Shown: positions 1 through 64,000 of the stretch, one piece after another | How the letters are laid out: each line of letters starts with the position of its first letter | Numbering within the stretch: the stretch's first letter is position 1 | DNA from: a virus | Length of the DNA: 64,000 bases | IMG/VR virus record: IMGVR_UViG_3300001918_000004 | Reading direction: 5' to 3' (one strand) | Notes under the pieces: generated by a model | Told to the model about the DNA's origin: nothing | Seen by the model: the letters and a program-made list of their open reading frames with translations, nothing else | Databases searched by the model: none | Translations under genes and position numbers: made by a program

Positions 1-799
1 CAGCTAAGTCCGATTCGTACGGAGACATCAATTGGTGTTCAAATACATTGTGTTTGAGTTCGACGCATCGTTTAGCCCGCTTTAAGTGTGTCTCGTAGGT
101 TTCAGTCGTGTCGTTGTTGTAACTAATCCGAGCACAACACGAACCGGATACAGCGAGATGCTTAAGTGGAATGCCTTGTGTCGGTAACGGATCAGGGCAT
201 TGCTCAATGAACGGAATATGCCATTCACCTGGATACAGCATCGTTGGCGTAGATTCGTAATGAATTTCACGAATCTGCTCTGCTAAACGCCGAATCGCCG
301 GATATACCCCGTCAGCACAACGCAATCGAAACCAATTATCCCAACCGTAGTGATCTGCGGTAATCACACAAACAGACCACGACCAGGGATGTAACACTAA
401 GTTGGTTTCTTGTTTATGAATACCAATGCGTTTCAGCCACAGTTGCACGTCGTATGCGCTGTATCGAAAATCATCCCACGCTAAACCAGCTTCGAGACAT
501 TGATCTTCCGTTGCAGGCGCACCTGACATTCCTTTTTGTTCGGCAGTCCACAACGGTTCATACGGGTCTTCGTTAACACGGGCGGCTAATCTGTCAGCGG
601 GAATTGCCCGTGATGAGTTAGCGTTTAAACTCAAATAAGAGTCTGAGGAACCGAGTCCCATTACATCGTCTGTCTGCACAAATAGACGATGAGTTCGCAA
701 CTCGGCTAACTTTACGGTTGGGACTTCAACAAGATAGGTTGTGACGCGAATACCAGTTAACGCCGCAACACTGTCGGCTTTTAATTGAGGTAATTTCAT
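1..799 (-). CDS. thyX: Flavin-dependent thymidylate synthase ThyX (partial; runs off the window edge; absent from the ORF track)
   Basis: Manual translation from ATG at 799: MKLPQLKADSV...LAELRTHR...SLNANSSRAIP...GIHKQETN...WDNWFRLRC...GEWHIPF...CARISY...VFEHQ. The ATG overlaps the dUTPase stop (TAATG). Confidence 0.85.
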   Translation of the reverse strand, partial: MKLPQLKADSVAALTGIRVTTYLVEVPTVKLAELRTHRLFVQTDDVMGLGSSDSYLSLNANSSRAIPADRLAARVNEDPYEPLWTAEQKGMSGAPATEDQCLEAGLAWDDFRYSAYDVQLWLKRIGIHKQETNLVLHPWSWSVCVITADHYGWDNWFRLRCADGVYPAIRRLAEQIREIHYESTPTMLYPGEWHIPFIEQCPDPLPTQGIPLKHLAVSGSCCARISYNNDTTETYETHLKRAKRCVELKHNVFEHQLMSPYESDLA

Positions 800-1419
800 T
801 AGTGTGATCCTGAACTACCGAATCCGTTGACACCTCGCTCATTGTCCGGTTGCGCTTCTGTTAACAGCGTTGGCACGTCTTTCACAGCCGGATCGACATA
901 CACAGCGTTAACTGGATCGTCAAACGCTACTGTTGGATCGTCTGTGGGATCTTCGTCTGGGTCGGCAACCACAACGATGTTTTTGGGTGTGTAAAGCAGC
1001 ACAGGAGCAAACACAACTTGAGCGATTTTTTGATGTTGGGTGATGGTCAAAACATCGCGACTCAAATTGATGATCAAGACTTGGATTTCTCCGATGTAGC
1101 CGTTATCTATAGTTCCAGGGCTGTTGACAATCGAGATGCCAAGGGAACCCAAGCCGGATTTAGGGCGTACTTGCAACTCAATGGTTAGGTCAGCACCTAA
1201 CACCCATTGGCATAGTTTACGCACCCAAAACGGGACTTTTGGAATTAAAGCATGGCAGCCGGTGTCGAAGGTGTACCGGTCTCCAGGCTGTAATTGAACG
1301 GCTGCATCCGACTTTAAATTAGCTCTGACATCTAAACCAGAATCCGTAGCATAGGCACGGGTAGGTTGTAGTTTTTCAGACAGACAGACAAATTGGGCGA
1401 CTCTATTCAAGCGTTTCAT
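799..1419 (-). CDS. dut: Trimeric dUTPase
   Basis: Motifs DSGLDVRA, RPKSGLG, NSPGTIDNGYIGEI, KIAQVV, RGVNGFGSSG. Probable start is the ATG at 1419. There is an acidic linker before motif 5. Confidence 0.95.
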   Translation of the reverse strand: MKRLNRVAQFVCLSEKLQPTRAYATDSGLDVRANLKSDAAVQLQPGDRYTFDTGCHALIPKVPFWVRKLCQWVLGADLTIELQVRPKSGLGSLGISIVNSPGTIDNGYIGEIQVLIINLSRDVLTITQHQKIAQVVFAPVLLYTPKNIVVVADPDEDPTDDPTVAFDDPVNAVYVDPAVKDVPTLLTEAQPDNERGVNGFGSSGSH

Positions 1420-1747
1420 GGGGTAACTCATGCATGCGAAGGATATAACGCAAAACGACAGGGGGTATAACAAAATCAGTTAAGACTTCTGGGTACGTCT
1501 GACTGTCGTATCGCTTTTGAAAACAAATCGGCAATCGTGGAGCCACGTAGCTCCATTGAACTTCTTGGTTCCTGACGGTTAAACGAGCTTCACCGTAGGG
1601 CCACCACGAGTTGTTTGGCGACCAAGATAACGCCACAAACTCATCGGATTCGTGCGACGTTACTCGGGGTTCAGGGAAGTTTAAGTCTTCGAGTTCTGCC
1701 TGAATTACAGACAAAATTCGCTGTCGAGTAATGTGTTCGCGCGTCAC
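1403..1747 (-). CDS. Hypothetical protein
   Basis: 114-aa ORF overlapping both neighbours in the operon. Confidence 0.6.
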   Translation of the reverse strand: MTREHITRQRILSVIQAELEDLNFPEPRVTSHESDEFVALSWSPNNSWWPYGEARLTVRNQEVQWSYVAPRLPICFQKRYDSQTYPEVLTDFVIPPVVLRYILRMHELPHETLE

Positions 1748-2421
1748 GAAAGTACCTCTTCATCTAGTTGAAACTTAGGCATAGTGCCTGACCAAATCAT
1801 GTCTTTTGAGCTTGATTCGCCTGTGTTGGACGAATAGGTTGCTCGATAAAACTGACCCAACCAAAAGAAGTAGCTGCTCAGTCGGTTCAAAAAGCGGCAC
1901 TGGTTGATGTAGCAGTCAGCTAAGTCTGGGTGCAGTCGTAACTCTTTAGTGATTTCGGGCGATTCCCACCATTCAATGAACTGCGATTCGAGTTCTCTTG
2001 TGGCAATGCGAAGTTTGTTGACGGACACACAGATCGGTCTGTAGCTGTGAATAAAGTCGGAAATTGAACCGGCTCGAAGTTTGTACCACTCGATCTCTTG
2101 AGTAATGAATTGGTACGCAGCTTCAGGGAACAAATACTCTGTGCGATTAGGTGAATTACCTTTAAACCACACAAACGCACCAAACGCATGCAATGCTTCA
2201 TTTAGCCACAAGCAGAACCGTACTGAACGAGTCATAGCTAACGGGTCAGACTGAAATACAACATGCTCGTCTATTGCTTGCTGCAACGCCTCAATCTTGC
2301 CGTAGGTTTTACATGCAGCGGAGGACTTTGACAGGATTGCTTTGTTCATGAGCAAGCTAAACCCGATGTCGCCGTTGCTTAAGCCCTCTCGGTATCCTGT
2401 TGTTAAGCGTTCTGTATCCAT
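1744..2421 (-). CDS. PduO-type ATP:cob(I)alamin adenosyltransferase-like protein
   Basis: NGDIGFSLL..SKSSAACKTYGKIEALQQAI resembles TGDxGxTSL..SKDSxRIEAYGTVDELNS. KLRIATRELE resembles ARTVCRRAER. FLNRLSSYFF resembles YLNRLSDxLF. Confidence 0.7.
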   Translation of the reverse strand: MDTERLTTGYREGLSNGDIGFSLLMNKAILSKSSAACKTYGKIEALQQAIDEHVVFQSDPLAMTRSVRFCLWLNEALHAFGAFVWFKGNSPNRTEYLFPEAAYQFITQEIEWYKLRAGSISDFIHSYRPICVSVNKLRIATRELESQFIEWWESPEITKELRLHPDLADCYINQCRFLNRLSSYFFWLGQFYRATYSSNTGESSSKDMIWSGTMPKFQLDEEVLS

Positions 2422-2445
2422 AAGTAACCTGCTGATGTGAGTGCG

Positions 2446-2964
2446 TTACGCGTGAGTTAGCGAAGTTTCAGCCTCAGTGGACTGGTTCTCTGTTTCGGTT
2501 TTATCGACAACTTTGACCGTGTACTTTAGAGTGCGTTTGTAGTATTTCACCAAATCCTTAATCACATCTGCGGTTTCAAAATTCCAAGGAAAATCTAAGG
2601 TGTAGATGAGTTTGTTTAAGGCGTCTTTGGCGCATTCTGGGTCGTTTGGGTCAAACGTGAAGCGGTTTTTATCGTGATCGTCATCGTCGTCATTGGCTGA
2701 CGCGTCGTACGGGTCGTAAGTCGCCAGGATAACCGAGGGATAGTCTAACGCCAGTTGAATCAGAATACCGGCTGCTCCTGAACCTGGAATGGGTCTCAAA
2801 GCAAAGTGAACGTTAATGGAATCTTCGTCATACACCAGCACTACATCGTACTTGTGCCGGATTTTAGGTATAGCGTTCAAACCATAACCTCGGTTAACTG
2901 CCTCTATCTTAAGCCTATTCGTTTGACTTTGAGGAAAGTCGTATTGCGGCGACATACAGCGCAC
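2446..2964 (-). CDS. Hypothetical protein
   Basis: 172-aa ORF in the operon with an acidic stretch. Confidence 0.6.
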   Translation of the reverse strand: MRCMSPQYDFPQSQTNRLKIEAVNRGYGLNAIPKIRHKYDVVLVYDEDSINVHFALRPIPGSGAAGILIQLALDYPSVILATYDPYDASANDDDDDHDKNRFTFDPNDPECAKDALNKLIYTLDFPWNFETADVIKDLVKYYKRTLKYTVKVVDKTETENQSTEAETSLTHA

Positions 2965-3098
2965 ATAGTCCGGTTCCCATTAAGGCGTACTCGATAACCA
3001 TCTCAAGTACACACCCGTACAGAACACACACCAATACCACTGTTGCCGCAATACACGTGTCCGGCCAATCCAACTTAATCATGATGATCTGCTGGAGG

Positions 3099-3398
3099 TT
3101 AAGGCTCGATGCAGCGGTCGTAGCCAATAAAACCTACGGCTGTGTGTGTAGGACTCGGGACGTTGAGTGTGTTCTCTTCGGGGTAGGGTGGTTCGTGTCT
3201 CCGGTAGGGTTCAGCTAACTCTCTCGGCACGTTTTCCATGTCGTGCAGCAGCCGTAGCATGGGATGCATTACGTCAGGCGAAGCTCCAGCTTTAATGAGT
3301 TCAATCAGCGACTCGCGTATTGCTTTACTCAACTGATCGCATACGGAAATGATTGTTTCGTTGTCTCGCATATTTGTAATCCAGGTAATTGTGAACAA
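3099..3398 (-). CDS. Hypothetical protein
   Basis: ORF in the co-oriented block; start uncertain. Confidence 0.5.
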   Translation of the reverse strand: MFTITWITNMRDNETIISVCDQLSKAIRESLIELIKAGASPDVMHPMLRLLHDMENVPRELAEPYRRHEPPYPEENTLNVPSPTHTAVGFIGYDRCIEP

Positions 3399-3737
3399 AG
3401 TCTTATGTGCGTTGCACGCTTACTTAGCGTAGAGTTTGATAACGATGTCGCAGACTAGGATGCTGCCGACGTACCACATCAACCACTCTGTTAACGACAC
3501 ACCTACTTGAGATGCTGCGTGAAATACGCACACGGAAATGCACACTGCTAAGCAGTGACTCCAAAGTGAACTAATCATCGAATCAACGGGGTTAAGGTCA
3601 ACTCGAATTTAGCCGAGCACTCGTACTTACCCGACAAGCATTGAAAGAACCGCTTCGTGTTGTACGCCGTTGCCTCTTTCGTTCTGCACTCAAAAGACAT
3701 GTGAATCAGCCATACAATAAACGAAAGCAGACATCGA

Positions 3738-3953
3738 TCAAGTCCCTTTAGCATTGAGCCGCTCCTTCCGTTTCAGACGCTCAGCTTCGAACTGATCCGC
3801 CAACTGCCAAGCGCAGCTTAAGCACTCAGTAATGTACAGCGGGTTAGGTTTAGGGTTCGCTTCAATAAAGCGATGAACGTACAGGTCAGCCATTAGCGTA
3901 ATACGGTCTAAGGATTCTTCGGCGTCGTACATCGTTTCTGGGTCTTCGTTCAT
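3738..3953 (-). CDS. Hypothetical protein
   Basis: ATG preceded by the AGAGGTTTTTT leader seen before other genes in the window. Confidence 0.65.
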   Translation of the reverse strand: MNEDPETMYDAEESLDRITLMADLYVHRFIEANPKPNPLYITECLSCAWQLADQFEAERLKRKERLNAKGT

Positions 3954-3983
3954 AAAAAACCTCTTAGGTTGTTTGGTAATGGT

Positions 3984-6900
3984 TTAGTTGCCGCCACTGA
4001 TCAGGCATTTGTCGGAATCACACGCCATTCCGCCTAAGCCTTCGTTGCGGTTAGCCTCATCTACAGCCAAGTCGTACTCACGCAAAGCAGCACTAAAGTC
4101 TGAAGTTTTACGGCGTTGTTCAACTTCAGCCACTAGCGTATGGTACGTGCCTGCATCGATAGGCTCAAACGGCAGTCTGGGAAATGTCTCTGAGTCGTTA
4201 AACCGAGCTAACAACGCCGCAGAAATGTATCCTTCATCGCTGTGAATCGCTTCAAAGATACAACGGGCTGCGATAGGAATTTCTTCACGCGTAAGCTCTA
4301 ACGTGGCAGACGTATTGAACGTTGTCCAATGCTTTTGGTTTTGCATGTAAAAATCCCACTGAGCGTCGAACGGCATCGAAGCAATGTCGATGTCGGTTTC
4401 CGCAACAGTATCCGCCCAGGAAACTTTGGTGGGGATTTCCACCAACCATTCCTTAACCCGTGGATCGTACGGGTCGTCTAATAACTTGCCGTTTGCGTCA
4501 GTAGAGCCTTGGCCTGGGACGATTTTGTAACCGTAGTCTTGGCAGGCTAACGCTACTGGATCATTGACTGCGAATGTAACCCGACGAATGAAGTATTGTC
4601 CTTTCGGCAAGTGAATGCCTGGAGACGATCCTGTTAGAAGTGATTTCGTGTTGTGAGAGTTCAGTGCGCCGGTGAAATACCATGCACCGTTATCTTCGTC
4701 CATCGCATCTACGGTAATGTCCCAGGTGCGGAGGTTTCGGATTTCAGCTTCAACTTCATTCAAGTCTCGGACTTCCTGCACTTCGTACAAGAAGGGGTTG
4801 AATGGCCCAGATTGAGCTTTACCTTGAACGCCCTTGTACAGCGGCGAATACTCTCGAAGTAACTCATCCACTCCCCATGGAGTGTTGCGCTCTTGAAAGA
4901 TCAGACGCCATGCAGGGTTCTTGTGGTAATGAATGCTGGGTTTAACGGGTTGTTCAATCAGCAACGGAATGCCGACAGCTTCGGCACACTGCTGAAAGCA
5001 CGATAGCGTTGACCAATTGGAAAACGCCACAGTCACTTTGCGGTCTTTGTTTAACCGCCCTTTCATTTCGATGACTGCACCGATAAAGGCGATAATGGCT
5101 TCCGCAGAGGACTTGCGTACAATCGTCGGTATCCGATCCGGTATGGCGTTGCCGTCAAGCTTTGCTACGCCGGTACGCTCTAACCACCGAGCTAACGCTG
5201 GAAATGTGATACTGGCTTCAAAGACTTTATTGCTACGGTTATTCAGTTTCAGTTTAATTTGAAACAACTCTTTAACCGCATCAGACAACACCTTAAAAGC
5301 ATGCTCACGTTTGGTAGTGAACCAAATAGTATCTTCGCCTTCACCGTACGAATAACCGCATACCCAATACATCGCTAAAAAACGAGCAACAGGTGCAGTG
5401 ATGACGTTTAAATGCTGTACGGCATACACATCACCATCTTCTTGACGCGTAACGTGCGGAAACTTAGACGTGTAATTACCTAACACATGGAAACAAACAT
5501 CCCCAGGTTGCAGGTCTTTAGCGCACTTCCACTCGCCCGTATTGTGCATCTGAATGCGGTGGTTACGGGTGAAGTAGATTTGACGACCGTTACGGAACAC
5601 CACTAAACGCAACGGTTGATAGGTGTTGGTAAAGCTCAGTAGGCTCGGAATGCCGCGAACGGAACGGCTGGAGCATTTTTCAGCTTCGTCGTAATACAAA
5701 AGACCTTGATCTAGGTTACGCACTTGCAGAAGATCTGTGCAGCCTGCGGGTTGGTGTCCCGTAAACCGAGTCGGGCAGCGAAGGTTTTGTTGCTTGCAGT
5801 ACAAGCTAATTGTACGTTCGACAACCTCTTTCCATTGACTTAACAACGTCCGCTCTAAGTACAGAAACACTAAGCTTTCGCAAGCTTGATACCCTGCGAT
5901 GTCATGCTCTTTGTGAATGGACAGCGGGATGTAGTCTAACGTCTGTACTGTTTTACCCCACCGGTGCGGGCGACCGGCTTGCCACCACTCTAACCAACGC
6001 TGACCAAACAACGCTACAAAGTAGTCCACGGCTCCAGTAAAGGTGACTTGAGTAATGGGATCAATCTCTCTACTGTATCTAAAGCGATCTTCGTGGAAGT
6101 TTTGATGCAGGTGACTGGCGTTCATCAACGCACTAACAATAAATGCTAACTTGATGCGGGTTAGATCCCATGGTGTGTTTACGAACCGAATCAAGTGAAC
6201 GTCGCTTAGACTGCACATGAAATCTGATCCGATCACCTCACCGCAGTTATGAACAACCAACTGATTCGCTAACGTAAACCGATGCGTGTCTTCGACTGTA
6301 CAGCAATACACTGGAGCCGTTGTATCTAAGTTGCGAACACGACGCACCGTAAAATACTTGTCGATGCTTGTGGGAATGTCTGGCATGGGGATTGCAGTAT
6401 CTCGCTGCAACCGCTTAAGCGGCAGACGCACCGCAATAGACAACGCATGAATACCTGCACAACGGACTCTAATGCGACGGGTTTCTGGATCTAAACGCCG
6501 AATGGAGTAGATACGGTTCAGTTGCAGCAGCGTTTGCACGACTTGAGCTTCGTCGTCAGAGCGCATGATTACGTCGTACGTTGGTAACAAATTCTTACCC
6601 GCACCTAAGTACGATCCAAACGCATCATAAAAACCAGCCAAAAACGATAACTGATACGGAGATCCGAGCGTAAACACTAGCTGAAGGGTATCCGCATCAA
6701 ACTGGCGTTCGTAACCCCAAACGTACGCATCTTCTTCCGTAACGTTGCTGTCTTTGTCTGCAAGCATTAAAGCGCGCTGACCTGTTTCGGGAGATGTATT
6801 TGCGTAAAGCGGTGTCCAGTGAAGCACATCGCCTTTCACTAACTCATCGGCGTGTTTAGTCTGATCCAGCCCTAACAGAAAGAACTTGTGCTCTGGCGTA

Positions 6901-8846
6901 CACGTAACAGTTAAGCCGCTGTACAGCGTAATCTCAACCAACGGTGAATCTGCTTCGGTTTGTCTAAAGCGGGTATTCACCCATTCCGAACCAGTCCACA
7001 CCGTTACATCTTTCCCTACGATGTCTTTGATTTGACGCACACCTTTGTGGGTTGCAACGAACGTTTCACCAACAAAACATGGATTCGTGCCGTAACGCAA
7101 CAAGCGGTGACGTAATTCGGGGTAAGGCATCTGCGGATAATGCTCTCTAATCCAGGCCTCACCTTGCCCTTCGTCTAATGCTCGAATGAAAGACAGCTTT
7201 TCTGAACGGGTGTGCCATAGGTCAGCGTTACACCGAGCAATTGACTCGTTAGCGTAAAGAATCGCACCTTCACCGGATTCGTACTGTTTCGTGACGGCCT
7301 CTAACACTTCTTCGTAGGTCGGCTTGTGATGGAACACTCGAGACAGATTCGCCATACGCATGGCATCACGGTCTGGATCTATGACCCAACTCCCGTCCGG
7401 TTTCTGCTCCCACAAATTGTCTTTAGCGACTTTGAACCGCTGATCTGCGTAATTTCCGATTTGAATGTTCGCAGAGTTGTGCGTCAACACACCATTCGCA
7501 AAGAAGCAGTGGGCTTCTTCCACTTCGATGTCGAGCACTGGAACGAGGTTGTGTAATCGCTTATGCACAATCAAATCCGGTACTAACCCATCCGGCGTGT
7601 TGCGGAGCATGTAATCGCCGGTGTACGTGAAGATAGCGGGAGACCACACGGCTTCTGGGTAGTAACGGCACGGCGTTTCAGGTTCTTTGCCAGCGATACG
7701 CAAGATGCGGTACTGAAGCGAGTCTTTAATGATTACGGCGTTGCGGTGTCGATCTGTACAACGCAGTGCCGTACCACTTTCAAGCATGAACTCCCACGTC
7801 TGCTGGTAGCCTTGCCGAAAGACGTTTAGCACTTTACGCAGACCGATGGGGGTCTGCACTAAATCCCCAACTTGAATGTCTTTGATTGGGACTGCGCCTT
7901 TGTCTGTGTCTATCGGAGTATCTTCAGGTAAGCAACGACGGACGTTTCCGGCAACCACTGCAAGACCGGCTTCGTTGAGCAACAAGCACGCTGTTACACT
8001 GTCCAAACGTGAATCTAACGCGTTGTTCAAATACCGAGCGGCGTTGATGAAAAGATCAGGCAATCGGCTAGGGTTACTACGACCGCCAAACCCTTTAATA
8101 CGCGCACCTTGTTTACGGACGTGGCTAATATCGACAACGACGTGAATAGGCTCTGTTTCAGATACGCCTTGCGCTACGTTTGGCGGAAGTTCTGTGTCTG
8201 ATGTAGCTAACCGCATGAAAGAGCGATACGCTTCAACCCAGCCTTCTCTACTGTCTCCAACGCGAATCGTGACCTGTAGCACGTTGTCCGAGTTGCGTTC
8301 AGCGTACTTTGTGGTTTTTGGATACCCTGGATGGACTGCACCAAACGAACCTTGAATCTCCACCGAAAGTCTGTGACAGATGAATGGAGCTTTTTCAGGT
8401 TCCAAAAATACAAGCTCTAGGTTTGCACCTGTACCTGAACCTTGACACAGCAAATCAAACAATACGGCGATGTCGTCTGTATTTTCGATGTTGCGGGAGC
8501 AGCAGTTGTACAGCCCGTAATAGTTTTCAGGGCGTTGTGACCATTCGGTTCCGGCGACCCATAAGTTGCGTCCGCTGGGTAGTGCGTACAGCGAATACAG
8601 ATGCGAGTACAGCAGCGAATCTGTATCTAGCTGCCGATAAAAATCCTCGACTTGTTCTGGGGTATAGCCTAACGCCTGTAAAAACTGGCGTTCGTATTCG
8701 GGTGAGACTTTACCCATGGACACGAGTCCGTCATACACGCGTTTGCAGGTTTCTGGCCATGTTTCACGAGACCCATCCTTGTGAAATCGAGCGTATGTCC
8801 GAAAATACACGGGATCTGCGAGGGGAGCGTTAGCGGGGAAATACAT
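3984..8846 (-). CDS. nrdJ: Class II (adenosylcobalamin-dependent) ribonucleotide reductase with three inteins; about 825 aa after splicing
   Basis: PVYFRTYAR..ETW, PSGRNLW, YNCC, VVAGNVRR/SA, TNP/CGE active-site loop, QPAG/TKSLL, C-terminal ACDSDKC. Probable start is the ATG at 8846. Confidence 0.93.
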   Translation of the reverse strand: MYFPANAPLADPVYFRTYARFHKDGSRETWPETCKRVYDGLVSMGKVSPEYERQFLQALGYTPEQVEDFYRQLDTDSLLYSHLYSLYALPSGRNLWVAGTEWSQRPENYYGLYNCCSRNIENTDDIAVLFDLLCQGSGTGANLELVFLEPEKAPFICHRLSVEIQGSFGAVHPGYPKTTKYAERNSDNVLQVTIRVGDSREGWVEAYRSFMRLATSDTELPPNVAQGVSETEPIHVVVDISHVRKQGARIKGFGGRSNPSRLPDLFINAARYLNNALDSRLDSVTACLLLNEAGLAVVAGNVRRCLPEDTPIDTDKGAVPIKDIQVGDLVQTPIGLRKVLNVFRQGYQQTWEFMLESGTALRCTDRHRNAVIIKDSLQYRILRIAGKEPETPCRYYPEAVWSPAIFTYTGDYMLRNTPDGLVPDLIVHKRLHNLVPVLDIEVEEAHCFFANGVLTHNSANIQIGNYADQRFKVAKDNLWEQKPDGSWVIDPDRDAMRMANLSRVFHHKPTYEEVLEAVTKQYESGEGAILYANESIARCNADLWHTRSEKLSFIRALDEGQGEAWIREHYPQMPYPELRHRLLRYGTNPCFVGETFVATHKGVRQIKDIVGKDVTVWTGSEWVNTRFRQTEADSPLVEITLYSGLTVTCTPEHKFFLLGLDQTKHADELVKGDVLHWTPLYANTSPETGQRALMLADKDSNVTEEDAYVWGYERQFDADTLQLVFTLGSPYQLSFLAGFYDAFGSYLGAGKNLLPTYDVIMRSDDEAQVVQTLLQLNRIYSIRRLDPETRRIRVRCAGIHALSIAVRLPLKRLQRDTAIPMPDIPTSIDKYFTVRRVRNLDTTAPVYCCTVEDTHRFTLANQLVVHNCGEVIGSDFMCSLSDVHLIRFVNTPWDLTRIKLAFIVSALMNASHLHQNFHEDRFRYSREIDPITQVTFTGAVDYFVALFGQRWLEWWQAGRPHRWGKTVQTLDYIPLSIHKEHDIAGYQACESLVFLYLERTLLSQWKEVVERTISLYCKQQNLRCPTRFTGHQPAGCTDLLQVRNLDQGLLYYDEAEKCSSRSVRGIPSLLSFTNTYQPLRLVVFRNGRQIYFTRNHRIQMHNTGEWKCAKDLQPGDVCFHVLGNYTSKFPHVTRQEDGDVYAVQHLNVITAPVARFLAMYWVCGYSYGEGEDTIWFTTKREHAFKVLSDAVKELFQIKLKLNNRSNKVFEASITFPALARWLERTGVAKLDGNAIPDRIPTIVRKSSAEAIIAFIGAVIEMKGRLNKDRKVTVAFSNWSTLSCFQQCAEAVGIPLLIEQPVKPSIHYHKNPAWRLIFQERNTPWGVDELLREYSPLYKGVQGKAQSGPFNPFLYEVQEVRDLNEVEAEIRNLRTWDITVDAMDEDNGAWYFTGALNSHNTKSLLTGSSPGIHLPKGQYFIRRVTFAVNDPVALACQDYGYKIVPGQGSTDANGKLLDDPYDPRVKEWLVEIPTKVSWADTVAETDIDIASMPFDAQWDFYMQNQKHWTTFNTSATLELTREEIPIAARCIFEAIHSDEGYISAALLARFNDSETFPRLPFEPIDAGTYHTLVAEVEQRRKTSDFSAALREYDLAVDEANRNEGLGGMACDSDKCLISGGN
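4650..5741 (-). mobile_element. Intein 3 in NrdJ (364 aa, LAGLIDADG-like endonuclease)
   Basis: Begins CTDLLQV, has FTRNH and AFIGAVIEMKG, ends TGALNSHN; +1 residue is Thr. Confidence 0.85.
6246..7079 (-). mobile_element. Intein 2 in NrdJ (278 aa, partial LAGLIDADG region)
   Basis: Begins CFVGETFV, has CTPEH and FLAGFYDAFG, ends LANQLVVHN; +1 residue is the Cys of NP-C-GE. Confidence 0.9.
7476..7934 (-). mobile_element. Mini-intein 1 in NrdJ (153 aa, no endonuclease)
   Basis: Begins CLPEDTPIDT, has block B CTDRH, ends FFANGVLTHN; +1 residue is Ser. Confidence 0.9.
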
Positions 8847-8859
8847 AGTAACCACAGTG

Positions 8860-9852
8860 TTAGGGAAGACAATGAAGCGAACCAATCAACACCTGACTTG
8901 CAGGACTGACCGGCGTGTAGGCGTGTGTAAGTTTTCCGGTGTGCGGAATTTGCTCCACATACCGGACACGTAACTTACTCTTTTCTTGCCGCAATCCGTT
9001 CAACTGGTTGCGACGAAACATCTTGTGATACTGACTTAAAGACCGAACATGTTCTTGCTCTCTGAAAAACCGCAACGCCGGTTCGACAGATAACGGAATG
9101 ACTCGGTGATCAAACTTACGCAGGGTCACATAGTAGCTAAACGGTAATGTGCCCCAGGCCTGTCCTTGGTTCATCAAGTCCAAACCTTTGGATGACGTAA
9201 AGACTTTCTTGCTGTAACAGACTTCAAACGGAAGGTTTAGACGCGCTAAAACAGATGCCAGAACTTGAGCACTTTCTTTGTCGGGCACACGGACACGACA
9301 ACCGATAGTTAAATTTTTGGTGATGTGCCAGTAACCCACTACAGAACACATCCGACCTACAAATTCCCACAAAGATTCTTCTGTAAGTTCTTTGAAATAT
9401 TCAAGCAAATACGCAGCTAGTGATGTGCGTTCAGATACGAGTCGCAGCAGCAGTTCATCATCGTCGTGATACCCGACATTGACGTGCGGAATTTGTTCAC
9501 CGTAACGCCGAATGGATGGCGATGTAGCTTTGACCGGCGGTACATAAAACGCCGGTTGCAGGGCTGTGTTTTCGATAGTGTCTGCTTGGTTTAGGTGTTG
9601 ATGTACAGACATATCACCTAACGCTGTCGGCAATCGTTGATCCTCTGTTACGTCTATGCTGTAGCCATTGCTTAGCGTTAAGCGATAGAGCGCAACAGAG
9701 TTCGGCACAACGATTTGCTTGAACTGCATCGGTAGCCACATCAGTCCGGTGCTAACCAAAACAGGATCGGCGTACTTCCAGGCGTCTGCAACCGACATCA
9801 ATCCAAATCTGGTAATCAGGACATTAGTTCCGAGAACGGCCATTAGATGCAA
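8860..9852 (-). CDS. Free-standing degenerate intein-like (Hint + LAGLIDADG-like) protein
   Basis: AVLGTNVLITRFGLMSVAD resembles block A; LYRLTLSNGYSIDVTEDQR resembles block B with His replaced by Gln; EFVGRMCSVVG resembles LAGLIDADG; the C-terminal beta region lacks the terminal HN. Confidence 0.6.
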   Translation of the reverse strand: MHLMAVLGTNVLITRFGLMSVADAWKYADPVLVSTGLMWLPMQFKQIVVPNSVALYRLTLSNGYSIDVTEDQRLPTALGDMSVHQHLNQADTIENTALQPAFYVPPVKATSPSIRRYGEQIPHVNVGYHDDDELLLRLVSERTSLAAYLLEYFKELTEESLWEFVGRMCSVVGYWHITKNLTIGCRVRVPDKESAQVLASVLARLNLPFEVCYSKKVFTSSKGLDLMNQGQAWGTLPFSYYVTLRKFDHRVIPLSVEPALRFFREQEHVRSLSQYHKMFRRNQLNGLRQEKSKLRVRYVEQIPHTGKLTHAYTPVSPASQVLIGSLHCLP

Positions 9853-10384
9853 AGCCCATAGAACTGCTGTTAGAGCGTGACCGAGGCGGGGGGGATAATC
9901 TGCCGATAGCAGGAGTGGGTATCGGTTGATTGGCTAAAACGTTACCCGAACGATCTATAGCGGGAGTTTGGGCATCTGGTACAACTTCTACTTCCGGTTC
10001 TGGGTCAACCCAATAATCGGGGCCTGTTTCCGGGCCAGCTACAGCGGCAGGTTGAGGTTCATCGGACTGCTCCATGTCTCCGTTTAGAAGCGCAAAGTAA
10101 GCGTCGGCCATATCCATGGATAACTGAACATACCCATACGCCCGATACTGCAATTCGTCAAAGGATTTACCTCGGACTAGCCCAGACAGAATCCGAATAC
10201 TGGTGTCCAAGTAGTCGGGTAGTCCGGGTTCGTACTCGATATAAGGGTCTTGCTCTTGAACTGCTGGCTGAGGCTCTGGAGCCGGAGGTGGGGGTGGAGC
10301 CTGTTTAACCTTAGATTTCTTGGCTTGAGCCGGTTGCGGTGCGGCTGGGGCAGCAGTAGGGGGCTTAGGTTGGATCATTCTCAT
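9824..10384 (-). CDS. Hypothetical Pro/Ala-rich protein
   Basis: 186-aa ORF between polA and the intein-like gene. Confidence 0.65.
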   Translation of the reverse strand: MRMIQPKPPTAAPAAPQPAQAKKSKVKQAPPPPPAPEPQPAVQEQDPYIEYEPGLPDYLDTSIRILSGLVRGKSFDELQYRAYGYVQLSMDMADAYFALLNGDMEQSDEPQPAAVAGPETGPDYWVDPEPEVEVVPDAQTPAIDRSGNVLANQPIPTPAIGRLSPPPRSRSNSSSMGFASNGRSRN

Positions 10385-10439
10385 CTATAAACTCCTAATT
10401 GAAGACGGATAACGTAGCTAAACTCAGCATAACCAATAA

Positions 10440-12356
10440 TTACTTGTCCGACCAGTTCGGCCCGATGCCGACGGTTACATCTACCCGCACACGCTTTAAG
10501 AAGGTTTGGGCGGCTCGAAGCATACAAAACCGGACAAACTCACCGACTTCCTTACCCCGATCCGCATCGGTTTCTGCCACAATTTCATCGTGTACAGGCA
10601 GCAGCAATCGAGCATAGTAGTCAGCCCGCTCAAACCCTTCTTGGATCAAAATGCAGGCAAGTTTTGTGATGTCCGCAGACGAGCCTTGCACGGGAGCGTT
10701 TACCATGGAAGAGTAGATTCGTTGCGAGTCTTTAGGCCAAGCTCTAATGCGTCCAGCTAAGGTTTTGCAGTGTCTAACGCCACGATCAATTGCCCGTCCT
10801 GTTGCTCTGTGGTACTCTGCTAACTTCGGATACGTCTTGAAGAATCGCTCCCGCAGCACAGTAGCTTCTTCCAAAGAAATCGTCTTGTTAAACTTCAATT
10901 TCACATAGTCCTTGAATTTTTTCGCCCCCATTGCATATTGAAACCCTAAAACAATCACTTTCCCGTCACTACGAATTTCTTTCGTAACTTCTTCAATCGG
11001 GATGCCGTACACACCGGATGCAGTGGCTTTGTATAAGTCATTGTTCGGATCATCAAAGACACTCAGCAGTGTTTCGTCTTGACTCAGTTCAGCTAACAAC
11101 CGTGGCTCGATTTGGCTGTAGTCTGCGATAACTAAAACCTTACCTTCATCTGCAATGAACTTGCTACGAAACAACGCCCCTCTAGGGATTTGCATCAAGT
11201 TAGGTTGAACACACGAAAACCGACCTGTATCTGTGCCGATTTGCAAGATGTCTGGGTGAATCCGACCTGTAACGGCGTTGAGCTTGGACGGTAGTTTGTC
11301 CAAGTACATTTTCATGAGTTGTGCGGTTTTACGATACGCCCGTAACGCCTCAATCACCGGATACTCCCCAACAGGCAAGTTCCCCAATTCGGCGTTGCTT
11401 GTAGATTGAATGGGAACACCTAATTCGTGGATTTTCATCAACAGTTGTGACGGACTAGCAGCGTTAAAGCGAGTCGTGCATCTGCCGTCTAAGGTGTAAC
11501 GCTCATAGATGCCTGGTAGTTCGTCTAAGACCGCTTCGCTTTGAGATTCAAGTATCGGCACAAATTCGTCCCGCATTTGATTCCAAGCGGTTAAATCTAC
11601 CCTCATGCCGGTGTACTGCATGCTGGCAACTGCACGTAAACACGAAAATTCAAGTTCCGCAACGTATTCTAGTTTTTCGTGCCGCAACGCCTGAAGTAGT
11701 TTCGGTACTAACTTAACGAACACTAAGGTGTCTTGGGCGGCGTATTCAATCTGTGCGGGAGTAAGCTCAAGATTACCCCAATCGCTGACCTGCATAGACT
11801 TGTCCAGCACTTGCCCGACATAGCGGCGTACCACAGCTTTTAATGAGGATCCCTCACCGTCCTCCGGCGTGATTCCCTTAAGCAGCACCTTGTCTGCCAG
11901 CAACGAATCAAAGTACAAACGGCTTGATAGATCTAAGCCTCTGGCCCACAGTTGCCGTAAGTCGAAGCTTAGATTGTGACCGCACCAGCGAACGTTGCTG
12001 AGACCCAACACAGACATCAACGCATCAGTTAAAGGCGTGAGGTTTTCGAGGTTTTCGTCGAGTGACTTAGCGATGCGGTAATAGTCAATCACTAACGAGT
12101 AAGGTTCTTGTGCGGTTGCGTTGGGTTTGAACTTGTGAACAACTTGATCCGAAGCCTCTGGGATTAGAGCTAACTGAATCGTGCGGATATACGCGGTGTA
12201 GGGATCAAGTCCAGACGCATACGACAAACCTTGATATTTTGGATGCACAAAAGTTTCTGTGTCCAACGCAACGTAGGTTTGTGTTTGTCTGGGCAGCAAC
12301 TCGTTTAGTTCGGATAAACTGCGCGTTAAATCCGTTAGCGTCTGCACATATTTCAT
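10440..12356 (-). CDS. polA: Family A DNA polymerase with 3'-5' exonuclease
   Basis: Exonuclease motifs LDTET, HNLSFD, YAAQD; GTDTGRFSC..PNLMQIP; motif A ADYSQIEPR; motif B K..VLGFQYAMG; motif C VHDEIV. Confidence 0.96.
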   Translation of the reverse strand: MKYVQTLTDLTRSLSELNELLPRQTQTYVALDTETFVHPKYQGLSYASGLDPYTAYIRTIQLALIPEASDQVVHKFKPNATAQEPYSLVIDYYRIAKSLDENLENLTPLTDALMSVLGLSNVRWCGHNLSFDLRQLWARGLDLSSRLYFDSLLADKVLLKGITPEDGEGSSLKAVVRRYVGQVLDKSMQVSDWGNLELTPAQIEYAAQDTLVFVKLVPKLLQALRHEKLEYVAELEFSCLRAVASMQYTGMRVDLTAWNQMRDEFVPILESQSEAVLDELPGIYERYTLDGRCTTRFNAASPSQLLMKIHELGVPIQSTSNAELGNLPVGEYPVIEALRAYRKTAQLMKMYLDKLPSKLNAVTGRIHPDILQIGTDTGRFSCVQPNLMQIPRGALFRSKFIADEGKVLVIADYSQIEPRLLAELSQDETLLSVFDDPNNDLYKATASGVYGIPIEEVTKEIRSDGKVIVLGFQYAMGAKKFKDYVKLKFNKTISLEEATVLRERFFKTYPKLAEYHRATGRAIDRGVRHCKTLAGRIRAWPKDSQRIYSSMVNAPVQGSSADITKLACILIQEGFERADYYARLLLPVHDEIVAETDADRGKEVGEFVRFCMLRAAQTFLKRVRVDVTVGIGPNWSDK

Positions 12357-12376
12357 GAATTGTACCCGTATTACAC

Positions 12377-12877
12377 TTAAGACATTTGGCGAATGTGTTT
12401 AATGGAGAAGCAGTTGCCTTCTCGTTTCGCTCGTATTTGAAAGAATTTACCTACCGGATCAGCCACAGGAAGTTCGTCGTGCGTGATGCGTCCTTCCAAC
12501 TTAATCGTGAAGCTTTTGTCTTTCGACTTTATGACTCGAAATAACCCGTATTCGTACAGTTCGTTGTAGTGAATGCATTGACCAACCACACGCACATAAT
12601 CGTTCGTGTCGTCGTTGCTGCTGTCCACGCCTAAGATTTCGTAGGTCAGATACGGGGGAGTTTTCAAGGTTTTAGGTAACGCCGCAAACGTTCTAGGTTT
12701 AGTTAAGTCTGCGGGGGTGTCTGTTAGCCAAAACGTAAACGAGCGATTGAATGTTACAGGAATGTCCATGTCAGGTGTATGGAGTATCTTAGCTTTTTCG
12801 TCTAAGACTCCATACACACTGCCCACGGCACAACACACAACGGCACTAATTGAAGAAGAATTGTCGGGAATACTCAT
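12377..12877 (-). CDS. Hypothetical protein (possibly beta-barrel)
   Basis: 166-aa ORF in the replication block. Confidence 0.6.
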   Translation of the reverse strand: MSIPDNSSSISAVVCCAVGSVYGVLDEKAKILHTPDMDIPVTFNRSFTFWLTDTPADLTKPRTFAALPKTLKTPPYLTYEILGVDSSNDDTNDYVRVVGQCIHYNELYEYGLFRVIKSKDKSFTIKLEGRITHDELPVADPVGKFFQIRAKREGNCFSIKHIRQMS

Positions 12878-13006
12878 GTGACAGGCCTAACTCGTAAAAA
12901 CCGAATAGACCGACACGGCGCAGAAAACACACGATCACACACGAAACTAGGGGTACACAACACCATGGTTGTGAAGCTATCCCTAGCATAACCCGACTAT
13001 CCCAAC

Positions 13007-14734
13007 TTAACCAGAGGTTGTGGGGGGATTAAGCAACGGAGAAGCTGACGCAATAACAGAGCGAATTAAGTCAGAAATTGCCGCTTTGTGGTCATCACTG
13101 ACTTCTAACTCCATGTTGGTTAGATAGGTCTCGGTTAAGGCATCGGGCGGTGCATCGCCACTAGCTTCGGCCTGGGCGAACGCTTCGATGTCATTCCGTA
13201 AAGCTTTATACCGTTCAAAGAACAGTTTCAACTCTTGGGACAACACCCGATCCGCAACGTACTGCCTAATCTGAGCGTCTGGGAAACGATCCGATAAGGT
13301 CAGATACGCAGCGAAATCTTTCTCTTGAAAGATGCGCTCACACTCTAGAGCTAACGCTTCGACAGTGCTTTCACATAGTGGAGCGATAACCCTTACCGGT
13401 TCAGTGGCGTTGGTAAACTCCACGGCTGTCGGTACAACGTCCTCTAGGTACGGCGATGTTAACGGCAGGCAGTAACGGGCGTAGTGGGATTCGTCCTCTT
13501 CAACGGCACGGTTAAGAATACGCATCCCAACCAACTCGTCTAACACCAAATCCACATCAACATCTTCGACAGGCAATCCGGTTTTGCGTGCTAAGTCCAG
13601 CCGACTCATGTACACGTCTGGGTTTTCAGACAACGCCTCAATGATGATGTCTTCGTAGTTATCCAAACGAGTGCATTCGTCTATGGATACGTCATTGCCC
13701 CGGTCACGCCAACGATACGAAAACCGCTTTTGACGGCTGCGGGGATGGATGTCGATCCCGACTGTAAACTTGATCGGCAGCAACGCACGGGGAATCGTCT
13801 CGAACTTAATCAATGTCTCTGTAGGCGTTGATTTGTTTTCGATGACAATTGCACCGTCCGTACCACCTGGAATTGAACCGGAACCGGAAATCTTGTTCAG
13901 CCCCGACACGTTCTGAGATTTGTTTGTGTGGTGTAGCACCAAACCGCAAATCTCGTTTTGAATCATGAGCCGCTGCAAAGAGTACAGATATTTGGAAAAT
14001 TCTGCACTGTTTTCCGACACAGAAACCGTGGCACTGATCCGACGCAAACTGTCAAAGATAATCAGTTGCGGTCTAAAGTCATCTATCAGCGTTTGCAGTT
14101 TCCGTAACCCATACTGAATGTCAAACTCACGCTCGACCAACACGTTGTCTTTAACAAGGTGATAGTTAGAGCGGTTACGACTAAAACCCATCTCCACAAG
14201 TCTTGCTGTGACGGTGCTAATGGGTTCCTCACACTGAAAGTAAATCACCCGACCTTGCTTAACAGGAAAGCGTTTGAGAAACTCAGTTCCGGTTGCAATG
14301 GCGTAGCACAAATCGTACATCAAGTAAGACTTAAACGACTTGGGAGCAGCAGCCAACATGTACAAACCAACTGACGTTAACAGCTTCGGTACAAGGATTG
14401 GCGTTGAAATAGAATCTAACATCAACAACTCATCGAGTGTGTATGACGTTTTAGATTCCATAGGCGGCGGTGCCGATAACGCTAAAATGTCAGCGTCAAT
14501 GTCTTGACGACTGAAACCTAACGTTTCTCTGTATTGATCAAAGACTTCATTCCGTAACAAACGCCGTTCTACGGGACAGTCTGTATCAATGAGCCTTTGC
14601 ACAGCAGCTTTGTACTGCCGAATCGCCCGTTGAACCGCAGAAGGTGCAGACACAATATCGTCTAAACCTTCTAAAGAAGCGGGCAGCGGAGCGGCCTGTT
14701 CTACTGTCTCTGACATGCGAATACTCCTAAACAA
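13007..14734 (-). CDS. RecA-fold AAA_25/RepA-like replicative helicase
   Basis: Walker A-like AAAPKSFKS, VIYFQCEE, Walker B LIIFDSLR, VLHHTNK, SGSGSIPG; adjacent to the primase domains. Confidence 0.85.
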   Translation of the reverse strand: MFRSIRMSETVEQAAPLPASLEGLDDIVSAPSAVQRAIRQYKAAVQRLIDTDCPVERRLLRNEVFDQYRETLGFSRQDIDADILALSAPPPMESKTSYTLDELLMLDSISTPILVPKLLTSVGLYMLAAAPKSFKSYLMYDLCYAIATGTEFLKRFPVKQGRVIYFQCEEPISTVTARLVEMGFSRNRSNYHLVKDNVLVEREFDIQYGLRKLQTLIDDFRPQLIIFDSLRRISATVSVSENSAEFSKYLYSLQRLMIQNEICGLVLHHTNKSQNVSGLNKISGSGSIPGGTDGAIVIENKSTPTETLIKFETIPRALLPIKFTVGIDIHPRSRQKRFSYRWRDRGNDVSIDECTRLDNYEDIIIEALSENPDVYMSRLDLARKTGLPVEDVDVDLVLDELVGMRILNRAVEEDESHYARYCLPLTSPYLEDVVPTAVEFTNATEPVRVIAPLCESTVEALALECERIFQEKDFAAYLTLSDRFPDAQIRQYVADRVLSQELKLFFERYKALRNDIEAFAQAEASGDAPPDALTETYLTNMELEVSDDHKAAISDLIRSVIASASPLLNPPTTSG

Positions 14735-14744
14735 CTGGCAGGCA

Positions 14745-15377
14745 TTACGTGAGCAGGGTTTGATAGAGATTCGTAGTGGATAAAAACTGGTTAGCTCGAC
14801 TAATAAATGTGTCGGTGCAAGTTAGTTCTGAGTCAGCCAAGTCAAACCCTGGCGGCACAGCATCCGGTTGTGGGGCGTACAATTCTGATGGAATGACAAC
14901 GCATGCCATCTTTGCATGGGCCGCAGCAACAACTACAGCGTTTCTCTTGACAATTCCGGGTTTGTCGCAATCGGGTAAATACACAACTGCATTCAAACCG
15001 AAGTCCCTAACTCTTAGGCGATGGAAGGCTTCAGTCAGATACTCTACGTTCCAAAGACTGCCTTGGGGTGACAGAGCAACTAAACTAAGCTGTGATTGAA
15101 TGTAATCACAGGTTTTTTCACCTTCTGCCATGACGACGGCGTTGCCTGCGGTAATTGGAATCTGTTCCTCGTGATACAACAACCACGGAGTATCGCCTAA
15201 TCCTTTTACCCACCGTCGTCGCGGTGATGTGTTTGTTAAGTGGTACGGGATGATGTCTTTTTTGAGTGACAGGTCTGTTCTAACTACTTTGTGTTCCGAG
15301 GTGTAGTGATAGGTTGTATCGCCGTAACTATCTTTGATTCCGGTTAGCGGTAGGTTGTGGTTAACCTGTTTGAGCAT
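14745..15377 (-). CDS. TOPRIM primase catalytic domain (frame stays open upstream to about 15542)
   Basis: VVMAEGEKTCD and VYLPDCDKPG TOPRIM motifs; GFDLAD. Confidence 0.8.
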   Translation of the reverse strand: MLKQVNHNLPLTGIKDSYGDTTYHYTSEHKVVRTDLSLKKDIIPYHLTNTSPRRRWVKGLGDTPWLLYHEEQIPITAGNAVVMAEGEKTCDYIQSQLSLVALSPQGSLWNVEYLTEAFHRLRVRDFGLNAVVYLPDCDKPGIVKRNAVVVAAAHAKMACVVIPSELYAPQPDAVPPGFDLADSELTCTDTFISRANQFLSTTNLYQTLLT

Positions 15378-15447
15378 TAGTTGTGGCGGTATAGCTGCCG
15401 CAATAGGTTTTGTTAACGCCGGTCGTAAAGCGGGGTCTGGTGTATCT

Positions 15448-15732
15448 TTACGCGGGTAGTAGTAATCTCTTTGCCGGTCTGAGGTAAAAAAAGCGAAGCT
15501 TACCGCTGGCCTCGCTACTATTCGCTTCGTCCGGCGTTTTGGCTAACGCCTGGTAAATGCTTCTGGGTGAGCATCCGTTACCCCAGCACCGAAATGCTCC
15601 CCGGCATTTACCTGAAAGAACTACCTTAAAGTTGTCATCCCCACAAACCGGACAAATAGCGACAACACGCAAATTGTTTTCGTGGACTATCTGTAACCTG
15701 TCGATCCACTGAAGCAGACGAGATTCGGGCAT
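15448..15732 (-). CDS. Primase zinc-binding domain
   Basis: CPVCGDDNF...GAFRCWGNGC, directly upstream of the TOPRIM ORF. Confidence 0.75.
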   Translation of the reverse strand: MPESRLLQWIDRLQIVHENNLRVVAICPVCGDDNFKVVLSGKCRGAFRCWGNGCSPRSIYQALAKTPDEANSSEASGKLRFFYLRPAKRLLLPA

Positions 15733-15740
15733 GGTACGTC

Positions 15741-16271
15741 TCAGCGAGGTAGTAAGTCAATGTTGTAAAGCAGACACAGCCGATAGGCTATGTACAATCC
15801 CGGTATGAGCAGTAACGGTAACGACAACGAAAGCCCGACAGCGATTTGTGCAACATACGCAAGTAACAACACAAGACACGATGTTCGAAACAATACGGCA
15901 AGTTTCTTCTGCTCTACAAACTTGATGGTTGCTGTTTCTCCAGCAACTAAAGCTCGTTTAATCGACGCATCTAACAAAATTGCATGTGCCACGTATTCGC
16001 GTGAGTCGTGTTGGTGAGCATGCTGAAGTACACTGCGGTACATCATGTACTGTTCCGGCGACATAACTGAGAGTAATTGGTACAACCGCTTGCAGGAGTT
16101 GATGTCTTTAGGCATGGCGTTAGACGAAAATTGTTTAGACTGCGTTTTGGGTGGTGTTGGTTCGATAGGCTTGACGTCGGGTGTAAACGTTTCGCAGGAC
16201 TTCAAATACCCAGCTAAATGCCCGAACGTAGAGGCTTGGGGTTCGTTTAATTTGCGAATAGAGTCACTCAT
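15741..16271 (-). CDS. Hypothetical membrane protein
   Basis: Two hydrophobic segments at the C-terminus. Confidence 0.6.
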   Translation of the reverse strand: MSDSIRKLNEPQASTFGHLAGYLKSCETFTPDVKPIEPTPPKTQSKQFSSNAMPKDINSCKRLYQLLSVMSPEQYMMYRSVLQHAHQHDSREYVAHAILLDASIKRALVAGETATIKFVEQKKLAVLFRTSCLVLLLAYVAQIAVGLSLSLPLLLIPGLYIAYRLCLLYNIDLLPR

Positions 16272-17158
16272 AGGCTCTCCTGTTCTGTAGATGATTCCGG
16301 TTCTGTGTCACTGTCTTCTGGATCTGCTGGAACGCCTGTAAGAAGCACCGTATCGGCTACATGACCTTCCAGTTTTGATTGCTGCACGAAAAAGTTCCAA
16401 TCAAAGATTCTGTTGGTGAAATAGCATTCAGTTAATTCTATAAATTTTTGCCAGTACCAGTTAAGGCTGTCTGGGTTTAAATAGTATAACTTAAGCTTAT
16501 CTTCAGTAACACCGATGATCATGGCTCGATTCAATTTGTAATAACCGTTTGTGCGTTGGTTAAGTGCCCCACAATAAGCGGCTAACTGAAGATAATTACT
16601 GAACAAATTTGTCGGGTATTTCATCTTGTTCCAGGTCTTAAAATCACCTAGAACATTGCGTTGACCTTCGTACAGGGGTTCTGTGCTTTTCTTTCGAGCT
16701 AATGCGGCTCCATGCAATCGAAACACCATGTCTGGAGTCCCAGCAAAACCTAACGGAGAAGTAGGATGAGGTCGTTCCCAAAATACCTTTTCTTCAGACA
16801 GTACCGGAATCACAGCCTGAAGCATTGGTTTTAGGTTGTCAAAAAACCGCCGTTCGTCATCCACTAACGCCGGAATTGGTTTGCGGTGCAAAAAGGCTTC
16901 TGCCGCCTGATGAACATGGGTTCCTCGGACGGCAGAGCGGGTTCTAGATCGTTCAGCGGCTTCTTCGCCTGCTTGTTGCGCCCATTTGTTGATGTACCAC
17001 TTGTTCTCAAACTTGCCGATGAGGGTGGTAACAGATGGGTACTTAGGCACAACCCCAACAGCATCAGGTCGGGTGTACTCAACGCCTGTAGGCGTTTCAT
17101 GTCTCTCAAGACGGATTCCAAGAGATTGTATGGTAGTTGTGCCTAAGCCAGAAACCAT
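16268..17158 (-). CDS. PD-(D/E)XK exonuclease (lambda-exo/Cas4-like)
   Basis: YPSVTTLI, RGTHVH, GFAGTPD, GDFKT, QLAAY. Start placed at ATG 17158, just after ssb. Confidence 0.85.
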   Translation of the reverse strand: MVSGLGTTTIQSLGIRLERHETPTGVEYTRPDAVGVVPKYPSVTTLIGKFENKWYINKWAQQAGEEAAERSRTRSAVRGTHVHQAAEAFLHRKPIPALVDDERRFFDNLKPMLQAVIPVLSEEKVFWERPHPTSPLGFAGTPDMVFRLHGAALARKKSTEPLYEGQRNVLGDFKTWNKMKYPTNLFSNYLQLAAYCGALNQRTNGYYKLNRAMIIGVTEDKLKLYYLNPDSLNWYWQKFIELTECYFTNRIFDWNFFVQQSKLEGHVADTVLLTGVPADPEDSDTEPESSTEQESL

Positions 17159-17162
17159 AAGG

Positions 17163-17588
17163 TTAGAACGGAGGCGGATCGTCGGAATACCCACTAGCCT
17201 CTTGCGGTGCGGCCTGGCGTGCGGACGCTGCATTCGGGTTAGAGCCAGAGCCAGGAGCCAGCAAGAACAGGTTGTTGGCTTTAATCTTGAACACCTTCTG
17301 AAGCACACCTACTTTGTCGGTGTAGGTTTCAGTGACTAATTGACCCTCAACAAGCACATGCGCTCCTTTGGGGAACTCATCTGCGTTTTTGAAGTTGTAC
17401 TTAGTACACCAGTATTCGATTTGATACCAGTCTGTTTCGTTGCTGTACTCTTTAGTTTCCTGGTTGCGAACACGGTGGGTTGAGCCGATTGACCCGGAGA
17501 GAATAGTAACTTGCTCACCCTGAGACGTGATCACCCTTTGCTGCATGTCTTTACCGAGATAACCGCGTACGGTTACGTGTGCAGTCAT
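17163..17588 (-). CDS. ssb: Single-stranded DNA-binding protein
   Basis: VRGYLGKD, TDWYQIEYW, KGAHVLVEGQL.TETYTDK, acidic tail DDPPPF. Confidence 0.93.
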   Translation of the reverse strand: MTAHVTVRGYLGKDMQQRVITSQGEQVTILSGSIGSTHRVRNQETKEYSNETDWYQIEYWCTKYNFKNADEFPKGAHVLVEGQLVTETYTDKVGVLQKVFKIKANNLFLLAPGSGSNPNAASARQAAPQEASGYSDDPPPF

Positions 17589-17645
17589 GTCATGAACTCC
17601 TGAATAGTTGGTTGTAACCTGTGTTTATCCTAGCAAGCGACTGGA

Positions 17646-18569
17646 TTAACTCGGGATAACTTCTGCTTCGGCGGCGTTAAGCTCGTCGATCTGAGGACGT
17701 AGCTTCTTGCCGTAAGAGATTAACTCTTCAGACGCCATAGCAAATAGCTGCAACTCAGTCATAGCGTTATCGCCACTCAACTTACCCGCAGCAATCAGCC
17801 GATCTTGGTACTCTAAAATCCGCACAACAAAGCTGACTTTGCTGATGTCTGTGCCTTGCTTGGTTAACCAATGGTAGATGTTTTCGCCCATTTGTGGCGT
17901 GATTTTCAAACCGATTGCTTGTTCCCACATTCCGGTTTCGTCTTTCTCTGCCACAACTGCGTGATTGCGATCTACAATTTCAAACAAAAAGTCGCAGAAG
18001 TATGGCAAGTTAGAGTCTTGCTGCGGAGCTAAACCAACTTTTTGAACGGTGCGTTTACCGTTATCTTCGTTGATCAAGTAATCCATCTTCGAGCGCGCTG
18101 TCATGATGATGTGAATGTGAGAGTGAATGAACGACTCAATAAACTTGTTGTGGAATTGCGCTTTGACTTTGCCCCAATTCTGGAACGAGTTGCCTGTCAT
18201 AGCTGCATGACGTTCATTTATATCCTCCCACTCGGGCGTACAAGAATCGATAATTAGAACGCTGTAACCAGCTTCTTCTGCTGCTGCGATGACGTCAATA
18301 AAGTCTTTGTAAGACACACGCCGACCTTGTGTTTTAACGTCCCATTCAAAGGTGTCAAACTCTAACCCTTCAATCAAGGGATTGCCGACTTTTAAACTAG
18401 CACGTCCAAACTCTGTATCAAACACAGCAACTCGTTTGTTTTCCATGTGACGAACTAAACCGGCAGCCAGCATTAATGCGCCGATGGTTTTACCCGCACC
18501 TGTCGGCCCGGTCAACATTAAACGCAAATATTTGGATGAGCGATCCGCCTTTTTGAATTGAATAGCCAT
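17646..18569 (-). CDS. AAA_24/Sak4-like ATPase (single-strand annealing recombinase)
   Basis: GPTGAGKT, FDTEFG, LIIDS, WGKVK, HIIMTARSK; gene order ATPase-SSB-exonuclease. Confidence 0.8.
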   Translation of the reverse strand: MAIQFKKADRSSKYLRLMLTGPTGAGKTIGALMLAAGLVRHMENKRVAVFDTEFGRASLKVGNPLIEGLEFDTFEWDVKTQGRRVSYKDFIDVIAAAEEAGYSVLIIDSCTPEWEDINERHAAMTGNSFQNWGKVKAQFHNKFIESFIHSHIHIIMTARSKMDYLINEDNGKRTVQKVGLAPQQDSNLPYFCDFLFEIVDRNHAVVAEKDETGMWEQAIGLKITPQMGENIYHWLTKQGTDISKVSFVVRILEYQDRLIAAGKLSGDNAMTELQLFAMASEELISYGKKLRPQIDELNAAEAEVIPS

Positions 18570-18644
18570 TGAAGTTCCTCGAACAAATTAACAAAATAAA
18601 TGACATCGTTAACAAATTAGTGTCGTCATAACAAAACGATGTCG

Positions 18645-19406
18645 TCAGAAGCAAAAATTGGCTCGTTTGCGTAGCAGCGTTTCGAGCGTTCTTTGGCTTT
18701 GGTTTACGTCCTCCCAGCACGACCACGACAGCTTGATTGATTCGGACGCGTTGGGTACAGGTTCAGCTAAGCCCGCTTCAACCAAGAAGTACATGAACGA
18801 ACGGACATGAGCATTTGCGCCTGGATGACTGACACTTAACGCCCGTTTCATGGCGTAAAAGTCACACGCAGATCTCGAAGCCATGGGCTTGAGCAATTCA
18901 GCCACATGCCGACACGACGCAGCTAACTGAACCTCATCTAGCTGGATTGGCGTTGAGTCGAGTAGCTGCAAAACATACAGCACGTTCATGTCTGGGAAAT
19001 CCGCCAGTGTACGGGAGTACAGCGTAACCGCAACAACTTCCATCGCTGGTTTGTTTCTGGGTTCTGCAATGACGTAATCCTCAAGCAACCGTTGACCAAT
19101 AGACAACTTCAGTAAACCGTCTCGCGCCATGAGTGTGTTGCTCCACCGCTTCATCCCTAAGAGATAGAGCAGATTCGCATAGATGTCATTCAACGACCAG
19201 TTGTTTAACGCACAGTATTGGTTAACAACCGAGTTCGCTGATGTCCGACGTTGACGATAGGCGATTTGCAGACAATCAGGGATAGTTTCGGCCGGAACTA
19301 ACCACTCTAACTTAGGCGGGTTATCGTCTCTCAAGATGTACCGATTCCGTATATCTGACAACGTGTGGATCAGCTTCGGTTTACCGACAGGCATCTCTAA
19401 CTGCAC
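18645..19406 (-). CDS. Hypothetical protein
   Basis: 253-aa ORF in the operon. Confidence 0.65.
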   Translation of the reverse strand: MQLEMPVGKPKLIHTLSDIRNRYILRDDNPPKLEWLVPAETIPDCLQIAYRQRRTSANSVVNQYCALNNWSLNDIYANLLYLLGMKRWSNTLMARDGLLKLSIGQRLLEDYVIAEPRNKPAMEVVAVTLYSRTLADFPDMNVLYVLQLLDSTPIQLDEVQLAASCRHVAELLKPMASRSACDFYAMKRALSVSHPGANAHVRSFMYFLVEAGLAEPVPNASESIKLSWSCWEDVNQSQRTLETLLRKRANFCF

Positions 19407-19681
19407 GATATTTTTCGACGGTTCTTCAACCTCTGTTGCTGGCGTAGGTTTAAAGCCATACGAGGGCGCAGGCTGCGGTTCTCTGGCGTTTCTTCGGTAT
19501 CGGTTGTCGGTTGAGTGTATAGGTTTAAGAACGCCTCAACCTGCTCATCTGTACCGTGTTGCGCGACTAAACGCAACAAGTCAATGGGAGGTTTTATCTG
19601 TGTATTCATGATGTAGTGTGGTGTTACGAAACAGCGGGAGAAATAGATAACATGACACGACCTAAATTGTGGGCGGAGCAC
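19397..19681 (-). CDS. Hypothetical protein
   Basis: Short ORF; true start probably at MNTQIK. Confidence 0.45.
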   Translation of the reverse strand: MLRPQFRSCHVIYFSRCFVTPHYIMNTQIKPPIDLLRLVAQHGTDEQVEAFLNLYTQPTTDTEETPENRSLRPRMALNLRQQQRLKNRRKISCS

Positions 19682-20226
19682 GCATCAGCAAAGGCTTTTG
19701 TTGGGTTGTTTCCGATGTAAATCAACGCACTACCCTTGGTGCTGCCTGTGGCTTTTGTGTTGAGCAAATCTAGCTTCTTTTGAAACTTCAACCGCCCTCG
19801 AATGAAGCAAATCGGATAGTCGTACAGCGGCGCAAACCAATGCTCAGATGTGCAGGCGTTAACCAACAACAAGCCAGACTCAAAGTGCTCTAACGCATAC
19901 TCTCTGAGCATTTTGGTCACAAACGCATCTTGACCGCCTCGACCGTACGGAGGGTTGCAAAACACGGTTGAAGCATTCCATGGTTCTGTGAGGCCGTCCA
20001 ATCCGTTATCTAACCCGAAGTAACGCTCGGCTTGTACCCGTTCGTTTGCTTCGGCACAGGACGCTGGATCTAGCTCGATACTACCTAGAAACCAACGGGC
20101 AAATTGAAGAATGTGCGTCGGAGTGTACCACTCATTCGAGTTGCTACTAAACGCAAAACGGGCAGGGCTTACAGGTGTTTCGCAAATGTCTGCGGTGGGA
20201 TCAAGCAGAAGCATTACCACCCCCAA
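19624..20226 (-). CDS. Phage-type DNA N6-adenine methyltransferase
   Basis: SNEWYTP, ELDPAS, VFCNPPYG, CFIRGRLKF. Confidence 0.9.
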   Translation of the reverse strand: MGVVMLLLDPTADICETPVSPARFAFSSNSNEWYTPTHILQFARWFLGSIELDPASCAEANERVQAERYFGLDNGLDGLTEPWNASTVFCNPPYGRGGQDAFVTKMLREYALEHFESGLLLVNACTSEHWFAPLYDYPICFIRGRLKFQKKLDLLNTKATGSTKGSALIYIGNNPTKAFADACSAHNLGRVMLSISPAVS

Positions 20227-20888
20227 TAGCCCATACGCAAAAGACGACCGATGACAGCGTAGTTAGCTAAATCTAAATAGCTGTCGTCGATGCTTTCGTT
20301 TACGGCTTCACGAGAACCGACATACTGAGAGTCTTTGATCCGGATTTGAAACCCGGATAAACTCAACAAGCGCGCCATCTTGTCCCACAGACGAGTAATT
20401 AAACCGATTTCGCCCGTACCTAAAATGTTTGCGGGACTGTAGTCTCGGTTCTTGTCCAAGTGCAAGCGGTACATCCGCATGATTGTTTCCATGAACACTT
20501 TGCACTGATTCGGGTTGTTTTGTTTAGTGGGATGTTCTGGGATGATTGTGCCAGCGTCGCACCACTCGTACACCGGGATTTTTTGTTCGAGCGCATATTC
20601 ATGCTCTGTCCGTGCGCCTCTCGATTCTGTCCAGTTCGGTAGCAGCACAATCGCATCACAACGCCGCAAAAGATTCAGTGAATGCATGATCCAATGCATG
20701 TATTGAGCTTCTGTATCTTTTGTGCCAAACGTAACGTCGTGTTCCAGGTTAGCGGTGTTTAAGTGCGGACACAGCACGGTATGTCCTTGGTTCCACAATG
20801 AGATTGCGACATTACGAGCTACGGCGATATTGAACTCAACCGTCCGTGTTTCACTTGCACTGTAGGGGCCAGCGAGATATAGCAGCAT
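20214..20888 (-). CDS. Nucleoside deoxyribosyltransferase-like (DUF4406-type) domain fused to a DUF1599/Nmad1-like domain
   Basis: N-terminus LYLAGPYS..CPHLN..RCDAIVLLPNWTESRGARTEH; C-terminus KNRDYS..RLWDKMARL..ESIDDSYLDLANYAVI. Confidence 0.75.
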   Translation of the reverse strand: MLLYLAGPYSASETRTVEFNIAVARNVAISLWNQGHTVLCPHLNTANLEHDVTFGTKDTEAQYMHWIMHSLNLLRRCDAIVLLPNWTESRGARTEHEYALEQKIPVYEWCDAGTIIPEHPTKQNNPNQCKVFMETIMRMYRLHLDKNRDYSPANILGTGEIGLITRLWDKMARLLSLSGFQIRIKDSQYVGSREAVNESIDDSYLDLANYAVIGRLLRMGYWGW

Positions 20889-20889
20889 G

Positions 20890-21138
20890 TTACTTCCTTT
20901 TTGATTGCATCATGTGAGTTTGGAGCATTTCTGGTGCGTTTTTCATTACCGCCTTGATTAGGTTTTGGTAATACATCAACGACAAAGCGGCTTGTTCCAA
21001 GTTGTCGATTAACTGTTCGTGAGTCATCTGTTCAAACTGCAAACGCATGATGCGTTGATTCAACAATTGCTCAGTTGTTAGATCGATGCCTTGCTCTATC
21101 GCTTTGTCCATCGGTGTTTTGTCTAGCGGAGCAGACAT
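20890..21138 (-). CDS. nblA: Phycobilisome degradation protein NblA-like
   Basis: IDLTTEQLLNQRIMRLQFEQMTHEQLIDNL..LMYYQNLIKAVMK matches the NblA pattern LSLEQxF..R....V..MS.EQ...L....M....N..K. Confidence 0.75.
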   Translation of the reverse strand: MSAPLDKTPMDKAIEQGIDLTTEQLLNQRIMRLQFEQMTHEQLIDNLEQAALSLMYYQNLIKAVMKNAPEMLQTHMMQSKRK

Positions 21139-21140
21139 GG

Positions 21141-21365
21141 TTAATTCTCCAGTAAGATGAGTCCTTGACGCACGTTGTTCACAATGCGTCGGGCGTTTTG
21201 TACTTGAGTTAAAAGGCGGGTTACTACGCGTAGAAACACCTCGTATTCTTCCGCCGTTGCATCGTTGTAAAGATCGTTCAGTAGTTGTTGGCTTTCCTCC
21301 ACTAAGCGGTTTCCGGCATCAATGTCCAATCTTCGGCTAACAGGTCTGTTTGAGAGGCCAGCCAT
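21141..21365 (-). CDS. Hypothetical protein
   Basis: 74-aa helical ORF in the operon. Confidence 0.5.
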   Translation of the reverse strand: MAGLSNRPVSRRLDIDAGNRLVEESQQLLNDLYNDATAEEYEVFLRVVTRLLTQVQNARRIVNNVRQGLILLEN

Positions 21366-21556
21366 GGTACTCGTCCTTTGGGTGCATGAGGGTTGTTTGT
21401 GACTAATGCAGTCGTGTCGATGTACAGAAACGGTTGAGTTACAAACGTAGATGGGCTAGGAAAGCACATCGCAATGTAAATGCCTTTGCCGTTCCATCCT
21501 TTGCGGGTCAGTTTGCGCCCTTCTTTGAGCAAATACAAAGCAGTCGAAAAGGTCAT
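21302..21556 (-). CDS. DUF2829 family protein (Tad2-like anti-defence sponge)
   Basis: MTFSTAL.LLKEGRKLTRKGWNGKG...PWLASQTDLLAEDW. Confidence 0.88.
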   Translation of the reverse strand: MTFSTALYLLKEGRKLTRKGWNGKGIYIAMCFPSPSTFVTQPFLYIDTTALVTNNPHAPKGRVPWLASQTDLLAEDWTLMPETA

Positions 21557-21604
21557 AAAAACTCCAAAAAGTACACGGGACGGCGTAAAACCGTCCCGCA
21601 GAAG

Positions 21605-22243
21605 TTAGAACATGTTGAAGTCCGATGCACCGGCCAACTGACGTTCTTTGGATTTGTGTCCGTTGGATTTCGGTTGCATGGAAGGTTTAGGGGCTGTTGC
21701 TGCTGTATCTTCAACTTGAGCTACGGGTTCTGGAGTTGCAGCGGCCGTTGGTTCCGGTTCATCTAACGGCAGTTCAGGCTGCTCCGCTATCGCCTTCGTG
21801 ACTTGTTGCCGCAAAGAACGAGAGCGTTTTCCCTGTTTCAACCGTTCACGCGGGATGCGTAGAACGTTACGCACACGGTTGTACAGCAGTTCTTGTCCGT
21901 GTTCAGCTAGTAGCGGTTTGATTTGGTTGAACAGGGTGTCCACTTCAGCCGCTTCTTGTCCGTAGAACCGAGGAAACGCATCAACCAACAACAACGCTCG
22001 GTAGTATTCGATTTGCTCGGGCGTGCCTGTTTGACAGAACTCGCGTGCAACTTTAGCGGCTTCTTCAGCCCACTCGGGAATACGGCGTTCGCCCCGTTGA
22101 CGGGCAGCAGGAACGGGCACTTCTAGCTGGTTTTCGCTAAGTCCAGTAACAGCCATCAACTCCAGCTTCAAATCTTCGTACTCAGCGGAATCGATCTCAA
22201 TGCCGCGCATTTTAGCTACGTGATCTACTAAATTGATGTTCAT
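21605..22243 (-). CDS. Hypothetical protein
   Basis: 212-aa ORF. Confidence 0.65.
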   Translation of the reverse strand: MNINLVDHVAKMRGIEIDSAEYEDLKLELMAVTGLSENQLEVPVPAARQRGERRIPEWAEEAAKVAREFCQTGTPEQIEYYRALLLVDAFPRFYGQEAAEVDTLFNQIKPLLAEHGQELLYNRVRNVLRIPRERLKQGKRSRSLRQQVTKAIAEQPELPLDEPEPTAAATPEPVAQVEDTAATAPKPSMQPKSNGHKSKERQLAGASDFNMF

Positions 22244-22317
22244 GGTGTAAGTCTGTGTGTGTGTATTCGTGAAGGTTAGATCGTCTTACGATCCAGTTAG
22301 ATCGTAGTTATGTGCAG

Positions 22318-23547
22318 TTAAACTGTCAAGGCCTCTGCCTCGTCGTCGATGTCCATTTCAACGACTTCTTCGGCTACAGCCATAACCGTTGCTTTAGTTG
22401 GTCGGGGAAAGATAGGCATGGTTAACGCATAGTAAATGTCTCCGAACTCAGTAGAACTTACCCTAATAGCCGTCTTGGGATCGATGGGATTCCACAGCAA
22501 CGTGAGTCCCAAGTCTTCGCTTGGAACCGCACCAATCAACCGAGAGGCGGCAGTAAAAAACGACAAAGCATCCAAGCTCAACTCAAACGTGTCAGCTTGA
22601 ACACCTTTAAAGCCTGTCGCATCAGAACAAACGCCAGAATGTCGGATGGCTTCTTGCGAAGCCGTCTCTGGCACGTCGTACTCCCACACAAAGTCGTCGC
22701 CGTGTGACCGCAACGTAATGCGGCCGTAAGGACGGTTTGCTGCTTTCGGAAGCTCAAGCAACGTCTTTACATCTGCACTAGACAAGCACAGCATCGTGTC
22801 CTGGTTGCTACAATGCAGCTTCGCCCGTTGAACTTCGTCTATAGTCACCGGCTTGACATGGTTAGATACATCCAACAAACAAGCCGCCGAACGATTCCCT
22901 ACTTTCAGGAACCCTTGGGTGTAACCCAAAAACAAGTCTGGCGTTGGATCACTTTTGCTGCTGATGCGATCAACAAACGCTTTTAACGCCCGTAGTTGGC
23001 TGTACGTCAACGAAAACGATAGCGGGCTATCGAACACTCGAGACGGTTCGTACAACCCTTGCACGGCATACGACGTAAAATCGGTCGAGACCGAGTACCA
23101 CAAGTCCTCGCAGACAAAACAACTAGACTGCGGCAACCCGGAGAGCAGCTTTAACCCCAACGCAAAATGCATGTAGTTAACCGGCTCAACCCGCACACGA
23201 ACATCTTGCATCGGAACTCGCAGCGGTTTGTTTTCCATCGTTTCCGACGCAACAATCTCGCTACCACACAAAACGAGCAACGTGCCTGCGCTATCTGCAA
23301 CCAAAGAATGCTTGGCTTTACGTGCTAGAGACGCCAGCGCACTAAACTGCTCGTACGGGATTGTGTACGGAAGTAGCAGGGTGTCTTCCAAATCCATCGG
23401 AACGCTGATGTAACCTCCAGAGGGGTAAGCCACAACCAGTTTGTGAGGAAACAGAACCACGGAGCAGTCCGCGGAAATAGTAGCGTTAGACAGAACTGGC
23501 TTTAATGCCCCGAGGTCTAACGCCGTTAAAGCGTAAGTGGAATCCAT
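22318..23547 (-). CDS. Divergent DNA sliding clamp (beta/DnaN-like), putative
   Basis: 409 aa, apparent three-domain beta-rich pattern, VSTDF resembling ATDGH, terminal YYALTMPI resembling YxxMPxR. Confidence 0.5.
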   Translation of the reverse strand: MDSTYALTALDLGALKPVLSNATISADCSVVLFPHKLVVAYPSGGYISVPMDLEDTLLLPYTIPYEQFSALASLARKAKHSLVADSAGTLLVLCGSEIVASETMENKPLRVPMQDVRVRVEPVNYMHFALGLKLLSGLPQSSCFVCEDLWYSVSTDFTSYAVQGLYEPSRVFDSPLSFSLTYSQLRALKAFVDRISSKSDPTPDLFLGYTQGFLKVGNRSAACLLDVSNHVKPVTIDEVQRAKLHCSNQDTMLCLSSADVKTLLELPKAANRPYGRITLRSHGDDFVWEYDVPETASQEAIRHSGVCSDATGFKGVQADTFELSLDALSFFTAASRLIGAVPSEDLGLTLLWNPIDPKTAIRVSSTEFGDIYYALTMPIFPRPTKATVMAVAEEVVEMDIDDEAEALTV

Positions 23548-23861
23548 TATGTTTTGAGTCCTTTCTTCAATTCAGCCCGTTGAGAGTTGTCGCCGGTTCG
23601 AGACACGGTACGCAAGGAGGATCGAGACTTTGTGGGTGAGTCCAAGAACGGAAGCTTCATGTAATCAGGTTCGGGATCGCGCACTTGCACTAAACCATGC
23701 AGTTCAGCGTTTTCTTGGTATTCGTATTGAATGATGTCCACGACGACGTAAATACAGTCGGCAACCGTTACTTTTGCACCTTTGGCGGGAAGCCAAAAGA
23801 ACTGCTGAGCTTCGGACACCAACTTACCAGCGTTCGTCTCAACCCGAAACGTTAGTTTCAT
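23547..23861 (-). CDS. Hypothetical protein
   Basis: Overlaps both neighbours. Confidence 0.55.
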   Translation of the reverse strand: MKLTFRVETNAGKLVSEAQQFFWLPAKGAKVTVADCIYVVVDIIQYEYQENAELHGLVQVRDPEPDYMKLPFLDSPTKSRSSLRTVSRTGDNSQRAELKKGLKT

Positions 23862-24526
23862 GTGTAAATAATCCGTAGAGGCACATCTTCAATACCCAAG
23901 GAATAGGCCCGATCCAAGTGGGCCACAACCCGAGACTTAAACAACTGCGTATCCCCGATTACAATGCATCCTTGAGAACCAGGAGCATTCGCATCTCGGT
24001 GTAAACCAAAATGACCTCGGGTTAGATTGCGGTTTTGAGGATTCGTGACAAACACAGGCAAGATGTCGAACCATTCACCTTCGATGCCGATGTTGTCAGA
24101 CCAGTATTGGCGCGTCGATAAACGCAGCCCAGGTAGATTAGGGATCGGGCCTCTGTTCCGTGTCCACAAGTTGTCTAACGTTTGAAAGCCAGGTGCGCCT
24201 GATGTTGCTGCACACGTAAACATCTGACTGCCGGTTTCGCTAAGCAACCGAAATGTACCTTGAATGAGGTGTTGCGTATGGCGTAACTTCATGGAAAACT
24301 CAGCCACAGCTAACCGATTACTAGACAACGCCCGTCCAGGTTGGGTGCTGCCTGGAGTTACGCGTTCTGCGGGGCCGTCTCGGTACTCTAAGGCAAGCTT
24401 GCCTAATAGATCTAATCCGCCCGGAAGCTCCAGTAGGCGTGTCTCGAATTGCTGTAATGCTTGGTTTTGGTGGGGTAAATCTCGGTAATACTTAGCGACG
24501 TTAACCACAGATATTGGGGGAGTCAT
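23858..24526 (-). CDS. Peptidoglycan-active protein: cyanobacterial lysin-type N-terminus plus L,D-transpeptidase-like domain
   Basis: N-terminus VNVAKYYRDLPHQNQAL; C-terminus RGHFGLHRDANAPGSQGCI (H-x-D...GSxGC). Confidence 0.7.
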   Translation of the reverse strand: MTPPISVVNVAKYYRDLPHQNQALQQFETRLLELPGGLDLLGKLALEYRDGPAERVTPGSTQPGRALSSNRLAVAEFSMKLRHTQHLIQGTFRLLSETGSQMFTCAATSGAPGFQTLDNLWTRNRGPIPNLPGLRLSTRQYWSDNIGIEGEWFDILPVFVTNPQNRNLTRGHFGLHRDANAPGSQGCIVIGDTQLFKSRVVAHLDRAYSLGIEDVPLRIIYT

Positions 24527-24567
24527 TGCAAATAACCGCTAATAACTCCCTCAATCTTAGCAGCGGA

Positions 24568-24921
24568 TTAAGTGTTTGATAGGGGCGTTAACGGGACAAA
24601 TGTGAGCTTATCCCGGTTGAAACCGGTCTTGTTCGGCGCATATTCTAAGGCGACTGGCTGACCTTCGATGATCAGCAAGTACACGCCAGCACCAGGCAGA
24701 GATTCTGCAACATAAGTCGCTAAACGCTCTAATTCAGACGAGTGTTTGATGTGTTCAAACTGGTTGCGTAAAGCCCGGATTTCTTGCTCTTTGGCTTCGA
24801 TCTCCTGCTGAAGTCGGTACATCTCGTTGCAGCGGTCATAGTACATGTTTGCACACGATAGCGTATCTAAAGGCATAAAGTAACTCCGAAAAGTAAAGTG
24901 AACTAAACCTTTTAACGACAT
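24568..24921 (-). CDS. Hypothetical coiled-coil protein
   Basis: ORF; true start probably MPLDTL. Confidence 0.55.
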   Translation of the reverse strand: MSLKGLVHFTFRSYFMPLDTLSCANMYYDRCNEMYRLQQEIEAKEQEIRALRNQFEHIKHSSELERLATYVAESLPGAGVYLLIIEGQPVALEYAPNKTGFNRDKLTFVPLTPLSNT

Positions 24922-25018
24922 GCTCAGGTCGTGAAACGCCTTTGTTCGCGCATTTTTGTCGTGCGTTTATTAACGACAAAAATGCTTGTGGCTCATTTTT
25001 CGAGAAATCTTAACGACA
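24912..25018. promoter_or_regulatory. Intergenic cluster of TTAACGACA repeats with a 13-bp inverted repeat
   Basis: TTAACGACA at 24912, 24970 and 25010; GCATTTTTGTCGT/ACGACAAAAATGC arms spanning 24950-24985. Confidence 0.55.
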
Positions 25019-25025
25019 AACTCGT

Positions 25026-25586
25026 TTAAGTCGGCAGCGCGGTCTCGGCTGCGGCTTGAACGGCGTGTTCGTAGTCTGGGTGCTGCTTGGGGATGATTTG
25101 GTAATACCATTCGTCTTCAGGCAGGCTTTTGATAAAGAACATGTTTTGAGAGTGACGCCAGACTGAATGGCATTGTTTAGCTTTTGTGCAAGCTTCTTCA
25201 AACGTACGGGCGTTGACGTAGTATTCAGACGCAAACAAGTCGTACACGCGAATCTTGAACACTTGCTGGTCTGATGCAGGAGCGGCTTCGATTTCGGTTA
25301 TGTGTTCATCCCACCAGTTTCGAGCCACCATGATGTCCAAACCTGCAACGGAAGCAAGGTCTAAAAACTTCTGTTGTTTAACCGAAATCGTTGCGTGGCT
25401 GTATCGCTGCTGCACGACGGAATACAAAGCGTACGCAACGTGGTGTTCTGTTTGACGAATGAGATCGATTCCCTGTAATGTTTGAGTCATTTTAAGCGGT
25501 TTCCTTAGTTTTGATCTGTGTCGGTAAAAGGGTTTGGGCTTCTTTGATGAAGTCATTTTGCTCACGCAACCACCCTTCATGGTCAA
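25026..25586 (-). CDS. Hypothetical protein
   Basis: ORF; true start probably MTQTLQ. Confidence 0.55.
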   Translation of the reverse strand: MTMKGGCVSKMTSSKKPKPFYRHRSKLRKPLKMTQTLQGIDLIRQTEHHVAYALYSVVQQRYSHATISVKQQKFLDLASVAGLDIMVARNWWDEHITEIEAAPASDQQVFKIRVYDLFASEYYVNARTFEEACTKAKQCHSVWRHSQNMFFIKSLPEDEWYYQIIPKQHPDYEHAVQAAAETALPT

Positions 25587-25983
25587 CCCAAGACAGAGCT
25601 TTAACCCTTCGGGGTAGCTCTGACATCTTGAATCGCGTGGAATAAAGTCCTTTTAAGTCTTGAGCAGCGGTGTACAACGGAGTACAGTCTTTAGGCAACG
25701 ACCACAGTTCGGCTTTGAACGTATATCGGTCATCCGTGCTGTTTTTAATCGAGTTCCAAAGAACATCCCCAACACGTACCCAAAAAGAGTTTGTATTTAG
25801 TCCGTGTCTATCGCTTTTCCAGACTTGCTGCAACAGTGAGTCGTACTTACGAAGCCAGTAAAGCACAAGCACTTCAATACGCACTTGCGTGGTGTGGGCG
25901 AATACAGTGGCCGGAGTATCGCAAATCATAGCGTTTATAAACGCCTTAGTAGCTAGCCGTTCTGTGTGTTTGTCGAATTTCAT
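25492..25983 (-). CDS. Hypothetical protein
   Basis: 163-aa ORF. Confidence 0.6.
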   Translation of the reverse strand: MKFDKHTERLATKAFINAMICDTPATVFAHTTQVRIEVLVLYWLRKYDSLLQQVWKSDRHGLNTNSFWVRVGDVLWNSIKNSTDDRYTFKAELWSLPKDCTPLYTAAQDLKGLYSTRFKMSELPRRVKALSWVDHEGWLREQNDFIKEAQTLLPTQIKTKETA

Positions 25984-25986
25984 AGG

Positions 25987-26355
25987 TCACAAGTAGTAGG
26001 TGGACGAGTCGTAATGTTTTTCAAGAGCTACGCATTCAATTGCATCTTCTTGGTAGTCGAAACTTTTGAACCTAAACCATGCAAACAAAAACGCATCAAG
26101 CAATTCTCGTAATGTGAGTGCGCTTGGGTAAAGCAAGCCTAAGTGTATGCTTTCGAGTAAAAAAGGAAACAACAAAAATGCTAACCCTACATGCACATCG
26201 ACTAAAAGGATACACACGAATGCAATACTGTAAGCGCACCGTAACAGCAGTAAAAAGTACCACCACAACGCATGTCGGATAGACACAGTATAGTCGTGTG
26301 GGGCTAATTGCTGTATTCGGTACCGCTTTAACACAAACCTGTTGGTGTTAGACAT
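25987..26355 (-). CDS. Small membrane protein
   Basis: Central hydrophobic hairpin; architecture similar to 29787-30125. Confidence 0.6.
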   Translation of the reverse strand: MSNTNRFVLKRYRIQQLAPHDYTVSIRHALWWYFLLLLRCAYSIAFVCILLVDVHVGLAFLLFPFLLESIHLGLLYPSALTLRELLDAFLFAWFRFKSFDYQEDAIECVALEKHYDSSTYYL

Positions 26356-26411
26356 TAGACTTCCTCGGGTTTTTACAACGCTGGTAATAGTGTGGGTGGT
26401 GTGTCATGACG

Positions 26412-26780
26412 TTAATACTCCGAAGGTAGTAATACCACACGGTCTTTAACCCACACCTTCAACCCATCTAATTCAGAGTCAGTGTGAAACCATTGCTGAT
26501 ACTTAACGATAGATGTTTCCCCATTTTCGTCTGAGATTTTACAGGTTGCCGTACCTGTACCGTGACCGGCTTTGAGGTTTAGCTCCCAAAACTGAAACTC
26601 ATCGGCAGGTAGTTTGAGTTCGGGTTGCACGGACGCAATAACATCCACAAACCAAGCGTGTCCGTTGTCGCAGAGAAATTTTACACCTTCGGTTAAGACT
26701 AACTGCCCTAACCAGTGTTTGTAGTAGCATTCGGTTCCGGTGAACTGAGCGAGATCCGATAAGTCAATAGAGCGTGTCAT
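26412..26780 (-). CDS. DUF6876-like protein
   Basis: LAQFTGTECYYKH..LTEGVKFL..AWFVDVIAS..EFQFWEL. Confidence 0.75.
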   Translation of the reverse strand: MTRSIDLSDLAQFTGTECYYKHWLGQLVLTEGVKFLCDNGHAWFVDVIASVQPELKLPADEFQFWELNLKAGHGTGTATCKISDENGETSIVKYQQWFHTDSELDGLKVWVKDRVVLLPSEY

Positions 26781-27328
26781 GGTTGTTGTGCCTCAGTAAA
26801 ACTAAAAAATACGGGTGTTTGTGTGTCTGCTGTTGTGCGGGGTTGAGCGTGTTCGAGTTGATACTCGCCAAACAGATACGTTATAACTTCTTCGGCTTCT
26901 GAGTAGGAAACTTCGCAGTAAAATACCTCGCAACATTCTCCAGAATATTCTTGGAAAATGAAGGTTTTCCCGATAGCCCAATCATCTTCGTCATTCGCCC
27001 AATTACTACAGGTAACAACAACCCGATCACCCTTCTGAAATCTGGTGTTTGGTTGCGTTGTAGCTTCGGATGGTGGCGTATCTTCTTCTTCGGGGTCTGG
27101 TGTATGCTCACGCACAGCGTTTAACAGGTACTCGTAAATGTCGTCCACAGCAGAAACATACTCGATGTCTCCCTGGTTGAAAGCACCTAAAAAGTCTGTT
27201 TCGTCTGACACACCTTCTGAACCTAAAAACGAGTGCTTGTCCCAAAATAGGTAAAACACAGGAAAGTCTGGGCCAAACTCATTTACGATGCGTTGAGCGG
27301 TTTCAAAGAAATCTCTAGCGGTTGCCAT
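26777..27328 (-). CDS. Hypothetical acidic protein
   Basis: 183-aa ORF. Confidence 0.6.
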   Translation of the reverse strand: MATARDFFETAQRIVNEFGPDFPVFYLFWDKHSFLGSEGVSDETDFLGAFNQGDIEYVSAVDDIYEYLLNAVREHTPDPEEEDTPPSEATTQPNTRFQKGDRVVVTCSNWANDEDDWAIGKTFIFQEYSGECCEVFYCEVSYSEAEEVITYLFGEYQLEHAQPRTTADTQTPVFFSFTEAQQP

Positions 27329-27338
27329 AGCTTAGCTT

Positions 27339-27872
27339 CTAATCCTCTCTTGTTTCGGCGTAGTGTTTAGCCCACTCTTTGATGTTTTTGTAGGGGCTGT
27401 AATGCTTTGTGCCGTCTAGGTTTAAGTGCCACTTGTCCCACGGAGCAATTTCTATGCCTGCGTCTAGAGCAGGTGTGTACGGTTTAAGCGGCTGTTTCAA
27501 CTCAAACCCAAGCAGGTCGTTTCCGTGTTGGATGATGTCGTGGTATTTAGGCCACGACAACTTACCTTTAGATGCCAGGATCAACATACGCCCGTCGTGA
27601 ATGTAGTTGTGACAGGCATGGCATAACGCCACAACACCTACAAACGTCACCTCACCTGTGCGGTAATTGATGTCGTAATGTTCGTGAGCTTCAAGCCAGT
27701 GATGGTATTTTGCTTCTTTTTTCGGAACGTCACACGCGTGACAGCAGTAATTGTTGAATTTGTACGCTTCGTGGCGGGCTGTTTCCCACCACTCGTCTCC
27801 GTATATCGTGCGCGGGTTAACGCCATGTAAAGGTTTTGGGATGTTTGGATGTTTGAGTAAGTCTAGATTCAT
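27339..27872 (-). CDS. HNH endonuclease-like protein
   Basis: CCHAC...LEAHEHY...ALCHACHNYIH. Confidence 0.8.
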   Translation of the reverse strand: MNLDLLKHPNIPKPLHGVNPRTIYGDEWWETARHEAYKFNNYCCHACDVPKKEAKYHHWLEAHEHYDINYRTGEVTFVGVVALCHACHNYIHDGRMLILASKGKLSWPKYHDIIQHGNDLLGFELKQPLKPYTPALDAGIEIAPWDKWHLNLDGTKHYSPYKNIKEWAKHYAETRED

Positions 27873-27898
27873 GAATGCCTCATCTAAGTACTACAAAG

Positions 27899-28126
27899 TC
27901 AAAGCCAACAAGGTTCGTCATGGTTGTCCGCTTCGCAGATGTACATGAATCGCTGCGCTTCTTCGTCTAACTGAAAACCTTTGATGTTTTCAAGTAGCCA
28001 ACGCACGTAGCGGGAGTTCATGCGTATCACGTCAAGAAGGGATTCTCCGCTGTATTTGCCGACTTCAAGTTTGTCGTACAGCGAATACGGTTCAGTTTTA
28101 AATGCTGGTTTGGTCATCTTCGGCAT
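27899..28126 (-). CDS. Small FGKY-type domain protein (DUF3820/ExoX C-terminal-like)
   Basis: KLEVGKYSGESLLDV...YVRWLLEN. Confidence 0.6.
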   Translation of the reverse strand: MPKMTKPAFKTEPYSLYDKLEVGKYSGESLLDVIRMNSRYVRWLLENIKGFQLDEEAQRFMYICEADNHDEPCWL

Positions 28127-28430
28127 CGTTTAGGGTATTGTTTACGCCAGAAACCATCTGCTGTAGGGATTCGTAATACACGATAACCGCGTAGTGAGTT
28201 CTGTCCGTAAAGTTACTGGCGGATAACTCAACCGGTTTGTCGTTTTCGTCACAGACTATAAGCGTATCGTCGTGTATCGTCCTGTGCCCTTTTGGGGGCA
28301 TCATGTACACCGCTTCGGCAGACACCACTGCACTGGCATGTTCGTTGATATAGTGCAGAAGATCTTTTGGTGTTTCAAAGCTGAGGGTTTCTTGAGTAAT
28401 TGTAGGGTATAAGCACATTAAATCCAACAT
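28098..28430 (-). CDS. Hypothetical protein
   Basis: 110-aa ORF. Confidence 0.55.
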   Translation of the reverse strand: MLDLMCLYPTITQETLSFETPKDLLHYINEHASAVVSAEAVYMMPPKGHRTIHDDTLIVCDENDKPVELSASNFTDRTHYAVIVYYESLQQMVSGVNNTLNDAEDDQTSI

Positions 28431-28451
28431 AATGAGCGGTTTTCTCCTGGG

Positions 28452-28802
28452 TTAGTTTGTAGATCGGGTTAACATCCAATGCAGGCACTTCACAATGACA
28501 TCGCCGTGGCATGGTTTAGGGGCACAAAAGCACACGAGTTTCACATGCTGCCGTTGAGCTAATTCCAGCAACGCATTGAGTTCAGACATGACTGCGGCAT
28601 CGTTGTCTTGAACTTTACGCCACAACCATTTTCGATAGTTTGCAATGACCGCTTCTCTCGAGTTGTCTTTGCTTATGTGATACGGGTTAGCAAGTGCGCT
28701 ACCTGGCTTACCCTTGCCGGGACGTCCGATGTACCAGCCATCATCAAACCCAACGATGTACCCGTTTACTACGGACAAGTTAAGCGTTCTTTCTTGCTCC
28801 AT
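28452..28802 (-). CDS. DUF4326 family protein
   Basis: YIGRP..ANPY..REAVIANYRKWL..LVCFCAPKPCHGDVI. Confidence 0.9.
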   Translation of the reverse strand: MEQERTLNLSVVNGYIVGFDDGWYIGRPGKGKPGSALANPYHISKDNSREAVIANYRKWLWRKVQDNDAAVMSELNALLELAQRQHVKLVCFCAPKPCHGDVIVKCLHWMLTRSTN

Positions 28803-28819
28803 ACTCCCGCATACCTGCG

Positions 28820-29611
28820 TTATTTCAAAAAGTCCGGCACAACGAAGTCAAAGAACAAGTTGTTAAGCCCCGCAGCGGACGAACTGAACTTTCCGGCTGT
28901 AAACGCTTGCTTGTGAAACTTATCAAACGTTGTTTCAATCCATGCGTTTAAACCTTCGTTTGGTGCGCCTTTAGAAAGTTCGCCTTGCTGCTTTAGGTTC
29001 AACATGTCTTGGACATCTGTTTTAACGCTGTACGGAATGTCCGAACCTGCCATTAATTTGTGCAACTCAATCGGAGGCATAGACTGCGCTTCGGCAATCC
29101 AAATACACGCCAGCAAAGATCGCACAACGTACAGGTAGCGTTTGTACTCGCATACTTCTTTGCCGTCGATGTACTTCCTGTAATTACCTGACGCTAGATG
29201 CAGGTAGTGGAATGTCGCTGTTTTCGGGTTAAACACATGGGCCATGCTTTGACGTAGCGTTTGAATTGCACCTGTGTCTGTGTACACGATAGGCGAATGC
29301 AACCACTCAAAGAAGCTTGGGTTTGACTTATAGGCCTGGAATAAAGCTTTTTGAATATCCCAACCGCTGAAATCTAGCTTAGTTTCTGGACTAAGCCACT
29401 GTAAGTTATCTTTTCCTGGTGTGATGCTGAGGTAGTTAGACAACGGCCTGCGGTACACGAAACGCACATCCCAATCTGAGTCTTGTGAGGCGAATCCCCA
29501 CGCACGAGAGCCGGATTCAATGGCGAATAAAATCTCAATGCCGTGCGCTTTTTCGAGCCTTTGCAGCACGAGAAGAATGGTCTCTTTCATGATCTTTTGC
29601 GGTGTCTCCAA
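28820..29611 (-). CDS. Pol-beta superfamily nucleotidyltransferase (RlaP/YcgL-like)
   Basis: AIESGSRAWGFASQDSDWDVRFVY; GWDIQKAL; NPSFFEWLHSP; KRYLYVVR. Confidence 0.9.
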   Translation of the reverse strand: METPQKIMKETILLVLQRLEKAHGIEILFAIESGSRAWGFASQDSDWDVRFVYRRPLSNYLSITPGKDNLQWLSPETKLDFSGWDIQKALFQAYKSNPSFFEWLHSPIVYTDTGAIQTLRQSMAHVFNPKTATFHYLHLASGNYRKYIDGKEVCEYKRYLYVVRSLLACIWIAEAQSMPPIELHKLMAGSDIPYSVKTDVQDMLNLKQQGELSKGAPNEGLNAWIETTFDKFHKQAFTAGKFSSSAAGLNNLFFDFVVPDFLK

Positions 29612-29765
29612 ATTCTTGTTGATACGTGTCAGCTAAAGACTCAATGTGCTCTTGCAGACATTCGTTAGCATCTTCAGGATCGTCAAAGCATCCTAATACC
29701 CCGAGTACAGAATCTACGACTTCGTACTGCATGACAGGGCGGATATAAATTTGATTCGTGTACAT
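29535..29765 (-). CDS. Hypothetical protein
   Basis: Short acidic ORF. Confidence 0.5.
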   Translation of the reverse strand: MYTNQIYIRPVMQYEVVDSVLGVLGCFDDPEDANECLQEHIESLADTYQQEFGDTAKDHERDHSSRAAKARKSARH

Positions 29766-29786
29766 GAGTTACTCCCAAAACCACAA

Positions 29787-30125
29787 TCACAAATAATATC
29801 TTTCTTTTTTAGCCGACTTTTCTTTTTCCTCCAGGTCTTTTTTGAATTGGATGTGATCGATTGCTGCGTCAATGCTGTTAAACGACCGTAAGCTATCCCA
29901 TGCAAGTCTGTAAGCAATGTTTAAAAACAAAGGCGGAAATACAACCAAACCTAGAAGAAATAACCACGGATTTAGTGCAGATACGCCAATAGACAGAATC
30001 ACTGCAAATATTATCCCAAAGAATCCGAATACACAGAACTCACCTAAGACAAATCTGTAAACACAATACTCTTCATCCCCGCAGTATCGAATCTTTTTTT
30101 GGATCTTCCATTGTTTGAATTTCAT
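29787..30125 (-). CDS. Small membrane protein
   Basis: Two hydrophobic segments. Confidence 0.6.
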   Translation of the reverse strand: MKFKQWKIQKKIRYCGDEEYCVYRFVLGEFCVFGFFGIIFAVILSIGVSALNPWLFLLGLVVFPPLFLNIAYRLAWDSLRSFNSIDAAIDHIQFKKDLEEKEKSAKKERYYL

Positions 30126-30131
30126 ACTTCG

Positions 30132-30485
30132 TTACCCCTTCAAATACCTTTCCAACAAAGATTCTGATAACTGCACACCTTTGTCTTTACTTTTACCCAC
30201 AGGCTTAGACTGTCCTACAAGCACTACATCACACCAACTAGGTACATAGCATGTGTACCAAACACGTAACTCATCAATATCAAACGCACGCACGAGTTGC
30301 TCTTCTGAAATGTTGGCATTTGCTCCAGTTATTTCTGCTTCCTCTTCGTGATAAGTAAACTTAAAACCATCAGGATATTTGCGATTAGATTGAACCCACG
30401 CATTTACAAGCTGACGTTGCTTGTGTAAATACCGCGTGTAATTAGACCTCAACTCACTTAACACAGCTTCTACATTAAGTTGCAT
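30132..30485 (-). CDS. Hypothetical protein, paralogue of 30714-31079
   Basis: GGAGGTGAAT precedes ATG 30485; LSELRSNY..NRKYPDGFKFT. Confidence 0.65.
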   Translation of the reverse strand: MQLNVEAVLSELRSNYTRYLHKQRQLVNAWVQSNRKYPDGFKFTYHEEEAEITGANANISEEQLVRAFDIDELRVWYTCYVPSWCDVVLVGQSKPVGKSKDKGVQLSESLLERYLKG

Positions 30486-30717
30486 ATTCACCTCCAAACA
30501 TACGATGTAAGCGAAATAATGTGCTTCTTGAACAGGCACTCGACGTAGGGACATTATCCTTAAGCCAATACCAATACGCCTCGATTGAAGCGAAACGTCC
30601 ATGTCCGGTAATGCGGATCGGCGCATAAGCAAAGTTACTGAGCCAACGCCCTAACTCGGTTTTCGCTTTGCTGTAAATGTTGACGTGAGTTACGCCATCT
30701 ACGCCTTCAATAATCAT
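30475..30717 (-). CDS. Short or truncated NADAR-like protein
   Basis: DGVTHVNIYSKAKTELGRWLSNFAYAP..GRFASIEAYWYWL, then an early stop at 80 aa. Confidence 0.55.
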   Translation of the reverse strand: MIIEGVDGVTHVNIYSKAKTELGRWLSNFAYAPIRITGHGRFASIEAYWYWLKDNVPTSSACSRSTLFRLHRMFGGEYAT

Positions 30718-31079
30718 GTGTGACTCGTTGTGTTGCGGGCGTTGTTTTCGTTTAACCTATCTATAGCAAACTCAGGGATAAGTACCTCATTCGTTCCCCA
30801 CACTTCTTCGGCTAAGCACGTATAGGTAAGATAGAATCTGCTTACGTTGTCAGCAGACGGATTGTACGGAACTATACCTGTAACGACGTACTTAACCTCG
30901 TTATCCTTCCCTTTTAAACTGGTAAATTCAAATCCGTTTGCGTACTTCCGTTTTGCGTTTAGGTATTCGTTGATCGCGTTTGACAGTTTTTCAAGGTACT
31001 CTCGCTTCAATTCAGCGATAACTTGACTTAAGTCTGACTCTTCCATGACTGTTGATCCTTCTTGATTTAACGGCCGCAC
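30714..31079 (-). CDS. Hypothetical protein, paralogue of 30132-30485
   Basis: IAELKREY..KRKYANGFEFT..YTC. Confidence 0.65.
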   Translation of the reverse strand: MRPLNQEGSTVMEESDLSQVIAELKREYLEKLSNAINEYLNAKRKYANGFEFTSLKGKDNEVKYVVTGIVPYNPSADNVSRFYLTYTCLAEEVWGTNEVLIPEFAIDRLNENNARNTTSHT

Positions 31080-31438
31080 AAACGCAACTGCTTTTCGTTT
31101 TGATCCGCTTCATACGAAGCGTTCGCAACGTCTTCTGGGCTAGAGAACGCCACTTCTACTACAGCCCACGCTCCTTGTGGTGCTGTGTGACTGTATTCTA
31201 AGGAATCTAATCCAACCCCTTCTTCACGCAACAAAAGCACTTTTTGTCGCGCTTCATCGTCGGTATCTGCGTGTACCGTGTAGTCGCAGTAATGTGTTTC
31301 TTGAACCCGCACCCGACGTATCGACATTTGAGTTGCTCCTATTGGTTTGAAAAGTTCCACTGTAAGTTGTAATCTTCCGCTATCAACGGCAATTCTCGTT
31401 TCCAATACTCCACCGCTTCGCCTGTGTATGCGGGGCAA
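31067..31438 (-). CDS. Hypothetical protein
   Basis: True start probably MSIRRV. Confidence 0.5.
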   Translation of the reverse strand: MPRIHRRSGGVLETRIAVDSGRLQLTVELFKPIGATQMSIRRVRVQETHYCDYTVHADTDDEARQKVLLLREEGVGLDSLEYSHTAPQGAWAVVEVAFSSPEDVANASYEADQNEKQLRLCGR

Positions 31439-31728
31439 GACGCTGGGTAATCGTGCAAATCTTGTAAGTCCACCAGCATGTGAAAATGCTCCCGAGTAAA
31501 CCCGTATTTCGGTACTAGATCAACCCAACCGACGTTTTCGTATTCGTCTTTATACTCGTCGTCTGTCATCAAGCAGCCGATGGAGCAGCTATTTGCACCG
31601 CTTCGATACCAGCAGCGACCTTCTGCGTACGACGGAACGCTTTGGCGCAACAGGTGTGCTGCAACAAAATCAAACACTTCTTGGGCTGAGTGTTCTTGCA
31701 GCGTAGAGATTGATAAAGGTTTAGACAT
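31339..31728 (-). CDS. Conserved phage hypothetical protein
   Basis: QEVFDFVAAHLLRQ..CWYR..CSIGCL..DLQDLHD pattern recognised from phage proteins. Confidence 0.65.
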   Translation of the reverse strand: MSKPLSISTLQEHSAQEVFDFVAAHLLRQSVPSYAEGRCWYRSGANSCSIGCLMTDDEYKDEYENVGWVDLVPKYGFTREHFHMLVDLQDLHDYPASCPAYTGEAVEYWKRELPLIAEDYNLQWNFSNQ

Positions 31729-31751
31729 GATAAATCCTCGGATGTGTGGGT

Positions 31752-32003
31752 TTAGTTACTTGTTTTTCGAGCGTCCTGCTTGAGCGTTAACGCTATAGCT
31801 TCAAAATCAATTGCTTCAGTCATTAAACGCTCAAGAAGCTTTTGCTCAAATACTTCACCTAACGACGTGCGTTCACGAATTTCGTCCCGTATAGTTTCCA
31901 GAACCGAGTCTCCGTCTAATTCGGATTCGCCTAAGATTTTGCAAACGTCAGGTGCGTATTCCTGCAAAAGCTTGTATGTGAATTGAGTGAAATCGACAGC
32001 CAT
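31752..32003 (-). CDS. Hypothetical acidic protein
   Basis: 83-aa ORF. Confidence 0.55.
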   Translation of the reverse strand: MAVDFTQFTYKLLQEYAPDVCKILGESELDGDSVLETIRDEIRERTSLGEVFEQKLLERLMTEAIDFEAIALTLKQDARKTSN

Positions 32004-32035
32004 ACAGTAACCGTCCTTATAGCTTTTCTAAAGGT

Positions 32036-32785
32036 TTACAACGAGCTAAATGACTTAACTTCAGTGATCTTTACCCCAAACACCACACCCGCATTACGGC
32101 ACCACCAGGAAAGCGGTAGAGCGTCGTCGTGTTTGTCGATGTAGCCGGACGCTTTTAACCACTCCACAACACGCTGGTGATAGGCGTCGTTACAACCAAG
32201 TTCGGGTTTTAACGTCATTAAAAGCCTGCCATTTACGCTGATGTCAGCCGATTGGTAGTTTGACCCTGATGTGTGATCTACCCATTCCCGAACATACAAG
32301 AACAGGCTTCTCATCTGATTTTGGCGCATTAAATACGCGCAATAATCGTCAATTCCTACCGCTACTACGTCCGGCGACCACTGTTCTTTAAGTGTTTTTT
32401 GCTGAGCTTCTTCAGCGGAATAAGCTTCAATCTGTACTGTTTCGTAAGTCAAGAACGTAAACGTCACATCGAACTCAGTGGTTGCGCGGACACGAATGTG
32501 TTCGACTTCCCACGGCATTTCGGTAACAAAGTAGCCGGTAATATCGCCATCAAGCCGTCCTGGGCGCACGATGTACTCCCCGTTTTCTTGCCGCACAGTC
32601 CAGATGTTTTTTACATACTGACTCATTACATACTGGTTGTCTGAGTCTTGTGTCGGATTGAACAAATACCCGTTAAATGCTTCTTCGGCTCTAAGATGGT
32701 TGGGCTTTGGGTGGTAGGTTTCGATGAACACTTTGTACGGCAAAGAGATCTCAAGGCTGTATTGGAGAAGAGTTTCAAGGCTCAT
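32036..32785 (-). CDS. Hypothetical protein
   Basis: 249-aa ORF. Confidence 0.65.
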   Translation of the reverse strand: MSLETLLQYSLEISLPYKVFIETYHPKPNHLRAEEAFNGYLFNPTQDSDNQYVMSQYVKNIWTVRQENGEYIVRPGRLDGDITGYFVTEMPWEVEHIRVRATTEFDVTFTFLTYETVQIEAYSAEEAQQKTLKEQWSPDVVAVGIDDYCAYLMRQNQMRSLFLYVREWVDHTSGSNYQSADISVNGRLLMTLKPELGCNDAYHQRVVEWLKASGYIDKHDDALPLSWWCRNAGVVFGVKITEVKSFSSL

Positions 32786-32787
32786 AG

Positions 32788-33072
32788 TTAGGCTTCCTGG
32801 GTTGCTTTTAGTTTTGTGCGTTTTTTCTTGATCGGGCGTTGTGCGACTAGCTGACCTTTCACGTACGTCGTGAATCCGGCATGCGGATCTGCGCTGGCCA
32901 ATCCACTACTGTCCGCGGTTGCGGCTAAGCTTTCGACCACAGCAGCTAAAATCAAGCCTGGATTTAGCACCGCATCAGAGCAGCCGATTACAATTTTCAC
33001 TTCAAGTTCATGCGACGTAGCATCGTGCTTAGGAGTGTTTTCGCCGCGGTACAAGGTTTTACTGATTTCCAT
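32788..33072 (-). CDS. Hypothetical protein
   Basis: 94-aa ORF. Confidence 0.55.
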   Translation of the reverse strand: MEISKTLYRGENTPKHDATSHELEVKIVIGCSDAVLNPGLILAAVVESLAATADSSGLASADPHAGFTTYVKGQLVAQRPIKKKRTKLKATQEA

Positions 33073-33099
33073 GCGTTATCTGGTTTTAAGGTTTAGTTA

Positions 33100-33642
33100 T
33101 TAACCGATGTCTGGACTTTTGAACGGCATTGAGTCATTTAGCCAGTCAAATCCGTCCCAATTCAACGGCTGCGCTAAGGTGCGTTCGATTTCCGCGTTTA
33201 GCTTAGGGTTGATGTATATCTGTGTCCAGCCTCCGTTTGGATCGGTTTGACCGATTAGATTGATGATCCGTTTCTTGTCGGTGCTAAAGATAGCAGAGAG
33301 GCAGCAATACTGTGAGTACAGTGTGCGTTTGAACAACTCATGCAATACTGTACGAACAAACGGTTTGGGTTCGATGCCGTCGTTGATGTCGATCAAACCA
33401 CCTAGCAGCATGTGCCAATCTACGGCGTCCATTATGTGCGACACCAAGCCGTGTTTTGGTAGCTGAGATGAAACCAACTCTTTCAAAACACGTACCTGCT
33501 CTAGTGCGTTGCTGTGCTGTTTAATTTGCTCAGCAGCCGTATCAACAAAGCCGGTATCGTCTTCTAGCAAAAACGTGGTGTACACGTATTCCGTAGCAAA
33601 CTGCATCAAGTGAGTGTCTGACGTAAATCCTGGGTTACTCAT
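33100..33642 (-). CDS. Hypothetical protein
   Basis: 180-aa ORF. Confidence 0.6.
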   Translation of the reverse strand: MSNPGFTSDTHLMQFATEYVYTTFLLEDDTGFVDTAAEQIKQHSNALEQVRVLKELVSSQLPKHGLVSHIMDAVDWHMLLGGLIDINDGIEPKPFVRTVLHELFKRTLYSQYCCLSAIFSTDKKRIINLIGQTDPNGGWTQIYINPKLNAEIERTLAQPLNWDGFDWLNDSMPFKSPDIG

Positions 33643-33938
33643 TACGAACCTCCCACAAGCACGATCAATGCTTTTAATACCATTTCTGAGTAACTAACAC
33701 CGACAGCTACAGCCATACCTAAAAACAAAGCTTCAGACAGGTCTGGGTGGTCGTCTCTAGACACCCAAACTTGGGTGAGTCCGAGTAAGACGAGTAATCC
33801 AAAGTTCCAAATAATCAGGATAGATAAATCCATGGGGGTTACAAGGGAATCCATACGATACCTAAGTAGAGGGGGCTTCAAGGGGTAAATTGAACACTTC
33901 AAACAGCAGCGTTTCGCAAAAGTTGAATTGAACTTCAC
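33642..33938 (-). CDS. Small membrane protein
   Basis: Two hydrophobic segments; start probably MDSLV. Confidence 0.5.
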   Translation of the reverse strand: MKFNSTFAKRCCLKCSIYPLKPPLLRYRMDSLVTPMDLSILIIWNFGLLVLLGLTQVWVSRDDHPDLSEALFLGMAVAVGVSYSEMVLKALIVLVGGS

Positions 33939-34107
33939 TGCTCCAATCGTCCCAATCGCGTTCTTCTAACGCTTGAACTAAATTGATAACTTCTTGACGC
34001 ACTTCAAACGGACAAGCTGCAAATATCGGGTTGTGCAGTAACGTGCGTACTAATGCACTGCAATACAGCAGTCCGTTATCGTCGTACGTGATCTTAGCAT
34101 TGCTCAT
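33862..34107 (-). CDS. Hypothetical protein
   Basis: 81-aa ORF. Confidence 0.5.
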   Translation of the reverse strand: MSNAKITYDDNGLLYCSALVRTLLHNPIFAACPFEVRQEVINLVQALEERDWDDWSSEVQFNFCETLLFEVFNLPLEAPST

Positions 34108-34393
34108 AGACAGGCTCCTTGGAAGTTAGTAAGGGTTGTAGAAACTCTTGCGTGAGTTGTTGAAATACTGCATGCGACACAAATTTGGCGTTAGGGTACG
34201 TGCCAGCAAACATGTTTTTGTGTTTGGTTGTAGTCGGGCTGTATTCCAAGTTTGTGATGTAGGCGGATACGCCATCGAAAAAACCAATGAATGTGTCGTA
34301 CGAAAAGCAAAGCGTGCAGTCGCCAATGCGTACATACGAAAGAGTTCGGGTGGGTGAGGTGAGTCGAACGTTGTTGCCTTCTACTTTAATCAT
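34094..34393 (-). CDS. Conserved phage hypothetical protein
   Basis: FSYDT.IG...YSPTTTKHKN pattern. Confidence 0.6.
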   Translation of the reverse strand: MIKVEGNNVRLTSPTRTLSYVRIGDCTLCFSYDTFIGFFDGVSAYITNLEYSPTTTKHKNMFAGTYPNAKFVSHAVFQQLTQEFLQPLLTSKEPVYEQC

Positions 34394-34748
34394 GAGATGA
34401 GTTTCCTAATAACGCTGTAAACACGTTTTCTTCGTACTCAGCCGTAAACTTAAGTTTTAACGACTTAGCGGCGTTGCGTAAGCATGTCGGTATTGTTGAT
34501 GTTTCTGCTTCGTGGATGATGTTCGACGTTACGTTCAAAACTTCAGCAAGACGAACAGGTACAGTCAAAGACACGTTCCCGTGATTGGGATGCTTGTTTG
34601 AGTAGATTTGAAGCAAGGTGTGAAGCGGGCAGCGATTTTCCAGCACCATGACACAGCACCAATCAAACAACGCTTGCGGGTCTATTTCGGTTCCTGGTTT
34701 GTCTAGTAATTCGTCAAGCTCAAACGGACGTACAGGTGTGTGAGGCAT
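34386..34748 (-). CDS. Hypothetical protein
   Basis: Immediately downstream of the E2 array. Confidence 0.6.
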   Translation of the reverse strand: MPHTPVRPFELDELLDKPGTEIDPQALFDWCCVMVLENRCPLHTLLQIYSNKHPNHGNVSLTVPVRLAEVLNVTSNIIHEAETSTIPTCLRNAAKSLKLKFTAEYEENVFTALLGNSSHD

Positions 34749-34751
34749 GTC

Positions 34752-35123
34752 TTAACCCTTCAATTGAACGAGAAATTCGGATAACGATAAATACATCAAT
34801 GCGCCTGTTTCGCTGTTTTTGCAAAACACATACACGGTGTCTTTTGATTTTGGATGAATGTCTAAAACAAACGCATCGCTTGAATACACCACAGGCACAA
34901 ACAAATGCTGTAAGTTAGCCACTTTCAAGCGAGACAGAAGCGTATTGATGGAGCTAGTACACCAATTCCATACGGCTTCTGGGTAGGTTGGATCGACGGT
35001 GTTGACTGCAATCGAAGATAACCAAGAACGAAACGGCGGCAGTAGTAGTGTTTCTGGTGTGGACATTGGAACTTTAATCGCTAAGATAGGAGCTTTGTCC
35101 ACATCGCTAAATCGAATGATCAT
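34752..35123 (-). CDS. Hypothetical protein
   Basis: Starts 2 nt after the stop of the last E2-like gene. Confidence 0.6.
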   Translation of the reverse strand: MIIRFSDVDKAPILAIKVPMSTPETLLLPPFRSWLSSIAVNTVDPTYPEAVWNWCTSSINTLLSRLKVANLQHLFVPVVYSSDAFVLDIHPKSKDTVYVFCKNSETGALMYLSLSEFLVQLKG

Positions 35124-35124
35124 G

Positions 35125-36318
35125 TTATACCCTTGGGTAGTGGAACAGGTCTTTACTTTTTTTGGTTGGTTTGAAGCTTTTGATTGCTAATACATGCTTG
35201 TTATAGGTGTACATCTGTATCCCCGTCCAAGGACGTTCAAACACAATCAAATTTCGGTGAAGGTGATAACGCCCAAAATACGGTATTGGGGTGTCTAATG
35301 GTCGATAGTACTTTTCGATACCTTCAAGTTCGTGTAAATCATACAAACGAATTGGCGTAGGCCTGACAGGATGCAATCGCCACAACAATTTATTTCGAGT
35401 CTCGGGTGCTCTTGGATGCTCTGACAGTTTCTTACTTCCTTCTGGAGTCCGAAGCAAGGGTGTTTCTGCGTGAGCTAAGTCATTGTTAAACGGACTGGCC
35501 CAAAACGTTTGGGGAACTTCACAAATGCGTGGTGTTTGTCCGCCCCAGCAAATGTTTCCGCTATCGTACACGTTTGTAATCGGAAACGGAGATGACCACA
35601 TCCGCAGTGTGTCCGGCAACGTATCCGCTTCCATGTGTGTCAGCAGCATTCTGACGCTGTGACGCGCCATATCAGAATACAGAGCATTACCGTTGTCATT
35701 TGTTTGCACTCTCAAAGTAAACGCATGCGGTGGGGTGTAGATTGTTTGAAGTAATTGTTTTGTTCCGATGTACGCTTCAAACCCTCTGGGGCAGTCTGTT
35801 GGATCGATTTCTTTTGCGGTGTTGCATGGAGGCTCGTCCTCGGGGTCGTTGAAATACGCTTTACCGCAGTTTGAACAGTAGGTCTCGTAGAACTCTACAG
35901 CATTCATTCGAGCGTTTGGGACTTCAACTACGGTAGAAAGTTGTTTAGGTTGACTGAACCCAAAAAACACGTTGTCCAAGTTACCCAAGTGGATGCCTGT
36001 CCATTCGTGCTTTGGCAGAGAAAACGACCCATAGTTTAAACGCTTAGATAGCAGGTCTATGATCGTGTGCAAAACACTATCTACCGCCTCAGAACATGCA
36101 AACACATGCATAGAATCTGTCGATGGGTGAGTGTTACCGGAAAGAGAAAGCTCTAAGTAGCAGGCATCTGCGGGTGTTGGTGGCAGTATTTTGGAGGTAA
36201 CAACCCATACGTGGTCTGCTGTAGGAGCAGCGCGCTGAGCGTCACGCAGCAAAATTTTTGTTAATGGGTCAGACAGTAACTTATTTACGTTTGACCACTG
36301 TTCTTCAGTAGGGTACAT
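35125..36318 (-). CDS. Prokaryotic E2-like protein 6 (Prok-E2_D/PRTRC-B-like) with Cys-rich insert
   Basis: PFPITNVYDSGNICWG..FWASPFNNDL; EFYETYCSNC..C..CP. Confidence 0.75.
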   Translation of the reverse strand: MYPTEEQWSNVNKLLSDPLTKILLRDAQRAAPTADHVWVVTSKILPPTPADACYLELSLSGNTHPSTDSMHVFACSEAVDSVLHTIIDLLSKRLNYGSFSLPKHEWTGIHLGNLDNVFFGFSQPKQLSTVVEVPNARMNAVEFYETYCSNCGKAYFNDPEDEPPCNTAKEIDPTDCPRGFEAYIGTKQLLQTIYTPPHAFTLRVQTNDNGNALYSDMARHSVRMLLTHMEADTLPDTLRMWSSPFPITNVYDSGNICWGGQTPRICEVPQTFWASPFNNDLAHAETPLLRTPEGSKKLSEHPRAPETRNKLLWRLHPVRPTPIRLYDLHELEGIEKYYRPLDTPIPYFGRYHLHRNLIVFERPWTGIQMYTYNKHVLAIKSFKPTKKSKDLFHYPRV

Positions 36319-36324
36319 ACGGTG

Positions 36325-37734
36325 TTAAACATCCTTGCATGACGTAACGATGATGGGGTAGCAACTACCCAATAAACCGCCGTATAGTTCAACGGAGGTT
36401 GTTCCGACTGGAAACAAAAACACAGCCGACGAAGTGAACCGATTACACGAACCTCTCCCGCCAGGTTCCCCGCCAAGTAACACAGCTTGGTTTAACTGAT
36501 ACTCTTCAGACGAAGGTTTGGCGATGCGGTAAAGTGCTGCGTTATTTATTTCGGATGTTAGTTGTTGGATACGCTCTGCGCCTGCAACACCGCTAGACAA
36601 GTGATACCAATCGTCATGCTCCAGGTCGGAGTTAAAGTAAGCACACCAAAACTTTTCGATGGCGTCTTGCATGCCGTGTCTGTCGATGTTGTCACCGAAA
36701 CAGATACGACCTGAGCCGTAAACGTTAAAGAACCGAAGCGCACGCAGCAAAAGAATGTCGTTACCAAACGCATCAGTTTGAAACGCGTGAGAACTAATGT
36801 ACATATCCTGGTTGTCTTGGTCATTGAGTAGTGAGTTTAGATTGTGTCCGTAACCGTAATTGTGCGGAGGCAGCGTGATGCTACACACTTTGATGTTGCT
36901 GGTTTCTTCGTCGTCTAAAACATTACCTTCAGGGCACTCGTCTAACTCCATCCAACTTGAACTCATCATGCCGGAGCAGCGGGATCGTTCATGATACCGA
37001 CTTTGAATGTTCATTAAAATAGAGTTCGTGCTGTAATAATCAGGCATCATGGACTCGTATGACTCGTTCCACAACGCTTCAATGTCTTCCGGTGTCAGGT
37101 CTCGTCCCAACTCTGCACGGCGTTCGTTAACTAAGTCGTAATCAAGCAAAGACCGAGCGATAAAATCCGTGTCGTACACCGCTAAAAAGCCTTCTTCATC
37201 GCAAATATCGTGCGCGAAGTCTTCGATGCTTTCTTGGTAGTTGCTGTACAGAGGACAATCCAAACAATACTCGTTAAAAAACTCACGGCGAGGCTGGTCG
37301 TCGCTTTGGGCCGATTGGTACTGAATTTGAGTCGTAACAAACTCGTCTCGAAAAGACAGCAGCACACCATTTACGCCGTCGTCTAGAATAATGCCTGAAT
37401 GTTTGTGTCGTTTCGGTAACTTGTGAACGACTGGATCTGTGCTGCCGTATCGAACCGCAGGATACTTCTCACACTCCGTCAGTTCCTCAAAAGCACACAA
37501 CTGCACACACAAGTCCAGATTTAACCACTCGATTACGTCTTCAGTTGCGTTTAGATACGTGTAAGCCAGTGGGAAACGCAATTCATCGTACAGGTGAGCT
37601 AGTAGTTTGGGATCGCGTTGAGCAAGAGCGTTGCTTAACGCCGGAGTGATCAAGATGCTAGGTAAAATAACAACCTCACGGGCAGATTCGGCCTCAGCAT
37701 GTGCTTGACGCAATGCTTCGTTGAGATAGTCCAT
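36325..37734 (-). CDS. Prokaryotic E2-like protein 5 with Cys-rich insert
   Basis: LRFFNVYGSGRICFG..FWCAYFNSDL; EFFNEYCLDC..C..C..CP. Confidence 0.75.
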   Translation of the reverse strand: MDYLNEALRQAHAEAESAREVVILPSILITPALSNALAQRDPKLLAHLYDELRFPLAYTYLNATEDVIEWLNLDLCVQLCAFEELTECEKYPAVRYGSTDPVVHKLPKRHKHSGIILDDGVNGVLLSFRDEFVTTQIQYQSAQSDDQPRREFFNEYCLDCPLYSNYQESIEDFAHDICDEEGFLAVYDTDFIARSLLDYDLVNERRAELGRDLTPEDIEALWNESYESMMPDYYSTNSILMNIQSRYHERSRCSGMMSSSWMELDECPEGNVLDDEETSNIKVCSITLPPHNYGYGHNLNSLLNDQDNQDMYISSHAFQTDAFGNDILLLRALRFFNVYGSGRICFGDNIDRHGMQDAIEKFWCAYFNSDLEHDDWYHLSSGVAGAERIQQLTSEINNAALYRIAKPSSEEYQLNQAVLLGGEPGGRGSCNRFTSSAVFLFPVGTTSVELYGGLLGSCYPIIVTSCKDV

Positions 37735-37748
37735 AATAAACCTCTGAA

Positions 37749-38579
37749 TTAAAGGGATGAGTGAGTTTTAACGACAAATCTGTTCAGGTTAACTGCTTCT
37801 GGGTCAGGTGCGTACAGCGTTATTGCTTCGGTACCAGCGGGCAGCTTTAATACGGGTTTGGAACCTGGCTCTTTGCGTTGGGGTGCATTAGGTTCAAACA
37901 CATTCCAAAGCGAGTGTATGTTGTATTTGACGTGTGCAACAGCATCGGATTTAGTTGCCTCACCAAATCCGAAGCAGTCTGCATAGTCCACTTCACCTTC
38001 ATCATTGAAGGGCGTAGCCCAAAACAACGTGCAGACATCCACCAAAGAAAGTATGCTTCGTGACCCGTAACATATTTCACCGTCGGTATAGGTGTTCAGA
38101 ATTGGATACGGTGTGACAGCGATCTGATCTGTCCACGTGCGGTTTATCTCTGTTGCATCACACATCATGTACAAACGCGCACGATCAAACACATATTCAA
38201 AGTTGTCGCTGTTGTTACGCCAGTTCTGGATTAGACTTACTTTGTACAGATGAGGGGCGATCCAAATGTCTTTGTAGTCTGCCAAACTATCGATTTCCGA
38301 TAAAATGCAGCATTGTACTTTACGCATTTGGTCGTAACAGACAACGACAGAAATCACCTCCCACATATCTGAAACCGACAAACCTACCCAACTACAGCTT
38401 TTCGGAACAGGGTGGTTCATTAACCAGGCTGTTGGCGGATCGTCTGTTTCAAACAACTGCGCCATACGAGTTGCTGCCATTAGATCGTTTTCAGGAGACG
38501 AAACGACGATTTGGTAATCCGGTAAAGAGTCGGGGTCGTCATCAGAAAAGGTTCTGGGAATGTACCAGTAATCTGCCAT
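37749..38579 (-). CDS. Prokaryotic E2-like protein 4
   Basis: DYWYIP; PYPILNTYTDGEICYG..FWATPFNDE. Confidence 0.75.
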   Translation of the reverse strand: MADYWYIPRTFSDDDPDSLPDYQIVVSSPENDLMAATRMAQLFETDDPPTAWLMNHPVPKSCSWVGLSVSDMWEVISVVVCYDQMRKVQCCILSEIDSLADYKDIWIAPHLYKVSLIQNWRNNSDNFEYVFDRARLYMMCDATEINRTWTDQIAVTPYPILNTYTDGEICYGSRSILSLVDVCTLFWATPFNDEGEVDYADCFGFGEATKSDAVAHVKYNIHSLWNVFEPNAPQRKEPGSKPVLKLPAGTEAITLYAPDPEAVNLNRFVVKTHSSL

Positions 38580-38589
38580 TGTGTAACCT

Positions 38590-39459
38590 CTAAGATGTGT
38601 GTGTGCGGAACATGGTGTGCCGTGTTTCGTAGTCTTTGAATACGGTCACAGACTTAACGTTTTCTGGGAACAAGATCAAGGTATTTAGATGCGGTTCAGA
38701 CATAAGTGGATATACCTGTCGGTCATCGCTGTGATGAAACACGGTGCAGCTACGGCACAAATCTGGACGCTCGTCTTTTACGTGACGTTCTAGCTCGTCC
38801 GCTGTAAGAGGCGAAAACCCAATCATTTCACTTCGGGGAAAGTCGCCATCTGTATTGAATGGCGATGACCAAAACAACTGCACAGCTTCGTCAAATGATT
38901 TCGGGTAATTTGAGCCGAAGCACACATACCCGTTGACACCCATGTTGTACTGCCGAAGGCCTGTGAAAAAGTCTTCACCTGTGCCGTTTAGCGGTAAATG
39001 TGTGTGAATGAAAGGCCCAGAAAACGGTCGTGACAAATCGTGGAAATGGTAACAAAACATGTGCGGCGGAACATGCAAAGTTATGTCGCTTGTTTCGTAC
39101 GATTCGCTGTAGTTGTTATACGTTTCCATAACGCTGTGCATTACCGTTGGTTTTTCATAACCTATAGCCAGCGCAACGTTGGTATAGTGGTCGTTGTGGT
39201 AAAGAATACCGGCCCAGGTTTTAGCTGAGGGCAGCTTCATCTGTGGAACCATGTGCGGTAGTTTTAGCTTTTTGACGAACTCGGTTTGGTTTCTAAGCAC
39301 TAGATCCCAAACTCGCATAACTTTGTAGTCTATGTCGTCGTTCGCAGGAATCCGAATGTAACTAGACCGGCTGAGTATTTTTTTCCATTGCGGCGTTTCG
39401 TCGCTACACACCCAATGCTCTGGTATGTACCAGTATTCTGTGACGTCAGGCTTTTGCGT
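38590..39459 (-). CDS. Prokaryotic E2-like protein 3 (start uncertain; the homologous start position is ACG)
   Basis: EYWYIP; LRQYNMGVNGYVCFG..FWSSPFNTD. Confidence 0.7.
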   Translation of the reverse strand, partial: TQKPDVTEYWYIPEHWVCSDETPQWKKILSRSSYIRIPANDDIDYKVMRVWDLVLRNQTEFVKKLKLPHMVPQMKLPSAKTWAGILYHNDHYTNVALAIGYEKPTVMHSVMETYNNYSESYETSDITLHVPPHMFCYHFHDLSRPFSGPFIHTHLPLNGTGEDFFTGLRQYNMGVNGYVCFGSNYPKSFDEAVQLFWSSPFNTDGDFPRSEMIGFSPLTADELERHVKDERPDLCRSCTVFHHSDDRQVYPLMSEPHLNTLILFPENVKSVTVFKDYETRHTMFRTHTS

Positions 39460-40321
39460 GGGTTCGGATGAGCGTTGTACCGCCGCACTGACTCGACCAA
39501 ACAGTGACCGCACGCGTGTGATTAGGGAATTTAACAAAGTAGATCACCTCGTCTTTAGGGCATAAGCTGAATGGGGTTTTAGGTTCTGGTTCTACAAAAC
39601 CAAACAGGTGTTTGTTTTTGTCTGGTACGGTTTTCATGTATTTGTCCGCTGCCTCTGATGTAAGACGTACCGGCAGATCAGACTCCAGTACCAGTTCGTC
39701 ATCGAACGGCGTGTCCCAATAAGCGGATAGCAGTTCGCTGAACGACTGCGGATCCGCATCACCTAAACAAACCGCACCGTCATCAAACACGTTGTAAAAC
39801 GGTAGCGGAGCTATACTGAACGCGTCTTGAGAGGTGTTCGATACTAAATACAAAAACGGACACTCAAACGGATCGTCTTCAGAAAAACCACATTCAATAG
39901 ACACCATGTGTTTTGGCACATCGAACGTGAAGATTGAGTCGGGTTTTTCTGATGGTGATCCGTCTGTTATGTGTTTGAGCACACCTACTTTCTGACGAAT
40001 TACATTAGGCACAAGCGCATGCAGCAGCACAGAATCTTGCTGGATACCTTCGATGCCCTCTTCGACGTAGCTAAATCCGTGGATGCAGTGTTTTGATAGC
40101 GGTGATAGACCCATCCACTTATAGAACATGTAATCTTTGTGTTCCTGATTCAGTAAGCGACCCAAACGAGTGTTCAACCCTGGAGTAGCTGGCAAAGCCA
40201 CATACTCTGTTTTGCCCTTAACGTGAACGTCAAAGTCAGGTAACTTGATTGATGCCGTTTCGAGGTTGGACACAAACGAAACAGGGATGTACCAGTATTC
40301 TGTTGTGTCAGTCGGTTGCAT
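39446..40321 (-). CDS. Prokaryotic E2-like protein 2
   Basis: ATG 40321; EYWYIP; PLPFYNVFDDGAVCLG..YWDTPFDDE. Confidence 0.78.
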   Translation of the reverse strand: MQPTDTTEYWYIPVSFVSNLETASIKLPDFDVHVKGKTEYVALPATPGLNTRLGRLLNQEHKDYMFYKWMGLSPLSKHCIHGFSYVEEGIEGIQQDSVLLHALVPNVIRQKVGVLKHITDGSPSEKPDSIFTFDVPKHMVSIECGFSEDDPFECPFLYLVSNTSQDAFSIAPLPFYNVFDDGAVCLGDADPQSFSELLSAYWDTPFDDELVLESDLPVRLTSEAADKYMKTVPDKNKHLFGFVEPEPKTPFSLCPKDEVIYFVKFPNHTRAVTVWSSQCGGTTLIRTHAKA

Positions 40322-41168
40322 AGGTTCGGAAGATGGCTGCGTGTGTGTACAGGCATGTCCAGCTTGAAACGCGCCTGGTTGTGTCGGGGAATTTAACAAA
40401 GCGAAGTACCTCATCTATAGGATGGACATCAAAAGGTTCGTTAGGCTTAGGCTCTACCAAGACGTAAGTATGGTGGAATCCGCAAGCATCTGATTTAAAG
40501 TGGTCGCTTACCCGTTCTGGCGTTAAGTCGAATAGAAGATCTGATTCGTCTCCCATTTCATTGCTAAAAGGCGTGTCCCAATACGCCGAAAACAGTTCGT
40601 TAAACGATGTAACGTCAACTCCGCCTAAACATACAGTGGCATCGACATAGACGTTGTAAAACGGAAGTGGACATGCTTGAAACTGGGCGTGTACGGTGTC
40701 AGAAATCAGGTAAAAATGCGGGCTTCCAAATGGATTTCCGCCAAAATAGCAGTCGATAAGTACCATGTGTTTTGGTACATCGAACGTGATCTTTGAAATC
40801 GGGCGTGTGTCTGATTCGTTCTCGCTAGGGTGTTCCAGCTTAAGTAAGCCGGTTACTTGACGCTTTACGGTGGGCCTGACCACATGCAAGAATGTACCTT
40901 TGAACGAATGCGCCGGAAGCGTTTCGTCACTATAGCTAAACCCGGCATAGCAGCTTTTCGGTATCGGTTGCTGTTCCAGCAGCGGTCTAAACCGTTCACC
41001 CTGGCTTGAAGCAAACAGTGAGTTTATGCGTGTATCTACATCAGGCGTAGCCGGAATAGCTATATAGCCAGTACCGGCCGGTCTAGGGTAGGTTTGGTTA
41101 AGGTTAAACTCGAAGGTCTTGCGATCCCCTAAAAAGCAATACGGGATGTACCAGAACTCGTTTTCCAT
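40308..41168 (-). CDS. Prokaryotic E2-like protein 1
   Basis: EFWYIP; PLPFYNVYVDATVCLG..YWDTPFSNE. Confidence 0.78.
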   Translation of the reverse strand: MENEFWYIPYCFLGDRKTFEFNLNQTYPRPAGTGYIAIPATPDVDTRINSLFASSQGERFRPLLEQQPIPKSCYAGFSYSDETLPAHSFKGTFLHVVRPTVKRQVTGLLKLEHPSENESDTRPISKITFDVPKHMVLIDCYFGGNPFGSPHFYLISDTVHAQFQACPLPFYNVYVDATVCLGGVDVTSFNELFSAYWDTPFSNEMGDESDLLFDLTPERVSDHFKSDACGFHHTYVLVEPKPNEPFDVHPIDEVLRFVKFPDTTRRVSSWTCLYTHAAIFRTYATD

Positions 41169-41171
41169 GCG

Positions 41172-42248
41172 TTAACTGCCTTGGGTGTAATAGAAGGGGT
41201 CAAGGGTTTCGTCGTAGTCGAGTTTGCTTGCAGGCAAAGCTTTGATTTCCAGTGCAGGTTTTTGTGTGTTGGTGTACTGTTTTTCGTACCCTGCGTACTC
41301 GATACTGACTAACGCCTCAGCTAAATGGTCAAACGTGAGATCATCGCCATAAGTTGTCATTAGCTGTTCGATAAAGGTTTCAAACTCGATCAACGCTTCT
41401 TGTAGTTTGGAATAATGCTGCCCGAGTGGAGTGCGTGCAGGTGTGTCTTGCTCTTTCCGACCAGGCAGAAGTTTGGACAAATCAAACCCATACGAGTTGC
41501 GCTTGCCGTAGCTTTTAGAGTTAAAGGTCTGCCAACGCCGCTTGTAGTGTTCGCTGTAAACACCGTCCGCATAGTCGGTGTAGTACGAATGTTGGCTGAT
41601 GAATGAAAACACACTCTCGTGCGGCTTGGTTGGTTCCTCACCTTCTGCACCGGCCAGTTCGATTAAGTCAGCCGCAGCAATTTTGTAACGCTTGCGTTGC
41701 TGCACGATAGAGGCGTCAGGTACATATTCCATCTTGGCAAGACTGATGCTGCGAACAAGAATGTGCGCCCCAGGCACGTCTAACTCGTTGGCGTCATCTA
41801 CGGCGGAAAAGCTGCACGACATAACATGATGCGAGTGCGATGATCCGGCATGCAGCCAACCGGCAGGCGGAAACTGGTCGTAAACTTCGCCCGTAATAAG
41901 GTCGATGCAGTTTGCAAAGTCTTCAGCGTGAACGCTTGCACCTGTGACGGTTTGTTTGGGTACAACAACTTTCCACTGCTGTTTTGTAGCAGCGTCACGC
42001 AGCAACAGCACAGATACTTCTAAGCTGCTGATGCGGGCGTAGTGAAAGTACAGGTCAATGATTGCAGACCACAGAGAATACGGGATTTTGGGGATGTCTG
42101 GACGTAACTGAAACTCAACCGGCACTTTGTCCACCGTTGCGAGTGGGTCTGGAATTTGCTGGTAGTACGCACCCCAAGCCGTAAGTTTGGGTAGATACAC
42201 GCCACTGAAGGGGGTACGAATCAACTGATCGTTAGCGTCGTTAGTCAT
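41172..42248 (-). CDS. JAB/MPN+ metalloisopeptidase (prokaryotic JAB, PRTRC-A-like)
   Basis: LEVSVLL, VPKQTV, SHSHHVMSCSFSAVDDANE (HxH..S..D motif). Confidence 0.9.
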   Translation of the reverse strand: MTNDANDQLIRTPFSGVYLPKLTAWGAYYQQIPDPLATVDKVPVEFQLRPDIPKIPYSLWSAIIDLYFHYARISSLEVSVLLLRDAATKQQWKVVVPKQTVTGASVHAEDFANCIDLITGEVYDQFPPAGWLHAGSSHSHHVMSCSFSAVDDANELDVPGAHILVRSISLAKMEYVPDASIVQQRKRYKIAAADLIELAGAEGEEPTKPHESVFSFISQHSYYTDYADGVYSEHYKRRWQTFNSKSYGKRNSYGFDLSKLLPGRKEQDTPARTPLGQHYSKLQEALIEFETFIEQLMTTYGDDLTFDHLAEALVSIEYAGYEKQYTNTQKPALEIKALPASKLDYDETLDPFYYTQGS

Positions 42249-42303
42249 AACGTAAACCTAGGTATGTGAATAAAAAAAATCCAACCAATCGGCCCGGTAG
42301 TCA

Positions 42304-42335
42304 TGCAGGTGTGAGAGTTATTGCTCACACCTGCA
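42304..42335. terminator. Perfect 12-bp hairpin between E1 and JAB
   Basis: TGCAGGTGTGAG...CTCACACCTGCA. Confidence 0.55.
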
Positions 42336-42344
42336 CACCGCTAC

Positions 42345-43064
42345 CTACGTGAGGGCTTTCATTTTGTGAGTGGACAGATCGAACAGAATCTCAGTCGGTG
42401 GTTCAGAGGTGAAACGACCGCTTAAGAAACATTCGAGATAGTGCAGCGATATGGTTGCTGCCATTGCATTTGCTGTAATGAGTTGCGGCGTTGATTCTTG
42501 CGCCTCAAAACAACCACGGCGGTTGTTGCTTGGGCGACGATCTTTCGGTGCGCCGATGTCGGGGTACACCTCACGAGGATCGGCACAAATAGCCGTACCG
42601 TGTTCGTCTCGACCGAAGATAAGCACGCGTCCAGTGTCGTAATCGTTGCCTGGGCTGATGTACAGATACGAACATCCGACCGCATCGCAGGTGTCTAGTA
42701 CAAGCTTGCGTGTGGCGTGATTGTCAACAGCACAAAGCACAACTAACGGACGTTCGGTGCCGGTGCGTCGATGGGATTCAATCACCTCACGCAACTGATA
42801 CGTGTCTGCGTACACGGGACGAGTTTCGACAGTGAGAGCTTCAAGCACATCGGGACTAATTAAAGCAGCAGCGGCTTCGGCTTTGTTTGCATCAGGGATG
42901 TAACCGAGTTGTCGCTGGGCATTTTTAGCCTCGTAGGTATCGCCGTCCATAATGACAAGGCGTTTGGGTGCATCGGGGTGGTACGCCAGTAAGCGAGACA
43001 ACGCTGGCAACATGTGCGTACCTGTGCCTCCGGCACCTATGAGTAGTGCAGTAGAGGTGGACAT
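42345..43064 (-). CDS. E1/ThiF-family ubiquitin-like activating enzyme
   Basis: LIGAGGTG, DGDTYEAKNAQRQ, CAVDNHATRK, ISPGN, C-terminal CFE..PQLITANAMAA with candidate catalytic Cys. Confidence 0.92.
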   Translation of the reverse strand: MSTSTALLIGAGGTGTHMLPALSRLLAYHPDAPKRLVIMDGDTYEAKNAQRQLGYIPDANKAEAAAALISPDVLEALTVETRPVYADTYQLREVIESHRRTGTERPLVVLCAVDNHATRKLVLDTCDAVGCSYLYISPGNDYDTGRVLIFGRDEHGTAICADPREVYPDIGAPKDRRPSNNRRGCFEAQESTPQLITANAMAATISLHYLECFLSGRFTSEPPTEILFDLSTHKMKALT

Positions 43065-43110
43065 GTTATTTTGATGGTGATGTGTGTGTTACGAAAATCG
43101 TGACCATCCC

Positions 43111-43156
43111 GTATTGTTTGGGGCGCAACCGTTACACGACAACGCCCCAACAATAC
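43111..43156. terminator. GC-rich hairpin between Ubl and E1
   Basis: GTATTGTTTGGGGCG...CGCCCCAACAATAC. Confidence 0.55.
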
Positions 43157-43166
43157 TTTTTAGGGA

Positions 43167-43460
43167 TTAGCAGCCTTTAGATTCGGCAGAGATGGAGAGA
43201 GTAACAACGTCACCGGCTTTGACAACGGTACTGAAGGGTTGCACGCTGCCATTGAGACGGGCAGTGGTGATCCGGTCAGGACGAAACCCGAGTTCATTGG
43301 CAGCAGCAGAAAGAGCTTGCCCGATGGTCAAGCCTTCAGTGACAGGGATTTGGGTTTCTTCGAGAGCGAATTGCACGGTAACGGTGGTGGGAACGGGAGC
43401 GGAATCAGCAGGAGCGTTGTTGGCAGAGTTGTTGTTGTTGTTGAACAAGAAGTTAAACAT
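43167..43460 (-). CDS. Ubiquitin-like beta-grasp protein ending in SKGC
   Basis: VTVQF..IPVTEGLTIGQAL..ARLNG..VVKAGDVVTL..ESKGC; first gene of the Ubl-E1-JAB-E2 run. Confidence 0.85.
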   Translation of the reverse strand: MFNFLFNNNNNSANNAPADSAPVPTTVTVQFALEETQIPVTEGLTIGQALSAAANELGFRPDRITTARLNGSVQPFSTVVKAGDVVTLSISAESKGC

Positions 43461-43469
43461 GGTAGTTAC

Positions 43470-44000
43470 CTAGTAATGTGTGTGTTGAGTGGACAAAAAA
43501 GAACAGTGCAACGTATTCGGAAAGGAGTCCTTAACGGTTTGCACGTCCTGCGCTGTTAAGCGCACACAGTCATCTAAGTCGATAACTGTCGCCTCTGTGC
43601 CGTTGGCGTCGGATACGGTATGTCTAACCCACAATTGGCCCAAGATACCAAGGGATAGACAGCTACCGCACGGCACGATTATTGAATTTTCACGCACGTA
43701 TTCGTTGCCTTGCGCGAGGGCGCACAGGTCATCAAACTTAGCGATTTGGTGCAAAACATACACCAACCCGTTTTCACGGTGTAGTCCGTGTACGACATAC
43801 GTGGGTAAAACACAAACTGGATACACGTCGGAAATGTTGGATTTGCCTAACATAACCATAACCTGATCCAACGATCCGGTTATTGCAAGTTCAACATTAT
43901 CTACAAACTCGTAGGCTAAACCTGTGTTGGTTAAGTAAGCGGGATATTTACCGGCGACTGTAGCCAGCGCAATGACTTCGTTAGGCTGCGATGAGGTCAT
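43470..44000 (-). CDS. Hypothetical protein
   Basis: 176-aa ORF directly upstream of Ubl. Confidence 0.6.
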   Translation of the reverse strand: MTSSQPNEVIALATVAGKYPAYLTNTGLAYEFVDNVELAITGSLDQVMVMLGKSNISDVYPVCVLPTYVVHGLHRENGLVYVLHQIAKFDDLCALAQGNEYVRENSIIVPCGSCLSLGILGQLWVRHTVSDANGTEATVIDLDDCVRLTAQDVQTVKDSFPNTLHCSFLSTQHTHY

Positions 44001-44286
44001 GAGTTAATGGACAGATAGGCCTGGTTACGACGGCTTCCAGATCATAATCGTAAACCGTCATCCGGCTTTGTGTCCTCCGTAACAATGCGAATGTTACGTC
44101 GGACTGATAATGCTCCGGGTCAAACTGGTCTATCGAGACCGTAAACGACCACGGTACGGATGGGTGAAAGCACCGAAAACAGTGACCATCTACGGGATTC
44201 CAAACGACCGGCCCGTGGGAAATTCCGTGAGCGTTTAACCACTCACTAACTTCCGTTAGGTCGGTTTGAGAGGGATGTGTCAGCAT
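43981..44286 (-). CDS. Hypothetical protein
   Basis: 101-aa ORF. Confidence 0.55.
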   Translation of the reverse strand: MLTHPSQTDLTEVSEWLNAHGISHGPVVWNPVDGHCFRCFHPSVPWSFTVSIDQFDPEHYQSDVTFALLRRTQSRMTVYDYDLEAVVTRPICPLTHDLIAA

Positions 44287-44840
44287 GGCATTTTTACCTC
44301 AAGTGGGGCTTTGAGTAACCATATCCGGTCATCAACAGAGGGTAACTCGTATAACCCTGTGCGTTTGTCCAACTGCTGTACCAGCTTGGGCGTCACAGCG
44401 TTAATCGAGAGTTTAGTAGCCGTGCTGTAGGACAGCAGCGGCACATTTTGGAAGTTGCAGAAGAGTTCAACGTGCGGTTGCGGTGCAGGCTTAGGTGGAC
44501 GCACATAACCACGGTCGTACTGCTTATAACGCTTTTCCGCATAAGGCTTGTGCCAATCTACTTCATAGACTTCACCGCCTACGTTGAGATGCAACGAGAA
44601 ATCGTACACCGACTCAAACGCGCTCAACTCGTGATACAAAATTTCGGCTAAGAACGCCTTACGAGTTGTGATGGTCGTATCGTCCTTAAGTCGAGGGCGA
44701 CGAAAGAAGCGGATCAACCGCTCCTGTTGAGCGACGCTGATTTGCGTCTCGTGTGCAGTCCATTGATTGAACCGATCACGTCCGAGCGCGTAGAGCACGT
44801 TATCCCGATACATAGACACCTCTAAAAACAACAACAACAA
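44280..44840 (-). CDS. Hypothetical protein
   Basis: True start probably MYRDNV. Confidence 0.6.
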   Translation of the reverse strand: MLLLFLEVSMYRDNVLYALGRDRFNQWTAHETQISVAQQERLIRFFRRPRLKDDTTITTRKAFLAEILYHELSAFESVYDFSLHLNVGGEVYEVDWHKPYAEKRYKQYDRGYVRPPKPAPQPHVELFCNFQNVPLLSYSTATKLSINAVTPKLVQQLDKRTGLYELPSVDDRIWLLKAPLEVKMPC

Positions 44841-44894
44841 CCGCAGCAGAGTTTAACGACATCAGCAGCAGTCAATTTGGTCGTCTGTTGTCGG

Positions 44895-45251
44895 TTATTG
44901 GTCGTCAAACGCTTTGTCAACTAGCTTTGAAAGCAAAGCCCCAACCTCGCTGCGGGCTTCTTCAAAACGTTCAGTTGTCATGCCGTGTATGTCCCTCCGA
45001 ATACATTCGGCATTGCGTTTGATGTTTGCAGACGCAGCAAATAACTCATCAGCGAGATGGGTATTGCCTACAGTTTCTAACGCCAGAGCCAACTCGCTTA
45101 GATGCGTCGCAATTGCATGCAACTCAACGCATCGGTCTAGAGCCGACGTTACTTTTTCTGAGTTCGCCACTGCTAATCCTCTACAAAACAACAACAAGTT
45201 TTCGGCGTGTACGAGCGACGTTATTGCGGAGTGCGTGTAGGTTTTGGACAA
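44895..45251 (-). CDS. Hypothetical helical protein
   Basis: 118-aa ORF. Confidence 0.5.
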   Translation of the reverse strand: MSKTYTHSAITSLVHAENLLLFCRGLAVANSEKVTSALDRCVELHAIATHLSELALALETVGNTHLADELFAASANIKRNAECIRRDIHGMTTERFEEARSEVGALLSKLVDKAFDDQ

Positions 45252-45540
45252 ACGCTATACGGTATTCTCCGTCTGAATCACGCCGCAATCGAACGACGTT
45301 AGGGAAACGTCCAGTGAGTCCGTGAATTATGATGACTAACGCCACTGCAATTTCTTGCAGCTTTGGTAGCACAATACACACTTCGGAAGCCCCCTGGACG
45401 TAGGGTTCGATATATTCCGTGAGTTTTGCGTACATGGACGCATCGTTGAGGTTTACGTGGGGTGAAGGCACGTCCACGAAACCTTCAGCTTTTAGCACTT
45501 GGTTTTCGTGCCCTGACAGGTTTAGTTTGATTTGCTGCAT
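45181..45540 (-). CDS. Csx15-like protein (cyclic-oligoadenylate binding/ring-nuclease family)
   Basis: LNLSGH...VLPKLQEIAVAL..IHGLTGRFPNVVRLR..YRIAFVQNLHALR..ARTRR follows the Csx15 pattern LNFSH..PxL..A..LxxLHGxxGxFP..RLR..F...E..NLQxxR..AR. Confidence 0.7.
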   Translation of the reverse strand: MQQIKLNLSGHENQVLKAEGFVDVPSPHVNLNDASMYAKLTEYIEPYVQGASEVCIVLPKLQEIAVALVIIIHGLTGRFPNVVRLRRDSDGEYRIAFVQNLHALRNNVARTRRKLVVVL

Positions 45541-45895
45541 TTACATTAAGTACCTCGATCAAGTTAGCGGCTGCGTCGTTTGTGATGTACAAATACCGAC
45601 CCGGCCAGCCCACACTGAGTCGGTACACATCGGAGCGATGTCTTAAGGGTGCCAAGTCACTGACGTGGTTCGGATTAACCCACGTGTTGTCAGCGACTTG
45701 CACATACTTGTGTTCTTTAGCCATGCGCTGCAAGTACAGCAATTCATGGTTGTTGTTTCCGATGGTTTCGGCGTAGTATTCACCCCGCTCGAAAACCACA
45801 ACTTTATTTCGGTCTGGCCAATACACAAACGCTGAAATGTGGTCAGGATCGCACATCAGCGTGTACGGCTTGGTGGTTATTAACAGTTCAGGCAT
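45485..45895 (-). CDS. LytTR-like domain protein, putative
   Basis: DPDHISAF and YVQVADNTWVNPNHVSDL resemble LytTR I.YIE and F.R.HRS..VN...I. Confidence 0.4.
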   Translation of the reverse strand: MPELLITTKPYTLMCDPDHISAFVYWPDRNKVVVFERGEYYAETIGNNNHELLYLQRMAKEHKYVQVADNTWVNPNHVSDLAPLRHRSDVYRLSVGWPGRYLYITNDAAANLIEVLNVNAANQTKPVRARKPSAKS

Positions 45896-46181
45896 GATTT
45901 AGTTCGTCCATCGCGGTATCAATTTGGTTACGAACCCGATTGATACCGCCGATGTAGGCGTTATCGTCCGTAGCCATCCGTGTGATTGTTTCTTGGGTGA
46001 ACAGTCCTGCTGCTTTAAGCATGACTAAACACCGTTCCTTTTGCCCTGTCTCGAGTTCCTCCAGTCTTCCGCATGCGACGGCGCAAATGGTGCTGGCTAG
46101 GAACCAACTATCGACCACGGCACGCCCATCAGGGAGCGGCTCAAAGTCGGAAAATCCATGCAGCCAGTTGTTTATTAGCAC
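45888..46181 (-). CDS. Hypothetical protein
   Basis: 97-aa ORF. Confidence 0.55.
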   Translation of the reverse strand: MLINNWLHGFSDFEPLPDGRAVVDSWFLASTICAVACGRLEELETGQKERCLVMLKAAGLFTQETITRMATDDNAYIGGINRVRNQIDTAMDELNHA

Positions 46182-46190
46182 GTAATCTCC

Positions 46191-46385
46191 TTACTCACGG
46201 CACGGTAATTTTGCCAATTCTTCTTGCACACGGATCAGCGTTTCCTCTGCCTCACGCCGTGCCTGTTGTAGGCGTTCTTGAGCAGTTAGGTTATCCGCTA
46301 CATCGACCGGTTTTTTGATTACTCGGACAATTCGAGGTGCCATTATGCAGCCTCCTGGGTTACGCATGCACGGGTTAACTGCCAA
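46191..46385 (-). CDS. Hypothetical protein
   Basis: True start probably MAPRIV. Confidence 0.45.
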   Translation of the reverse strand: MAVNPCMRNPGGCIMAPRIVRVIKKPVDVADNLTAQERLQQARREAEETLIRVQEELAKLPCRE

Positions 46386-46594
46386 GACAGCCTTAGAGCG
46401 TCTTGATTAGACATCATCAACGCGCCTTTGCGACGTAATCGCCGCACCATGCGTTCGTCGATGGCGTACCGTACGTCATCGTAGTTGATGGCAAACCAGT
46501 TGGATAATGCAGCGTCGTAGCAGACGGCTACAATCGTGGATTCCGGCATAAAACACCTCCGTGTGCGTGTGGTTACGAAAAAGTAACGGCACAA
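46343..46594 (-). CDS. Hypothetical protein
   Basis: True start probably MPEST after GGAGGT. Confidence 0.5.
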   Translation of the reverse strand: MCRYFFVTTRTRRCFMPESTIVAVCYDAALSNWFAINYDDVRYAIDERMVRRLRRKGALMMSNQDALRLSWQLTRACVTQEAA

Positions 46595-46692
46595 CCGAAG
46601 TCATGCCGCTACGTTGTTGTGTGTGTGGTAGAGGGAAGGGTTATTTATATTGCGCCACCACTTCAGGCACATCGGCTTAAGGGATAAGCCTA

Positions 46693-46778
46693 CGCCCCAG
46701 GCTGGACTCGAACCAGCTACACAACGCTATCAGGAGGCCCGAAGGCTGATAACGCCATGTATCCCACGTAACTGGAGC
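46693..46778 (-). ncRNA. tRNA-like RNA 1 with non-canonical anticodon arm
   Basis: Acceptor GCTCCAG/CTGGGGC; T-arm GCTGG-TTCGAGT-CCAGC; 10-bp stem GCGTTATCAG/CTGATAGCGT with a 12-nt loop. Confidence 0.7.
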
Positions 46779-46786
46779 ACAGGAGG

Positions 46787-47071
46787 TTAGGTAGCGTACC
46801 GCTTAGCTACCTTTTCGCCCCACAAACAGCAGCCTAACGCCGCTACTGTGGTTTGAACTAAGGCTTTTGCCTCTGCGTGCCCTAACTTAATGGGCTTAGC
46901 GTTGGGTTGAGTGCGGTACAAACGCCCGTTTCGGGCCGTAATGCAGATTTCAGACTGCACACCAACTAACGGCTGGATGTGGTAGCCGAAAATTAACTGC
47001 ACACCCAATTTGTACCCGACAAACTCACCTTGGGCGTTAAAGAAAGCTTCAGACAAACGAATCGTAAACAT
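46787..47071 (-). CDS. Hypothetical protein
   Basis: GGAGA precedes the ATG. Confidence 0.55.
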   Translation of the reverse strand: MFTIRLSEAFFNAQGEFVGYKLGVQLIFGYHIQPLVGVQSEICITARNGRLYRTQPNAKPIKLGHAEAKALVQTTVAALGCCLWGEKVAKRYAT

Positions 47072-47080
47072 GTTTATCTC

Positions 47081-47269
47081 CTACTTATGGAGGGTGACTT
47101 TTAGCGTGTCTCCACCTTCGGGTGGCGTGTATGTGAAAGTAACGTTGTCGTTGGTCGTGAACCCTAATGCACGCAACAAGCGCAGCAACAAATACCGCCG
47201 TCGGGTGACGACGTTGAAGCAATAGCGTTGTGCTGCACGCAGTATTGCTTCGATGCCTTCAGTTGTCAT
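47081..47269 (-). CDS. Hypothetical protein
   Basis: GGAG precedes the ATG. Confidence 0.55.
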   Translation of the reverse strand: MTTEGIEAILRAAQRYCFNVVTRRRYLLLRLLRALGFTTNDNVTFTYTPPEGGDTLKVTLHK

Positions 47270-47297
47270 GTTTTAACTCCTGTTCAATTTGATGACG

Positions 47298-47723
47298 TCA
47301 ATCGCAGGGTTCCTCTTGGAAATCTTTGAGAACCTTACGCAATGCGTCGGACACCGTAGGGTCTCCGTAGTCTGTGAGTAACGACCACACGGTATCGCCT
47401 ACCCACAGCAACGCCCCGTCTGTGTCGTTGTTAGATACCTCCACATACGTCGTGTTGTTGAATTGCTTTTTAACGGTGCATCCGTATCCGGCTGCTTCAA
47501 GCTCTTTGACGATTTGGTTCACTAGAGGGGTCTGACGAATCTTAATCGACACTACTGTTTCGGTGTCGTTGTCTCGTCTGATAACCCATTCGTTGCCACT
47601 TTGCCGCATGTACCCTAGTGCTTTGAGCACTGTAACTAAAATTTCGTCCCGCAGGACAAACGACACGTCGTATTGAGCCTGAATGGACTCGACGACGGCG
47701 GTCAAAATATCCAGTAACGCCAT
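47298..47723 (-). CDS. Hypothetical protein
   Basis: ATG 47723 follows the repeated leader. Confidence 0.65.
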   Translation of the reverse strand: MALLDILTAVVESIQAQYDVSFVLRDEILVTVLKALGYMRQSGNEWVIRRDNDTETVVSIKIRQTPLVNQIVKELEAAGYGCTVKKQFNNTTYVEVSNNDTDGALLWVGDTVWSLLTDYGDPTVSDALRKVLKDFQEEPCD

Positions 47724-47738
47724 AATAAAAAACCTCAA

Positions 47739-47966
47739 CTACACAGCTTCGATGGCTTCGCGCTCTTCGCGCTCGACTAAATCCCAATACCGGGACAATT
47801 TTGCCTTTTCGACGGCACGACTGAAATGCTCGTGCGTGCCGACATAATGCATGTTCTCGGCGGGCACGGTCAATCGGACATGGTGCTCCATTGAAGCGAA
47901 CTTGTGCTCCATAACGTACCAAGGGGTACGTTTTATTTCTATGTACTCGTGCGGGTTATTCCGCAT
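47739..47966 (-). CDS. Hypothetical protein
   Basis: ATG follows the repeated leader. Confidence 0.65.
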   Translation of the reverse strand: MRNNPHEYIEIKRTPWYVMEHKFASMEHHVRLTVPAENMHYVGTHEHFSRAVEKAKLSRYWDLVEREEREAIEAV

Positions 47967-48090
47967 AAAAAAACCTCAACTACACAACAAAAAAACAGCG
48001 ACACACCTAAAAGCATGTCGCTGCCTGTATTACCTTATGGAGATAGATAATTACTTATTATGCGCCATTACCCACGGCGCAGAATGGGAC

Positions 48091-48372
48091 TTAATCTTCG
48101 TCGGCGTCGTCCTCCCACTCCATGAGCCGTGTTATCCAGTTGTGCTCTACGGAGTTCTGTTCTTGCGGGTAATGTTCACCTCGTCTATAAAACCTTTCCG
48201 ATGTTTTTTCCATACCACCGCACGGCATTCGCTCCCACGTCTGTATGCACAGCAAGCTCCAGCCGGTGTACCGCTGGAAAAACTGCAAAATTCCATGCAA
48301 ATCCGTCGATTGATTGGGGTCTCCGTGCAGTAAATATTGCTCGTCCCGTTTAGTCACATACAGCGTTTTCAT
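48091..48372 (-). CDS. Hypothetical protein
   Basis: ATG follows the repeated leader. Confidence 0.65.
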   Translation of the reverse strand: MKTLYVTKRDEQYLLHGDPNQSTDLHGILQFFQRYTGWSLLCIQTWERMPCGGMEKTSERFYRRGEHYPQEQNSVEHNWITRLMEWEDDADED

Positions 48373-48428
48373 AATAAAAAACCTCTCAACTACACAACAA
48401 CAAAATTAACCGCTGCAATGAACGGTTA

Positions 48429-48513
48429 CGCCTCGTGCAGGAATCGAACCTGCTGCTACGTCGCAAACAAACTCCACTAAGTTTGCAACGCATCCTCCCA
48501 TGAGGTACGAGAC
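48429..48513 (-). ncRNA. tRNA-like RNA 2 with non-canonical anticodon arm
   Basis: Acceptor GTCTCGT/ACGAGGC; D-arm CTC-ATGG-GAG; 10-bp stem CGTTGCAAAC/GTTTGCGACG with a 12-nt loop; T-arm GCAGG-TTCGATT-CCTGC. Confidence 0.7.
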
Positions 48514-48557
48514 AAAAAACACACGCCGTAGCAAGTTATTGTTGTTGCGGCGTGTGT
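48514..48557 (-). terminator. Rho-independent terminator-like hairpin
   Basis: ACACACGCCG/CGGCGTGTGT arms followed by a T run on the minus strand. Confidence 0.55.
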
Positions 48558-48622
48558 GTATGTATTCAATATGTCCCATCATTTGCGTGGTACTTTAACG
48601 TCATTTCACGCCGGACTGAGTA

Positions 48623-48862
48623 TTAGCCGATAATGACACGTTTCAGTGTCTTCAAATGCGTCTGCACGTGCTGCGGCTGTAACGCAATTTTTGCGTCACG
48701 TTTCGCACGTTTTCGCTCAATTATTTTCTCGACTGTGCGTGGTTCCGGCAGTGGGACGCCGGTAAGGTTACTAAGCTGCGTTTGCCATGCGTCGGGCACG
48801 TAGTTAGGCCCGACAGCAGCAACGGTTGCATTGTTTTTACGCAATTCAATTATTTTCGGCAC
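48623..48862 (-). CDS. Hypothetical basic protein
   Basis: GGGAGG precedes the GTG start. Confidence 0.55.
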   Translation of the reverse strand: MPKIIELRKNNATVAAVGPNYVPDAWQTQLSNLTGVPLPEPRTVEKIIERKRAKRDAKIALQPQHVQTHLKTLKRVIIG

Positions 48863-48970
48863 GGTACCTCCCTAACGCTACAAAAAAAACCGAAACGACA
48901 ACTGTTTTAACTTAGAAACCCCAAGCACTCGCAGTTGTTTCACGAATGCTTGGGGTTATCCTTTTGTCGA

Positions 48971-49315
48971 TTAGAGGGCGATTAGATCACCTTGGGCGGG
49001 CGAATAGGCTCCGGCTCCCCATGTGGTCGTGTAGGACGTGGAGTTGATTGAATAGCCGGAGAACCTGCGGTCGTACACCTTAATTGCTTTTTGCATCTTG
49101 TTTTTTCGGTAGGTGCATATCTGCCTTAAGTCGGCGTAGTAACCGTCCCAATGGGCGCATGGCGTGCTGTACCATGACACCTCTAACGTTGTTGCTGTTG
49201 CGTCGGATTCAAATTCTAAAAGAACGTCTCGAAAATCGTTTACAGGTTTGTCTCCATAAAAAGCGGAGTATCCGGTTTTACGATCACATTTCATTGTTCC
49301 GTATGCGGTTGACAT
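48971..49315 (-). CDS. Hypothetical protein
   Basis: AGAGGA precedes the ATG. Confidence 0.6.
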   Translation of the reverse strand: MSTAYGTMKCDRKTGYSAFYGDKPVNDFRDVLLEFESDATATTLEVSWYSTPCAHWDGYYADLRQICTYRKNKMQKAIKVYDRRFSGYSINSTSYTTTWGAGAYSPAQGDLIAL

Positions 49316-49482
49316 AACAAAATCCTCTCTGTGAATACCACGTACTTATATCCCGCTGGTGGTGTGCAGCGGCATGGAATTAAGCCCCACGCACGTGTAC
49401 GCACTTAAAAAAAAGCGTTACGTGGTGGGGCCTAATAAAAAAAACCTAAATGCTTCCTCTTTCGGTTTTTAGGCAGCACAAA

Positions 49483-49520
49483 GACCCCAGCCAGTATCCG
49501 AGGGGATACCAGCCAGGGTC
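49483..49520 (-). terminator. 17-bp hairpin downstream of the first early gene
   Basis: GACCCTGGCTGGTATCC/GGATACTGGCTGGGGTC pairs fully (with G-U pairs) only on the minus-strand RNA, followed by TTT. Confidence 0.65.
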
Positions 49521-49552
49521 TAAGGCTACCGTCTTTATGCGCTAGGTGCGGT

Positions 49553-50647
49553 TTAGGTGGTGGTGGTTTCGGTGGTTTCGGCTTCTACAGGCTTGGCCTG
49601 GGCCTGGGCCACTTTCTTGGTGCGCGGGGTGCGCGCTTTCTTGCTAGGGGCAGGGGTTGGGGCTTGGGGTACAGATTGTAACCCAAGGTTGGCGATGTAA
49701 TCAACAGCGGCCATGATGTCGTCAATCGCATTGAGTGCGACGATCTGACCATCCGATAGCATACCAGCATCAGCCAGTTGATTAAACTTGATAGCCAAGC
49801 TAATCGCACTCTGAGTGCTATGGGACGGCACTGGACGGGGTAACGGCTCGATAATACCTTTGGCGGCAAAGGTATCCATTACCGCACCCCAAGGGTTATC
49901 GGTAACGTACTTGAGTACGGCATTAGCTTCAGACAAGGCTTCAGCGTCAGCATTGGCTATCACAGTGTACCGACGGGCAACTAACTCAGACATAAAACTG
50001 TCCACGTGTTCCCATTCCCACTTAGAAGGGTTAGGCTTGGAATTGGCACGTTCCCAATCCACCAGGGCCTTGGGCTTGACCGTACCATAAACCATCTTGT
50101 CAGTGGTATATTCAATGGTCACGCGTCCGGCCTCACGGGCTTTAGCGTAGTTAGCCAAGAATCTACTAGCATCCTGACAAAACTTGGGAAGCTTACCCTT
50201 AGCCATGTCCGGTGATTTAGCTTTGAGTTGGTTGCGATACCACTCAACAGCCGGTTTAATCACGGGTATGGTCTTGTTGAGCCATTCCAAAGATTCATCA
50301 TGCAAATCGCTCATGTGCATCGCATTGAGCGCGACGTGTATCTTATTCTGGCCGGTCAAGCTATAGTTAAGCGCAATGAACACGATGTTAACGGCAACGC
50401 TTGGGTTATTAACATCCGCACAAAACTGAGCCAAGTTATACACTGCGCTGTCGATCAAGCCATCTTTGCGGTACTGTAAACGCTCAAGAGCATAGCTAAA
50501 CACGTCACCCTGGCAGGTGAACACGTTTTGTGCCAGTTCGCTCTTGATAAAATCAGCTAACGCTTGATCCCACAAGAGATCAAACTTAGCTTTAGCCGTT
50601 TTAGCGGCCGCATAGATGGCATCGTACGCGTTTTGAGTGTATTCCAT
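49553..50647 (-). CDS. Hypothetical protein, first gene of the leftward block
   Basis: AGGAG precedes ATG 50647; Lys/Ala/Thr-rich tail; distinct codon usage. Confidence 0.75.
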   Translation of the reverse strand: MEYTQNAYDAIYAAAKTAKAKFDLLWDQALADFIKSELAQNVFTCQGDVFSYALERLQYRKDGLIDSAVYNLAQFCADVNNPSVAVNIVFIALNYSLTGQNKIHVALNAMHMSDLHDESLEWLNKTIPVIKPAVEWYRNQLKAKSPDMAKGKLPKFCQDASRFLANYAKAREAGRVTIEYTTDKMVYGTVKPKALVDWERANSKPNPSKWEWEHVDSFMSELVARRYTVIANADAEALSEANAVLKYVTDNPWGAVMDTFAAKGIIEPLPRPVPSHSTQSAISLAIKFNQLADAGMLSDGQIVALNAIDDIMAAVDYIANLGLQSVPQAPTPAPSKKARTPRTKKVAQAQAKPVEAETTETTTT

Positions 50648-51143
50648 GATTTGTCTCCTTAAAGTGAATGAACAATGAATGAACAAAAGTTTAGTCAGTT
50701 CACACTACGGGACGATCATGCCCTCACTCATGGGGGCGTGATCGCCCCCTAGCGCATAGGTTTCGGATTCAGTTGTCAAGGTACAGAACATAGGCCCATC
50801 GCAGTTTGAAAGCTGCTGTTACCTATGCCGATTACATAAGTGGCACACACACCCTTGTAAGGGGTGGGTGGGATGTGGTAGGCTATCTTCCCCCCACAAC
50901 CTAAGTATGCCTCACTCCACCCCTCAAACTAGGGTAGGCTGGGCTAAGGTTAGGTCTGGAGTATGCCTGTTTACAATGGATGCAGGGTATTGGGATGCCG
51001 TCTAAAAAAACCTAATAACCCCATCCAAATTTTCCTCATATCCCCCAGCCAAAAAGCCTCAACCAGCCCTCAAATTCACAAAACCTGCGTTAACCCTACA
51101 CTAAGATCAGTTAATCCCTGTTAGTTCAAACGCCATAAAAGCC

Positions 51144-52025
51144 ATGACTTACGTCCAACATCTGCTGTGGGATATATACCCAAACGAAGTCGAAGCCATT
51201 CTTCGCAAAGCCAAAGTATCCCCAGACATCACCGCCACAATCCCCACTGACCTAGAGCCTCCAGCAGCCCTCAACAAATACTCACCCGAGGAACTTGAAG
51301 CTCTACGCCTCGAACCGTGGTCACACCTCAACGCCGAACAACAAGCCATCCGCAAATACTTCAAACGAGTCAGTGCCATCAAGCAACGCAGCAACCGAGC
51401 AAGAGCTTTAACGCACACTCAAATCCGGCACGTGGACATCGATTGGGAACAAGTCGAGCAAGAATACATTCAAGGCAGCACCAATGCCAGAGGCCATCAT
51501 GTCTATCCCACGCACGAAGCCTTAGCCGAGAAATACGCCTGTTCCATCACCACACTCCGCAACAAAGCCAAAACAAACCAATGGACACTCAAGCGCAACC
51601 TGTTCCGACAAAAGCTGCGTCAATTCCGTGAAACCGAGTTCATTGGTGCGTTACTCACAAAAGGCACCAATCTCGACGAAAAGCATCTCAGCAAAATCGA
51701 GATGATGCATGAGTTCATCGACAGCTACTTTGAAGACATCCGCAACCGCAGTGCAGACACTCCTTTAGACATCAAAGGCTTAGAAAGCGTCATGCGAATC
51801 CTCAAAGAAGCTCACGCCTTAGCGAAAGACATCACGCTGCAAGGTCAAATGACCCGTGACGAAGCTAAGAAGTTCATCGAAGAGATGCGTACAGCCCAAT
51901 TGGTCGAAATGGCTCGACAGAGTGGTGATGTGGCTGCTGCGGAAAACAACAACAAGCTAGACGCTCTCAAAGCCGAGCTTGCTGCCACAGAAGCCCGTAA
52001 ACGTGAACTGCTCGGACAACTCTAA
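51144..52025 (+). CDS. Terminase small subunit-like HTH protein
   Basis: IDWEQVEQEYIQG..THEALAEKYACSITTLRNKAKTNQW followed by coiled coils. Confidence 0.6.
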   Translation: MTYVQHLLWDIYPNEVEAILRKAKVSPDITATIPTDLEPPAALNKYSPEELEALRLEPWSHLNAEQQAIRKYFKRVSAIKQRSNRARALTHTQIRHVDIDWEQVEQEYIQGSTNARGHHVYPTHEALAEKYACSITTLRNKAKTNQWTLKRNLFRQKLRQFRETEFIGALLTKGTNLDEKHLSKIEMMHEFIDSYFEDIRNRSADTPLDIKGLESVMRILKEAHALAKDITLQGQMTRDEAKKFIEEMRTAQLVEMARQSGDVAAAENNNKLDALKAELAATEARKRELLGQL

Positions 52026-52027
52026 CC

Positions 52028-52219
52028 ATGCAGCACTACCAATCCGTCTCCGACAACCTTGACGAACATAAAGACCATCCTTGCTATGTCTTTGCACGTC
52101 AAATCCTCAACGCACTCAAAGACCTAAAACTAGATGCACCGGACACAAGCATCTACTTCGACTCCAATCGCATTGACTTTAAGTGGCGCAATGGGGCGAT
52201 AATCAGCATCAGCAATTAG
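52028..52219 (+). CDS. Hypothetical protein
   Basis: Starts directly after the TerS-like gene. Confidence 0.5.
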   Translation: MQHYQSVSDNLDEHKDHPCYVFARQILNALKDLKLDAPDTSIYFDSNRIDFKWRNGAIISISN

Positions 52220-52572
52220 CTGGTTTTCTACAGATGCACAACGACGACATTTTAGACAACGCTCTCAATTACGCCAAGCAACACTACCCACAAGCAGCAC
52301 CACAACAATGGGCTGCATTTGCAAATAGCGTGTACTATCTCATGACAGGCTGGAGTGGTGGTTACGGTGGCCCAAGCTTAAGAGAGCACATCATCAACCA
52401 TCTCTACAGCGTATCTTCAGGCAACTACCTAACGTGGGATAACGCCGTATCAAAATGCGCTGACATCTGCTTTGCACCGCCAGAGCAACTCAAAGACTAC
52501 TTCAAGCAAATGCGTGACCTTGACCTACCGCACTTCGACGACTTAGCGGCAGATCTTGAAGCCTTAGACTAA
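52183..52572 (+). CDS. Hypothetical protein
   Basis: True start probably MHNDD. Confidence 0.6.
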   Translation: MAQWGDNQHQQLAGFLQMHNDDILDNALNYAKQHYPQAAPQQWAAFANSVYYLMTGWSGGYGGPSLREHIINHLYSVSSGNYLTWDNAVSKCADICFAPPEQLKDYFKQMRDLDLPHFDDLAADLEALD

Positions 52573-52604
52573 ATACATGTTCAACAATCCAAGGTTAAGT
52601 CTGT

Positions 52605-53876
52605 ATGTCTGTCGCATCGTTCAGTTCCGCTGCAAGAAACGCATGGCGTAAATTTCATCTACGAGATGCTGCTCGTACACAAGCTGTAGATCAGTTAGCT
52701 CGGGTCGATTCTGATCCCGACTATCGTTTCCCCTTACCGCTACAACGTGCTGAAAGACGTAACCCTCACATTCTGCCGTTGGACTGGATACCCAGAAACA
52801 CAGGCGCAATCAAAAACCCAACCTGGAACAATCGGGTGGTTAAAGAAGCGTCACGCCTACGCAACGCTCGAATCGAACGACCTAATCCTGTCGGTCGTGC
52901 AACACAGCAGCAAAAAGCTAAACTACGCCAAACCATCTCGCAACTCTCTCCCGAAGACAAGGCTCAACTTGTAGCTGTAAACCAAGAGCGTGCTGCCTGG
53001 TACAGGCGAATGAAACTCACGCAGCCTGCTGACACACAAATAGGCAAAATACAGCCGAGAATTGGGCATGATTCCACACATACCTTGCTGTCGTCTAGTG
53101 CAGTAACACCGAGCCTACGTCAACGGGCGTTAACTACCTCACCTGTGAACGAAGAAAAGACACGGGCTATTGAGTCACTTTTAGATCGGGTTCCTGTACG
53201 CACCGTAAAAGGCGACGCAGAAGAATACATGGGACAGCTTCGCAAACAGGTTCCGAATGCAAAAGACCTTCCTGCAACAAGCGATTGGGTAGATGACTAC
53301 GACCGAACGCTTCGAACAGGTGCTAACCCAAGAGTGTTGAACGCTCACAACACGGTAATGCGTATTGCCGCAGACCGTCAAAAACAAACCAGCGCACGGA
53401 TAGCTCGGTACAGCAGCATTAACTACCTCGCAGACTTCAGTACCGGGACGTCGTACTACTTCGAGCAAGACACGAAAGATCCAAACATCTACAACGCCGT
53501 TGAAGGGTATGCCACAACACGAGGTCAATACCCTGCAACCGAATACGAAATGGTTGATCCAGACCGCTACGGTCGTGAGGTAGCGAAAAGCACCCGACGG
53601 TACAACAGACGTGAGTGGGGTAAATCCCTAGCAGCAGGTGGAAGCACATTAGGTGCATTAGCCGGAGCAACCGGAGCTTACAACTTGCTTGTACGCAATA
53701 AACCCAGAAAACCACTTCAAGCCGCAGGCATCATTGCAGCCGGTATAGGTGCGGGTTCGTTAGCTGGAGCTACACCCGGAGGTGTGTTAGCACTACTCAA
53801 CCGGTCTAGACGCACAGATCATCCGATTCGTAACAAACGCACAAAAGAAGTCGTAGATTCCATCCCGATTAGCTAA
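52605..53876 (+). CDS. Basic protein with GHDSTH domain and C-terminal Gly-rich hydrophobic hairpin; putative internal virion protein
   Basis: Shares a long domain with 53873-55771; GGSTLGALAGATG..AAGIGAGSLAG. Confidence 0.6.
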   Translation: MSVASFSSAARNAWRKFHLRDAARTQAVDQLARVDSDPDYRFPLPLQRAERRNPHILPLDWIPRNTGAIKNPTWNNRVVKEASRLRNARIERPNPVGRATQQQKAKLRQTISQLSPEDKAQLVAVNQERAAWYRRMKLTQPADTQIGKIQPRIGHDSTHTLLSSSAVTPSLRQRALTTSPVNEEKTRAIESLLDRVPVRTVKGDAEEYMGQLRKQVPNAKDLPATSDWVDDYDRTLRTGANPRVLNAHNTVMRIAADRQKQTSARIARYSSINYLADFSTGTSYYFEQDTKDPNIYNAVEGYATTRGQYPATEYEMVDPDRYGREVAKSTRRYNRREWGKSLAAGGSTLGALAGATGAYNLLVRNKPRKPLQAAGIIAAGIGAGSLAGATPGGVLALLNRSRRTDHPIRNKRTKEVVDSIPIS

Positions 53877-55771
53877 AAGATCGGACGCCTACCTTCTGGA
53901 TACGGTCTCAGTGCGTTAGCGGGCCGACGTCCTTTGTATTTGCGATACCGTACAGGATGTATCATACGCACGGTCGTTACTGTACGTGTGGGTTTACCTG
54001 TAGCGGACACACCTTCTTTAGTAATAAACCGCAGCCCTTCCCACGGGTAATCTCGGTGTCCTCTCAAGAACCCACTTAAGATGTCCGTTTCTCCAATGCG
54101 CTCAAAAGAGTCCGAAGGCACACCCATCTTTAGGCGTTGTCGAGCGACTCTTTCCCACCGAGCTTTGGTCATCTCCTTAAACCCGAAATTAGCCGCCGTA
54201 GCTCCACTACTAAACCGTGCAGCACGACGGTTTTGCCATGGGTTTGCAATTCCTTGACGCTCTGCTGCCAAACGCATCTGGTAGTTATGAGCACGCCATG
54301 CACGACCTCTGTTTGCACCGGACTGCCGGATGCTCTGGTCTAAGTTATCTACCCAACGCACAGGCTCACTTGGATCGGTCTGCACGAACTCACGTACGGC
54401 TTGTACCGGTTGGCGATCCAACAGTTTCTCTGTAGCTAACGCTGCAATCTCAGAGTCCAAGTCCGTGTTAAGTGCAGGATACCTGGGTGTGTTGCCTCGT
54501 TTCTGTGCCGGATACACGTGAGTGCTGTCATGTCCCGTACGAGCATACAAATTCTCATAGCGGCTGCCTGGTGTTTCTCGTTGCGTCATCTTCATGCGGC
54601 GATGCCATGCTGCACGGTTCTGATTAAGCTGAATCAACTGTTGCCGTTCACTCGGATCAAGCCCTTGCATCACACGCCGTAACGTCTGCTTCTGTTTGGG
54701 AGTTGCTTTGCCTGTAGGTGTTGTGAGAGTGCTGCCACCGGGACGTCTTGAACGCCCAATCTGCTGATTAAGCTCGTCGCCGGTTAAGTCCCGCAAACCT
54801 TCATTGATGCGTTGACTGTATGCCTTATCTACTTTGCGTTCCCAGGTCGGATTGAGACGTAGATTTTCAACTCTGTTGCGGCGTCCGGCTCCGGTAACGC
54901 CATCACCAATGTCTCGAGTGCTACGAGGTAGCTGATCAAACCGACCGGGAATGCTACGAGCCTTAGTATTACCTGGCACCGTATGCCGCCATTCTGACGG
55001 CACAACCATGCTGTTGCGTTGTTCGGCTCGTTGCAGAGGGAGTCGATGAATGGTTTGCGGTTCGTTGTTGCGCTGCCGCATCAAGTCATCTGCCCGACGA
55101 TCAATCTCGGAACGCATGGCAGCTTTACGCCACACACGTCGCTCACGTCCTTTAAGCCCACCAATAAACGCCGAAGATGTACGTCGTGCCCATTCGTCAG
55201 GTGAGTACGGTGTGGGTCTTGGTATGGCGAGTTTCTTAAACTCAGCAAGTCGCTGCGATGCGGCAAACTCAGGTTTACGCAATGCACCAACATAGGTTTT
55301 CATGTATAACGTCCTTCCCGGCAAATAACGAGTACCAAGCACTTCTTTGTAGCGTTGTCCGACTTCATCGGTAATGGGTTGAATCTCCACTTTCCGAGTG
55401 TTGGGCAACCGAGCATTTGAGGCGATGTGTGACTTTAACGCCGGTACAGCACCGCCTCGAAATCCTGGTTTCGGATTGCCCATTAGTAACTCCACTTTAA
55501 AAGCGTTATCCTGCGGGTTGTCGATAGTCTTGGCTAAACCAACAGTGCGGCGACGCTTACCGTCTCGCTGAATCAGAAAGTTTAGATTGCGTCCGTCATT
55601 CATGCGGGCTTCTTCGCGCATCCAATCCGATATAAGCTGCCGGTCTAGGGCTTGTGATGCATTCACATCGGTTTGTGCAGCAACGTTATCCCAACGATCT
55701 AACACTCTCAACCAGCGTTTCTTGTTCATGGGCTGAAACGCAAAGTTTGCATAGCTACCGATGTATCGCAT
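53873..55771 (-). CDS. Arg-rich multi-module protein with GHDSTH domain; putative internal virion protein
   Basis: Start probably ATG 55771; internal repeat ANF(A/G)F..M.K.RW.RV; domain shared with 52605-53876. Confidence 0.6.
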   Translation of the reverse strand: MRYIGSYANFAFQPMNKKRWLRVLDRWDNVAAQTDVNASQALDRQLISDWMREEARMNDGRNLNFLIQRDGKRRRTVGLAKTIDNPQDNAFKVELLMGNPKPGFRGGAVPALKSHIASNARLPNTRKVEIQPITDEVGQRYKEVLGTRYLPGRTLYMKTYVGALRKPEFAASQRLAEFKKLAIPRPTPYSPDEWARRTSSAFIGGLKGRERRVWRKAAMRSEIDRRADDLMRQRNNEPQTIHRLPLQRAEQRNSMVVPSEWRHTVPGNTKARSIPGRFDQLPRSTRDIGDGVTGAGRRNRVENLRLNPTWERKVDKAYSQRINEGLRDLTGDELNQQIGRSRRPGGSTLTTPTGKATPKQKQTLRRVMQGLDPSERQQLIQLNQNRAAWHRRMKMTQRETPGSRYENLYARTGHDSTHVYPAQKRGNTPRYPALNTDLDSEIAALATEKLLDRQPVQAVREFVQTDPSEPVRWVDNLDQSIRQSGANRGRAWRAHNYQMRLAAERQGIANPWQNRRAARFSSGATAANFGFKEMTKARWERVARQRLKMGVPSDSFERIGETDILSGFLRGHRDYPWEGLRFITKEGVSATGKPTRTVTTVRMIHPVRYRKYKGRRPANALRPYPEGRRPIF

Positions 55772-56181
55772 ACCTAACCTCAACTCGCAAATGCTTTTTT
55801 AAAAGGATTACTAATATTCCTTAATTAAAGGGAGAGTCATTTTATTTCATCCTTAACGCAATAATCTACGGACTATTACAGATGGACGATGTACTGGTGA
55901 GCCGCTGCTTACAGGTTGGGTATCCCCCCTCGACATTCACGCCCCTTCATGACTCGGTAATCATTACTCAGCGTTCACGGCTGTACCCGCTCCTTCGTCA
56001 TTGGATAGTGTGCTTACGCACTTCTCTCAGGAGACATACACGCTATAGACCCGACCAGATTTGCGTGTACGGGACGGAGTTAACATTACGTCGGGGTTAG
56101 CTTCTCCGTAACTATAAGATAGCACCGCACATGTCGAAATAACTGCCAAAAATATACACATTGCTAGGATATGTATAAGTT

Positions 56182-56685
56182 ATGCGTGTTTTCTATACAG
56201 GTTGTGGCATGAAAGCGTCTAGGTATCAAAAGCGGTATTTACGCAAACTCAAACAAATGCTCACACCGCAGCAGAACCGTGAGTTGATTGCATTAAACAA
56301 AGCAACAGCGCAATGGCATCGTGACATGTTTCCAAATCAAAAACCACGCTTTCGTATTGGGCACGACGTCAATCATGTGTACGCCCGACACAAAAACCTG
56401 CCTGGTTATCGAGCGTTTGAAGGTGTTACTCCGATGCACGAACGTCACGTGTCAGGCTTAGAGCGTGCGTACGAACTCGGTAGTGCTGCACGGAATCCGC
56501 TGCACGCAGACGCATTAGCCTCTATGCGAACAGATCCTATCTACAACGCTAGAGATGCGTTACACCGTTTAGCTGTTAGTCGGCAACATCCTGCGCTGTA
56601 TCACGGTAAAGTGCCGTCACGTAAGAAAGATAAGCTCGGACACATGCGCTTTAGAGGCAAAGATGCCTACTTTATGTGGCGTTAA
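56182..56685 (+). CDS. Stand-alone GHDxxH domain paralogue
   Basis: LIALNKATAQWHR..RIGHDVNH..HERHVSGLE..LHRLAVSRQ. Confidence 0.6.
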   Translation: MRVFYTGCGMKASRYQKRYLRKLKQMLTPQQNRELIALNKATAQWHRDMFPNQKPRFRIGHDVNHVYARHKNLPGYRAFEGVTPMHERHVSGLERAYELGSAARNPLHADALASMRTDPIYNARDALHRLAVSRQHPALYHGKVPSRKKDKLGHMRFRGKDAYFMWR

Positions 56686-59405
56686 GTGATGATTTGCAGC
56701 CCACGACGAGAGTTAACTGGCGGTAAGAATCGTCCGTAAGACACAGATACAGTTTGAGACGAAACAACATCTTCGTTTGTGACATCTTGCCGAGGCACAA
56801 AGATACGCTCGACGACTTCAATCTCTCGTTTACGGAAACACCCAACGCCGATGTTAGTGGACTGACATTGTGCAGCGATGTCACCCAACGGATCTATTCC
56901 GTCAAACCGAATTGCAAATTGGTTTGTTGTGACACGTAATACTCCTTCTTCTGCGCGAGGTCTTAGCTCTGGTATGTCTGTAATGTTCAGATAATCACCT
57001 GGACGCAAATACTCGTGCATCCCAAACAGCGTTAAGTTTGACGTTTTAAAGTCCTGCCAGTGACGAATACTTAGGTCTGTCTCGACGGCAACTTTAGCTT
57101 TGGCATACGAAGTGGTCGGATACGAGCCTAAATTCTCACCGTCCTGTTGTGTCTTATCGATGTCTCCGACGTAGCGATAGTTGTCATAATCTTTGCTACG
57201 CACATACCACAGATACCGTGGCGGCAAACGCAAACTTGCGTCTAGCAACACGTAATCCGGCGCAATAATTGTCGGCGCAGGTGGACGACCGACGTTTTCA
57301 GAGGAACGTGTGTTTAAAATAGCTGTGCGTGCATCCGGGCCTTGATATTTAACCTCTCGGATGAACTCGTTGTACATCTCAAACGGTTCCTCCCGTTGTT
57401 GTCCCGTGCGTGGATCTGTGACGCGACGAGTAGTGTTGCGAAGTTCTCGACGTACACGGTACGAGTCATACGAACCGCTGTGTAATTTAGGTCGATCTTC
57501 TAACGCCTCAATCTCAGCCAGTCGTCTAACGATGTCAATAATGGCTGGATCTGGGGGTTCCTCTTCCGGGTTATCCCCGAATGGGTTTTCAGACGTTACA
57601 TCAAACTCGGATTGCAGTCTCTCTTCTAAGTACAGCCGCTCAGTTTCCCGTTGAAATTGAACCATGATCTGATCCGGGTTGTTGCGGGGTCTGCCTGCTC
57701 CACCGCTCTCACGCACTTCTTCTGCAACGTACATAGGCGGAACCCAGGCCGGATTAATCCAACCGACGTATGCAAAGCCCTGCGAATCCACGGTCATAAG
57801 TGACGCTAACGATTCTGCAAACACACCCGGACGCACGCGAAACACACTAAACGGCAAGTTACGGTTTGGAGGTTCTGGGTATGCTACGGCGTCGATAGTG
57901 CCTCTAGATGTTGTGCGTTGCGTGGTGTAATCCATCAACTCTGCTTTTGCACGCAGCATTTTGATTTCGGCTTCCATTAACGCCTTTTCATACCGCAAAC
58001 GTCGTGTTTCTTCGTCGTCTTCTTCGCCTATTGCTTGAGAAATGTCCCACGTCATTTTTTGAATCAAAGACTGTTTCTCTTCGATTAGGTTTTCTACGAC
58101 CTGTAAATCTCGACCCAGCGCATTACTTTCGGAGATGTAGCGGAACCAGTTGATTGTCGTAGATGTAATTCCAGACAAGATTTGCAGACCGATGTTAAAC
58201 ACAGGCAGTCCAAATCTAGTTTCTGGTGGGAGTTGTATCGCAGAGTCGATTAGAAATACAGGTACAACTTCACCTGTGCGTGCTCGTACTGTCGCAAACG
58301 GACGAGAGATAGACAGTGGTGCGTATTCATAACGCACAAATGACACACTAATAGGTTGCCAACGTGCCCAATTAACGTCGGCGGTTCGCATCGTAAAGAT
58401 GTAGGAAAGGACGTCGGTCGTTTCTTGAACCAACGCCCCATTAGAAAATAGGCTTTCACGGAACGTCAAGGTAGGGCCAGCTTGTTCACCAGTCAGAAAG
58501 GGTGACTTAGCACTGTTGTCTTGGAATAGCTCACGCCCACTTAAGTCGCCGCTGCGTAAGAAATAACTCGGTAACACGTTTCTGACGTATTGCGGTGACG
58601 ACAGTAATCCTTCATCTGCTTCTTCTTGATCGAAGGTTTCGTACAGCACACCGACCGTAGCTCGACGGAATACAAACGGCGTGTTTTGTTGGATGGGGAA
58701 CTGATACACCACATCCCAACTCGACATCGTGTAGCTATTGCCCCACATTAACTCCCGAGCATACACCGCATCAGGTTGCGTGTAATCTGCGTAGCATCCG
58801 TTTATCCGCAGATACGACTGCATTTGTCCGTTGAATGATGTAAACACTTCTCCGGTTAAGTCGTTAGCATCTGGCAGACGTACCAAGATATTCGGGCCAC
58901 GGTACGGCACATCTAACGACTGCGATAACTCTGTCAACGAGACACGCTTCCGCAAGTAAGTTTCGATGCTGTTGTTGACCTGTGACAGCAGCAAGGTTCG
59001 TCCACCGAGTAGCTCCCACTTAGAGCGAAACTGAATCGTTAAGGAATGTCGGGTTATGTTTTGACCATTAACGATGTCAGATTGCAGATTTTCGGAGTAG
59101 GAGTACACCAGAAACGGTACGCCGTAAAACGTAAACTCTTTATTGATTCGAGCGTAAAACGCCTTGTAAGCAGACAGGTCTTTTGGATGGATGTTTTCTA
59201 TGTTTAATGCAGCAGCAGGAAAGCCTTCTAAACTCATCGACATTTGAAAGCCGCCTGACAAAATAGGCATCGCCGCAAATGCAGTTAGCTTACTCGCAGG
59301 CACTTTGGTTGTACGAATGTGACTACCGTCAGGCGCAGTGGGCGGGACATACGTGTTTAGACGTACGTTGCGGCGTATTTTGAAGACTAAGACTCTCGAA
59401 GACAT
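56682..59405 (-). CDS. Large putative tail/baseplate structural protein
   Basis: 907 aa, beta-rich, in the operon downstream of the tape-measure-like gene; no specific motif recognised. Confidence 0.45.
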   Translation of the reverse strand: MSSRVLVFKIRRNVRLNTYVPPTAPDGSHIRTTKVPASKLTAFAAMPILSGGFQMSMSLEGFPAAALNIENIHPKDLSAYKAFYARINKEFTFYGVPFLVYSYSENLQSDIVNGQNITRHSLTIQFRSKWELLGGRTLLLSQVNNSIETYLRKRVSLTELSQSLDVPYRGPNILVRLPDANDLTGEVFTSFNGQMQSYLRINGCYADYTQPDAVYARELMWGNSYTMSSWDVVYQFPIQQNTPFVFRRATVGVLYETFDQEEADEGLLSSPQYVRNVLPSYFLRSGDLSGRELFQDNSAKSPFLTGEQAGPTLTFRESLFSNGALVQETTDVLSYIFTMRTADVNWARWQPISVSFVRYEYAPLSISRPFATVRARTGEVVPVFLIDSAIQLPPETRFGLPVFNIGLQILSGITSTTINWFRYISESNALGRDLQVVENLIEEKQSLIQKMTWDISQAIGEEDDEETRRLRYEKALMEAEIKMLRAKAELMDYTTQRTTSRGTIDAVAYPEPPNRNLPFSVFRVRPGVFAESLASLMTVDSQGFAYVGWINPAWVPPMYVAEEVRESGGAGRPRNNPDQIMVQFQRETERLYLEERLQSEFDVTSENPFGDNPEEEPPDPAIIDIVRRLAEIEALEDRPKLHSGSYDSYRVRRELRNTTRRVTDPRTGQQREEPFEMYNEFIREVKYQGPDARTAILNTRSSENVGRPPAPTIIAPDYVLLDASLRLPPRYLWYVRSKDYDNYRYVGDIDKTQQDGENLGSYPTTSYAKAKVAVETDLSIRHWQDFKTSNLTLFGMHEYLRPGDYLNITDIPELRPRAEEGVLRVTTNQFAIRFDGIDPLGDIAAQCQSTNIGVGCFRKREIEVVERIFVPRQDVTNEDVVSSQTVSVSYGRFLPPVNSRRGLQIIT

Positions 59406-60190
59406 TAGCTTTCTCGCATCGGTAAAAACGTGTCGTAATTCGTCACGGTGTATTCAGACGCATTTGCTGTGTGAGTGGCGTTATTAAATCCTACTGTTTT
59501 GCTGAAGAGTTCCGGCTCGTCTGTCGTAGCGACAAACACTTCACCGATGCGTTCAGCAGGTAACGTCACATCTACAACAGCCGTCGCTGCTAACTCATTC
59601 GGATACAGTCGAGCGTCACCTAAATGCAGGTACAGCAACGAGCCTAGTCGGACGAATTGTTTTGCGCTTAATGCAGACACGCTGCTGCCTTCCACAAACA
59701 ACACGCCTCCCGCAGAAATCTCTGTTACCGTGCCGTTTGGGGCAGCAGTTGTGATGATGTTGTTTTTGTGTGTAGTTGTGTCTAACGCCAATGAAACACC
59801 TTTTTGAGCGTTAACGCCGGTCAAAACATCTCCAGACGTGCCGAACACAATCGCTTCTTCGGGCGAGAGAACATACGCAAACGGATATGTGCCGTATTCT
59901 GGATGTTCCGAATCAAACAACGCCGCAACCTCTGGATCACCTAAATCCTGTAGCGGCAACCCGTCAGTGAAGCGCAACACGCCCAAGGTATTCTCGACAC
60001 GCCATAACCACAGTTCGACTTCAACCGTGTCACCCACATAAATAGGCGGATTTGGATCTGCTTTACGCAGCCAGGCCAGGCTGTGCGTCGCCAAGTCCGG
60101 GTTCGGTTTAACCGAGAACGATGTTTTAGATCTAAAACCACTGCTTTGCCGAAGCTCTTGCTGTGGTGGGGTAGCCACCAACCAACTCAT
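59405..60190 (-). CDS. Putative structural protein
   Basis: Beta-rich 261-aa ORF translationally coupled to the 907-aa gene. Confidence 0.45.
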   Translation of the reverse strand: MSWLVATPPQQELRQSSGFRSKTSFSVKPNPDLATHSLAWLRKADPNPPIYVGDTVEVELWLWRVENTLGVLRFTDGLPLQDLGDPEVAALFDSEHPEYGTYPFAYVLSPEEAIVFGTSGDVLTGVNAQKGVSLALDTTTHKNNIITTAAPNGTVTEISAGGVLFVEGSSVSALSAKQFVRLGSLLYLHLGDARLYPNELAATAVVDVTLPAERIGEVFVATTDEPELFSKTVGFNNATHTANASEYTVTNYDTFLPMRES

Positions 60191-60193
60191 GCT

Positions 60194-61567
60194 CTACCTC
60201 CGTGAACGGGAGCGAGACCGAGAAAACGGAACGAACTGTGTTCGAGGCGGTGCGCTAAACGGTGCGGTGGTTTGATTACGGTTCGCAAGTCGGCGCAACC
60301 GAATTTCCATGGCTAACGCCGGATCACGGGGAACTCTGCGTAAATCCCGCAAGCTTAAGGGTTGTGCGTATTGGGGTGAAAACTCTTCCGACCAAGGCTG
60401 CACAGCACCGGCCTGCATCCGTTCCACAGCTTGCTGCTCACGGCTTTGGCGTAGGCGTTGCTGCTGTGCTGGCGTTAGGTAGTTTTGATCTACATTGGCT
60501 GCTGGTGGAATGTTTTGCGTTTGTGCCGGACGATACCAGTTTCCACCACTCTGTCTTCCACTAGGAAATGCGGCTTCAGGTAATAGTTCTTGAGGTTGCC
60601 ACCGTCCTGGTGCAACCATGGGTGAACGTGGTCTTTGTCGTGTAGCAGCGGGAGCCGCTTGCGGTAAAGCTGTGTTTGATACACGAACTGCTGGGACATC
60701 AATCGTTATCGGTTCACGCACCGCAACGCGGTTAGGGGGCATGCGTTGTGCAGGTGCGGCCATGGCCACGCCAGACATCGGCAGTGCCGGAGAGCCTTCA
60801 TCAAAACCGCGCATGTTTTGATACGCCGGAGCAGCTTGTTGTGGTTGTGGTTGTGGGGGTCTTTGGGCTTGTGAGGTAATCGGAGCAGCTACAGAGGTGC
60901 GACGTGCAGGGCGTACAGGTAGCTGCGGCTCGTCAAGCCACGGATCTGGTACAGGCTGTCTCTGCCTAGATGCGGGTTGCTGTGCTTGACGTGCCGGTTG
61001 TAGGTTTTGATTCCATGGAGCAGTTTGCGGCGTAAACTCCATGGTGCGTCTGTTGCGTTGAATGAGATCGTTTAAGCTTAATGCCGGAGCTTCTGCTGCC
61101 GGTGCTTGCGCGACTTGTCTAGGTTGTCGTGGGGCAGTTACACGATTCCACCAAGACCGTACCCGTGAACGAATCCGCCCAGGTTGGCGTTGTTGGGTTT
61201 GTTGTTGATTTGCGACGTTCGTGTTGGTGGGGTTCGTCGTAGCTGCGTTGGATGAGGTTGCAGCGACGCTGGCAGGCGGAGAACCGGCTCCAGGCATAGA
61301 TTGCACAGGAGAATCTGCTGCCATTACTTCGGCTTTAGCGGGTGCTGCGGCATCCTTTGCACTGTCAGCAGCTTTTGCAGCTTGACGGCGTTTGTACCAT
61401 TTTCGTGCGCCGTACCCACCTAACGCCAACGCACCTACACCTAACCCCGCAACAGCTAAGTTGCGTAACGTGTTGTCTTCACGCCGAGGCTGTGGGGGAA
61501 CTTGATCCACGTAAGGATCGACTGCCGTGTTAAATCTTGCGTACCTGTGGTCAATAAGCCTGGGCAT
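60194..61567 (-). CDS. Low-complexity Pro/Gln/Ala/Arg-rich protein with an N-terminal Gly-rich TM-like segment
   Basis: LAVAGLGVGALALGGYGARKW followed by a long low-complexity, probably disordered region. Confidence 0.6.
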   Translation of the reverse strand: MPRLIDHRYARFNTAVDPYVDQVPPQPRREDNTLRNLAVAGLGVGALALGGYGARKWYKRRQAAKAADSAKDAAAPAKAEVMAADSPVQSMPGAGSPPASVAATSSNAATTNPTNTNVANQQQTQQRQPGRIRSRVRSWWNRVTAPRQPRQVAQAPAAEAPALSLNDLIQRNRRTMEFTPQTAPWNQNLQPARQAQQPASRQRQPVPDPWLDEPQLPVRPARRTSVAAPITSQAQRPPQPQPQQAAPAYQNMRGFDEGSPALPMSGVAMAAPAQRMPPNRVAVREPITIDVPAVRVSNTALPQAAPAATRQRPRSPMVAPGRWQPQELLPEAAFPSGRQSGGNWYRPAQTQNIPPAANVDQNYLTPAQQQRLRQSREQQAVERMQAGAVQPWSEEFSPQYAQPLSLRDLRRVPRDPALAMEIRLRRLANRNQTTAPFSAPPRTQFVPFSRSRSRSRR

Positions 61568-61611
61568 ACTATAACCGCGTAAATCTGTGTCTATCTTAAC
61601 GATAGCTGCAA

Positions 61612-62073
61612 TTAACTCCAGGTTGCGTTGTTAGATACAACAGCGACACGCAGAAAGTCGTAGTACGTCACTCCGTTAGAGATGAAGGATTCTCCCGGAT
61701 CTATCCGAGACAAGATCCCGTTGACTAACGCATAGCCATGCAGGTTTGGTGCGTTGATGTACGTCGGCAACTCTTTGTTGAGCAGCGCATTGAATTGGTT
61801 GGATTGGAACTGACGTAAATCATTTAACACGTCATTTGTTAGCGCAAACTCGCACGTACCGTACAGCACTAAATTAAATGCGTTTTGACCAAACGCCAGC
61901 CCTTGCAGCACTCGAGTGCGTCCGTCTCTGATTAAGTAAGCTTGTTCGTTTGATTTGGTTTTTTGGATGTCGTCAACGCCGATAACAAACCGATAGCTGA
62001 ACGGCTGTCCTGTCGATCTAGTACCGGCAATAGTCAGTGTAGGTGCAACGGAATTAGCGTAGGAAACTGTCAT
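61612..62073 (-). CDS. Putative tail protein downstream of the tape measure (Dit-like position)
   Basis: 153-aa beta-rich ORF; the call rests on position only. Confidence 0.4.
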   Translation of the reverse strand: MTVSYANSVAPTLTIAGTRSTGQPFSYRFVIGVDDIQKTKSNEQAYLIRDGRTRVLQGLAFGQNAFNLVLYGTCEFALTNDVLNDLRQFQSNQFNALLNKELPTYINAPNLHGYALVNGILSRIDPGESFISNGVTYYDFLRVAVVSNNATWS

Positions 62074-62076
62074 GGA

Positions 62077-64000
62077 TTAAGACCCGATGTTACTGCGGTT
62101 GTTAGCGGTACGCAACGCTCCGGTTAATGTTTTTATCGTACCCCGATCCATTTCGTCCCAATTAAGCTCAGTCCGTGACGCCCGTTGATCCGGCGTTTCC
62201 GCAGCTTGTTCTGGTTCTTTGTCTGCGATTGACTGCAAGGTGTCGTAGATCTTCTCCGTTGTGGTTACTAGCTTTGCGGTGTTATCCACGACCGCAGCTT
62301 GTAACGCCGCCAGTTTGTCTGTCCGGGCGTTAAAGTCTGCGGCGTTGCGTTCACGGTGTTCTTTTTGCTGCTGCGTTTCGACTTCTGGAGCTTTACCTAA
62401 CAGCGTTGTCACGTAAGCACCAATATCCCCAATCGCAGCGGAGCCTGCTTGTGCAGGTGCGGGTGCGTCATCTGGACGTCCAGGCACTCGTCGAGTCACT
62501 GGAGCTACGGCCGGTACAACCCGCTGTTCAGGGCGAACTTGTGTCCGAGGTACAGTTGCTTGCGGGGTTGATCTGGGAACTTGCGTGTTACCTAAGTTGT
62601 ATTCGCCGGAAGCTAACAGGTCTGCCAGTGTCCGAGGTGCTCGATTTAATACCGGATCATCTGGAGACACTGTGACCAACGGAGCTAACGGCTCCCACTC
62701 CGGTCTTGGGTTTGTAATTGGGTTTTCTAAATCCAACGCCCGTTGTCCGGGTCGGATCAAACGAGTTTCATGTGTTGACGCAATCCGATTTGCCGCATTA
62801 TCCCGAATGGTCTGAGCATCGGCTTCCATGTCACCTGTAAACCGAGCGTTATCGCTGGTATCGAAGGTTCGGACAACTTCTTCTCGGGTTTGTTCTCGCA
62901 GTCTGTTGCGTTGTTGTTGGATGGCTCCTTCTAAGATTCGAGCAGCCTGACGCTGACCTGCTCTACCTCGCTGTGATCCAGCCACAGCAGCTTCCGCCAA
63001 CGCTAGTTCAGTCGCTTGACGGTCTTCCCGCATTCGCTGCTCTCGCTCGAAATTCGCACGTTGGGCTTCTTCGTCCCGCACAAACAAGCCAGCCATTTCT
63101 TCCTGCTTCGTAAGCAGTCTGTCGTACATCGACAGCTTGGCCTCGGCCTGGGCTAACTCTTCTTCGGTGACGCCTTTCGTGTTAGCTAAACGCTGCAACT
63201 CTAACGCTGCAACTTCTCGCTCAGTTTCCAACTTGATTTTGGCGATATTTAGCTCGATTTTTTGACGCTCTAGCAAGATGTCGAATTGAGCACGTTCTGC
63301 TTCAAGCATCTCTTGCTCAAGTTTGTGGCGTTCTAGTGTAATCTCATACTCGAGTTTGGCCGCTTCACCGGCGATGTTCCCGCCAAACGGTTGTTGTCCT
63401 CGGGGTAAGTTACCGGCGACGCCTTGTAATGCACCGAACAGCGACGTTAAATTACCTTGCGTTGACGCTATGGCATTGAGTCGGCTTTGAGCATCTAACA
63501 AGTCTTTGTTTAACCGAGCCTGAGTTTTTTCTCGATCCTCGAATAGCTCGTTAATCTGCTTGTCCAATTGGTATTCGAGTCGTTTGAGACGAATGCGTTC
63601 CTCGTCTAAACTGCGGAGTCGCTGTTGCGTGGTTTGTTGCTGCTCTAACGCTCTCAGATTTTCCTGAGCCTCATTCACTCCTATGGTTGCGGCTCGATAG
63701 GCGTCTCTAATTTCCTGTTCTTGTGCAGGCGTTCTCGGAAGTTTTTGCAGAGCGTCTCTGGTTTCAGTGTAGGTTTTTTGAAGTTCCTGTAAGGCTTCTT
63801 CGGTGAGTTCTAGCGTTTGATTCTTAGCTGCAACCACGTTCGCCTGGAACAAATCTAAAGCCTGTTGGAGTTCGGCTACTTCCTTATCGGTTATAGGAGC
63901 AGTTTCTCTTGCTTTCAAAATAGCTGTAGCTGCGGTGTAGGTTTGCTGAAGCTCTGCTTTAACGTCAGGGTCGATCAAACTGTTGTTTAATAGGGCGGCT
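62077..64000 (-). CDS. C-terminal part of a tape-measure-like coiled-coil protein (5' end outside the window)
   Basis: Frame stays open to the window edge; long E/Q/A/L heptad coiled coils. Confidence 0.55.
   Translation of the reverse strand, partial: AALLNNSLIDPDVKAELQQTYTAATAILKARETAPITDKEVAELQQALDLFQANVVAAKNQTLELTEEALQELQKTYTETRDALQKLPRTPAQEQEIRDAYRAATIGVNEAQENLRALEQQQTTQQRLRSLDEERIRLKRLEYQLDKQINELFEDREKTQARLNKDLLDAQSRLNAIASTQGNLTSLFGALQGVAGNLPRGQQPFGGNIAGEAAKLEYEITLERHKLEQEMLEAERAQFDILLERQKIELNIAKIKLETEREVAALELQRLANTKGVTEEELAQAEAKLSMYDRLLTKQEEMAGLFVRDEEAQRANFEREQRMREDRQATELALAEAAVAGSQRGRAGQRQAARILEGAIQQQRNRLREQTREEVVRTFDTSDNARFTGDMEADAQTIRDNAANRIASTHETRLIRPGQRALDLENPITNPRPEWEPLAPLVTVSPDDPVLNRAPRTLADLLASGEYNLGNTQVPRSTPQATVPRTQVRPEQRVVPAVAPVTRRVPGRPDDAPAPAQAGSAAIGDIGAYVTTLLGKAPEVETQQQKEHRERNAADFNARTDKLAALQAAVVDNTAKLVTTTEKIYDTLQSIADKEPEQAAETPDQRASRTELNWDEMDRGTIKTLTGALRTANNRSNIGS

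What the first reader, a model, noticed from the sequence alone, without database searches (positions are those of the whole stretch)
1744..8846. Cobalamin adenosyltransferase-like gene co-transcribed with a B12-dependent RNR
Seen: a PduO-like ORF in the same operon as nrdJ, dut and thyX. Known: class II RNR requires adenosylcobalamin, which PduO-type enzymes make from cob(I)alamin and ATP. Inference: the phage supplies the activated cofactor for its own RNR, an auxiliary metabolic gene I do not associate with cyanophages. The N-terminal ATP-binding motif is degenerate, so activity is not certain.
Basis: partly seen in the sequence, partly recalled or inferred. Interest (0 to 1): 0.6.

Follow-up and report, generated by a model that had tools for sequence, protein, structure and literature searches.

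The report
Phage B12-activating enzyme beside B12-dependent reductase
A cyanophage-like genome carries a very divergent but apparently intact copy of the enzyme that turns vitamin B12 into its active coenzyme, just downstream of the phage's own B12-dependent enzyme for making DNA building blocks. The pairing recurs in many related phages, so the virus probably secures the cofactor for its own DNA synthesis.

Summary
ORF 1744-2421 (-), 225 aa, passes Pfam Cob_adeno_trans (40 bits against a cut-off of 24). It models confidently (pLDDT 93), and its top structural matches listed are nearly all PduO-type adenosyltransferases or designed proteins built on that fold; no ferritin-like or other natural family appears among them.

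It lies in a same-strand, tightly packed block: an intein-rich RTPR-type nrdJ (3984-8846), small ORFs, the PduO-like gene, orf114, dut and a thyX-like gene.

The protein belongs to a small, deeply divergent clade: 65 clusters among 1.84 billion representatives. The larger contexts I inspected are phage-like.

The ligand and catalytic positions are invariant or nearly so in 53 members. In human/L. reuteri numbering they are F112, R186, R190, E193, N214 and S217. The GDxGxS ATP loop is present but lengthened, so "degenerate" overstates it.

In about 15 distinct phage contexts the gene lies within 4 kb of an RTPR gene on the same strand, in both gene orders, and with a 4-nt overlap in one group. 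All 7 virus records that are at least 90% complete and carry it also carry RTPR. Most RTPR phages lack it.

It is not unprecedented. Nodularia phage records already annotate "cobalamin adenosyltransferase" beside an intein-containing RNR, and this scan noted PduO+nrdJ pairs on other viral DNA. I found no paper analysing the link. Activity and co-transcription remain inferred.

The parts
1744..2421 (-). PduO-type ATP:corrinoid adenosyltransferase-like gene (P0001, 225 aa), member of a divergent phage clade
   Evidence: PF01923 at 40.2 bits against a cut-off of 24. AF2 pLDDT 93.1. Foldseek top hits listed are nearly all PduO-type ACATs or designs built on that fold. Profile of A1 against the PDB gives E 1e-11 to 1e-13. 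K32, F123, R142, E145 and N179 are invariant in 53 homologues.
3984..8846 (-). nrdJ, monomeric RTPR-type class II (adenosylcobalamin-dependent) ribonucleotide reductase, 1620 aa, interrupted by three inteins
   Evidence: TIGR02505 at 436 bits, PF17975, PF21995 and PF14890. Extein blocks align to the intein-free RNR of Cylindrospermopsis phage Cr-LKS4. ATG start at 8846.
7476..7934 (-). intein 1 (mini-intein, about 153 aa; starts with Cys, ends His-Asn, followed by Ser), inserted in the RR|SA motif
   Evidence: Hint_2 and Intein_splicing hits plus boundary residues
6246..7079 (-). intein 2 (about 278 aa, with a LAGLIDADG-like block), inserted in NP|CGE so that the residue after the intein is the Cys of that motif
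   Evidence: PF14890 at 54 bits; boundaries Cys...His-Asn|Cys
4650..5741 (-). third intein-like insert (about 364 aa; Cys...His-Asn|Thr), inserted in QPAG|T
   Evidence: The gap in the alignment to the Cr-LKS4 RNR and the boundary residues. No Pfam intein hit on the internal part, so this one is inferred.
2446..2964 (-). orf172, unknown function, conserved just upstream of the PduO-like gene in the two closest relatives
   Evidence: tblastn finds it in L003 (47% identity) and L008 (30%) at the same position. No Pfam, PHROG or NCBIfam match, and the Atlas model is poor.
1403..1747 (-). orf114, unknown function; its start overlaps the PduO-like stop by 4 nt
   Evidence: Coordinates. A homologue sits at the same position in L003. 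No family match, and it is unrelated to the downstream genes of L008 and L038.
799..1473 (-). dUTPase (the true start is probably internal to this ORF)
   Evidence: PF00692, NF001862 and phrog_135
2..799 (-). thymidylate synthase (ThyX-like), cut by the window edge
   Evidence: phrog_85 at 1e-27; TIGR02170 weak

Best explanation
The gene encodes a working, though highly diverged, PduO-type ATP:co(I)rrinoid adenosyltransferase. Expressed together with the phage's RTPR-type class II ribonucleotide reductase, it takes the host's cobamide (in a cyanobacterial host, probably pseudocobalamin) in the reduced Co(II)/Co(I) state. A conserved Phe (F123) would displace the lower ligand, and the adenosyl group of ATP would be transferred to cobalt. 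This keeps the Ado-cobamide pool high enough to load the newly made phage RNR during dNTP synthesis, and it could re-adenosylate cofactor lost to inactivation or light. Shown here: family membership, fold, conservation of ligand-contacting residues, and conserved genomic linkage to RTPR. Inferred: catalysis, cobamide specificity, the source of reducing power, co-transcription and any direct hand-over to the RNR.
For: Family and fold:
- PF01923 is above its gathering score, and 49 of 53 clade members hit it.
- The AF2 model has pLDDT 93.1. Its best PDB matches are L. reuteri, human, M. tuberculosis, B. cereus and Burkholderia PduO-type enzymes, TM 0.72-0.82 by target.
- The clade profile hits ACAT chains at E 1e-11 to 1e-13.

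Residues:
- That alignment puts window R138, R142, E145, N179 and S182 on human R186, R190, E193, N214 and S217, and F123 on L. reuteri F112.
- These columns are invariant or at least 94% conserved in 53 sequences that are otherwise 21-69% identical to the window protein (mean column identity 17%).
- PMC9262797 states that R186, R190, E193 and R194 coordinate both AdoCbl and ATP, with S217 supporting them.
- GDxGxS and the following Lys (K32) are present.

Linkage:
- An RTPR gene lies within 4 kb on the same strand in the window, L003, L008, L036, L038, L009, the Nodularia phages, G001, G004-G008 and G010-G014.
- Both gene orders occur, and G011-G014 show a 4-nt overlap.
- The linkage holds across a tree with end branches of about 1 change per site.
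- All 7 virus records at least 90% complete that carry the gene also carry RTPR.

The PF01923 control does not ring in Synechococcus elongatus, the one cyanobacterial control genome.
Against: - The score against the curated equivalog model TIGR00636 is only 23 bits against a cut-off of 108.
- Two Arg of the canonical RxxxRRxER helix are changed. The R191 equivalent is E143. The R194 equivalent is S146, in a column that varies within the clade (R in 19, S in 15). Human R194S is listed among patient variants.
- The ATP loop carries 1-3 extra residues. The clade also has a 17-residue insertion and a C-terminal extension of unknown role.
- Most RTPR-carrying phages do without the gene: 944 records have the RNR but only 10 have a hit. 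The closest RNR relative, Cr-LKS4, and four other cyanophages lack it. It is therefore an accessory, not a requirement.
- No corrinoid reductase or other B12 gene was found nearby.
- No biochemical data exist.
Confidence: 0.7

Rival explanations
1. The protein is a cobamide escort or loader for the phage RNR rather than a net producer of AdoCbl. It would bind Ado-cobamide or cob(II)amide and hand it to, or take it from, RTPR, as human and M. tuberculosis ATR do for methylmalonyl-CoA mutase, with weak or no adenosylation chemistry of its own.
For: Very tight coupling to the RNR gene, with a 4-nt overlap in G011-G014. Clade-specific N- and C-terminal additions with invariant R5 and W210 could form a partner surface. 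A subclade of about 13 of the 53 aligned members has K/R-P-P-G in place of GD-x-G in the ATP loop, yet two members whose contexts I looked up still sit beside the RNR.
Against: The window protein itself keeps GDxGxS, K32, R138, R142, E145 and N179, the positions that contact ATP in the human enzyme. No fused PduO-RNR protein was found, which is weak evidence. No interaction data exist. In known systems the escort role accompanies catalysis rather than replacing it.
Confidence: 0.15
2. It is an active adenosyltransferase whose purpose lies in host physiology rather than the phage RNR, for example altering AdoCbl-sensing riboswitches or photoreceptors, or feeding a host AdoCbl enzyme.
For: In G002 and the Microcoleus phage the gene is far from the RNR. 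In three fragments no RNR was seen at all.
Against: Every complete genome with the gene also has RTPR. In about 15 contexts the two are neighbours on one strand despite rearrangements. The surrounding genes are all for nucleotide metabolism or replication.
Confidence: 0.08
3. It is a decayed or repurposed helical-bundle protein with no B12 role, and the Pfam hit reflects fold only.
For: Single-sequence similarity to solved ACATs is insignificant (E 0.16-0.7). TIGR00636 is far below its cut-off. No PHROG matches.
Against: The conserved columns of the clade are exactly the ligand-contacting positions of characterised enzymes, not only core hydrophobics. No other natural fold family competes. The clade has been kept over very deep divergence.
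Confidence: 0.05

Closest known systems
PduO-type ATP:co(I)rrinoid adenosyltransferases with solved structures: Lactobacillus reuteri PduO (PDB 3CI1, 2NT8), human MMAB/ATR (2IDX, 6D5X), M. tuberculosis ATR (6WH5)
   Same: The same helical-bundle fold (TM 0.72-0.82 by target). The same GDxGx[ST]...K ATP loop. The same Phe (F112/F123), the R...R..E helix and the NRLS motif.
   Different: About 15-19% identity. Phmmer alone does not reach them, and TIGR00636 is not met. There are 1-3 extra residues in the ATP loop and an extra conserved R-I-T N-terminus. A 17-residue insertion lies between the last two long helices, and a C-terminal extension carries the near-invariant W210. The R191 and R194 equivalents are changed. 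The inferred client enzyme is an RNR rather than a mutase or dehydratase.
Nodularia phage vB_NspS-kac65v151 gp176 'cobalamin adenosyltransferase' (QBQ73206.1), with gp173 'intein-containing RnR'; also vB_NpeS-2AV2 and the kac68 phages
   Same: The same divergent clade (profile E 1.5e-61). It is also a cyanophage, also about 1 kb downstream of an intein-bearing RTPR-like RNR on the same strand, and is already named as an adenosyltransferase in GenBank and UniProt.
   Different: Only 23% identical to the window protein and in a different branch of the clade. The phage is a different type (about 145 kb siphovirus), and no dut or thyX sits beside the gene.
Adenosyltransferase-client modules: PduO with diol dehydratase in the pdu operon, and ATR with methylmalonyl-CoA mutase (from established knowledge of these pathways)
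   Same: The gene for the cofactor-activating enzyme is kept next to, or expressed with, the AdoCbl-dependent enzyme it serves. In these systems the transferase also re-adenosylates cofactor after inactivation.
   Different: Here the client would be a ribonucleotide reductase and the module is viral. No reactivase, corrin reductase or G-protein chaperone gene is seen nearby.
Other virus-encoded 'cobalamin adenosyltransferases' in UniProt/BFVD (Mimivirus LCMiAC02 A0A481Z1S5, Virus NIOZ-UU159 A0A7S9SUL2)
   Same: The same fold, and the only other viral proteins in BFVD that match at E <= 0.001.
   Different: 15-19% identity. I did not examine their contexts. Whether they belong to the same clade was not tested.

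Membership tests
PduO-type ATP:corrinoid adenosyltransferase (Pfam PF01923 Cob_adeno_trans) | Score above the Pfam gathering threshold over most of the domain | tested here: met
   40.2 bits against 24, covering residues 16-189 on model positions 5-168 of 171. 49 of 53 clade members also hit.
PduO-type ATP:corrinoid adenosyltransferase (NCBIfam TIGR00636 PduO_Nterm, equivalog domain) | Score above the curated equivalog cut-off | tested here: not met
   23.2 bits against 108.45. The protein is outside the curated equivalog and should be called PduO-like, i.e. a divergent subfamily.
PduO-type ATP:corrinoid adenosyltransferase | The helical-bundle fold of solved PduO/MMAB enzymes | tested here: met
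   Model pLDDT 93.1, pTM 0.89. All 33 Foldseek hits with E <= 1e-3 that are listed are PduO-type or putative ACAT chains.
PduO-type ATP:corrinoid adenosyltransferase | N-terminal ATP-binding loop (Y-T-[KR]-x-G-D-x-G-x-[TS], then Lys) | tested here: inconclusive
   G17-D18-x-G20-x-S22 and K32 align to the human and L. reuteri motif. Y10-R11 precede it, but with three extra residues (one extra in most clade members). Whether the longer loop still wraps ATP cannot be told from sequence.
PduO-type ATP:corrinoid adenosyltransferase | Residues contacting ATP and AdoCbl: human R186, R190, E193, R194, N214, S217; L. reuteri F112 | tested here: met
   R138, R142, E145, N179, S182 and F123 are present and invariant or at least 94% conserved in the clade. 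Their roles are taken from PMC9262797. Exception: the R194 equivalent is S146, in a variable column.
PduO-type ATP:corrinoid adenosyltransferase | Homotrimer with active sites at subunit interfaces | not testable with these tools
   Only monomer prediction is available. The R191 equivalent (trimer core in the human enzyme) is Glu here.
PduO-type ATP:corrinoid adenosyltransferase | ATP-dependent adenosylation of cob(I)alamin | not testable with these tools
   Needs an enzyme assay or genetic complementation.
Class II RNR, monomeric RTPR type (NCBIfam TIGR02505), the presumed client | Score above the curated cut-off once inteins are allowed for | tested here: met
   435.7 bits against 340.05 in four stretches. 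Exteins align along the whole intein-free Cr-LKS4 enzyme.

The most novel reading that the evidence does not exclude
The phage PduO-like clade is a dedicated partner of monomeric RTPR. It would dock on the reductase, load Ado-(pseudo)cobalamin directly and take back damaged cob(II)amide, making it the first B12 chaperone or repair factor described for any ribonucleotide reductase. The clade-specific N-terminus, insertion and Trp-bearing C-terminus would form the docking surface. The K/R-P-P-G subclade would have given up ATP chemistry for a pure escort role.
Probability: 0.2. Interest if true: 0.7.

Novelty: new variant of a known kind. Interest (0 to 1): 0.5.

Why it matters
Viruses carrying RTPR are common in aquatic viromes and depend on B12. 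[quoted passage not shown] A virus-encoded adenosyltransferase held next to the RNR gene is a concrete, testable mechanism for part of that idea. The phage does not make B12; it would control the last activation step and so the share of the host cobamide pool usable by its reductase. For B12 enzymology, the clade is a natural, deeply diverged set of PduO-type sequences that keeps only the ligand-contacting residues and is tied to a new client enzyme. For annotation, the clade is missed by PHROGs and by the NCBIfam equivalog, so it is probably under-called in viromes.

Tried and rejected
- **Another four-helix or ferritin-like family:** rejected. Foldseek returns only PduO-type chains or designs built on that fold at the top.
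- **Direct megablast of the 9-kb block against phages:** no match.
- **PHROGs:** no family for the PduO-like protein or its unknown neighbours.
- **Fused PduO-RNR proteins:** none found in the 'longer' search, which is weak evidence.
- **Cellular or prophage copies in GTDB representative genomes:** I therefore cannot say the clade is absent from cells. IMG/VR labels four of its carriers proviruses.
- **Identity of orf172 and orf114:** no Pfam, NCBIfam or PHROG hit; the Atlas model is poor; they are unrelated to the genes at the same position in L008 and L038.
- **Other B12-related genes in ten further ORFs at 12-27 kb:** none.
- **Literature on phage PduO or ACAT with RNR:** four searches found nothing relevant. 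One virome paper lists cobA among AMGs.
- **Word-index homologue search with the profile:** recovered only 5 proteins, so contexts had to come from IMG/VR and single look-ups.
Full report
**What is there**

All ORFs from the window start to beyond 12 kb lie on the minus strand. Reading in the direction of transcription, the block is:

| Coordinates | Gene | Evidence |
|---|---|---|
| 10440-12356 | family A DNA polymerase | |
| 8860-10384 | two unknown ORFs | |
| 3984-8885 | long ORF, ribonucleoside-triphosphate reductase (TIGR02505, 436 bits against 340) with intein domains | |
| 2900-3990 | several small ORFs | |
| 2446-2964 | orf172 | |
| 1744-2421 | the PduO-like ORF | |
| 1403-1747 | orf114 | |
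| 799-1473 | dUTPase | |
| 2-799 | thymidylate-synthase-like ORF, runs off the window | |

It gives 1620 aa, exactly the length of the homologue in the closest relative. Gaps are tens of bases or 4-nt overlaps. The simple scan finds fewer promoter-like and terminator-like sites than in shuffles, and none separating PduO from dut and thyX. An operon is a fair reading, but it is not demonstrated.

No whole genome is held for the window. The contig is 88.9 kb. The nearest polymerase relatives among isolated phages are Pseudanabaena phages at 29% identity. The nearest RNR relatives are phages of Cylindrospermopsis and Synechococcus.

**Is it a PduO-type adenosyltransferase?**

- PF01923 is met at 40 bits against a gathering score of 24.
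- The curated equivalog TIGR00636 is not met, at 23 bits against 108.
- Single-sequence comparison with solved ACATs is insignificant.
- An exhaustive phmmer search of 1.84 billion representatives returns only 65 proteins at E <= 1e-3, none above 46% identity. The protein therefore belongs to a small clade that a single-sequence search does not connect to the mainstream family.
- A profile of 53 of these sequences (A1) reconnects it. ACAT chains from bacteria, archaea and human score E 1e-11 to 1e-13 and align end to end. 49 of the 53 pass PF01923.
- The AlphaFold model built on that alignment is confident (pLDDT 93.1, pTM 0.89).
- Its best PDB matches are the PduO-type enzymes of L. reuteri, M. 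tuberculosis, human, B. cereus and Burkholderia (TM 0.72-0.82 by target). No unrelated fold competes.

**Active-site mapping**

In the profile alignment:

| Window residue | Equivalent in characterised enzymes |
|---|---|
| G17-D18-x-G20-x-S22 ... K32 | human G-D-K-G-F-S ... K |
| E44 | Asp of the YG.VDEL motif (L. reuteri D35) |
| F123 | L. reuteri F112 |
| R138, R142, E145 | human R186, R190, E193 |
| N179-R-L-S182 | human N214-R-L-S217 |

PMC9262797 states that R186, R190, E193 and R194 coordinate both AdoCbl and ATP, that S217 supports them, and that R191 sits in the trimer core.

Across the 53 sequences (mean column identity 17%), K32, F123, R142, E145 and N179 are invariant. R5, G20, R138, S182 and W210 are at least 90% conserved. 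What the clade conserves is the ligand-contacting set, which argues for retained chemistry.

Departures from the canonical enzyme:

- The R191 equivalent is Glu.
- The R194 equivalent is Ser, in a column split between R and S.
- The ATP loop is longer by one residue in most members and three here.
- There is an extra conserved R-I-T N-terminus.
- A 17-residue insertion (helix 155-163) is present.
- A C-terminal extension carries the near-invariant W210.

"Degenerate" overstates the N-terminal difference for this protein. A subclade of about 13 of the 53 members does replace G-D-x-G with K/R-P-P-G.

**Link to the reductase**

I collected contexts from the phage collection, IMG/VR and assemblies. 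RTPR lies on the same strand within 4 kb in:

- the window (1.6 kb);
- L003 and L008 (0.7 kb);
- L036 and L038;
- L009;
- the Nodularia phages (1.1 kb);
- G001 (4 kb) and G004 (0.3 kb);
- G005-G008 (0.1-0.3 kb, with the PduO-like gene upstream) and G010 (1.6 kb);
- G011-G014 (RNR upstream, 4-nt overlap).

In the 252-kb G002 the two genes are 54 kb apart. In Microcoleus phage My-WqHQDG they lie on two partial records of the same phage. No RNR was seen in two roughly 36-kb proviral fragments about 52-53% complete, or in a 9.8-kb contig.

All seven virus records that are at least 90% complete and carry the gene also carry RTPR. A tree of the PduO-like proteins has end branches of about one change per site. 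Both gene orders occur on it, with the RNR-upstream order on several deep branches. The linkage has therefore outlived extensive divergence and at least one rearrangement. These contexts are related phages, not independent trials, so I give no P-value.

**The reverse is not true**

RTPR-like genes occur in 944 phage records, mostly actinophages. A P0001-like gene occurs in 10. The clade profile and PF01923 find nothing in Cr-LKS4, PA-SR01, S-CBS2, PSS2 or S-CRES1. The same profile finds the gene at E 1e-40 to 1e-71 in four known carriers, which serves as the positive control. The gene is an accessory of some RTPR phages, and so far only of cyanophage-like ones among isolates: Nodularia, Microcoleus, and a relative's locus with an NblA gene two genes downstream.

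**Mechanism proposed**

The following is inference from the established PduO mechanism. The enzyme would bind ATP with the N-terminal loop and the R/E/N set. It would bind the cobamide base-off, with F123 displacing the lower ligand. Reduction to Co(I) would then be feasible with ordinary cellular flavins or flavodoxin, followed by transfer of the adenosyl group.

Because the lower ligand is displaced, the adenine-type cobamide of cyanobacteria should be acceptable. From my own knowledge, not tested here, L. reuteri itself makes pseudo-B12.

The benefit would be a larger Ado-form share of a small cobamide pool when a large amount of monomeric RNR, each copy needing its own cofactor, is made quickly. 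Regeneration after inactivation or photolysis is a plausible extra in a light-exposed host, but this is speculation. The PF01923 control does not ring in Synechococcus elongatus. That fits my recollection that cyanobacteria use CobA/BtuR-type enzymes, but one genome is thin evidence.

**Comparison with what is known**

GenBank and UniProt already name the Nodularia phage homologue "cobalamin adenosyltransferase", beside an "intein-containing RnR". BFVD holds only two other viral proteins of this fold, both so named.

Notes of this scan report PduO+nrdJ pairs in a giant virus, freshwater actinophages and other phage windows. These are unchecked AI notes and I did not verify them.

I found no paper that analyses a virus-encoded adenosyltransferase with a class II RNR. 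A study of RTPR virioplankton only speculates that such viruses may enhance B12 supply.

I therefore rate this a new variant of a known kind: a known enzyme family in a divergent viral clade, with a new inferred client.

**Limits**

- No activity, oligomer, interaction or transcript data exist.
- I could not test whether the clade is absent from cellular genomes; those scans returned nothing and are exhausted.
- The neighbouring orf172 and orf114 remain unidentified.

Noticed in passing
window 3984-8846 (-): nrdJ carries three inteins at classic RNR motifs. A mini-intein sits in RR|SA. A LAGLIDADG-bearing intein sits in NP|CGE, so the residue after it is the Cys of that motif. A third insert of about 364 aa sits in QPAG|T, has Cys...His-Asn|Thr ends, and has no Pfam intein hit on its internal part. 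More than half of the ORF is intein.
   Followed up: partly
alignment A1; e.g. L036:10001-10705, L038:10001-10678: About 13 of the 53 aligned clade members replace the G-D-x-G of the ATP loop with K/R-P-P-G (or similar), yet two of them whose contexts I looked up (P0066, P0033) still sit next to the RTPR gene. This may be a subclade with altered or lost ATP chemistry.
   Followed up: partly
L038:7399-9930: In this 200-kb cyanophage-like contig the RNR appears as two ORFs (380 and 291 aa) separated by about 0.5 kb, just upstream of the PduO-like gene. An NblA gene (PF04485) lies two genes downstream. The RNR may be intron-split or broken.
   Followed up: no
window 8847-8856 and 2422-2432 (-): The bases just before the ATGs of nrdJ and of the PduO-like gene are nearly the same (GGTTACT-ATG and GGTTACTT-ATG). 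This could be a shared translation-initiation context or chance.
   Followed up: no
window 2446-2964 (-): orf172 has an acidic run (DDDDD). It is conserved directly upstream of the PduO-like gene in L003 and L008 only, and matches no family.
   Followed up: partly
window 20214-20888 (-): This ORF combines DUF4406/DUF1937 (nucleoside 2-deoxyribosyltransferase-like) with a DUF1599 'nucleotide modification associated' segment, next to a Dam methylase (19624-20226). It may be a nucleotide or DNA modification gene.
   Followed up: no
L001:1364-3276 (Nodularia phage) and L030:4018-6024 (Cr-LKS4): Transposase genes lie immediately upstream of the RNR gene in two unrelated cyanophages. The RNR region seems to be a hot spot for selfish elements (inteins, transposases, homing endonucleases).
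   Followed up: no

What the first reader, a model, noticed from the sequence alone, without database searches (positions are those of the whole stretch)
35125..41168. Six-copy tandem expansion of divergent E2-like genes
All six retain the Cys: NVYDSGNICWG, NVYGSGRICFG, NTYTDGEICYG, NMGVNGYVCFG, NVFDDGAVCLG, NV YVDATVCLG-type motif, each followed by (F/Y)W..(P/Y)F. Four start with a shared (Y/F)WYIP motif. The pair at 39446-41168 is alignable along its length and shares junction DNA, so it looks like the most recent duplication. Inference: with one E1 and no recognisable E3, diversified E2s with variable N-terminal halves may supply substrate specificity, as expected for an arms-race gene array.
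Basis: partly seen in the sequence, partly recalled or inferred. Interest (0 to 1): 0.85.

Follow-up and report, generated by a model that had tools for sequence, protein, structure and literature searches.

The report
Six-gene E2 array in phage
An uncultured phage carries a ubiquitin-like protein-tagging kit with one tag, one activating enzyme and one trimming protease but six diverged tandem copies of the transfer enzyme (E2), the largest such array among about 50 related gene clusters compared here. Nobody has tested what it tags.

Summary
Six adjacent minus-strand genes (35125-41168) are real paralogues of one family, a divergent branch of Pfam Prok-E2_D. All six keep the N-x8-C-x-G ... 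(F/Y)W..(P/Y)F signature. A profile built only from 95 metagenomic relatives scores each copy at 54-69 bits. AlphaFold models of a short copy and a long copy both match almost only UBC-type E2 enzymes (Z about 5). Upstream lie one JAMM/JAB protease, one ThiF-type E1 and one Ubl ending ESKG-C.

- **Three classes:** E2a and E2b each have an orthologue in a syntenic sister phage that carries three E2s. The short class has four copies here (c-f), spaced about 862 bp apart.
- **Copy number elsewhere:** in 51 related loci it is 0 (11 loci), 1 (30), 2 (6), 3 (3) and 6 (this window only).
- **Rate:** E2 is always the fastest-evolving part of the cassette (median 33% identity against 61% for E1).
- **Age:** synonymous sites between the closest pair (e/f, 41% amino-acid identity) are saturated. 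dN/dS cannot be computed, and "recent" holds only in relative terms.
- **Possible decay:** E2d has lost its ancestral ATG. This is the only sign of decay.

E2-borne target specificity is plausible but untested. This scan noted a similar multi-E2 phage system on other DNA (e1-5304791).

The parts
43167..43460 (-). Ubl precursor (97 aa). It has an Asn-rich leader and a beta-grasp-like body, and ends ESKG-C.
   Evidence: Weak Pfam ThiS match (E 0.004). It is 59% identical to the Ubl of sister phage L002, which has the same ESKG-C end; L001 ends ESKG-RH. It is the only ORF of the window that matches the Ubl profile.
42345..43064 (-). Minimal ThiF-type E1 (239 aa), single copy.
   Evidence: Pfam ThiF 1.7e-12. 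NCBIfam PRTRC_ThiF 2.4e-9, far below its cutoff. Invariant GAGGTG and an invariant Cys185 in alignment A3. It is 72-73% identical to L002.
41172..42248 (-). JAMM/JAB-type metalloprotease (358 aa), presumed to trim the Ubl and remove conjugates.
   Evidence: No Pfam match. E77, H138, H140, S148 and D151, which form the E...HxHx7Sx2D JAMM motif, are invariant across the three orthologues. It is 54% identical to L002.
40308..41168 (-). E2f, short class (286 aa). Starts MENEFWYIP; Cys180.
   Evidence: AF2 model with pLDDT 84.8 and pTM 0.83. The top structural matches are nearly all UBC E2s, Z 4.5-5.4 over residues 56-226. AFDB cluster hits are to 'UBC core' and 'PRTRC system protein B'. Scores 54 bits against the external profile.
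39446..40321 (-). E2e, short class (291 aa from ATG 40321; the ORF is open to ATG 40414).
   Evidence: 41% identical to E2f over 284 aa. Sister of E2f in both trees (100/99 and 99). Pfam Prok-E2_D E 0.0036. 60 bits against the external profile.
38590..39537 (-). E2d, short class, start uncertain. The ancestral ATG is now ACG. Candidate starts are TTG 39537 (preceded by GAGGTGA), GTG 39513, and GTG 39411, which would remove the YWYIP strand.
   Evidence: Junction alignment and list of candidate starts. The database gene call is the 273-aa form (P0006). 59 bits against the external profile. Its nearest relative is the 280-aa E2 of L002 (support 88).
37749..38579 (-). E2c, short class (276 aa). 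Starts MADYWYIP, has a GAGGT Shine-Dalgarno site, and is the most divergent copy.
   Evidence: No Pfam hit, but 60 bits against the external profile. Long branch of 2.9 in the tree. It lies in register with d, e and f at 850-865 bp spacing (D1, D7).
36325..37734 (-). E2b, long class (469 aa), with an N-terminal extension and Cys-bearing inserts.
   Evidence: Pfam Prok-E2_D at 25.1 bits, just at the gathering score. Orthologue of the 444-aa E2 of L002: 31% identity over its full length, clade support 99/95 and 100.
35125..36318 (-). E2a, long class (397 aa), with a CxxC...C...C insert.
   Evidence: Pfam Prok-E2_D E 0.0017. 69 bits against the external profile. Orthologue of the 390-aa E2 of L002 (27% identity, support 98). 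AF2 model has pLDDT 61 overall but 75-92 around the Cys, and its top 31 structural matches are almost all UBC or UEV proteins, Z 4-5.5.

Best explanation
The locus is a phage-borne, PRTRC-like or 'type 6d'-like ubiquitin-like conjugation operon: Ubl, E1, JAB and then an array of six E2 genes.

**Shown**
- All six array genes are intact paralogues with a UBC-type E2 fold that keep the Asn-x8-Cys active-site signature.
- They fall into three classes. Two long classes are older than the split from a sister phage. One short class is present four times with a period of about 862 bp.
- E1, JAB and Ubl are single-copy.
- E2 is the fastest-evolving and the only duplicated component of this cassette family.

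**Inferred**
- JAB removes the residue after the conserved Gly of the Ubl.
- The E1 adenylates the Ubl.
- The activated Ubl passes to the Cys of any of the six E2s.
- Each E2 chooses its own set of targets directly, without an E3. It would do so through its variable N- and C-terminal beta-rich extensions and the variable half of its core.
- The targets would be host proteins (for example defence proteins) or proteins of competing phages. The array would then be a target-recognition repertoire kept diverse by conflict.
For: - **Family:** Prok-E2_D hits for four of the six copies. 85 of 105 aligned family members hit PF14460, best E 4e-22. All six score 54-69 bits against a profile made without window sequences.
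- **Fold:** the E2f and E2a models match almost exclusively UBC E2 enzymes and AFDB 'PRTRC system protein B' / 'UBC core' clusters.
- **Active-site residues:** N and C are invariant in 105 sequences.
- **Partners:** ThiF-type E1, a complete JAMM motif, and a Ubl with Gly followed by one residue. The same arrangement was shown for Type II Bil, where the DUB must expose the Gly (PMC10557695).
- **Operon structure:** junctions range from a 14-nt overlap (92 nt if E2d starts at TTG 39537) to a 14-nt gap, and no terminator signal exceeds the shuffled background.
- **Retention:** all six ORFs are intact although synonymous sites between the closest pair are saturated. E2a and E2b are kept full-length in the sister phage.
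- **Diversification:** E2 orthologues are 26-31% identical against 72% for E1 and 54% for JAB. E2 is below E1 in 260 of 260 locus pairs.
- **Duplication:** E2 duplications recur in separate lineages, namely L070, L040/L049/L067, L104 and L008. E1, JAB and Ubl were each found once in the window.
Against: - There is no biochemical, expression or target evidence. No sequencing run could be listed.
- E2d lacks the ancestral start codon.
- Fast E2 evolution could reflect weak constraint rather than diversifying selection, and dN/dS cannot be computed.
- Structural Z-scores are only about 5. They are convincing through the uniformity of the hit list, not through their height.
- Only E2b reaches the Pfam gathering score.
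- The host is unknown, so the anti-defence reading is a guess.
Confidence: 0.55

Rival explanations
1. Partly decaying or redundant array. Only one to three copies (for example the conserved long classes a and b plus one short copy) are working E2s. The remaining short copies are relics of duplication drifting under weak constraint.
For: E2d has ACG where E2e has its start ATG. E2c is on a very long branch and has no Pfam hit. The sister phage has only one short copy. High E2 divergence is also what relaxed constraint would give.
Against: All four short copies are open over their full length and keep every invariant family residue, although even the closest pair is saturated at synonymous sites. 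An unconstrained 280-codon frame would not stay open that long. E2d still has an in-frame TTG preceded by GAGGTGA. Each copy scores 54-60 bits against the external profile.
Confidence: 0.2
2. Decoys or inhibitors. Some or all E2 paralogues do not serve the phage's own Ubl. They would instead bind and block host Ubl-based immune machinery (Bil, type II CBASS Cap2/Cap3, Bub). Different copies would be tuned to different host systems.
For: Host defence systems built on E1, E2 and Ubl exist (PMC10557695; PMC10097602 listed). The fast evolution and multiplicity of E2 would fit a counter-defence role.
Against: The phage carries its own matching Ubl, E1 and JAB in the same operon. The catalytic Asn and Cys are invariant in all copies and across 105 relatives, which a pure binder would not need. 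There is no PADLOC match to BilB or Cap2.
Confidence: 0.1
3. Cooperative E2 set. The paralogues act together as hetero-oligomers or in a relay on the same targets, like Ubc13-Mms2 pairs or priming and extending E2s, rather than each picking its own targets.
For: Three distinct classes (a, b, short) are conserved together in two phages. Two-E2 cassettes with one long and one short E2 recur in L008 and L009.
Against: No copy has lost the Cys, so there is no UEV-like partner. Most related cassettes work with a single E2 (30 of 51 loci). The short class varies in number (1 against 4), which fits interchangeable modules better than a fixed complex.
Confidence: 0.1

Closest known systems
Pfam Prok-E2_D (PF14460), the E2-like proteins of operon type '6d' of Iyer, Burroughs & Aravind 2006 (PMC1779556)
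   Same: Same sequence family. Same partners, namely a Ubl with a C-terminal Gly, a JAB and an E1-like protein. Like that class, these proteins lack the classical HPN histidine.
   Different: Five of the six copies score below the Pfam gathering cutoff. The 6d feature of an absolutely conserved His C-terminal to the Cys does not appear as an invariant column here. The E2 is present six times rather than once, and the setting is a lytic-type phage genome. I did not look for the extra alpha-helical protein of 6d.
PRTRC system (ParB-related, ThiF-related cassette; NCBIfam TIGR03736 PRTRC_ThiF, TIGR03737 PRTRC_B)
   Same: The best named NCBIfam matches are PRTRC_ThiF for the E1 and PRTRC_B for E2b. 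The best named AFDB fold clusters for the E2f model include 'PRTRC system protein B'.
   Different: Scores are far below the curated cutoffs (36.9 against 144.75, and 14 against 131.45). No ParB partner was examined. PRTRC is known from plasmids and ICEs with a single protein B, and as far as I know its function is also untested.
BilABCD (Type I and II) bacterial ISG15-like anti-phage operons
   Same: Same four-part logic of Ubl, E2, JAB-type DUB and E1. The Ubl has a conserved Gly followed by extra residues that the DUB must remove, and the E2 acts without an E3 (PMC10557695).
   Different: Only a marginal PADLOC BilD hit for the E1 (13.6 bits) and none for the E2, DUB or Ubl. The E1 here is a minimal 239-aa protein rather than a multidomain one. 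The system is encoded by the phage rather than the host, and it has six E2s.
Single-E2 cassettes in cultured Bacillus jumbo phages (vB_BceM_WH1 gp214-216, Edson)
   Same: The same E2, JAB and E1 families in a phage genome (E2 profile E about 2e-22, JAB 1e-10, E1 4e-27).
   Different: One E2 only. Identity is low (E1 about 26-28%). The genes are annotated as hypothetical proteins apart from ThiF.

Membership tests
UBC-like E2 superfamily / Pfam Prok-E2_D (PF14460) | Sequence match to the family model at or above the gathering score (25 bits) | tested here: inconclusive
   E2b scores 25.1 bits and meets the cutoff. E2a 18.5, E2e 17.5 and E2f 14.0 are below it, and E2c and E2d have no hit. However, 85 of 105 aligned relatives hit PF14460, best E 4e-22, and all six score 54-69 bits against a profile of those relatives.
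UBC-like E2 superfamily / Pfam Prok-E2_D (PF14460) | UBC (alpha/beta E2) fold | tested here: met
   In the E2f model (pLDDT 84.8), 18 of the top 19 VIA-align matches are UBC E2s, Z 4.5-5.4, with about 120 residues aligned. In the E2a model the top 31 are almost all E2 or UEV proteins, Z 4.0-5.5. Z is modest, so the case rests on how uniform the lists are. The other four copies were not modelled.
UBC-like E2 superfamily / Pfam Prok-E2_D (PF14460) | Conserved catalytic Cys eight residues after a conserved Asn (the counterpart of HPN...C) | tested here: met
   N and C are invariant in all six copies and in all 105 family members. The spacing is N-x8-C in the six copies.
UBC-like E2 superfamily / Pfam Prok-E2_D (PF14460) | Formation of a Ubl~Cys thioester after E1 activation | not testable with these tools
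   This needs biochemistry. The E1+E2f complex prediction gave no verdict.
PRTRC system (NCBIfam TIGR03734-03742) | E1 and E2 reach the curated cutoffs of PRTRC_ThiF and PRTRC_B | tested here: not met
   PRTRC_ThiF scores 36.9 bits against a cutoff of 144.75. PRTRC_B scores 14 bits against 131.45, and for E2b only.
PRTRC system (NCBIfam TIGR03734-03742) | Linked ParB-related gene and PRTRC proteins D, E and F | not tested
   Only the ten ORFs from 35125 to 44000 were scanned against NCBIfam, and none of these families appeared.
BilABCD | Matches to the BilA, BilB, BilC and BilD models | tested here: not met
   PADLOC gives only BilD at 13.6 bits (E 0.0048) for the E1, and nothing for the E2s, JAB or Ubl.
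Operon type 6d (Iyer et al. 2006) | Ubl + JAB + E1-like + E2-like in one neighbourhood | tested here: met
   The definition is in PMC1779556 Table 1 row 6d.
Operon type 6d (Iyer et al. 2006) | Absolutely conserved His C-terminal to the catalytic Cys of the E2-like protein | tested here: not met
   The invariant columns of the six-way alignment are M1, L90, H198, N249, C257, G259, W273 and F277. The only invariant His lies about 60 residues before the Cys.

The most novel reading that the evidence does not exclude
A phage-encoded, E3-independent ubiquitin-like conjugation system in which a fast-evolving tandem array of E2 enzymes is the target-recognition repertoire. Each E2 would tag a different host defence protein or competitor-phage protein with the same Ubl, and copy number would expand and contract with the conflict. 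This would be the phage-side mirror of host Bil or CBASS ubiquitin-like immunity.
Probability: 0.3. Interest if true: 0.85.

Novelty: new variant of a known kind. Interest (0 to 1): 0.62.

Why it matters
Bacterial and phage ubiquitin-like systems such as Bil, type II CBASS and Bub have only recently been shown to conjugate proteins. How their E2s choose targets without an E3 remains an open question.

A natural operon with one Ubl, one E1 and one DUB but six diverged E2s is a ready-made experiment. The same activated tag is offered to six carriers, so any differences in conjugate sets would map specificity onto the E2 itself.

Two patterns seen across dozens of uncultured phage cassettes point to E2 as the conflict-facing part. 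E2 is the least conserved component, and it is the only component that is repeatedly duplicated. That these systems sit in phages, not only in hosts, suggests that protein tagging is used on both sides of the phage-host conflict.

None of the cassette proteins matched a PHROGs family. In the cultured Bacillus phage record examined, the E2 and JAB are annotated as hypothetical proteins.

Tried and rejected
- **dN/dS for the e/f pair:** pS is 0.76 overall and is saturated in three of the four regions, so no ratio can be given. All other pairs are more diverged.
- **Complex prediction of E1 with E2f:** no verdict (score 0.01). This is not evidence either way.
- **Sequencing runs holding the cassette:** none was listed, so expression and population variation could not be examined.
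- **Close relatives of the window:** megablast against GenBank phages found no match. A word-index protein search with E2f found only itself.
- **Profile search of the six copies:** it also hit giant proteins with 5-20 repeated matches each. Pfam showed the one I scanned (P0007) to be built of Ig_7/CHU_C-type Ig-like repeats, so I treated these hits as spurious.
- **PDB sequence searches:** profiles A1 and A2 and the JAB protein gave nothing useful. Foldseek against PDB gave only weak E2/UEV rows, and BFVD gave only uncharacterised phage proteins.
- **Protein Atlas search for the conserved 176-aa gene upstream of the Ubl:** no usable lead.
- **Contexts of three distant homologues:** the contigs were too short.
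- **Relationships among the short copies:** I could not resolve whether c, d, e/f and the sister phage's 280-aa E2 form one clade. It therefore stays open whether this lineage gained three short copies or the sister phage lost them.
- **Assembly artefact:** rejected, because the copies are at most 41% identical in protein and share only short stretches of 60-80% identical DNA.


Full report
**1. What is there**

The window is part of a phage genome.
- PHROGs recognises a family A DNA polymerase, a ribonucleotide reductase and a primase-helicase.
- The protein database places E2f on an 88,870-bp contig.
- There is no near match among GenBank phages. The closest DNA polymerases, at 29% identity, are from Pseudanabaena phages, so the host is unknown.

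From 43460 down to 35125, on the minus strand and tightly packed, lie the following genes.
- A 97-aa Ubl: weak ThiS match, ends ESKG-C.
- A 239-aa ThiF-type E1: Pfam ThiF 1.7e-12, PRTRC_ThiF 2.4e-9.
- A 358-aa protein without Pfam hits. Its E77, H138, H140, S148 and D151 form a complete JAMM motif and are invariant in three orthologues.
- Six ORFs of 276-469 aa.

Gene junctions range from a 14-nt overlap (92 nt if E2d starts at TTG 39537) to a 14-nt gap. Neither promoter-like nor terminator-like sites exceed the shuffled expectation. This looks like one operon.

**2.

All six ORFs carry N-x8-C-x-G followed by (F/Y)W..(P/Y)F. N, C, G, W and F are invariant columns. Pairwise BLAST links every copy to the others through this region. 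E2e and E2f are 41% identical over 284 aa, and E2d aligns with both over its full length.

At the DNA level, copies c to f lie in register. The 17-nt stretch encoding (E/D)YWYIP recurs at 38557, 39422, 40284 and 41143, with spacings of 865, 862 and 859 bp. Longer e/f stretches are 71-80% identical at 862 bp, across the junction too.

A profile of the six copies finds 208 representatives in 1.84 billion proteins, all with the same signature. Of 105 aligned members, 85 hit Pfam Prok-E2_D, best E 4e-22. A profile built only from the 95 outside members scores the six window copies at 54-69 bits. No other window ORF matches. The repeated hits in giant proteins are spurious: the one I scanned (P0007) is built of Ig_7/CHU_C-type repeats.

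**3. The fold**

The E2f model built with the 105-sequence alignment has pLDDT 84.8 and pTM 0.83. In an all-against-representatives structural search, 18 of the top 19 rows are UBC E2 enzymes (UbcH10 Z 5.4, Ubc13 5.1, UbcH5, Ubc9 and others), covering model residues 56-226. Foldseek on AFDB clusters returns 'UBC core domain' and 'PRTRC system protein B'.

The long copy E2a gives a poorer model (pLDDT 61, but 75-92 around the Cys). Its hit list is likewise almost purely E2 and UEV proteins, Z 4.0-5.5.

The Z values are modest, and the uniformity of the lists is what persuades. The short copies add a beta-rich N-extension (residues 1-55, beginning with the YWYIP strand) and a four-strand C-extension (about 230-286).

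**4. History of the array**

A syntenic sister phage (Logan contig SRR15359040_6293, loci L002/L003) has Ubl, E1, JAB and then three E2s of 280, 444 and 390 aa.
- E2b pairs with the 444-aa protein (support 99/95 and 100).
- E2a pairs with the 390-aa protein (92/83 and 98).
- E2e pairs with E2f (100/99 and 99).
- E2d weakly pairs with the 280-aa protein (88).
- E2c is unresolved.

So three classes predate the split of the two phages, and the short class stands at four copies here against one there. Gain here or loss there cannot be decided.

The 280-aa protein shares the terminal motifs of c-f (MSDEFWYLP... and ...YRTHT).

Between e and f, pS is 0.76, which is saturated, and dN is 0.57.

**5. 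Are the copies alive?**

All six are open over their full length and keep every invariant family residue despite that age. This argues for purifying selection on each copy.

The one blemish is E2d. Where E2e has its start (CCTATGCAA), E2d has CCCACGCAA. An in-frame TTG at 39537 follows GAGGTGA by 7 nt, and GAGGT also precedes the ATGs of E2c and E2b. E2d may therefore start there, with a 33-residue extension that overlaps the end of E2e. The database gene call instead starts at GTG 39411 and would lack the conserved first strand (P0006).

**6. Comparison across relatives**

Searches with the E1 alignment gave 21 viral loci and 80 of 380 metagenomic loci, all at most 40% identical. Counting E2-profile ORFs in the 51 loci of at least 8 kb gave these copy numbers:

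| E2 copies | Loci |
|---|---|
| 0 | 11 |
| 1 | 30 |
| 2 | 6 |
| 3 | 3 |
| 6 | 1 (this window) |

- The three copies in L070 are monophyletic (99), which indicates an independent triplication.
- L040, L049 and L067 share an older duplication.
- L104 and L008/L009 carry two E2s of different kinds.
- In the window only E2 is multiplied, with one match each for the Ubl, E1 and JAB profiles. The relatives generally show the same pattern.
- In 260 locus pairs with E1 identity of 40-90%, the best E2 pair was less conserved than E1 in all 260 and less than JAB in 259. Medians are E1 61%, JAB 53% and E2 33%. These pairs are not independent.
- Between the window and L002, the three E2 orthologue pairs (26-31%) are the least conserved genes of the whole syntenic block, which otherwise spans 28-73%.
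- Two cultured Bacillus jumbo phages carry a single-E2 version, annotated as hypothetical proteins.

**7. Mechanism**

Shown: the parts list, the fold, the active-site signature and the evolutionary pattern.

Inferred, by analogy with Type II Bil: in Bil the Ubl likewise has a Gly followed by extra residues that the JAB-type DUB must remove, and the E2 binds the E1 directly without an E3 (PMC10557695). Here JAB would expose Gly96 of the Ubl, the E1 would activate it, the six E2s would each be charged on their Cys, and the E2s would select targets themselves.

Between e and f the Cys-bearing half of the core is best conserved (53%). The N-extension (36%), the N half of the core (32%) and the C-extension (38%) vary. 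Candidate recognition surfaces are therefore not confined to the N-terminal half.

The purpose is open. Candidates are anti-defence, host takeover or exclusion of rival phages.

**8. Classification**

- The E2s belong to the Prok-E2_D family in the broad sense.
- The operon has the composition of type 6d of Iyer et al. 2006 and resembles PRTRC.
- It fails the curated PRTRC cutoffs by a wide margin and does not match the Bil models.
- The 6d hallmark of a His after the Cys is absent.
- I therefore file it as a new variant of a known kind: a phage branch of the Ubl/E1/JAB/E2_D cassettes, distinguished by an E2 array.
- No paper in the searchable library describes multi-E2 phage cassettes.
- This scan has noted another phage with three to five E2_D paralogues, one E1 and one Ubl (e1-5304791). 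I did not re-examine that finding.

Noticed in passing
window 43079-43102, 43470-43486, 38594-38617: A CACACACAT motif lies 17-25 nt upstream of the ATGs of the Ubl, E1 and E2c genes (D5/D14, 30). At two of the three sites it is also the coding sequence for the ..THT.. C-terminal tail of the preceding gene. It could be a shared translation or regulatory signal, or a remnant of duplication.
   Followed up: no
window 43470-44000 (-): The 176-aa gene directly upstream of the Ubl is 72% identical to its counterpart in the sister phage, as conserved as the E1. It has no Pfam, NCBIfam, PHROGs or Atlas lead. It may be a further part of the cassette.
   Followed up: partly
window 35125-37734 (E2a, E2b); L001:8904-9983: The long E2 classes carry Cys-rich inserts (for example CxxC...C...C in E2a), and the single E2 of L001 has a similar one. 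In the E2a model most of the regions outside the Cys-bearing core are low-confidence (pLDDT under 50 at 61-80, 99-136 and 294-334). Zinc binding is therefore unverified.
   Followed up: partly
L070:414-2345 and L071:3-1931: Three monophyletic tandem short E2 genes (about 215-240 aa) lie about 8 kb upstream of the related E1. L071 starts at its contig end and L070 at the limit of the fetched flank, so the array may be longer.
   Followed up: no
L026 (Bacillus phage vB_BceM_WH1, LC597490.1 181723-184817): gp214, gp215 and gp216 form an E2 / JAB / ThiF-E1 cassette of the same families. gp214 and gp215 are annotated as hypothetical proteins.
   Followed up: partly
window 3984-8885 (-): A 1633-aa ORF matches the ribonucleotide reductase profile in four separate stretches. 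It probably carries one or more inteins or other inserts.
   Followed up: no
window 48428-48514 (-): ARAGORN calls a single tRNA-Cys (GCA) of 87 nt, unusually long.
   Followed up: no

Follow-up and report, generated by a model that had tools for sequence, protein, structure and literature searches.

The window analysed here is a stretch of 64,000 nucleotides from the viral contig IMGVR_UViG_3300001918_000004, which is 88,870 bp long and extends 25 kb beyond the 64-kb window. On its minus strand, the window carries a gene of the csx15 family, P0001, followed by a second small gene in the same orientation:

45181..45540, minus strand: csx15-family gene P0001, 119 aa, member of a short-form viral clade
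45553..45556, minus strand: possible Shine-Dalgarno sequence GAGG, 12 nt 5' of the P0001 ATG (consensus match only)
44895..45170, minus strand: co-oriented downstream gene with no assigned function, most likely 91 aa from a GTG at 45170, with the same arrangement on the related contig L001

The P0001 reading frame runs from an ATG at 45540 to a stop codon at 45181-45183. Since its N-terminus, MQQIKLNLSGH, aligns with the N-termini of about 50 homologs, we consider this start codon to be correct. The GTG of the downstream gene lies 10 nt past the csx15 stop, and no Pfam match was found for the protein encoded at 44895-45170. A 118-aa ORF was also listed at 44895-45251 on the minus strand, where it overlaps the 3' end of csx15 by 71 nt. 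The 91-aa homolog on L001 and the GTG at 45170 suggest that the real downstream gene is the shorter one, at 44895-45170.

We determined the family of P0001 from profile searches. The protein scored 46.4 bits against the NCBIfam model NF040560 CAS_Csx15, above the curated cut-off of 35 (E-value 4.1e-12), and also matched the PADLOC Csx15 model (E-value 6.4e-11). A Pfam search returned zero families at E-values up to 10. By phmmer, P0001 matched the Csx15 entries of the PDB, 9tet at 1e-5 and 9teu at 0.011. We matched 9teu and 9tet to CliCsx15 and PfCsx15 (bioRxiv 10.64898/2026.01.21.700848), respectively, by residue-number offset; the numbering of 9teu is that of CliCsx15 plus 7, which is the basis of the residue mapping below. 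A phmmer search with P0001 over the whole sequence library gave 41 relatives with E-values of 1e-3 or below, mainly 114-123 aa in length, and all 33 aligned homologs matched the CAS_Csx15 HMM.

The initial annotation had read the Csx15 pattern from end to end in this protein. Single-sequence HMM alignments of P0001 reach only residues 44-113 or 53-113. A profile built from the 33 homologs aligned over positions 4-113 with 9teu (E-value 4.5e-14) and over positions 5-101 with 9tet (E-value 3.8e-13), and also matched the Csx15 domain of the Schlafen effector CbCash (1e-5). The end-to-end reading thus holds at the profile level, with the N-terminal N-x-S-G-H visible, and the HMM score bears out the family name. 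As judged by sequence comparison, P0001 is a genuine Csx15-family protein.

Four elements of P0001 correspond to functional elements of characterised Csx15 proteins:

45508..45525, minus strand: head motif L-N-L-S-G-H, residues 6-11 (aligned with 9teu and 9tet by profile)
45301..45327, minus strand: central motif I-H-G-L-T-G-R-F-P, residues 72-80 (aligned pairwise with 9tet and 9teu)
45262..45264, minus strand: Y93, on the beta-hairpin (alignment to 9teu)
45202..45228, minus strand: C-terminal "tail" arginine motif R-N-N-V-A-R-T-R-R, residues 105-113

Residue conservation was counted over 49 short-form, 6 intermediate and 15 canonical sequences. In the head motif, where LNLSGH is aligned with LNFSGH in 9teu and INFSGH in 9tet, P0001 H11 aligns with the catalytic "head" histidine, which is H8 in HaCsx15, H13 in CliCsx15 and H11 in PfCsx15. 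This residue is present in all short-form (49/49) and all canonical (15/15) sequences. The central IHGLTGRFP is aligned with LHGRLGHFP and LHGLLGHFP, which gives the family pattern h-H-G-x-x-G-x-F-P. Its histidine, H73, aligns with the central histidine of CliCsx15 (H90) and PfCsx15 (H82) and is found in 47 of the 49 short-form sequences, while G77 is invariant in both the short-form (49/49) and canonical (15/15) sets. Y93 aligns with CliCsx15 Y113 and PfCsx15 F106, which stack on or flank an adenine; the position is aromatic in 47/49 short-form and 15/15 canonical sequences. In the tail, R105, R110 and R113 align with HaCsx15 R118, R122 and R125. The first and last are each present in 49/49 short-form sequences and R110 in 48/49. 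Mutating the equivalent residues in CliCsx15, PfCsx15 and HaCsx15 abolishes catalysis, cA4 binding or oligomerisation (10.64898/2026.01.21.700848; 10.64898/2026.10.26.761840). Every Csx15 residue known to be important from mutagenesis or structure (H11, H73, Y93 and R105/R110/R113) is therefore present in P0001.

The short form also differs consistently from the canonical one. Its median size is 118 aa versus 129 aa, about 11 residues fewer. The head reads N-L-S-G-H in the short form and N-F-[AS]-H in the canonical form, so that an extra glycine precedes the catalytic histidine. Asn13 is invariant in the short form, Thr76 stands where canonical proteins have Met, and R-N stands where they have R-D. 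Short-form proteins usually have one extra residue between the first and second tail arginines; the triad of P0001 is spaced R-x4-R-x2-R versus R-x3-R-x2-R in canonical Csx15. These changes in the head and in the arginine spacing could alter ligand choice or stacking, and could be an adaptation to faster turnover or to a broader ligand range.

An AlphaFold2 model of P0001, computed from a 33-sequence alignment, had a pLDDT of 95.6 and a pTM of 0.85. In the model, strands and helices alternate and are followed by a beta-hairpin (81-87, 93-100) and a C-terminal helix with the arginines; the predicted fold is Rossmann-like with a beta-hairpin. The best fold matches were SAVED and CARF domains with weak scores, and they overlap the set published for canonical Csx15 (7RWM, 8FMF, 8Q3Z). 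Matches to AFDB clusters reached a TM of up to 0.76, and several of these were named CRISPR-associated or SAVED. A search of BFVD found only small unnamed viral proteins, with weak scores (E-value >= 2e-3). The initial annotation had looked to structure prediction for a Csx15 match, and this was answered in part: the model is confident and has weak SAVED and CARF matches, but no Csx15 crystal structure was among its fold-search matches.

We next looked at the surroundings of the gene. Genes of phage replication and recombination run throughout the window, which is phage-like in content. It encodes a class II-like ribonucleotide reductase (RNR; 1633 aa), PolA, a primase/helicase, an exonuclease and a Sak4-like annealing protein, and almost all of these genes are on the minus strand. 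A Tandem Repeats Finder run over the 64 kb gave no CRISPR array, and no cas genes were found among the about 50 window ORFs scanned with Pfam or PHROGs, in agreement with the initial annotation, which had noted neither in the window. P0001 thus has no adjoining type III CRISPR locus, as expected for a viral copy; for cellular Csx15 genes, 25% are reported in genomes without type III. No integrase was found among the window ORFs scanned, a partial scan of a contig with 25 kb outside the window. Other genes or gene groups in the window are:

21305-21556, minus strand: Tad2-like (Thoeris anti-defence 2) protein, 84 aa (PF11195, 73.7 bits, cut-off 25)
19624-20888, minus strand: Dam-type N6-adenine methyltransferase (PF05869), then a DUF4406/DUF1937 protein with a DUF1599 "nucleotide modification associated" tail
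28820-29611, minus strand: RlaP, RNA repair pathway Pol-beta family nucleotidyltransferase (PF10127, 221.7 bits)
35125-43460, minus strand: Ubl/E1/E2 operon, with a ThiF-like E1 at 42345-43064 and Prok-E2_D-like proteins
43167-43460, minus strand: ThiS/Ubl-like protein, 97 aa (sub-threshold)

By its Pfam match, the Tad2-like gene is a second putative signal-sponge gene of this phage, and together with the Dam methylase gene it makes up further candidate anti-defence content. The nucleotidyltransferase at 28820-29611 was considered as a cyclase partner of Csx15 in the phage and rejected, since it is RlaP and not a CD-NTase. A possible role of RlaP in RNA repair could counter RNA-cleaving defences. 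The Ubl/E1/E2 operon is collinear in L001 and does not accompany Csx15 in other phages. We also rejected a functional link between this operon and csx15, because no neighbour gene accompanies Csx15 across phage lineages.

Two tRNA-like features lie upstream of csx15. The first, at 46670-46790 on the minus strand, has a perfect T-arm (GCUGG-UUCGAGU-CCAGC) and an acceptor-like stem, with a long hairpin where the D and anticodon arms are expected; neither ARAGORN nor Rfam called anything here. Within it, the 3' ends of tRNA-Asn(GTT) genes from over 30 small cyanobacterial-phylum genomes match 46691-46720 over 26-30 nt (93-96%), and a strong terminator-like hairpin follows the element at 46612-46583. 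We regard the element as a possible attP-like site or decayed tRNA. The second is an 87-nt tRNA-Cys(GCA) called by ARAGORN at 48428-48514 on the minus strand. Rfam found no tRNA in 46400-48800 at E-values up to 0.1, and the call is either doubtful or an unusual tRNA.

We then asked where else the gene is found. Among 50,697 deposited phage records there was no match to the 5 kb around the gene by megablast or to P0001 by tblastn, which agrees with Hoikkala et al. 2024, who reported Csx15 in 0 of 28,114 phage genomes. The closest relative of the window was a Logan contig, L001 (48.7 kb), which is collinear with it over 20 kb and has a Csx15 gene in the equivalent slot. The two Csx15 proteins are 53% identical, and several neighbouring genes are 70-73% identical. 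In IMG/VR, a Csx15 gene was found on 10 contigs belonging to at least seven unrelated groups. The Csx15 gene alone is common to these groups and the window, and the groups have nothing else in common with each other.

Five of the IMG/VR carrier records were examined further. These included G402 (216 kb, estimated 96% complete), which has an integrase match; G404 (91.7 kb, estimated 100% complete), with a terminase match and no integrase match; and G406 (91.5 kb, 100% complete), which carries direct terminal repeats and, like G404, lacks an integrase match. In all, an integrase match was absent from four of the five records searched, and none of the five had a match to the Cas10 palm2 domain. 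Three more close homologs are surrounded by small unannotated ORFs, ThyX and HNH genes. The contigs of six further short-form homologs (P0006, P0008, P0010, P0023, P0035 and P0056) are shorter than 2.5 kb, and their context is uninformative. A phage-like 42-kb contig, L016, carries an IS605-type OrfB/TnpB (Cas12f1-like_TNB) and a Y1 transposase at 11753-13602, an insertion about 3.4 kb from its Csx15 gene.

The only cellular context that we saw was on L012 (JBCCVR010000270.1), a 7-kb contig of a cyanobacterial metagenome-assembled genome (MAG):

247-3261 of L012: RAMP protein, 559 aa (PF03787, 36.9 bits); short-form Csx15, 118 aa (39.8 bits); 303-aa protein

On this contig, the RAMP gene is followed by Csx15, by the gene for the 303-aa protein, which has a sub-threshold CARF match (TIGR02710), and then by ordinary metabolic genes.

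To place these sequences, we inferred a maximum-likelihood tree rooted with canonical cellular Csx15, including annotated Thermoflexus and Alienimonas copies. All 11 phage-context sequences and L012 grouped in a single 40-row clade (support 98/90), within which the window and L001 form the first branch. All copies of known context in this short-form clade are on phage DNA except one. Because 27 of the rows have no known context, the direction of transfer is not fixed by the tree. Still, the phage copies all belong to a separate short-form clade, and the phylogeny therefore points to an old phage-resident lineage. The capture inferred in the initial annotation, if read as a recent acquisition from a CRISPR locus of the host, is not supported.

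The isolated phages nearest to the window by PolA and primase are the Pseudanabaena phages PA-SR01 and Pam2, at 29-37% identity, and a cyanobacterial host is plausible. We found no spacer-like match between 20 kb of window DNA and 401 genomes of the cyanobacterial phylum; apart from the 26-30-nt tRNA-Asn match described above, this search gave only a few matches at chance level. The Csx15 HMM matched in one of the 401 sampled genomes, on contig L012. In the same phylum, 59 of 301 sampled genomes scored above the cut-off for Cas10/Cmr2, a potential target of the phage protein's action. This survey used TIGR02577; the Cas10 palm2 model PF22335 also matches an E. coli control and is hence not specific.

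The activity of cellular Csx15 is now published. The initial annotation had placed the family among cyclic oligoadenylate (cOA) binding proteins and ring nucleases, and cA4 binding or cleavage, together with neutralisation of type III immunity in E. coli, has since been reported. Csx15 dimers stack head-to-tail on cA4 and so form composite sites, and some members only sequester cA4 while others cleave it (10.64898/2026.01.21.700848; 10.64898/2026.10.26.761840). In E. coli, CliCsx15 lifts type III immunity that depends on cA4 (Chi et al., 10.64898/2026.01.21.700848). It is slow and leaves 3'-phosphate ends (10.64898/2026.01.21.700848), while Klimavicius et al. describe rapid cleavage with slow turnover and the products A2>p and A2p (10.64898/2026.10.26.761840). 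PfCsx15 is catalytically inactive despite having the same residues, and so the residues cannot predict whether a member is a sponge or an enzyme.

Considering that P0001 has all the residues involved in Csx15 function, we think that it is probably a phage cOA sponge or ring nuclease directed against type III CRISPR and possibly also against CBASS. For this protein we infer the binding of a ligand, the filaments, the sponge or nuclease mode, the timing of expression, the host and the targeted defence, and we picture its action as follows. The stand-alone short-form protein would form a dimer, as characterised Csx15 proteins do. On binding cA4, and possibly cA3 to cA6 or CBASS trinucleotides, the dimers would stack head-to-tail, with the ligand sandwiched between the H11 head of one dimer and the R105/R110/R113 tail of the next. 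The bound ligand would then be held, as in a sponge, or hydrolysed, as in a ring nuclease. Early in infection, the level of the second messenger made by host Cas10 would fall and the CARF and SAVED effectors would remain off. Such a protein would do the work of AcrIII-1 as an anti-CRISPR while belonging to another fold family.

The same biochemistry might instead be aimed mainly at CBASS-type or other non-CRISPR cyclic oligonucleotides, such as cA3 and cAAG, which would make P0001 an anti-CBASS or broad anti-signalling protein. CsCsx15 and HaCsx15 cleave 3'3'3'-cAAG and 2'3'3'-cAAA besides cA3 to cA6 (Klimavicius et al., 10.64898/2026.10.26.761840), and in the 1-min reactions in which CsCsx15 took cA4, it also took cA3, cA5 and 3'3'3'-cAAG. 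However, CliCsx15, PfCsx15, CsCsx15, HaCsx15 and CbCash all bind or cleave cA4, which is the sole or clearly fastest ligand of CliCsx15, PfCsx15 and HaCsx15. Structurally, Csx15 is near SAVED, the sensor domain of CBASS, but its genomic association with CBASS is weak relative to that with Cas10 (10.64898/2026.10.26.761840), and the lone cellular short-form member, on L012, adjoins a RAMP gene. The deviations of the short form at the head histidine and in the arginine spacing, and the Tad2-like sponge, which marks an investment of this phage against signalling defences, do fit a wider target. On balance we consider CBASS rather unlikely to be the main target.

It is quite improbable that P0001 serves the phage as a sensor or regulator, detecting host cA4 and passing the signal to a phage effector or to a lysis/lysogeny decision, much as the Csx15 domain does in Cash. 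Csx15 domains do act as cA4 sensors when fused to Schlafen, Csx1, HTH and other domains, and the conserved 91-aa gene follows P0001 with a gap of only 10 nt. P0001 itself, however, is stand-alone and without an effector domain, and no neighbour gene is conserved with Csx15 across phage lineages. It also keeps the catalytic histidine and arginines, which goes beyond the residues needed for mere binding.

Least probable of all is a lysogeny "moron" that tunes host type III immunity and damps autoimmunity against the prophage rather than acting in lytic counter-defence: although viral Csx15 homologs are predominantly in IMG/VR prophage regions (Klimavicius et al., 10.64898/2026.10.26.761840), cellular Csx15 has been proposed as a dampener of aberrant cA4 and the carrier G402 has an integrase, the four carrier records that lack an integrase match include the genome with direct terminal repeats, and the partial scan of the window ORFs likewise gave none.

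We compared the probable cOA sponge or ring nuclease with known systems. Like canonical Csx15, P0001 is a small stand-alone protein that scores above the HMM cut-off and has the head histidine, the central His-Gly motif, the hairpin aromatic and the arginine triad. Unlike canonical Csx15, it is phage-encoded, lies away from cas genes, is about 11 residues shorter and belongs to a separate clade (98/90). With AcrIII-1 (DUF1874; the viral homolog of Crn2) it shares small size, viral origin and the proposed removal of cA4, which disables type III effectors. The family and fold are unrelated: P0001, with zero Pfam matches, has no match to DUF1874, and the statement of the initial annotation that it comes from a different family than AcrIII-1 is upheld. 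Moreover, AcrIII-1 is a fast enzyme with an active site inside one dimer and 2',3'-cyclic phosphate products, whereas Csx15 requires head-to-tail filaments with composite sites. AcrIII-2, a viral SAVED ring nuclease (PDB 9R8S), and the SAVED proteins of CBASS have a duplicated, pseudo-dimeric domain of about 240 aa, while P0001 is a single 119-aa unit that would need to dimerise. If P0001 is non-catalytic like PfCsx15, it would be a cyclic-nucleotide sponge and in this resemble the Tad2/Acb2-type sponges, which have unrelated folds and other ligands (gcADPR, cyclic di- and trinucleotides).

Before October 2026, phage genomes were reported to lack Csx15, from which it was argued that an anti-CRISPR role would bring no benefit (Hoikkala et al. 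2024; Chi et al. 2026). Chi et al. reasoned that type III systems make much cOA, against which a slow nuclease or a sponge might do poorly as an anti-CRISPR (10.64898/2026.01.21.700848), and Klimavicius et al. likewise doubt its viral use from the slow turnover (10.64898/2026.10.26.761840). In October 2026, Klimavicius et al. described about 20 or more metagenomic viral Csx15 homologs (10.64898/2026.10.26.761840). The idea of a viral Csx15 is therefore already published, as AcrIII-3 (10.64898/2026.10.26.761840). Like P0001, the protein that they tentatively name vCsx15 or "AcrIII-3" is virus-encoded, metagenomic and a hypothesised ring nuclease (Klimavicius et al., 10.64898/2026.10.26.761840). 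The founding example of vCsx15 comes from a Lokiarchaeota virus MAG, and its homologs are described as mostly in prophage regions. P0001, unlike vCsx15 as described, is encoded on a large phage-like contig to which another contig is collinear, and related copies are in complete genomes without an integrase match.

A further reading of the clade is possible, which we hold only tentatively. Short-form Csx15 would be phage-born, a widespread anti-signalling protein (AcrIII-3) that forms filaments and whose gene passes singly among unrelated phages, and the rare cellular cas-adjacent copies such as that on L012 would have been domesticated from phages. This would reverse the capture scenario, and the transfer may have run in the same direction as that proposed from AcrIII-1 to Crn2.

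To the published viral Csx15, our analysis adds a distinct short-form clade in large phage genomes that keeps every catalytic and binding residue. It also adds complete carrier phage genomes that are apparently non-integrating, two of them without an integrase match, and a csx15 gene that moves singly between unrelated phages and, in the window, co-occurs with a Tad2-like sponge gene. With its 119 aa, P0001 is a small and easily expressed candidate for asking whether a filament-forming sponge or slow nuclease can serve as an anti-CRISPR, and it could reveal whether the viral form has come to turn over its ligand faster or to accept more ligands, CBASS signals among them.
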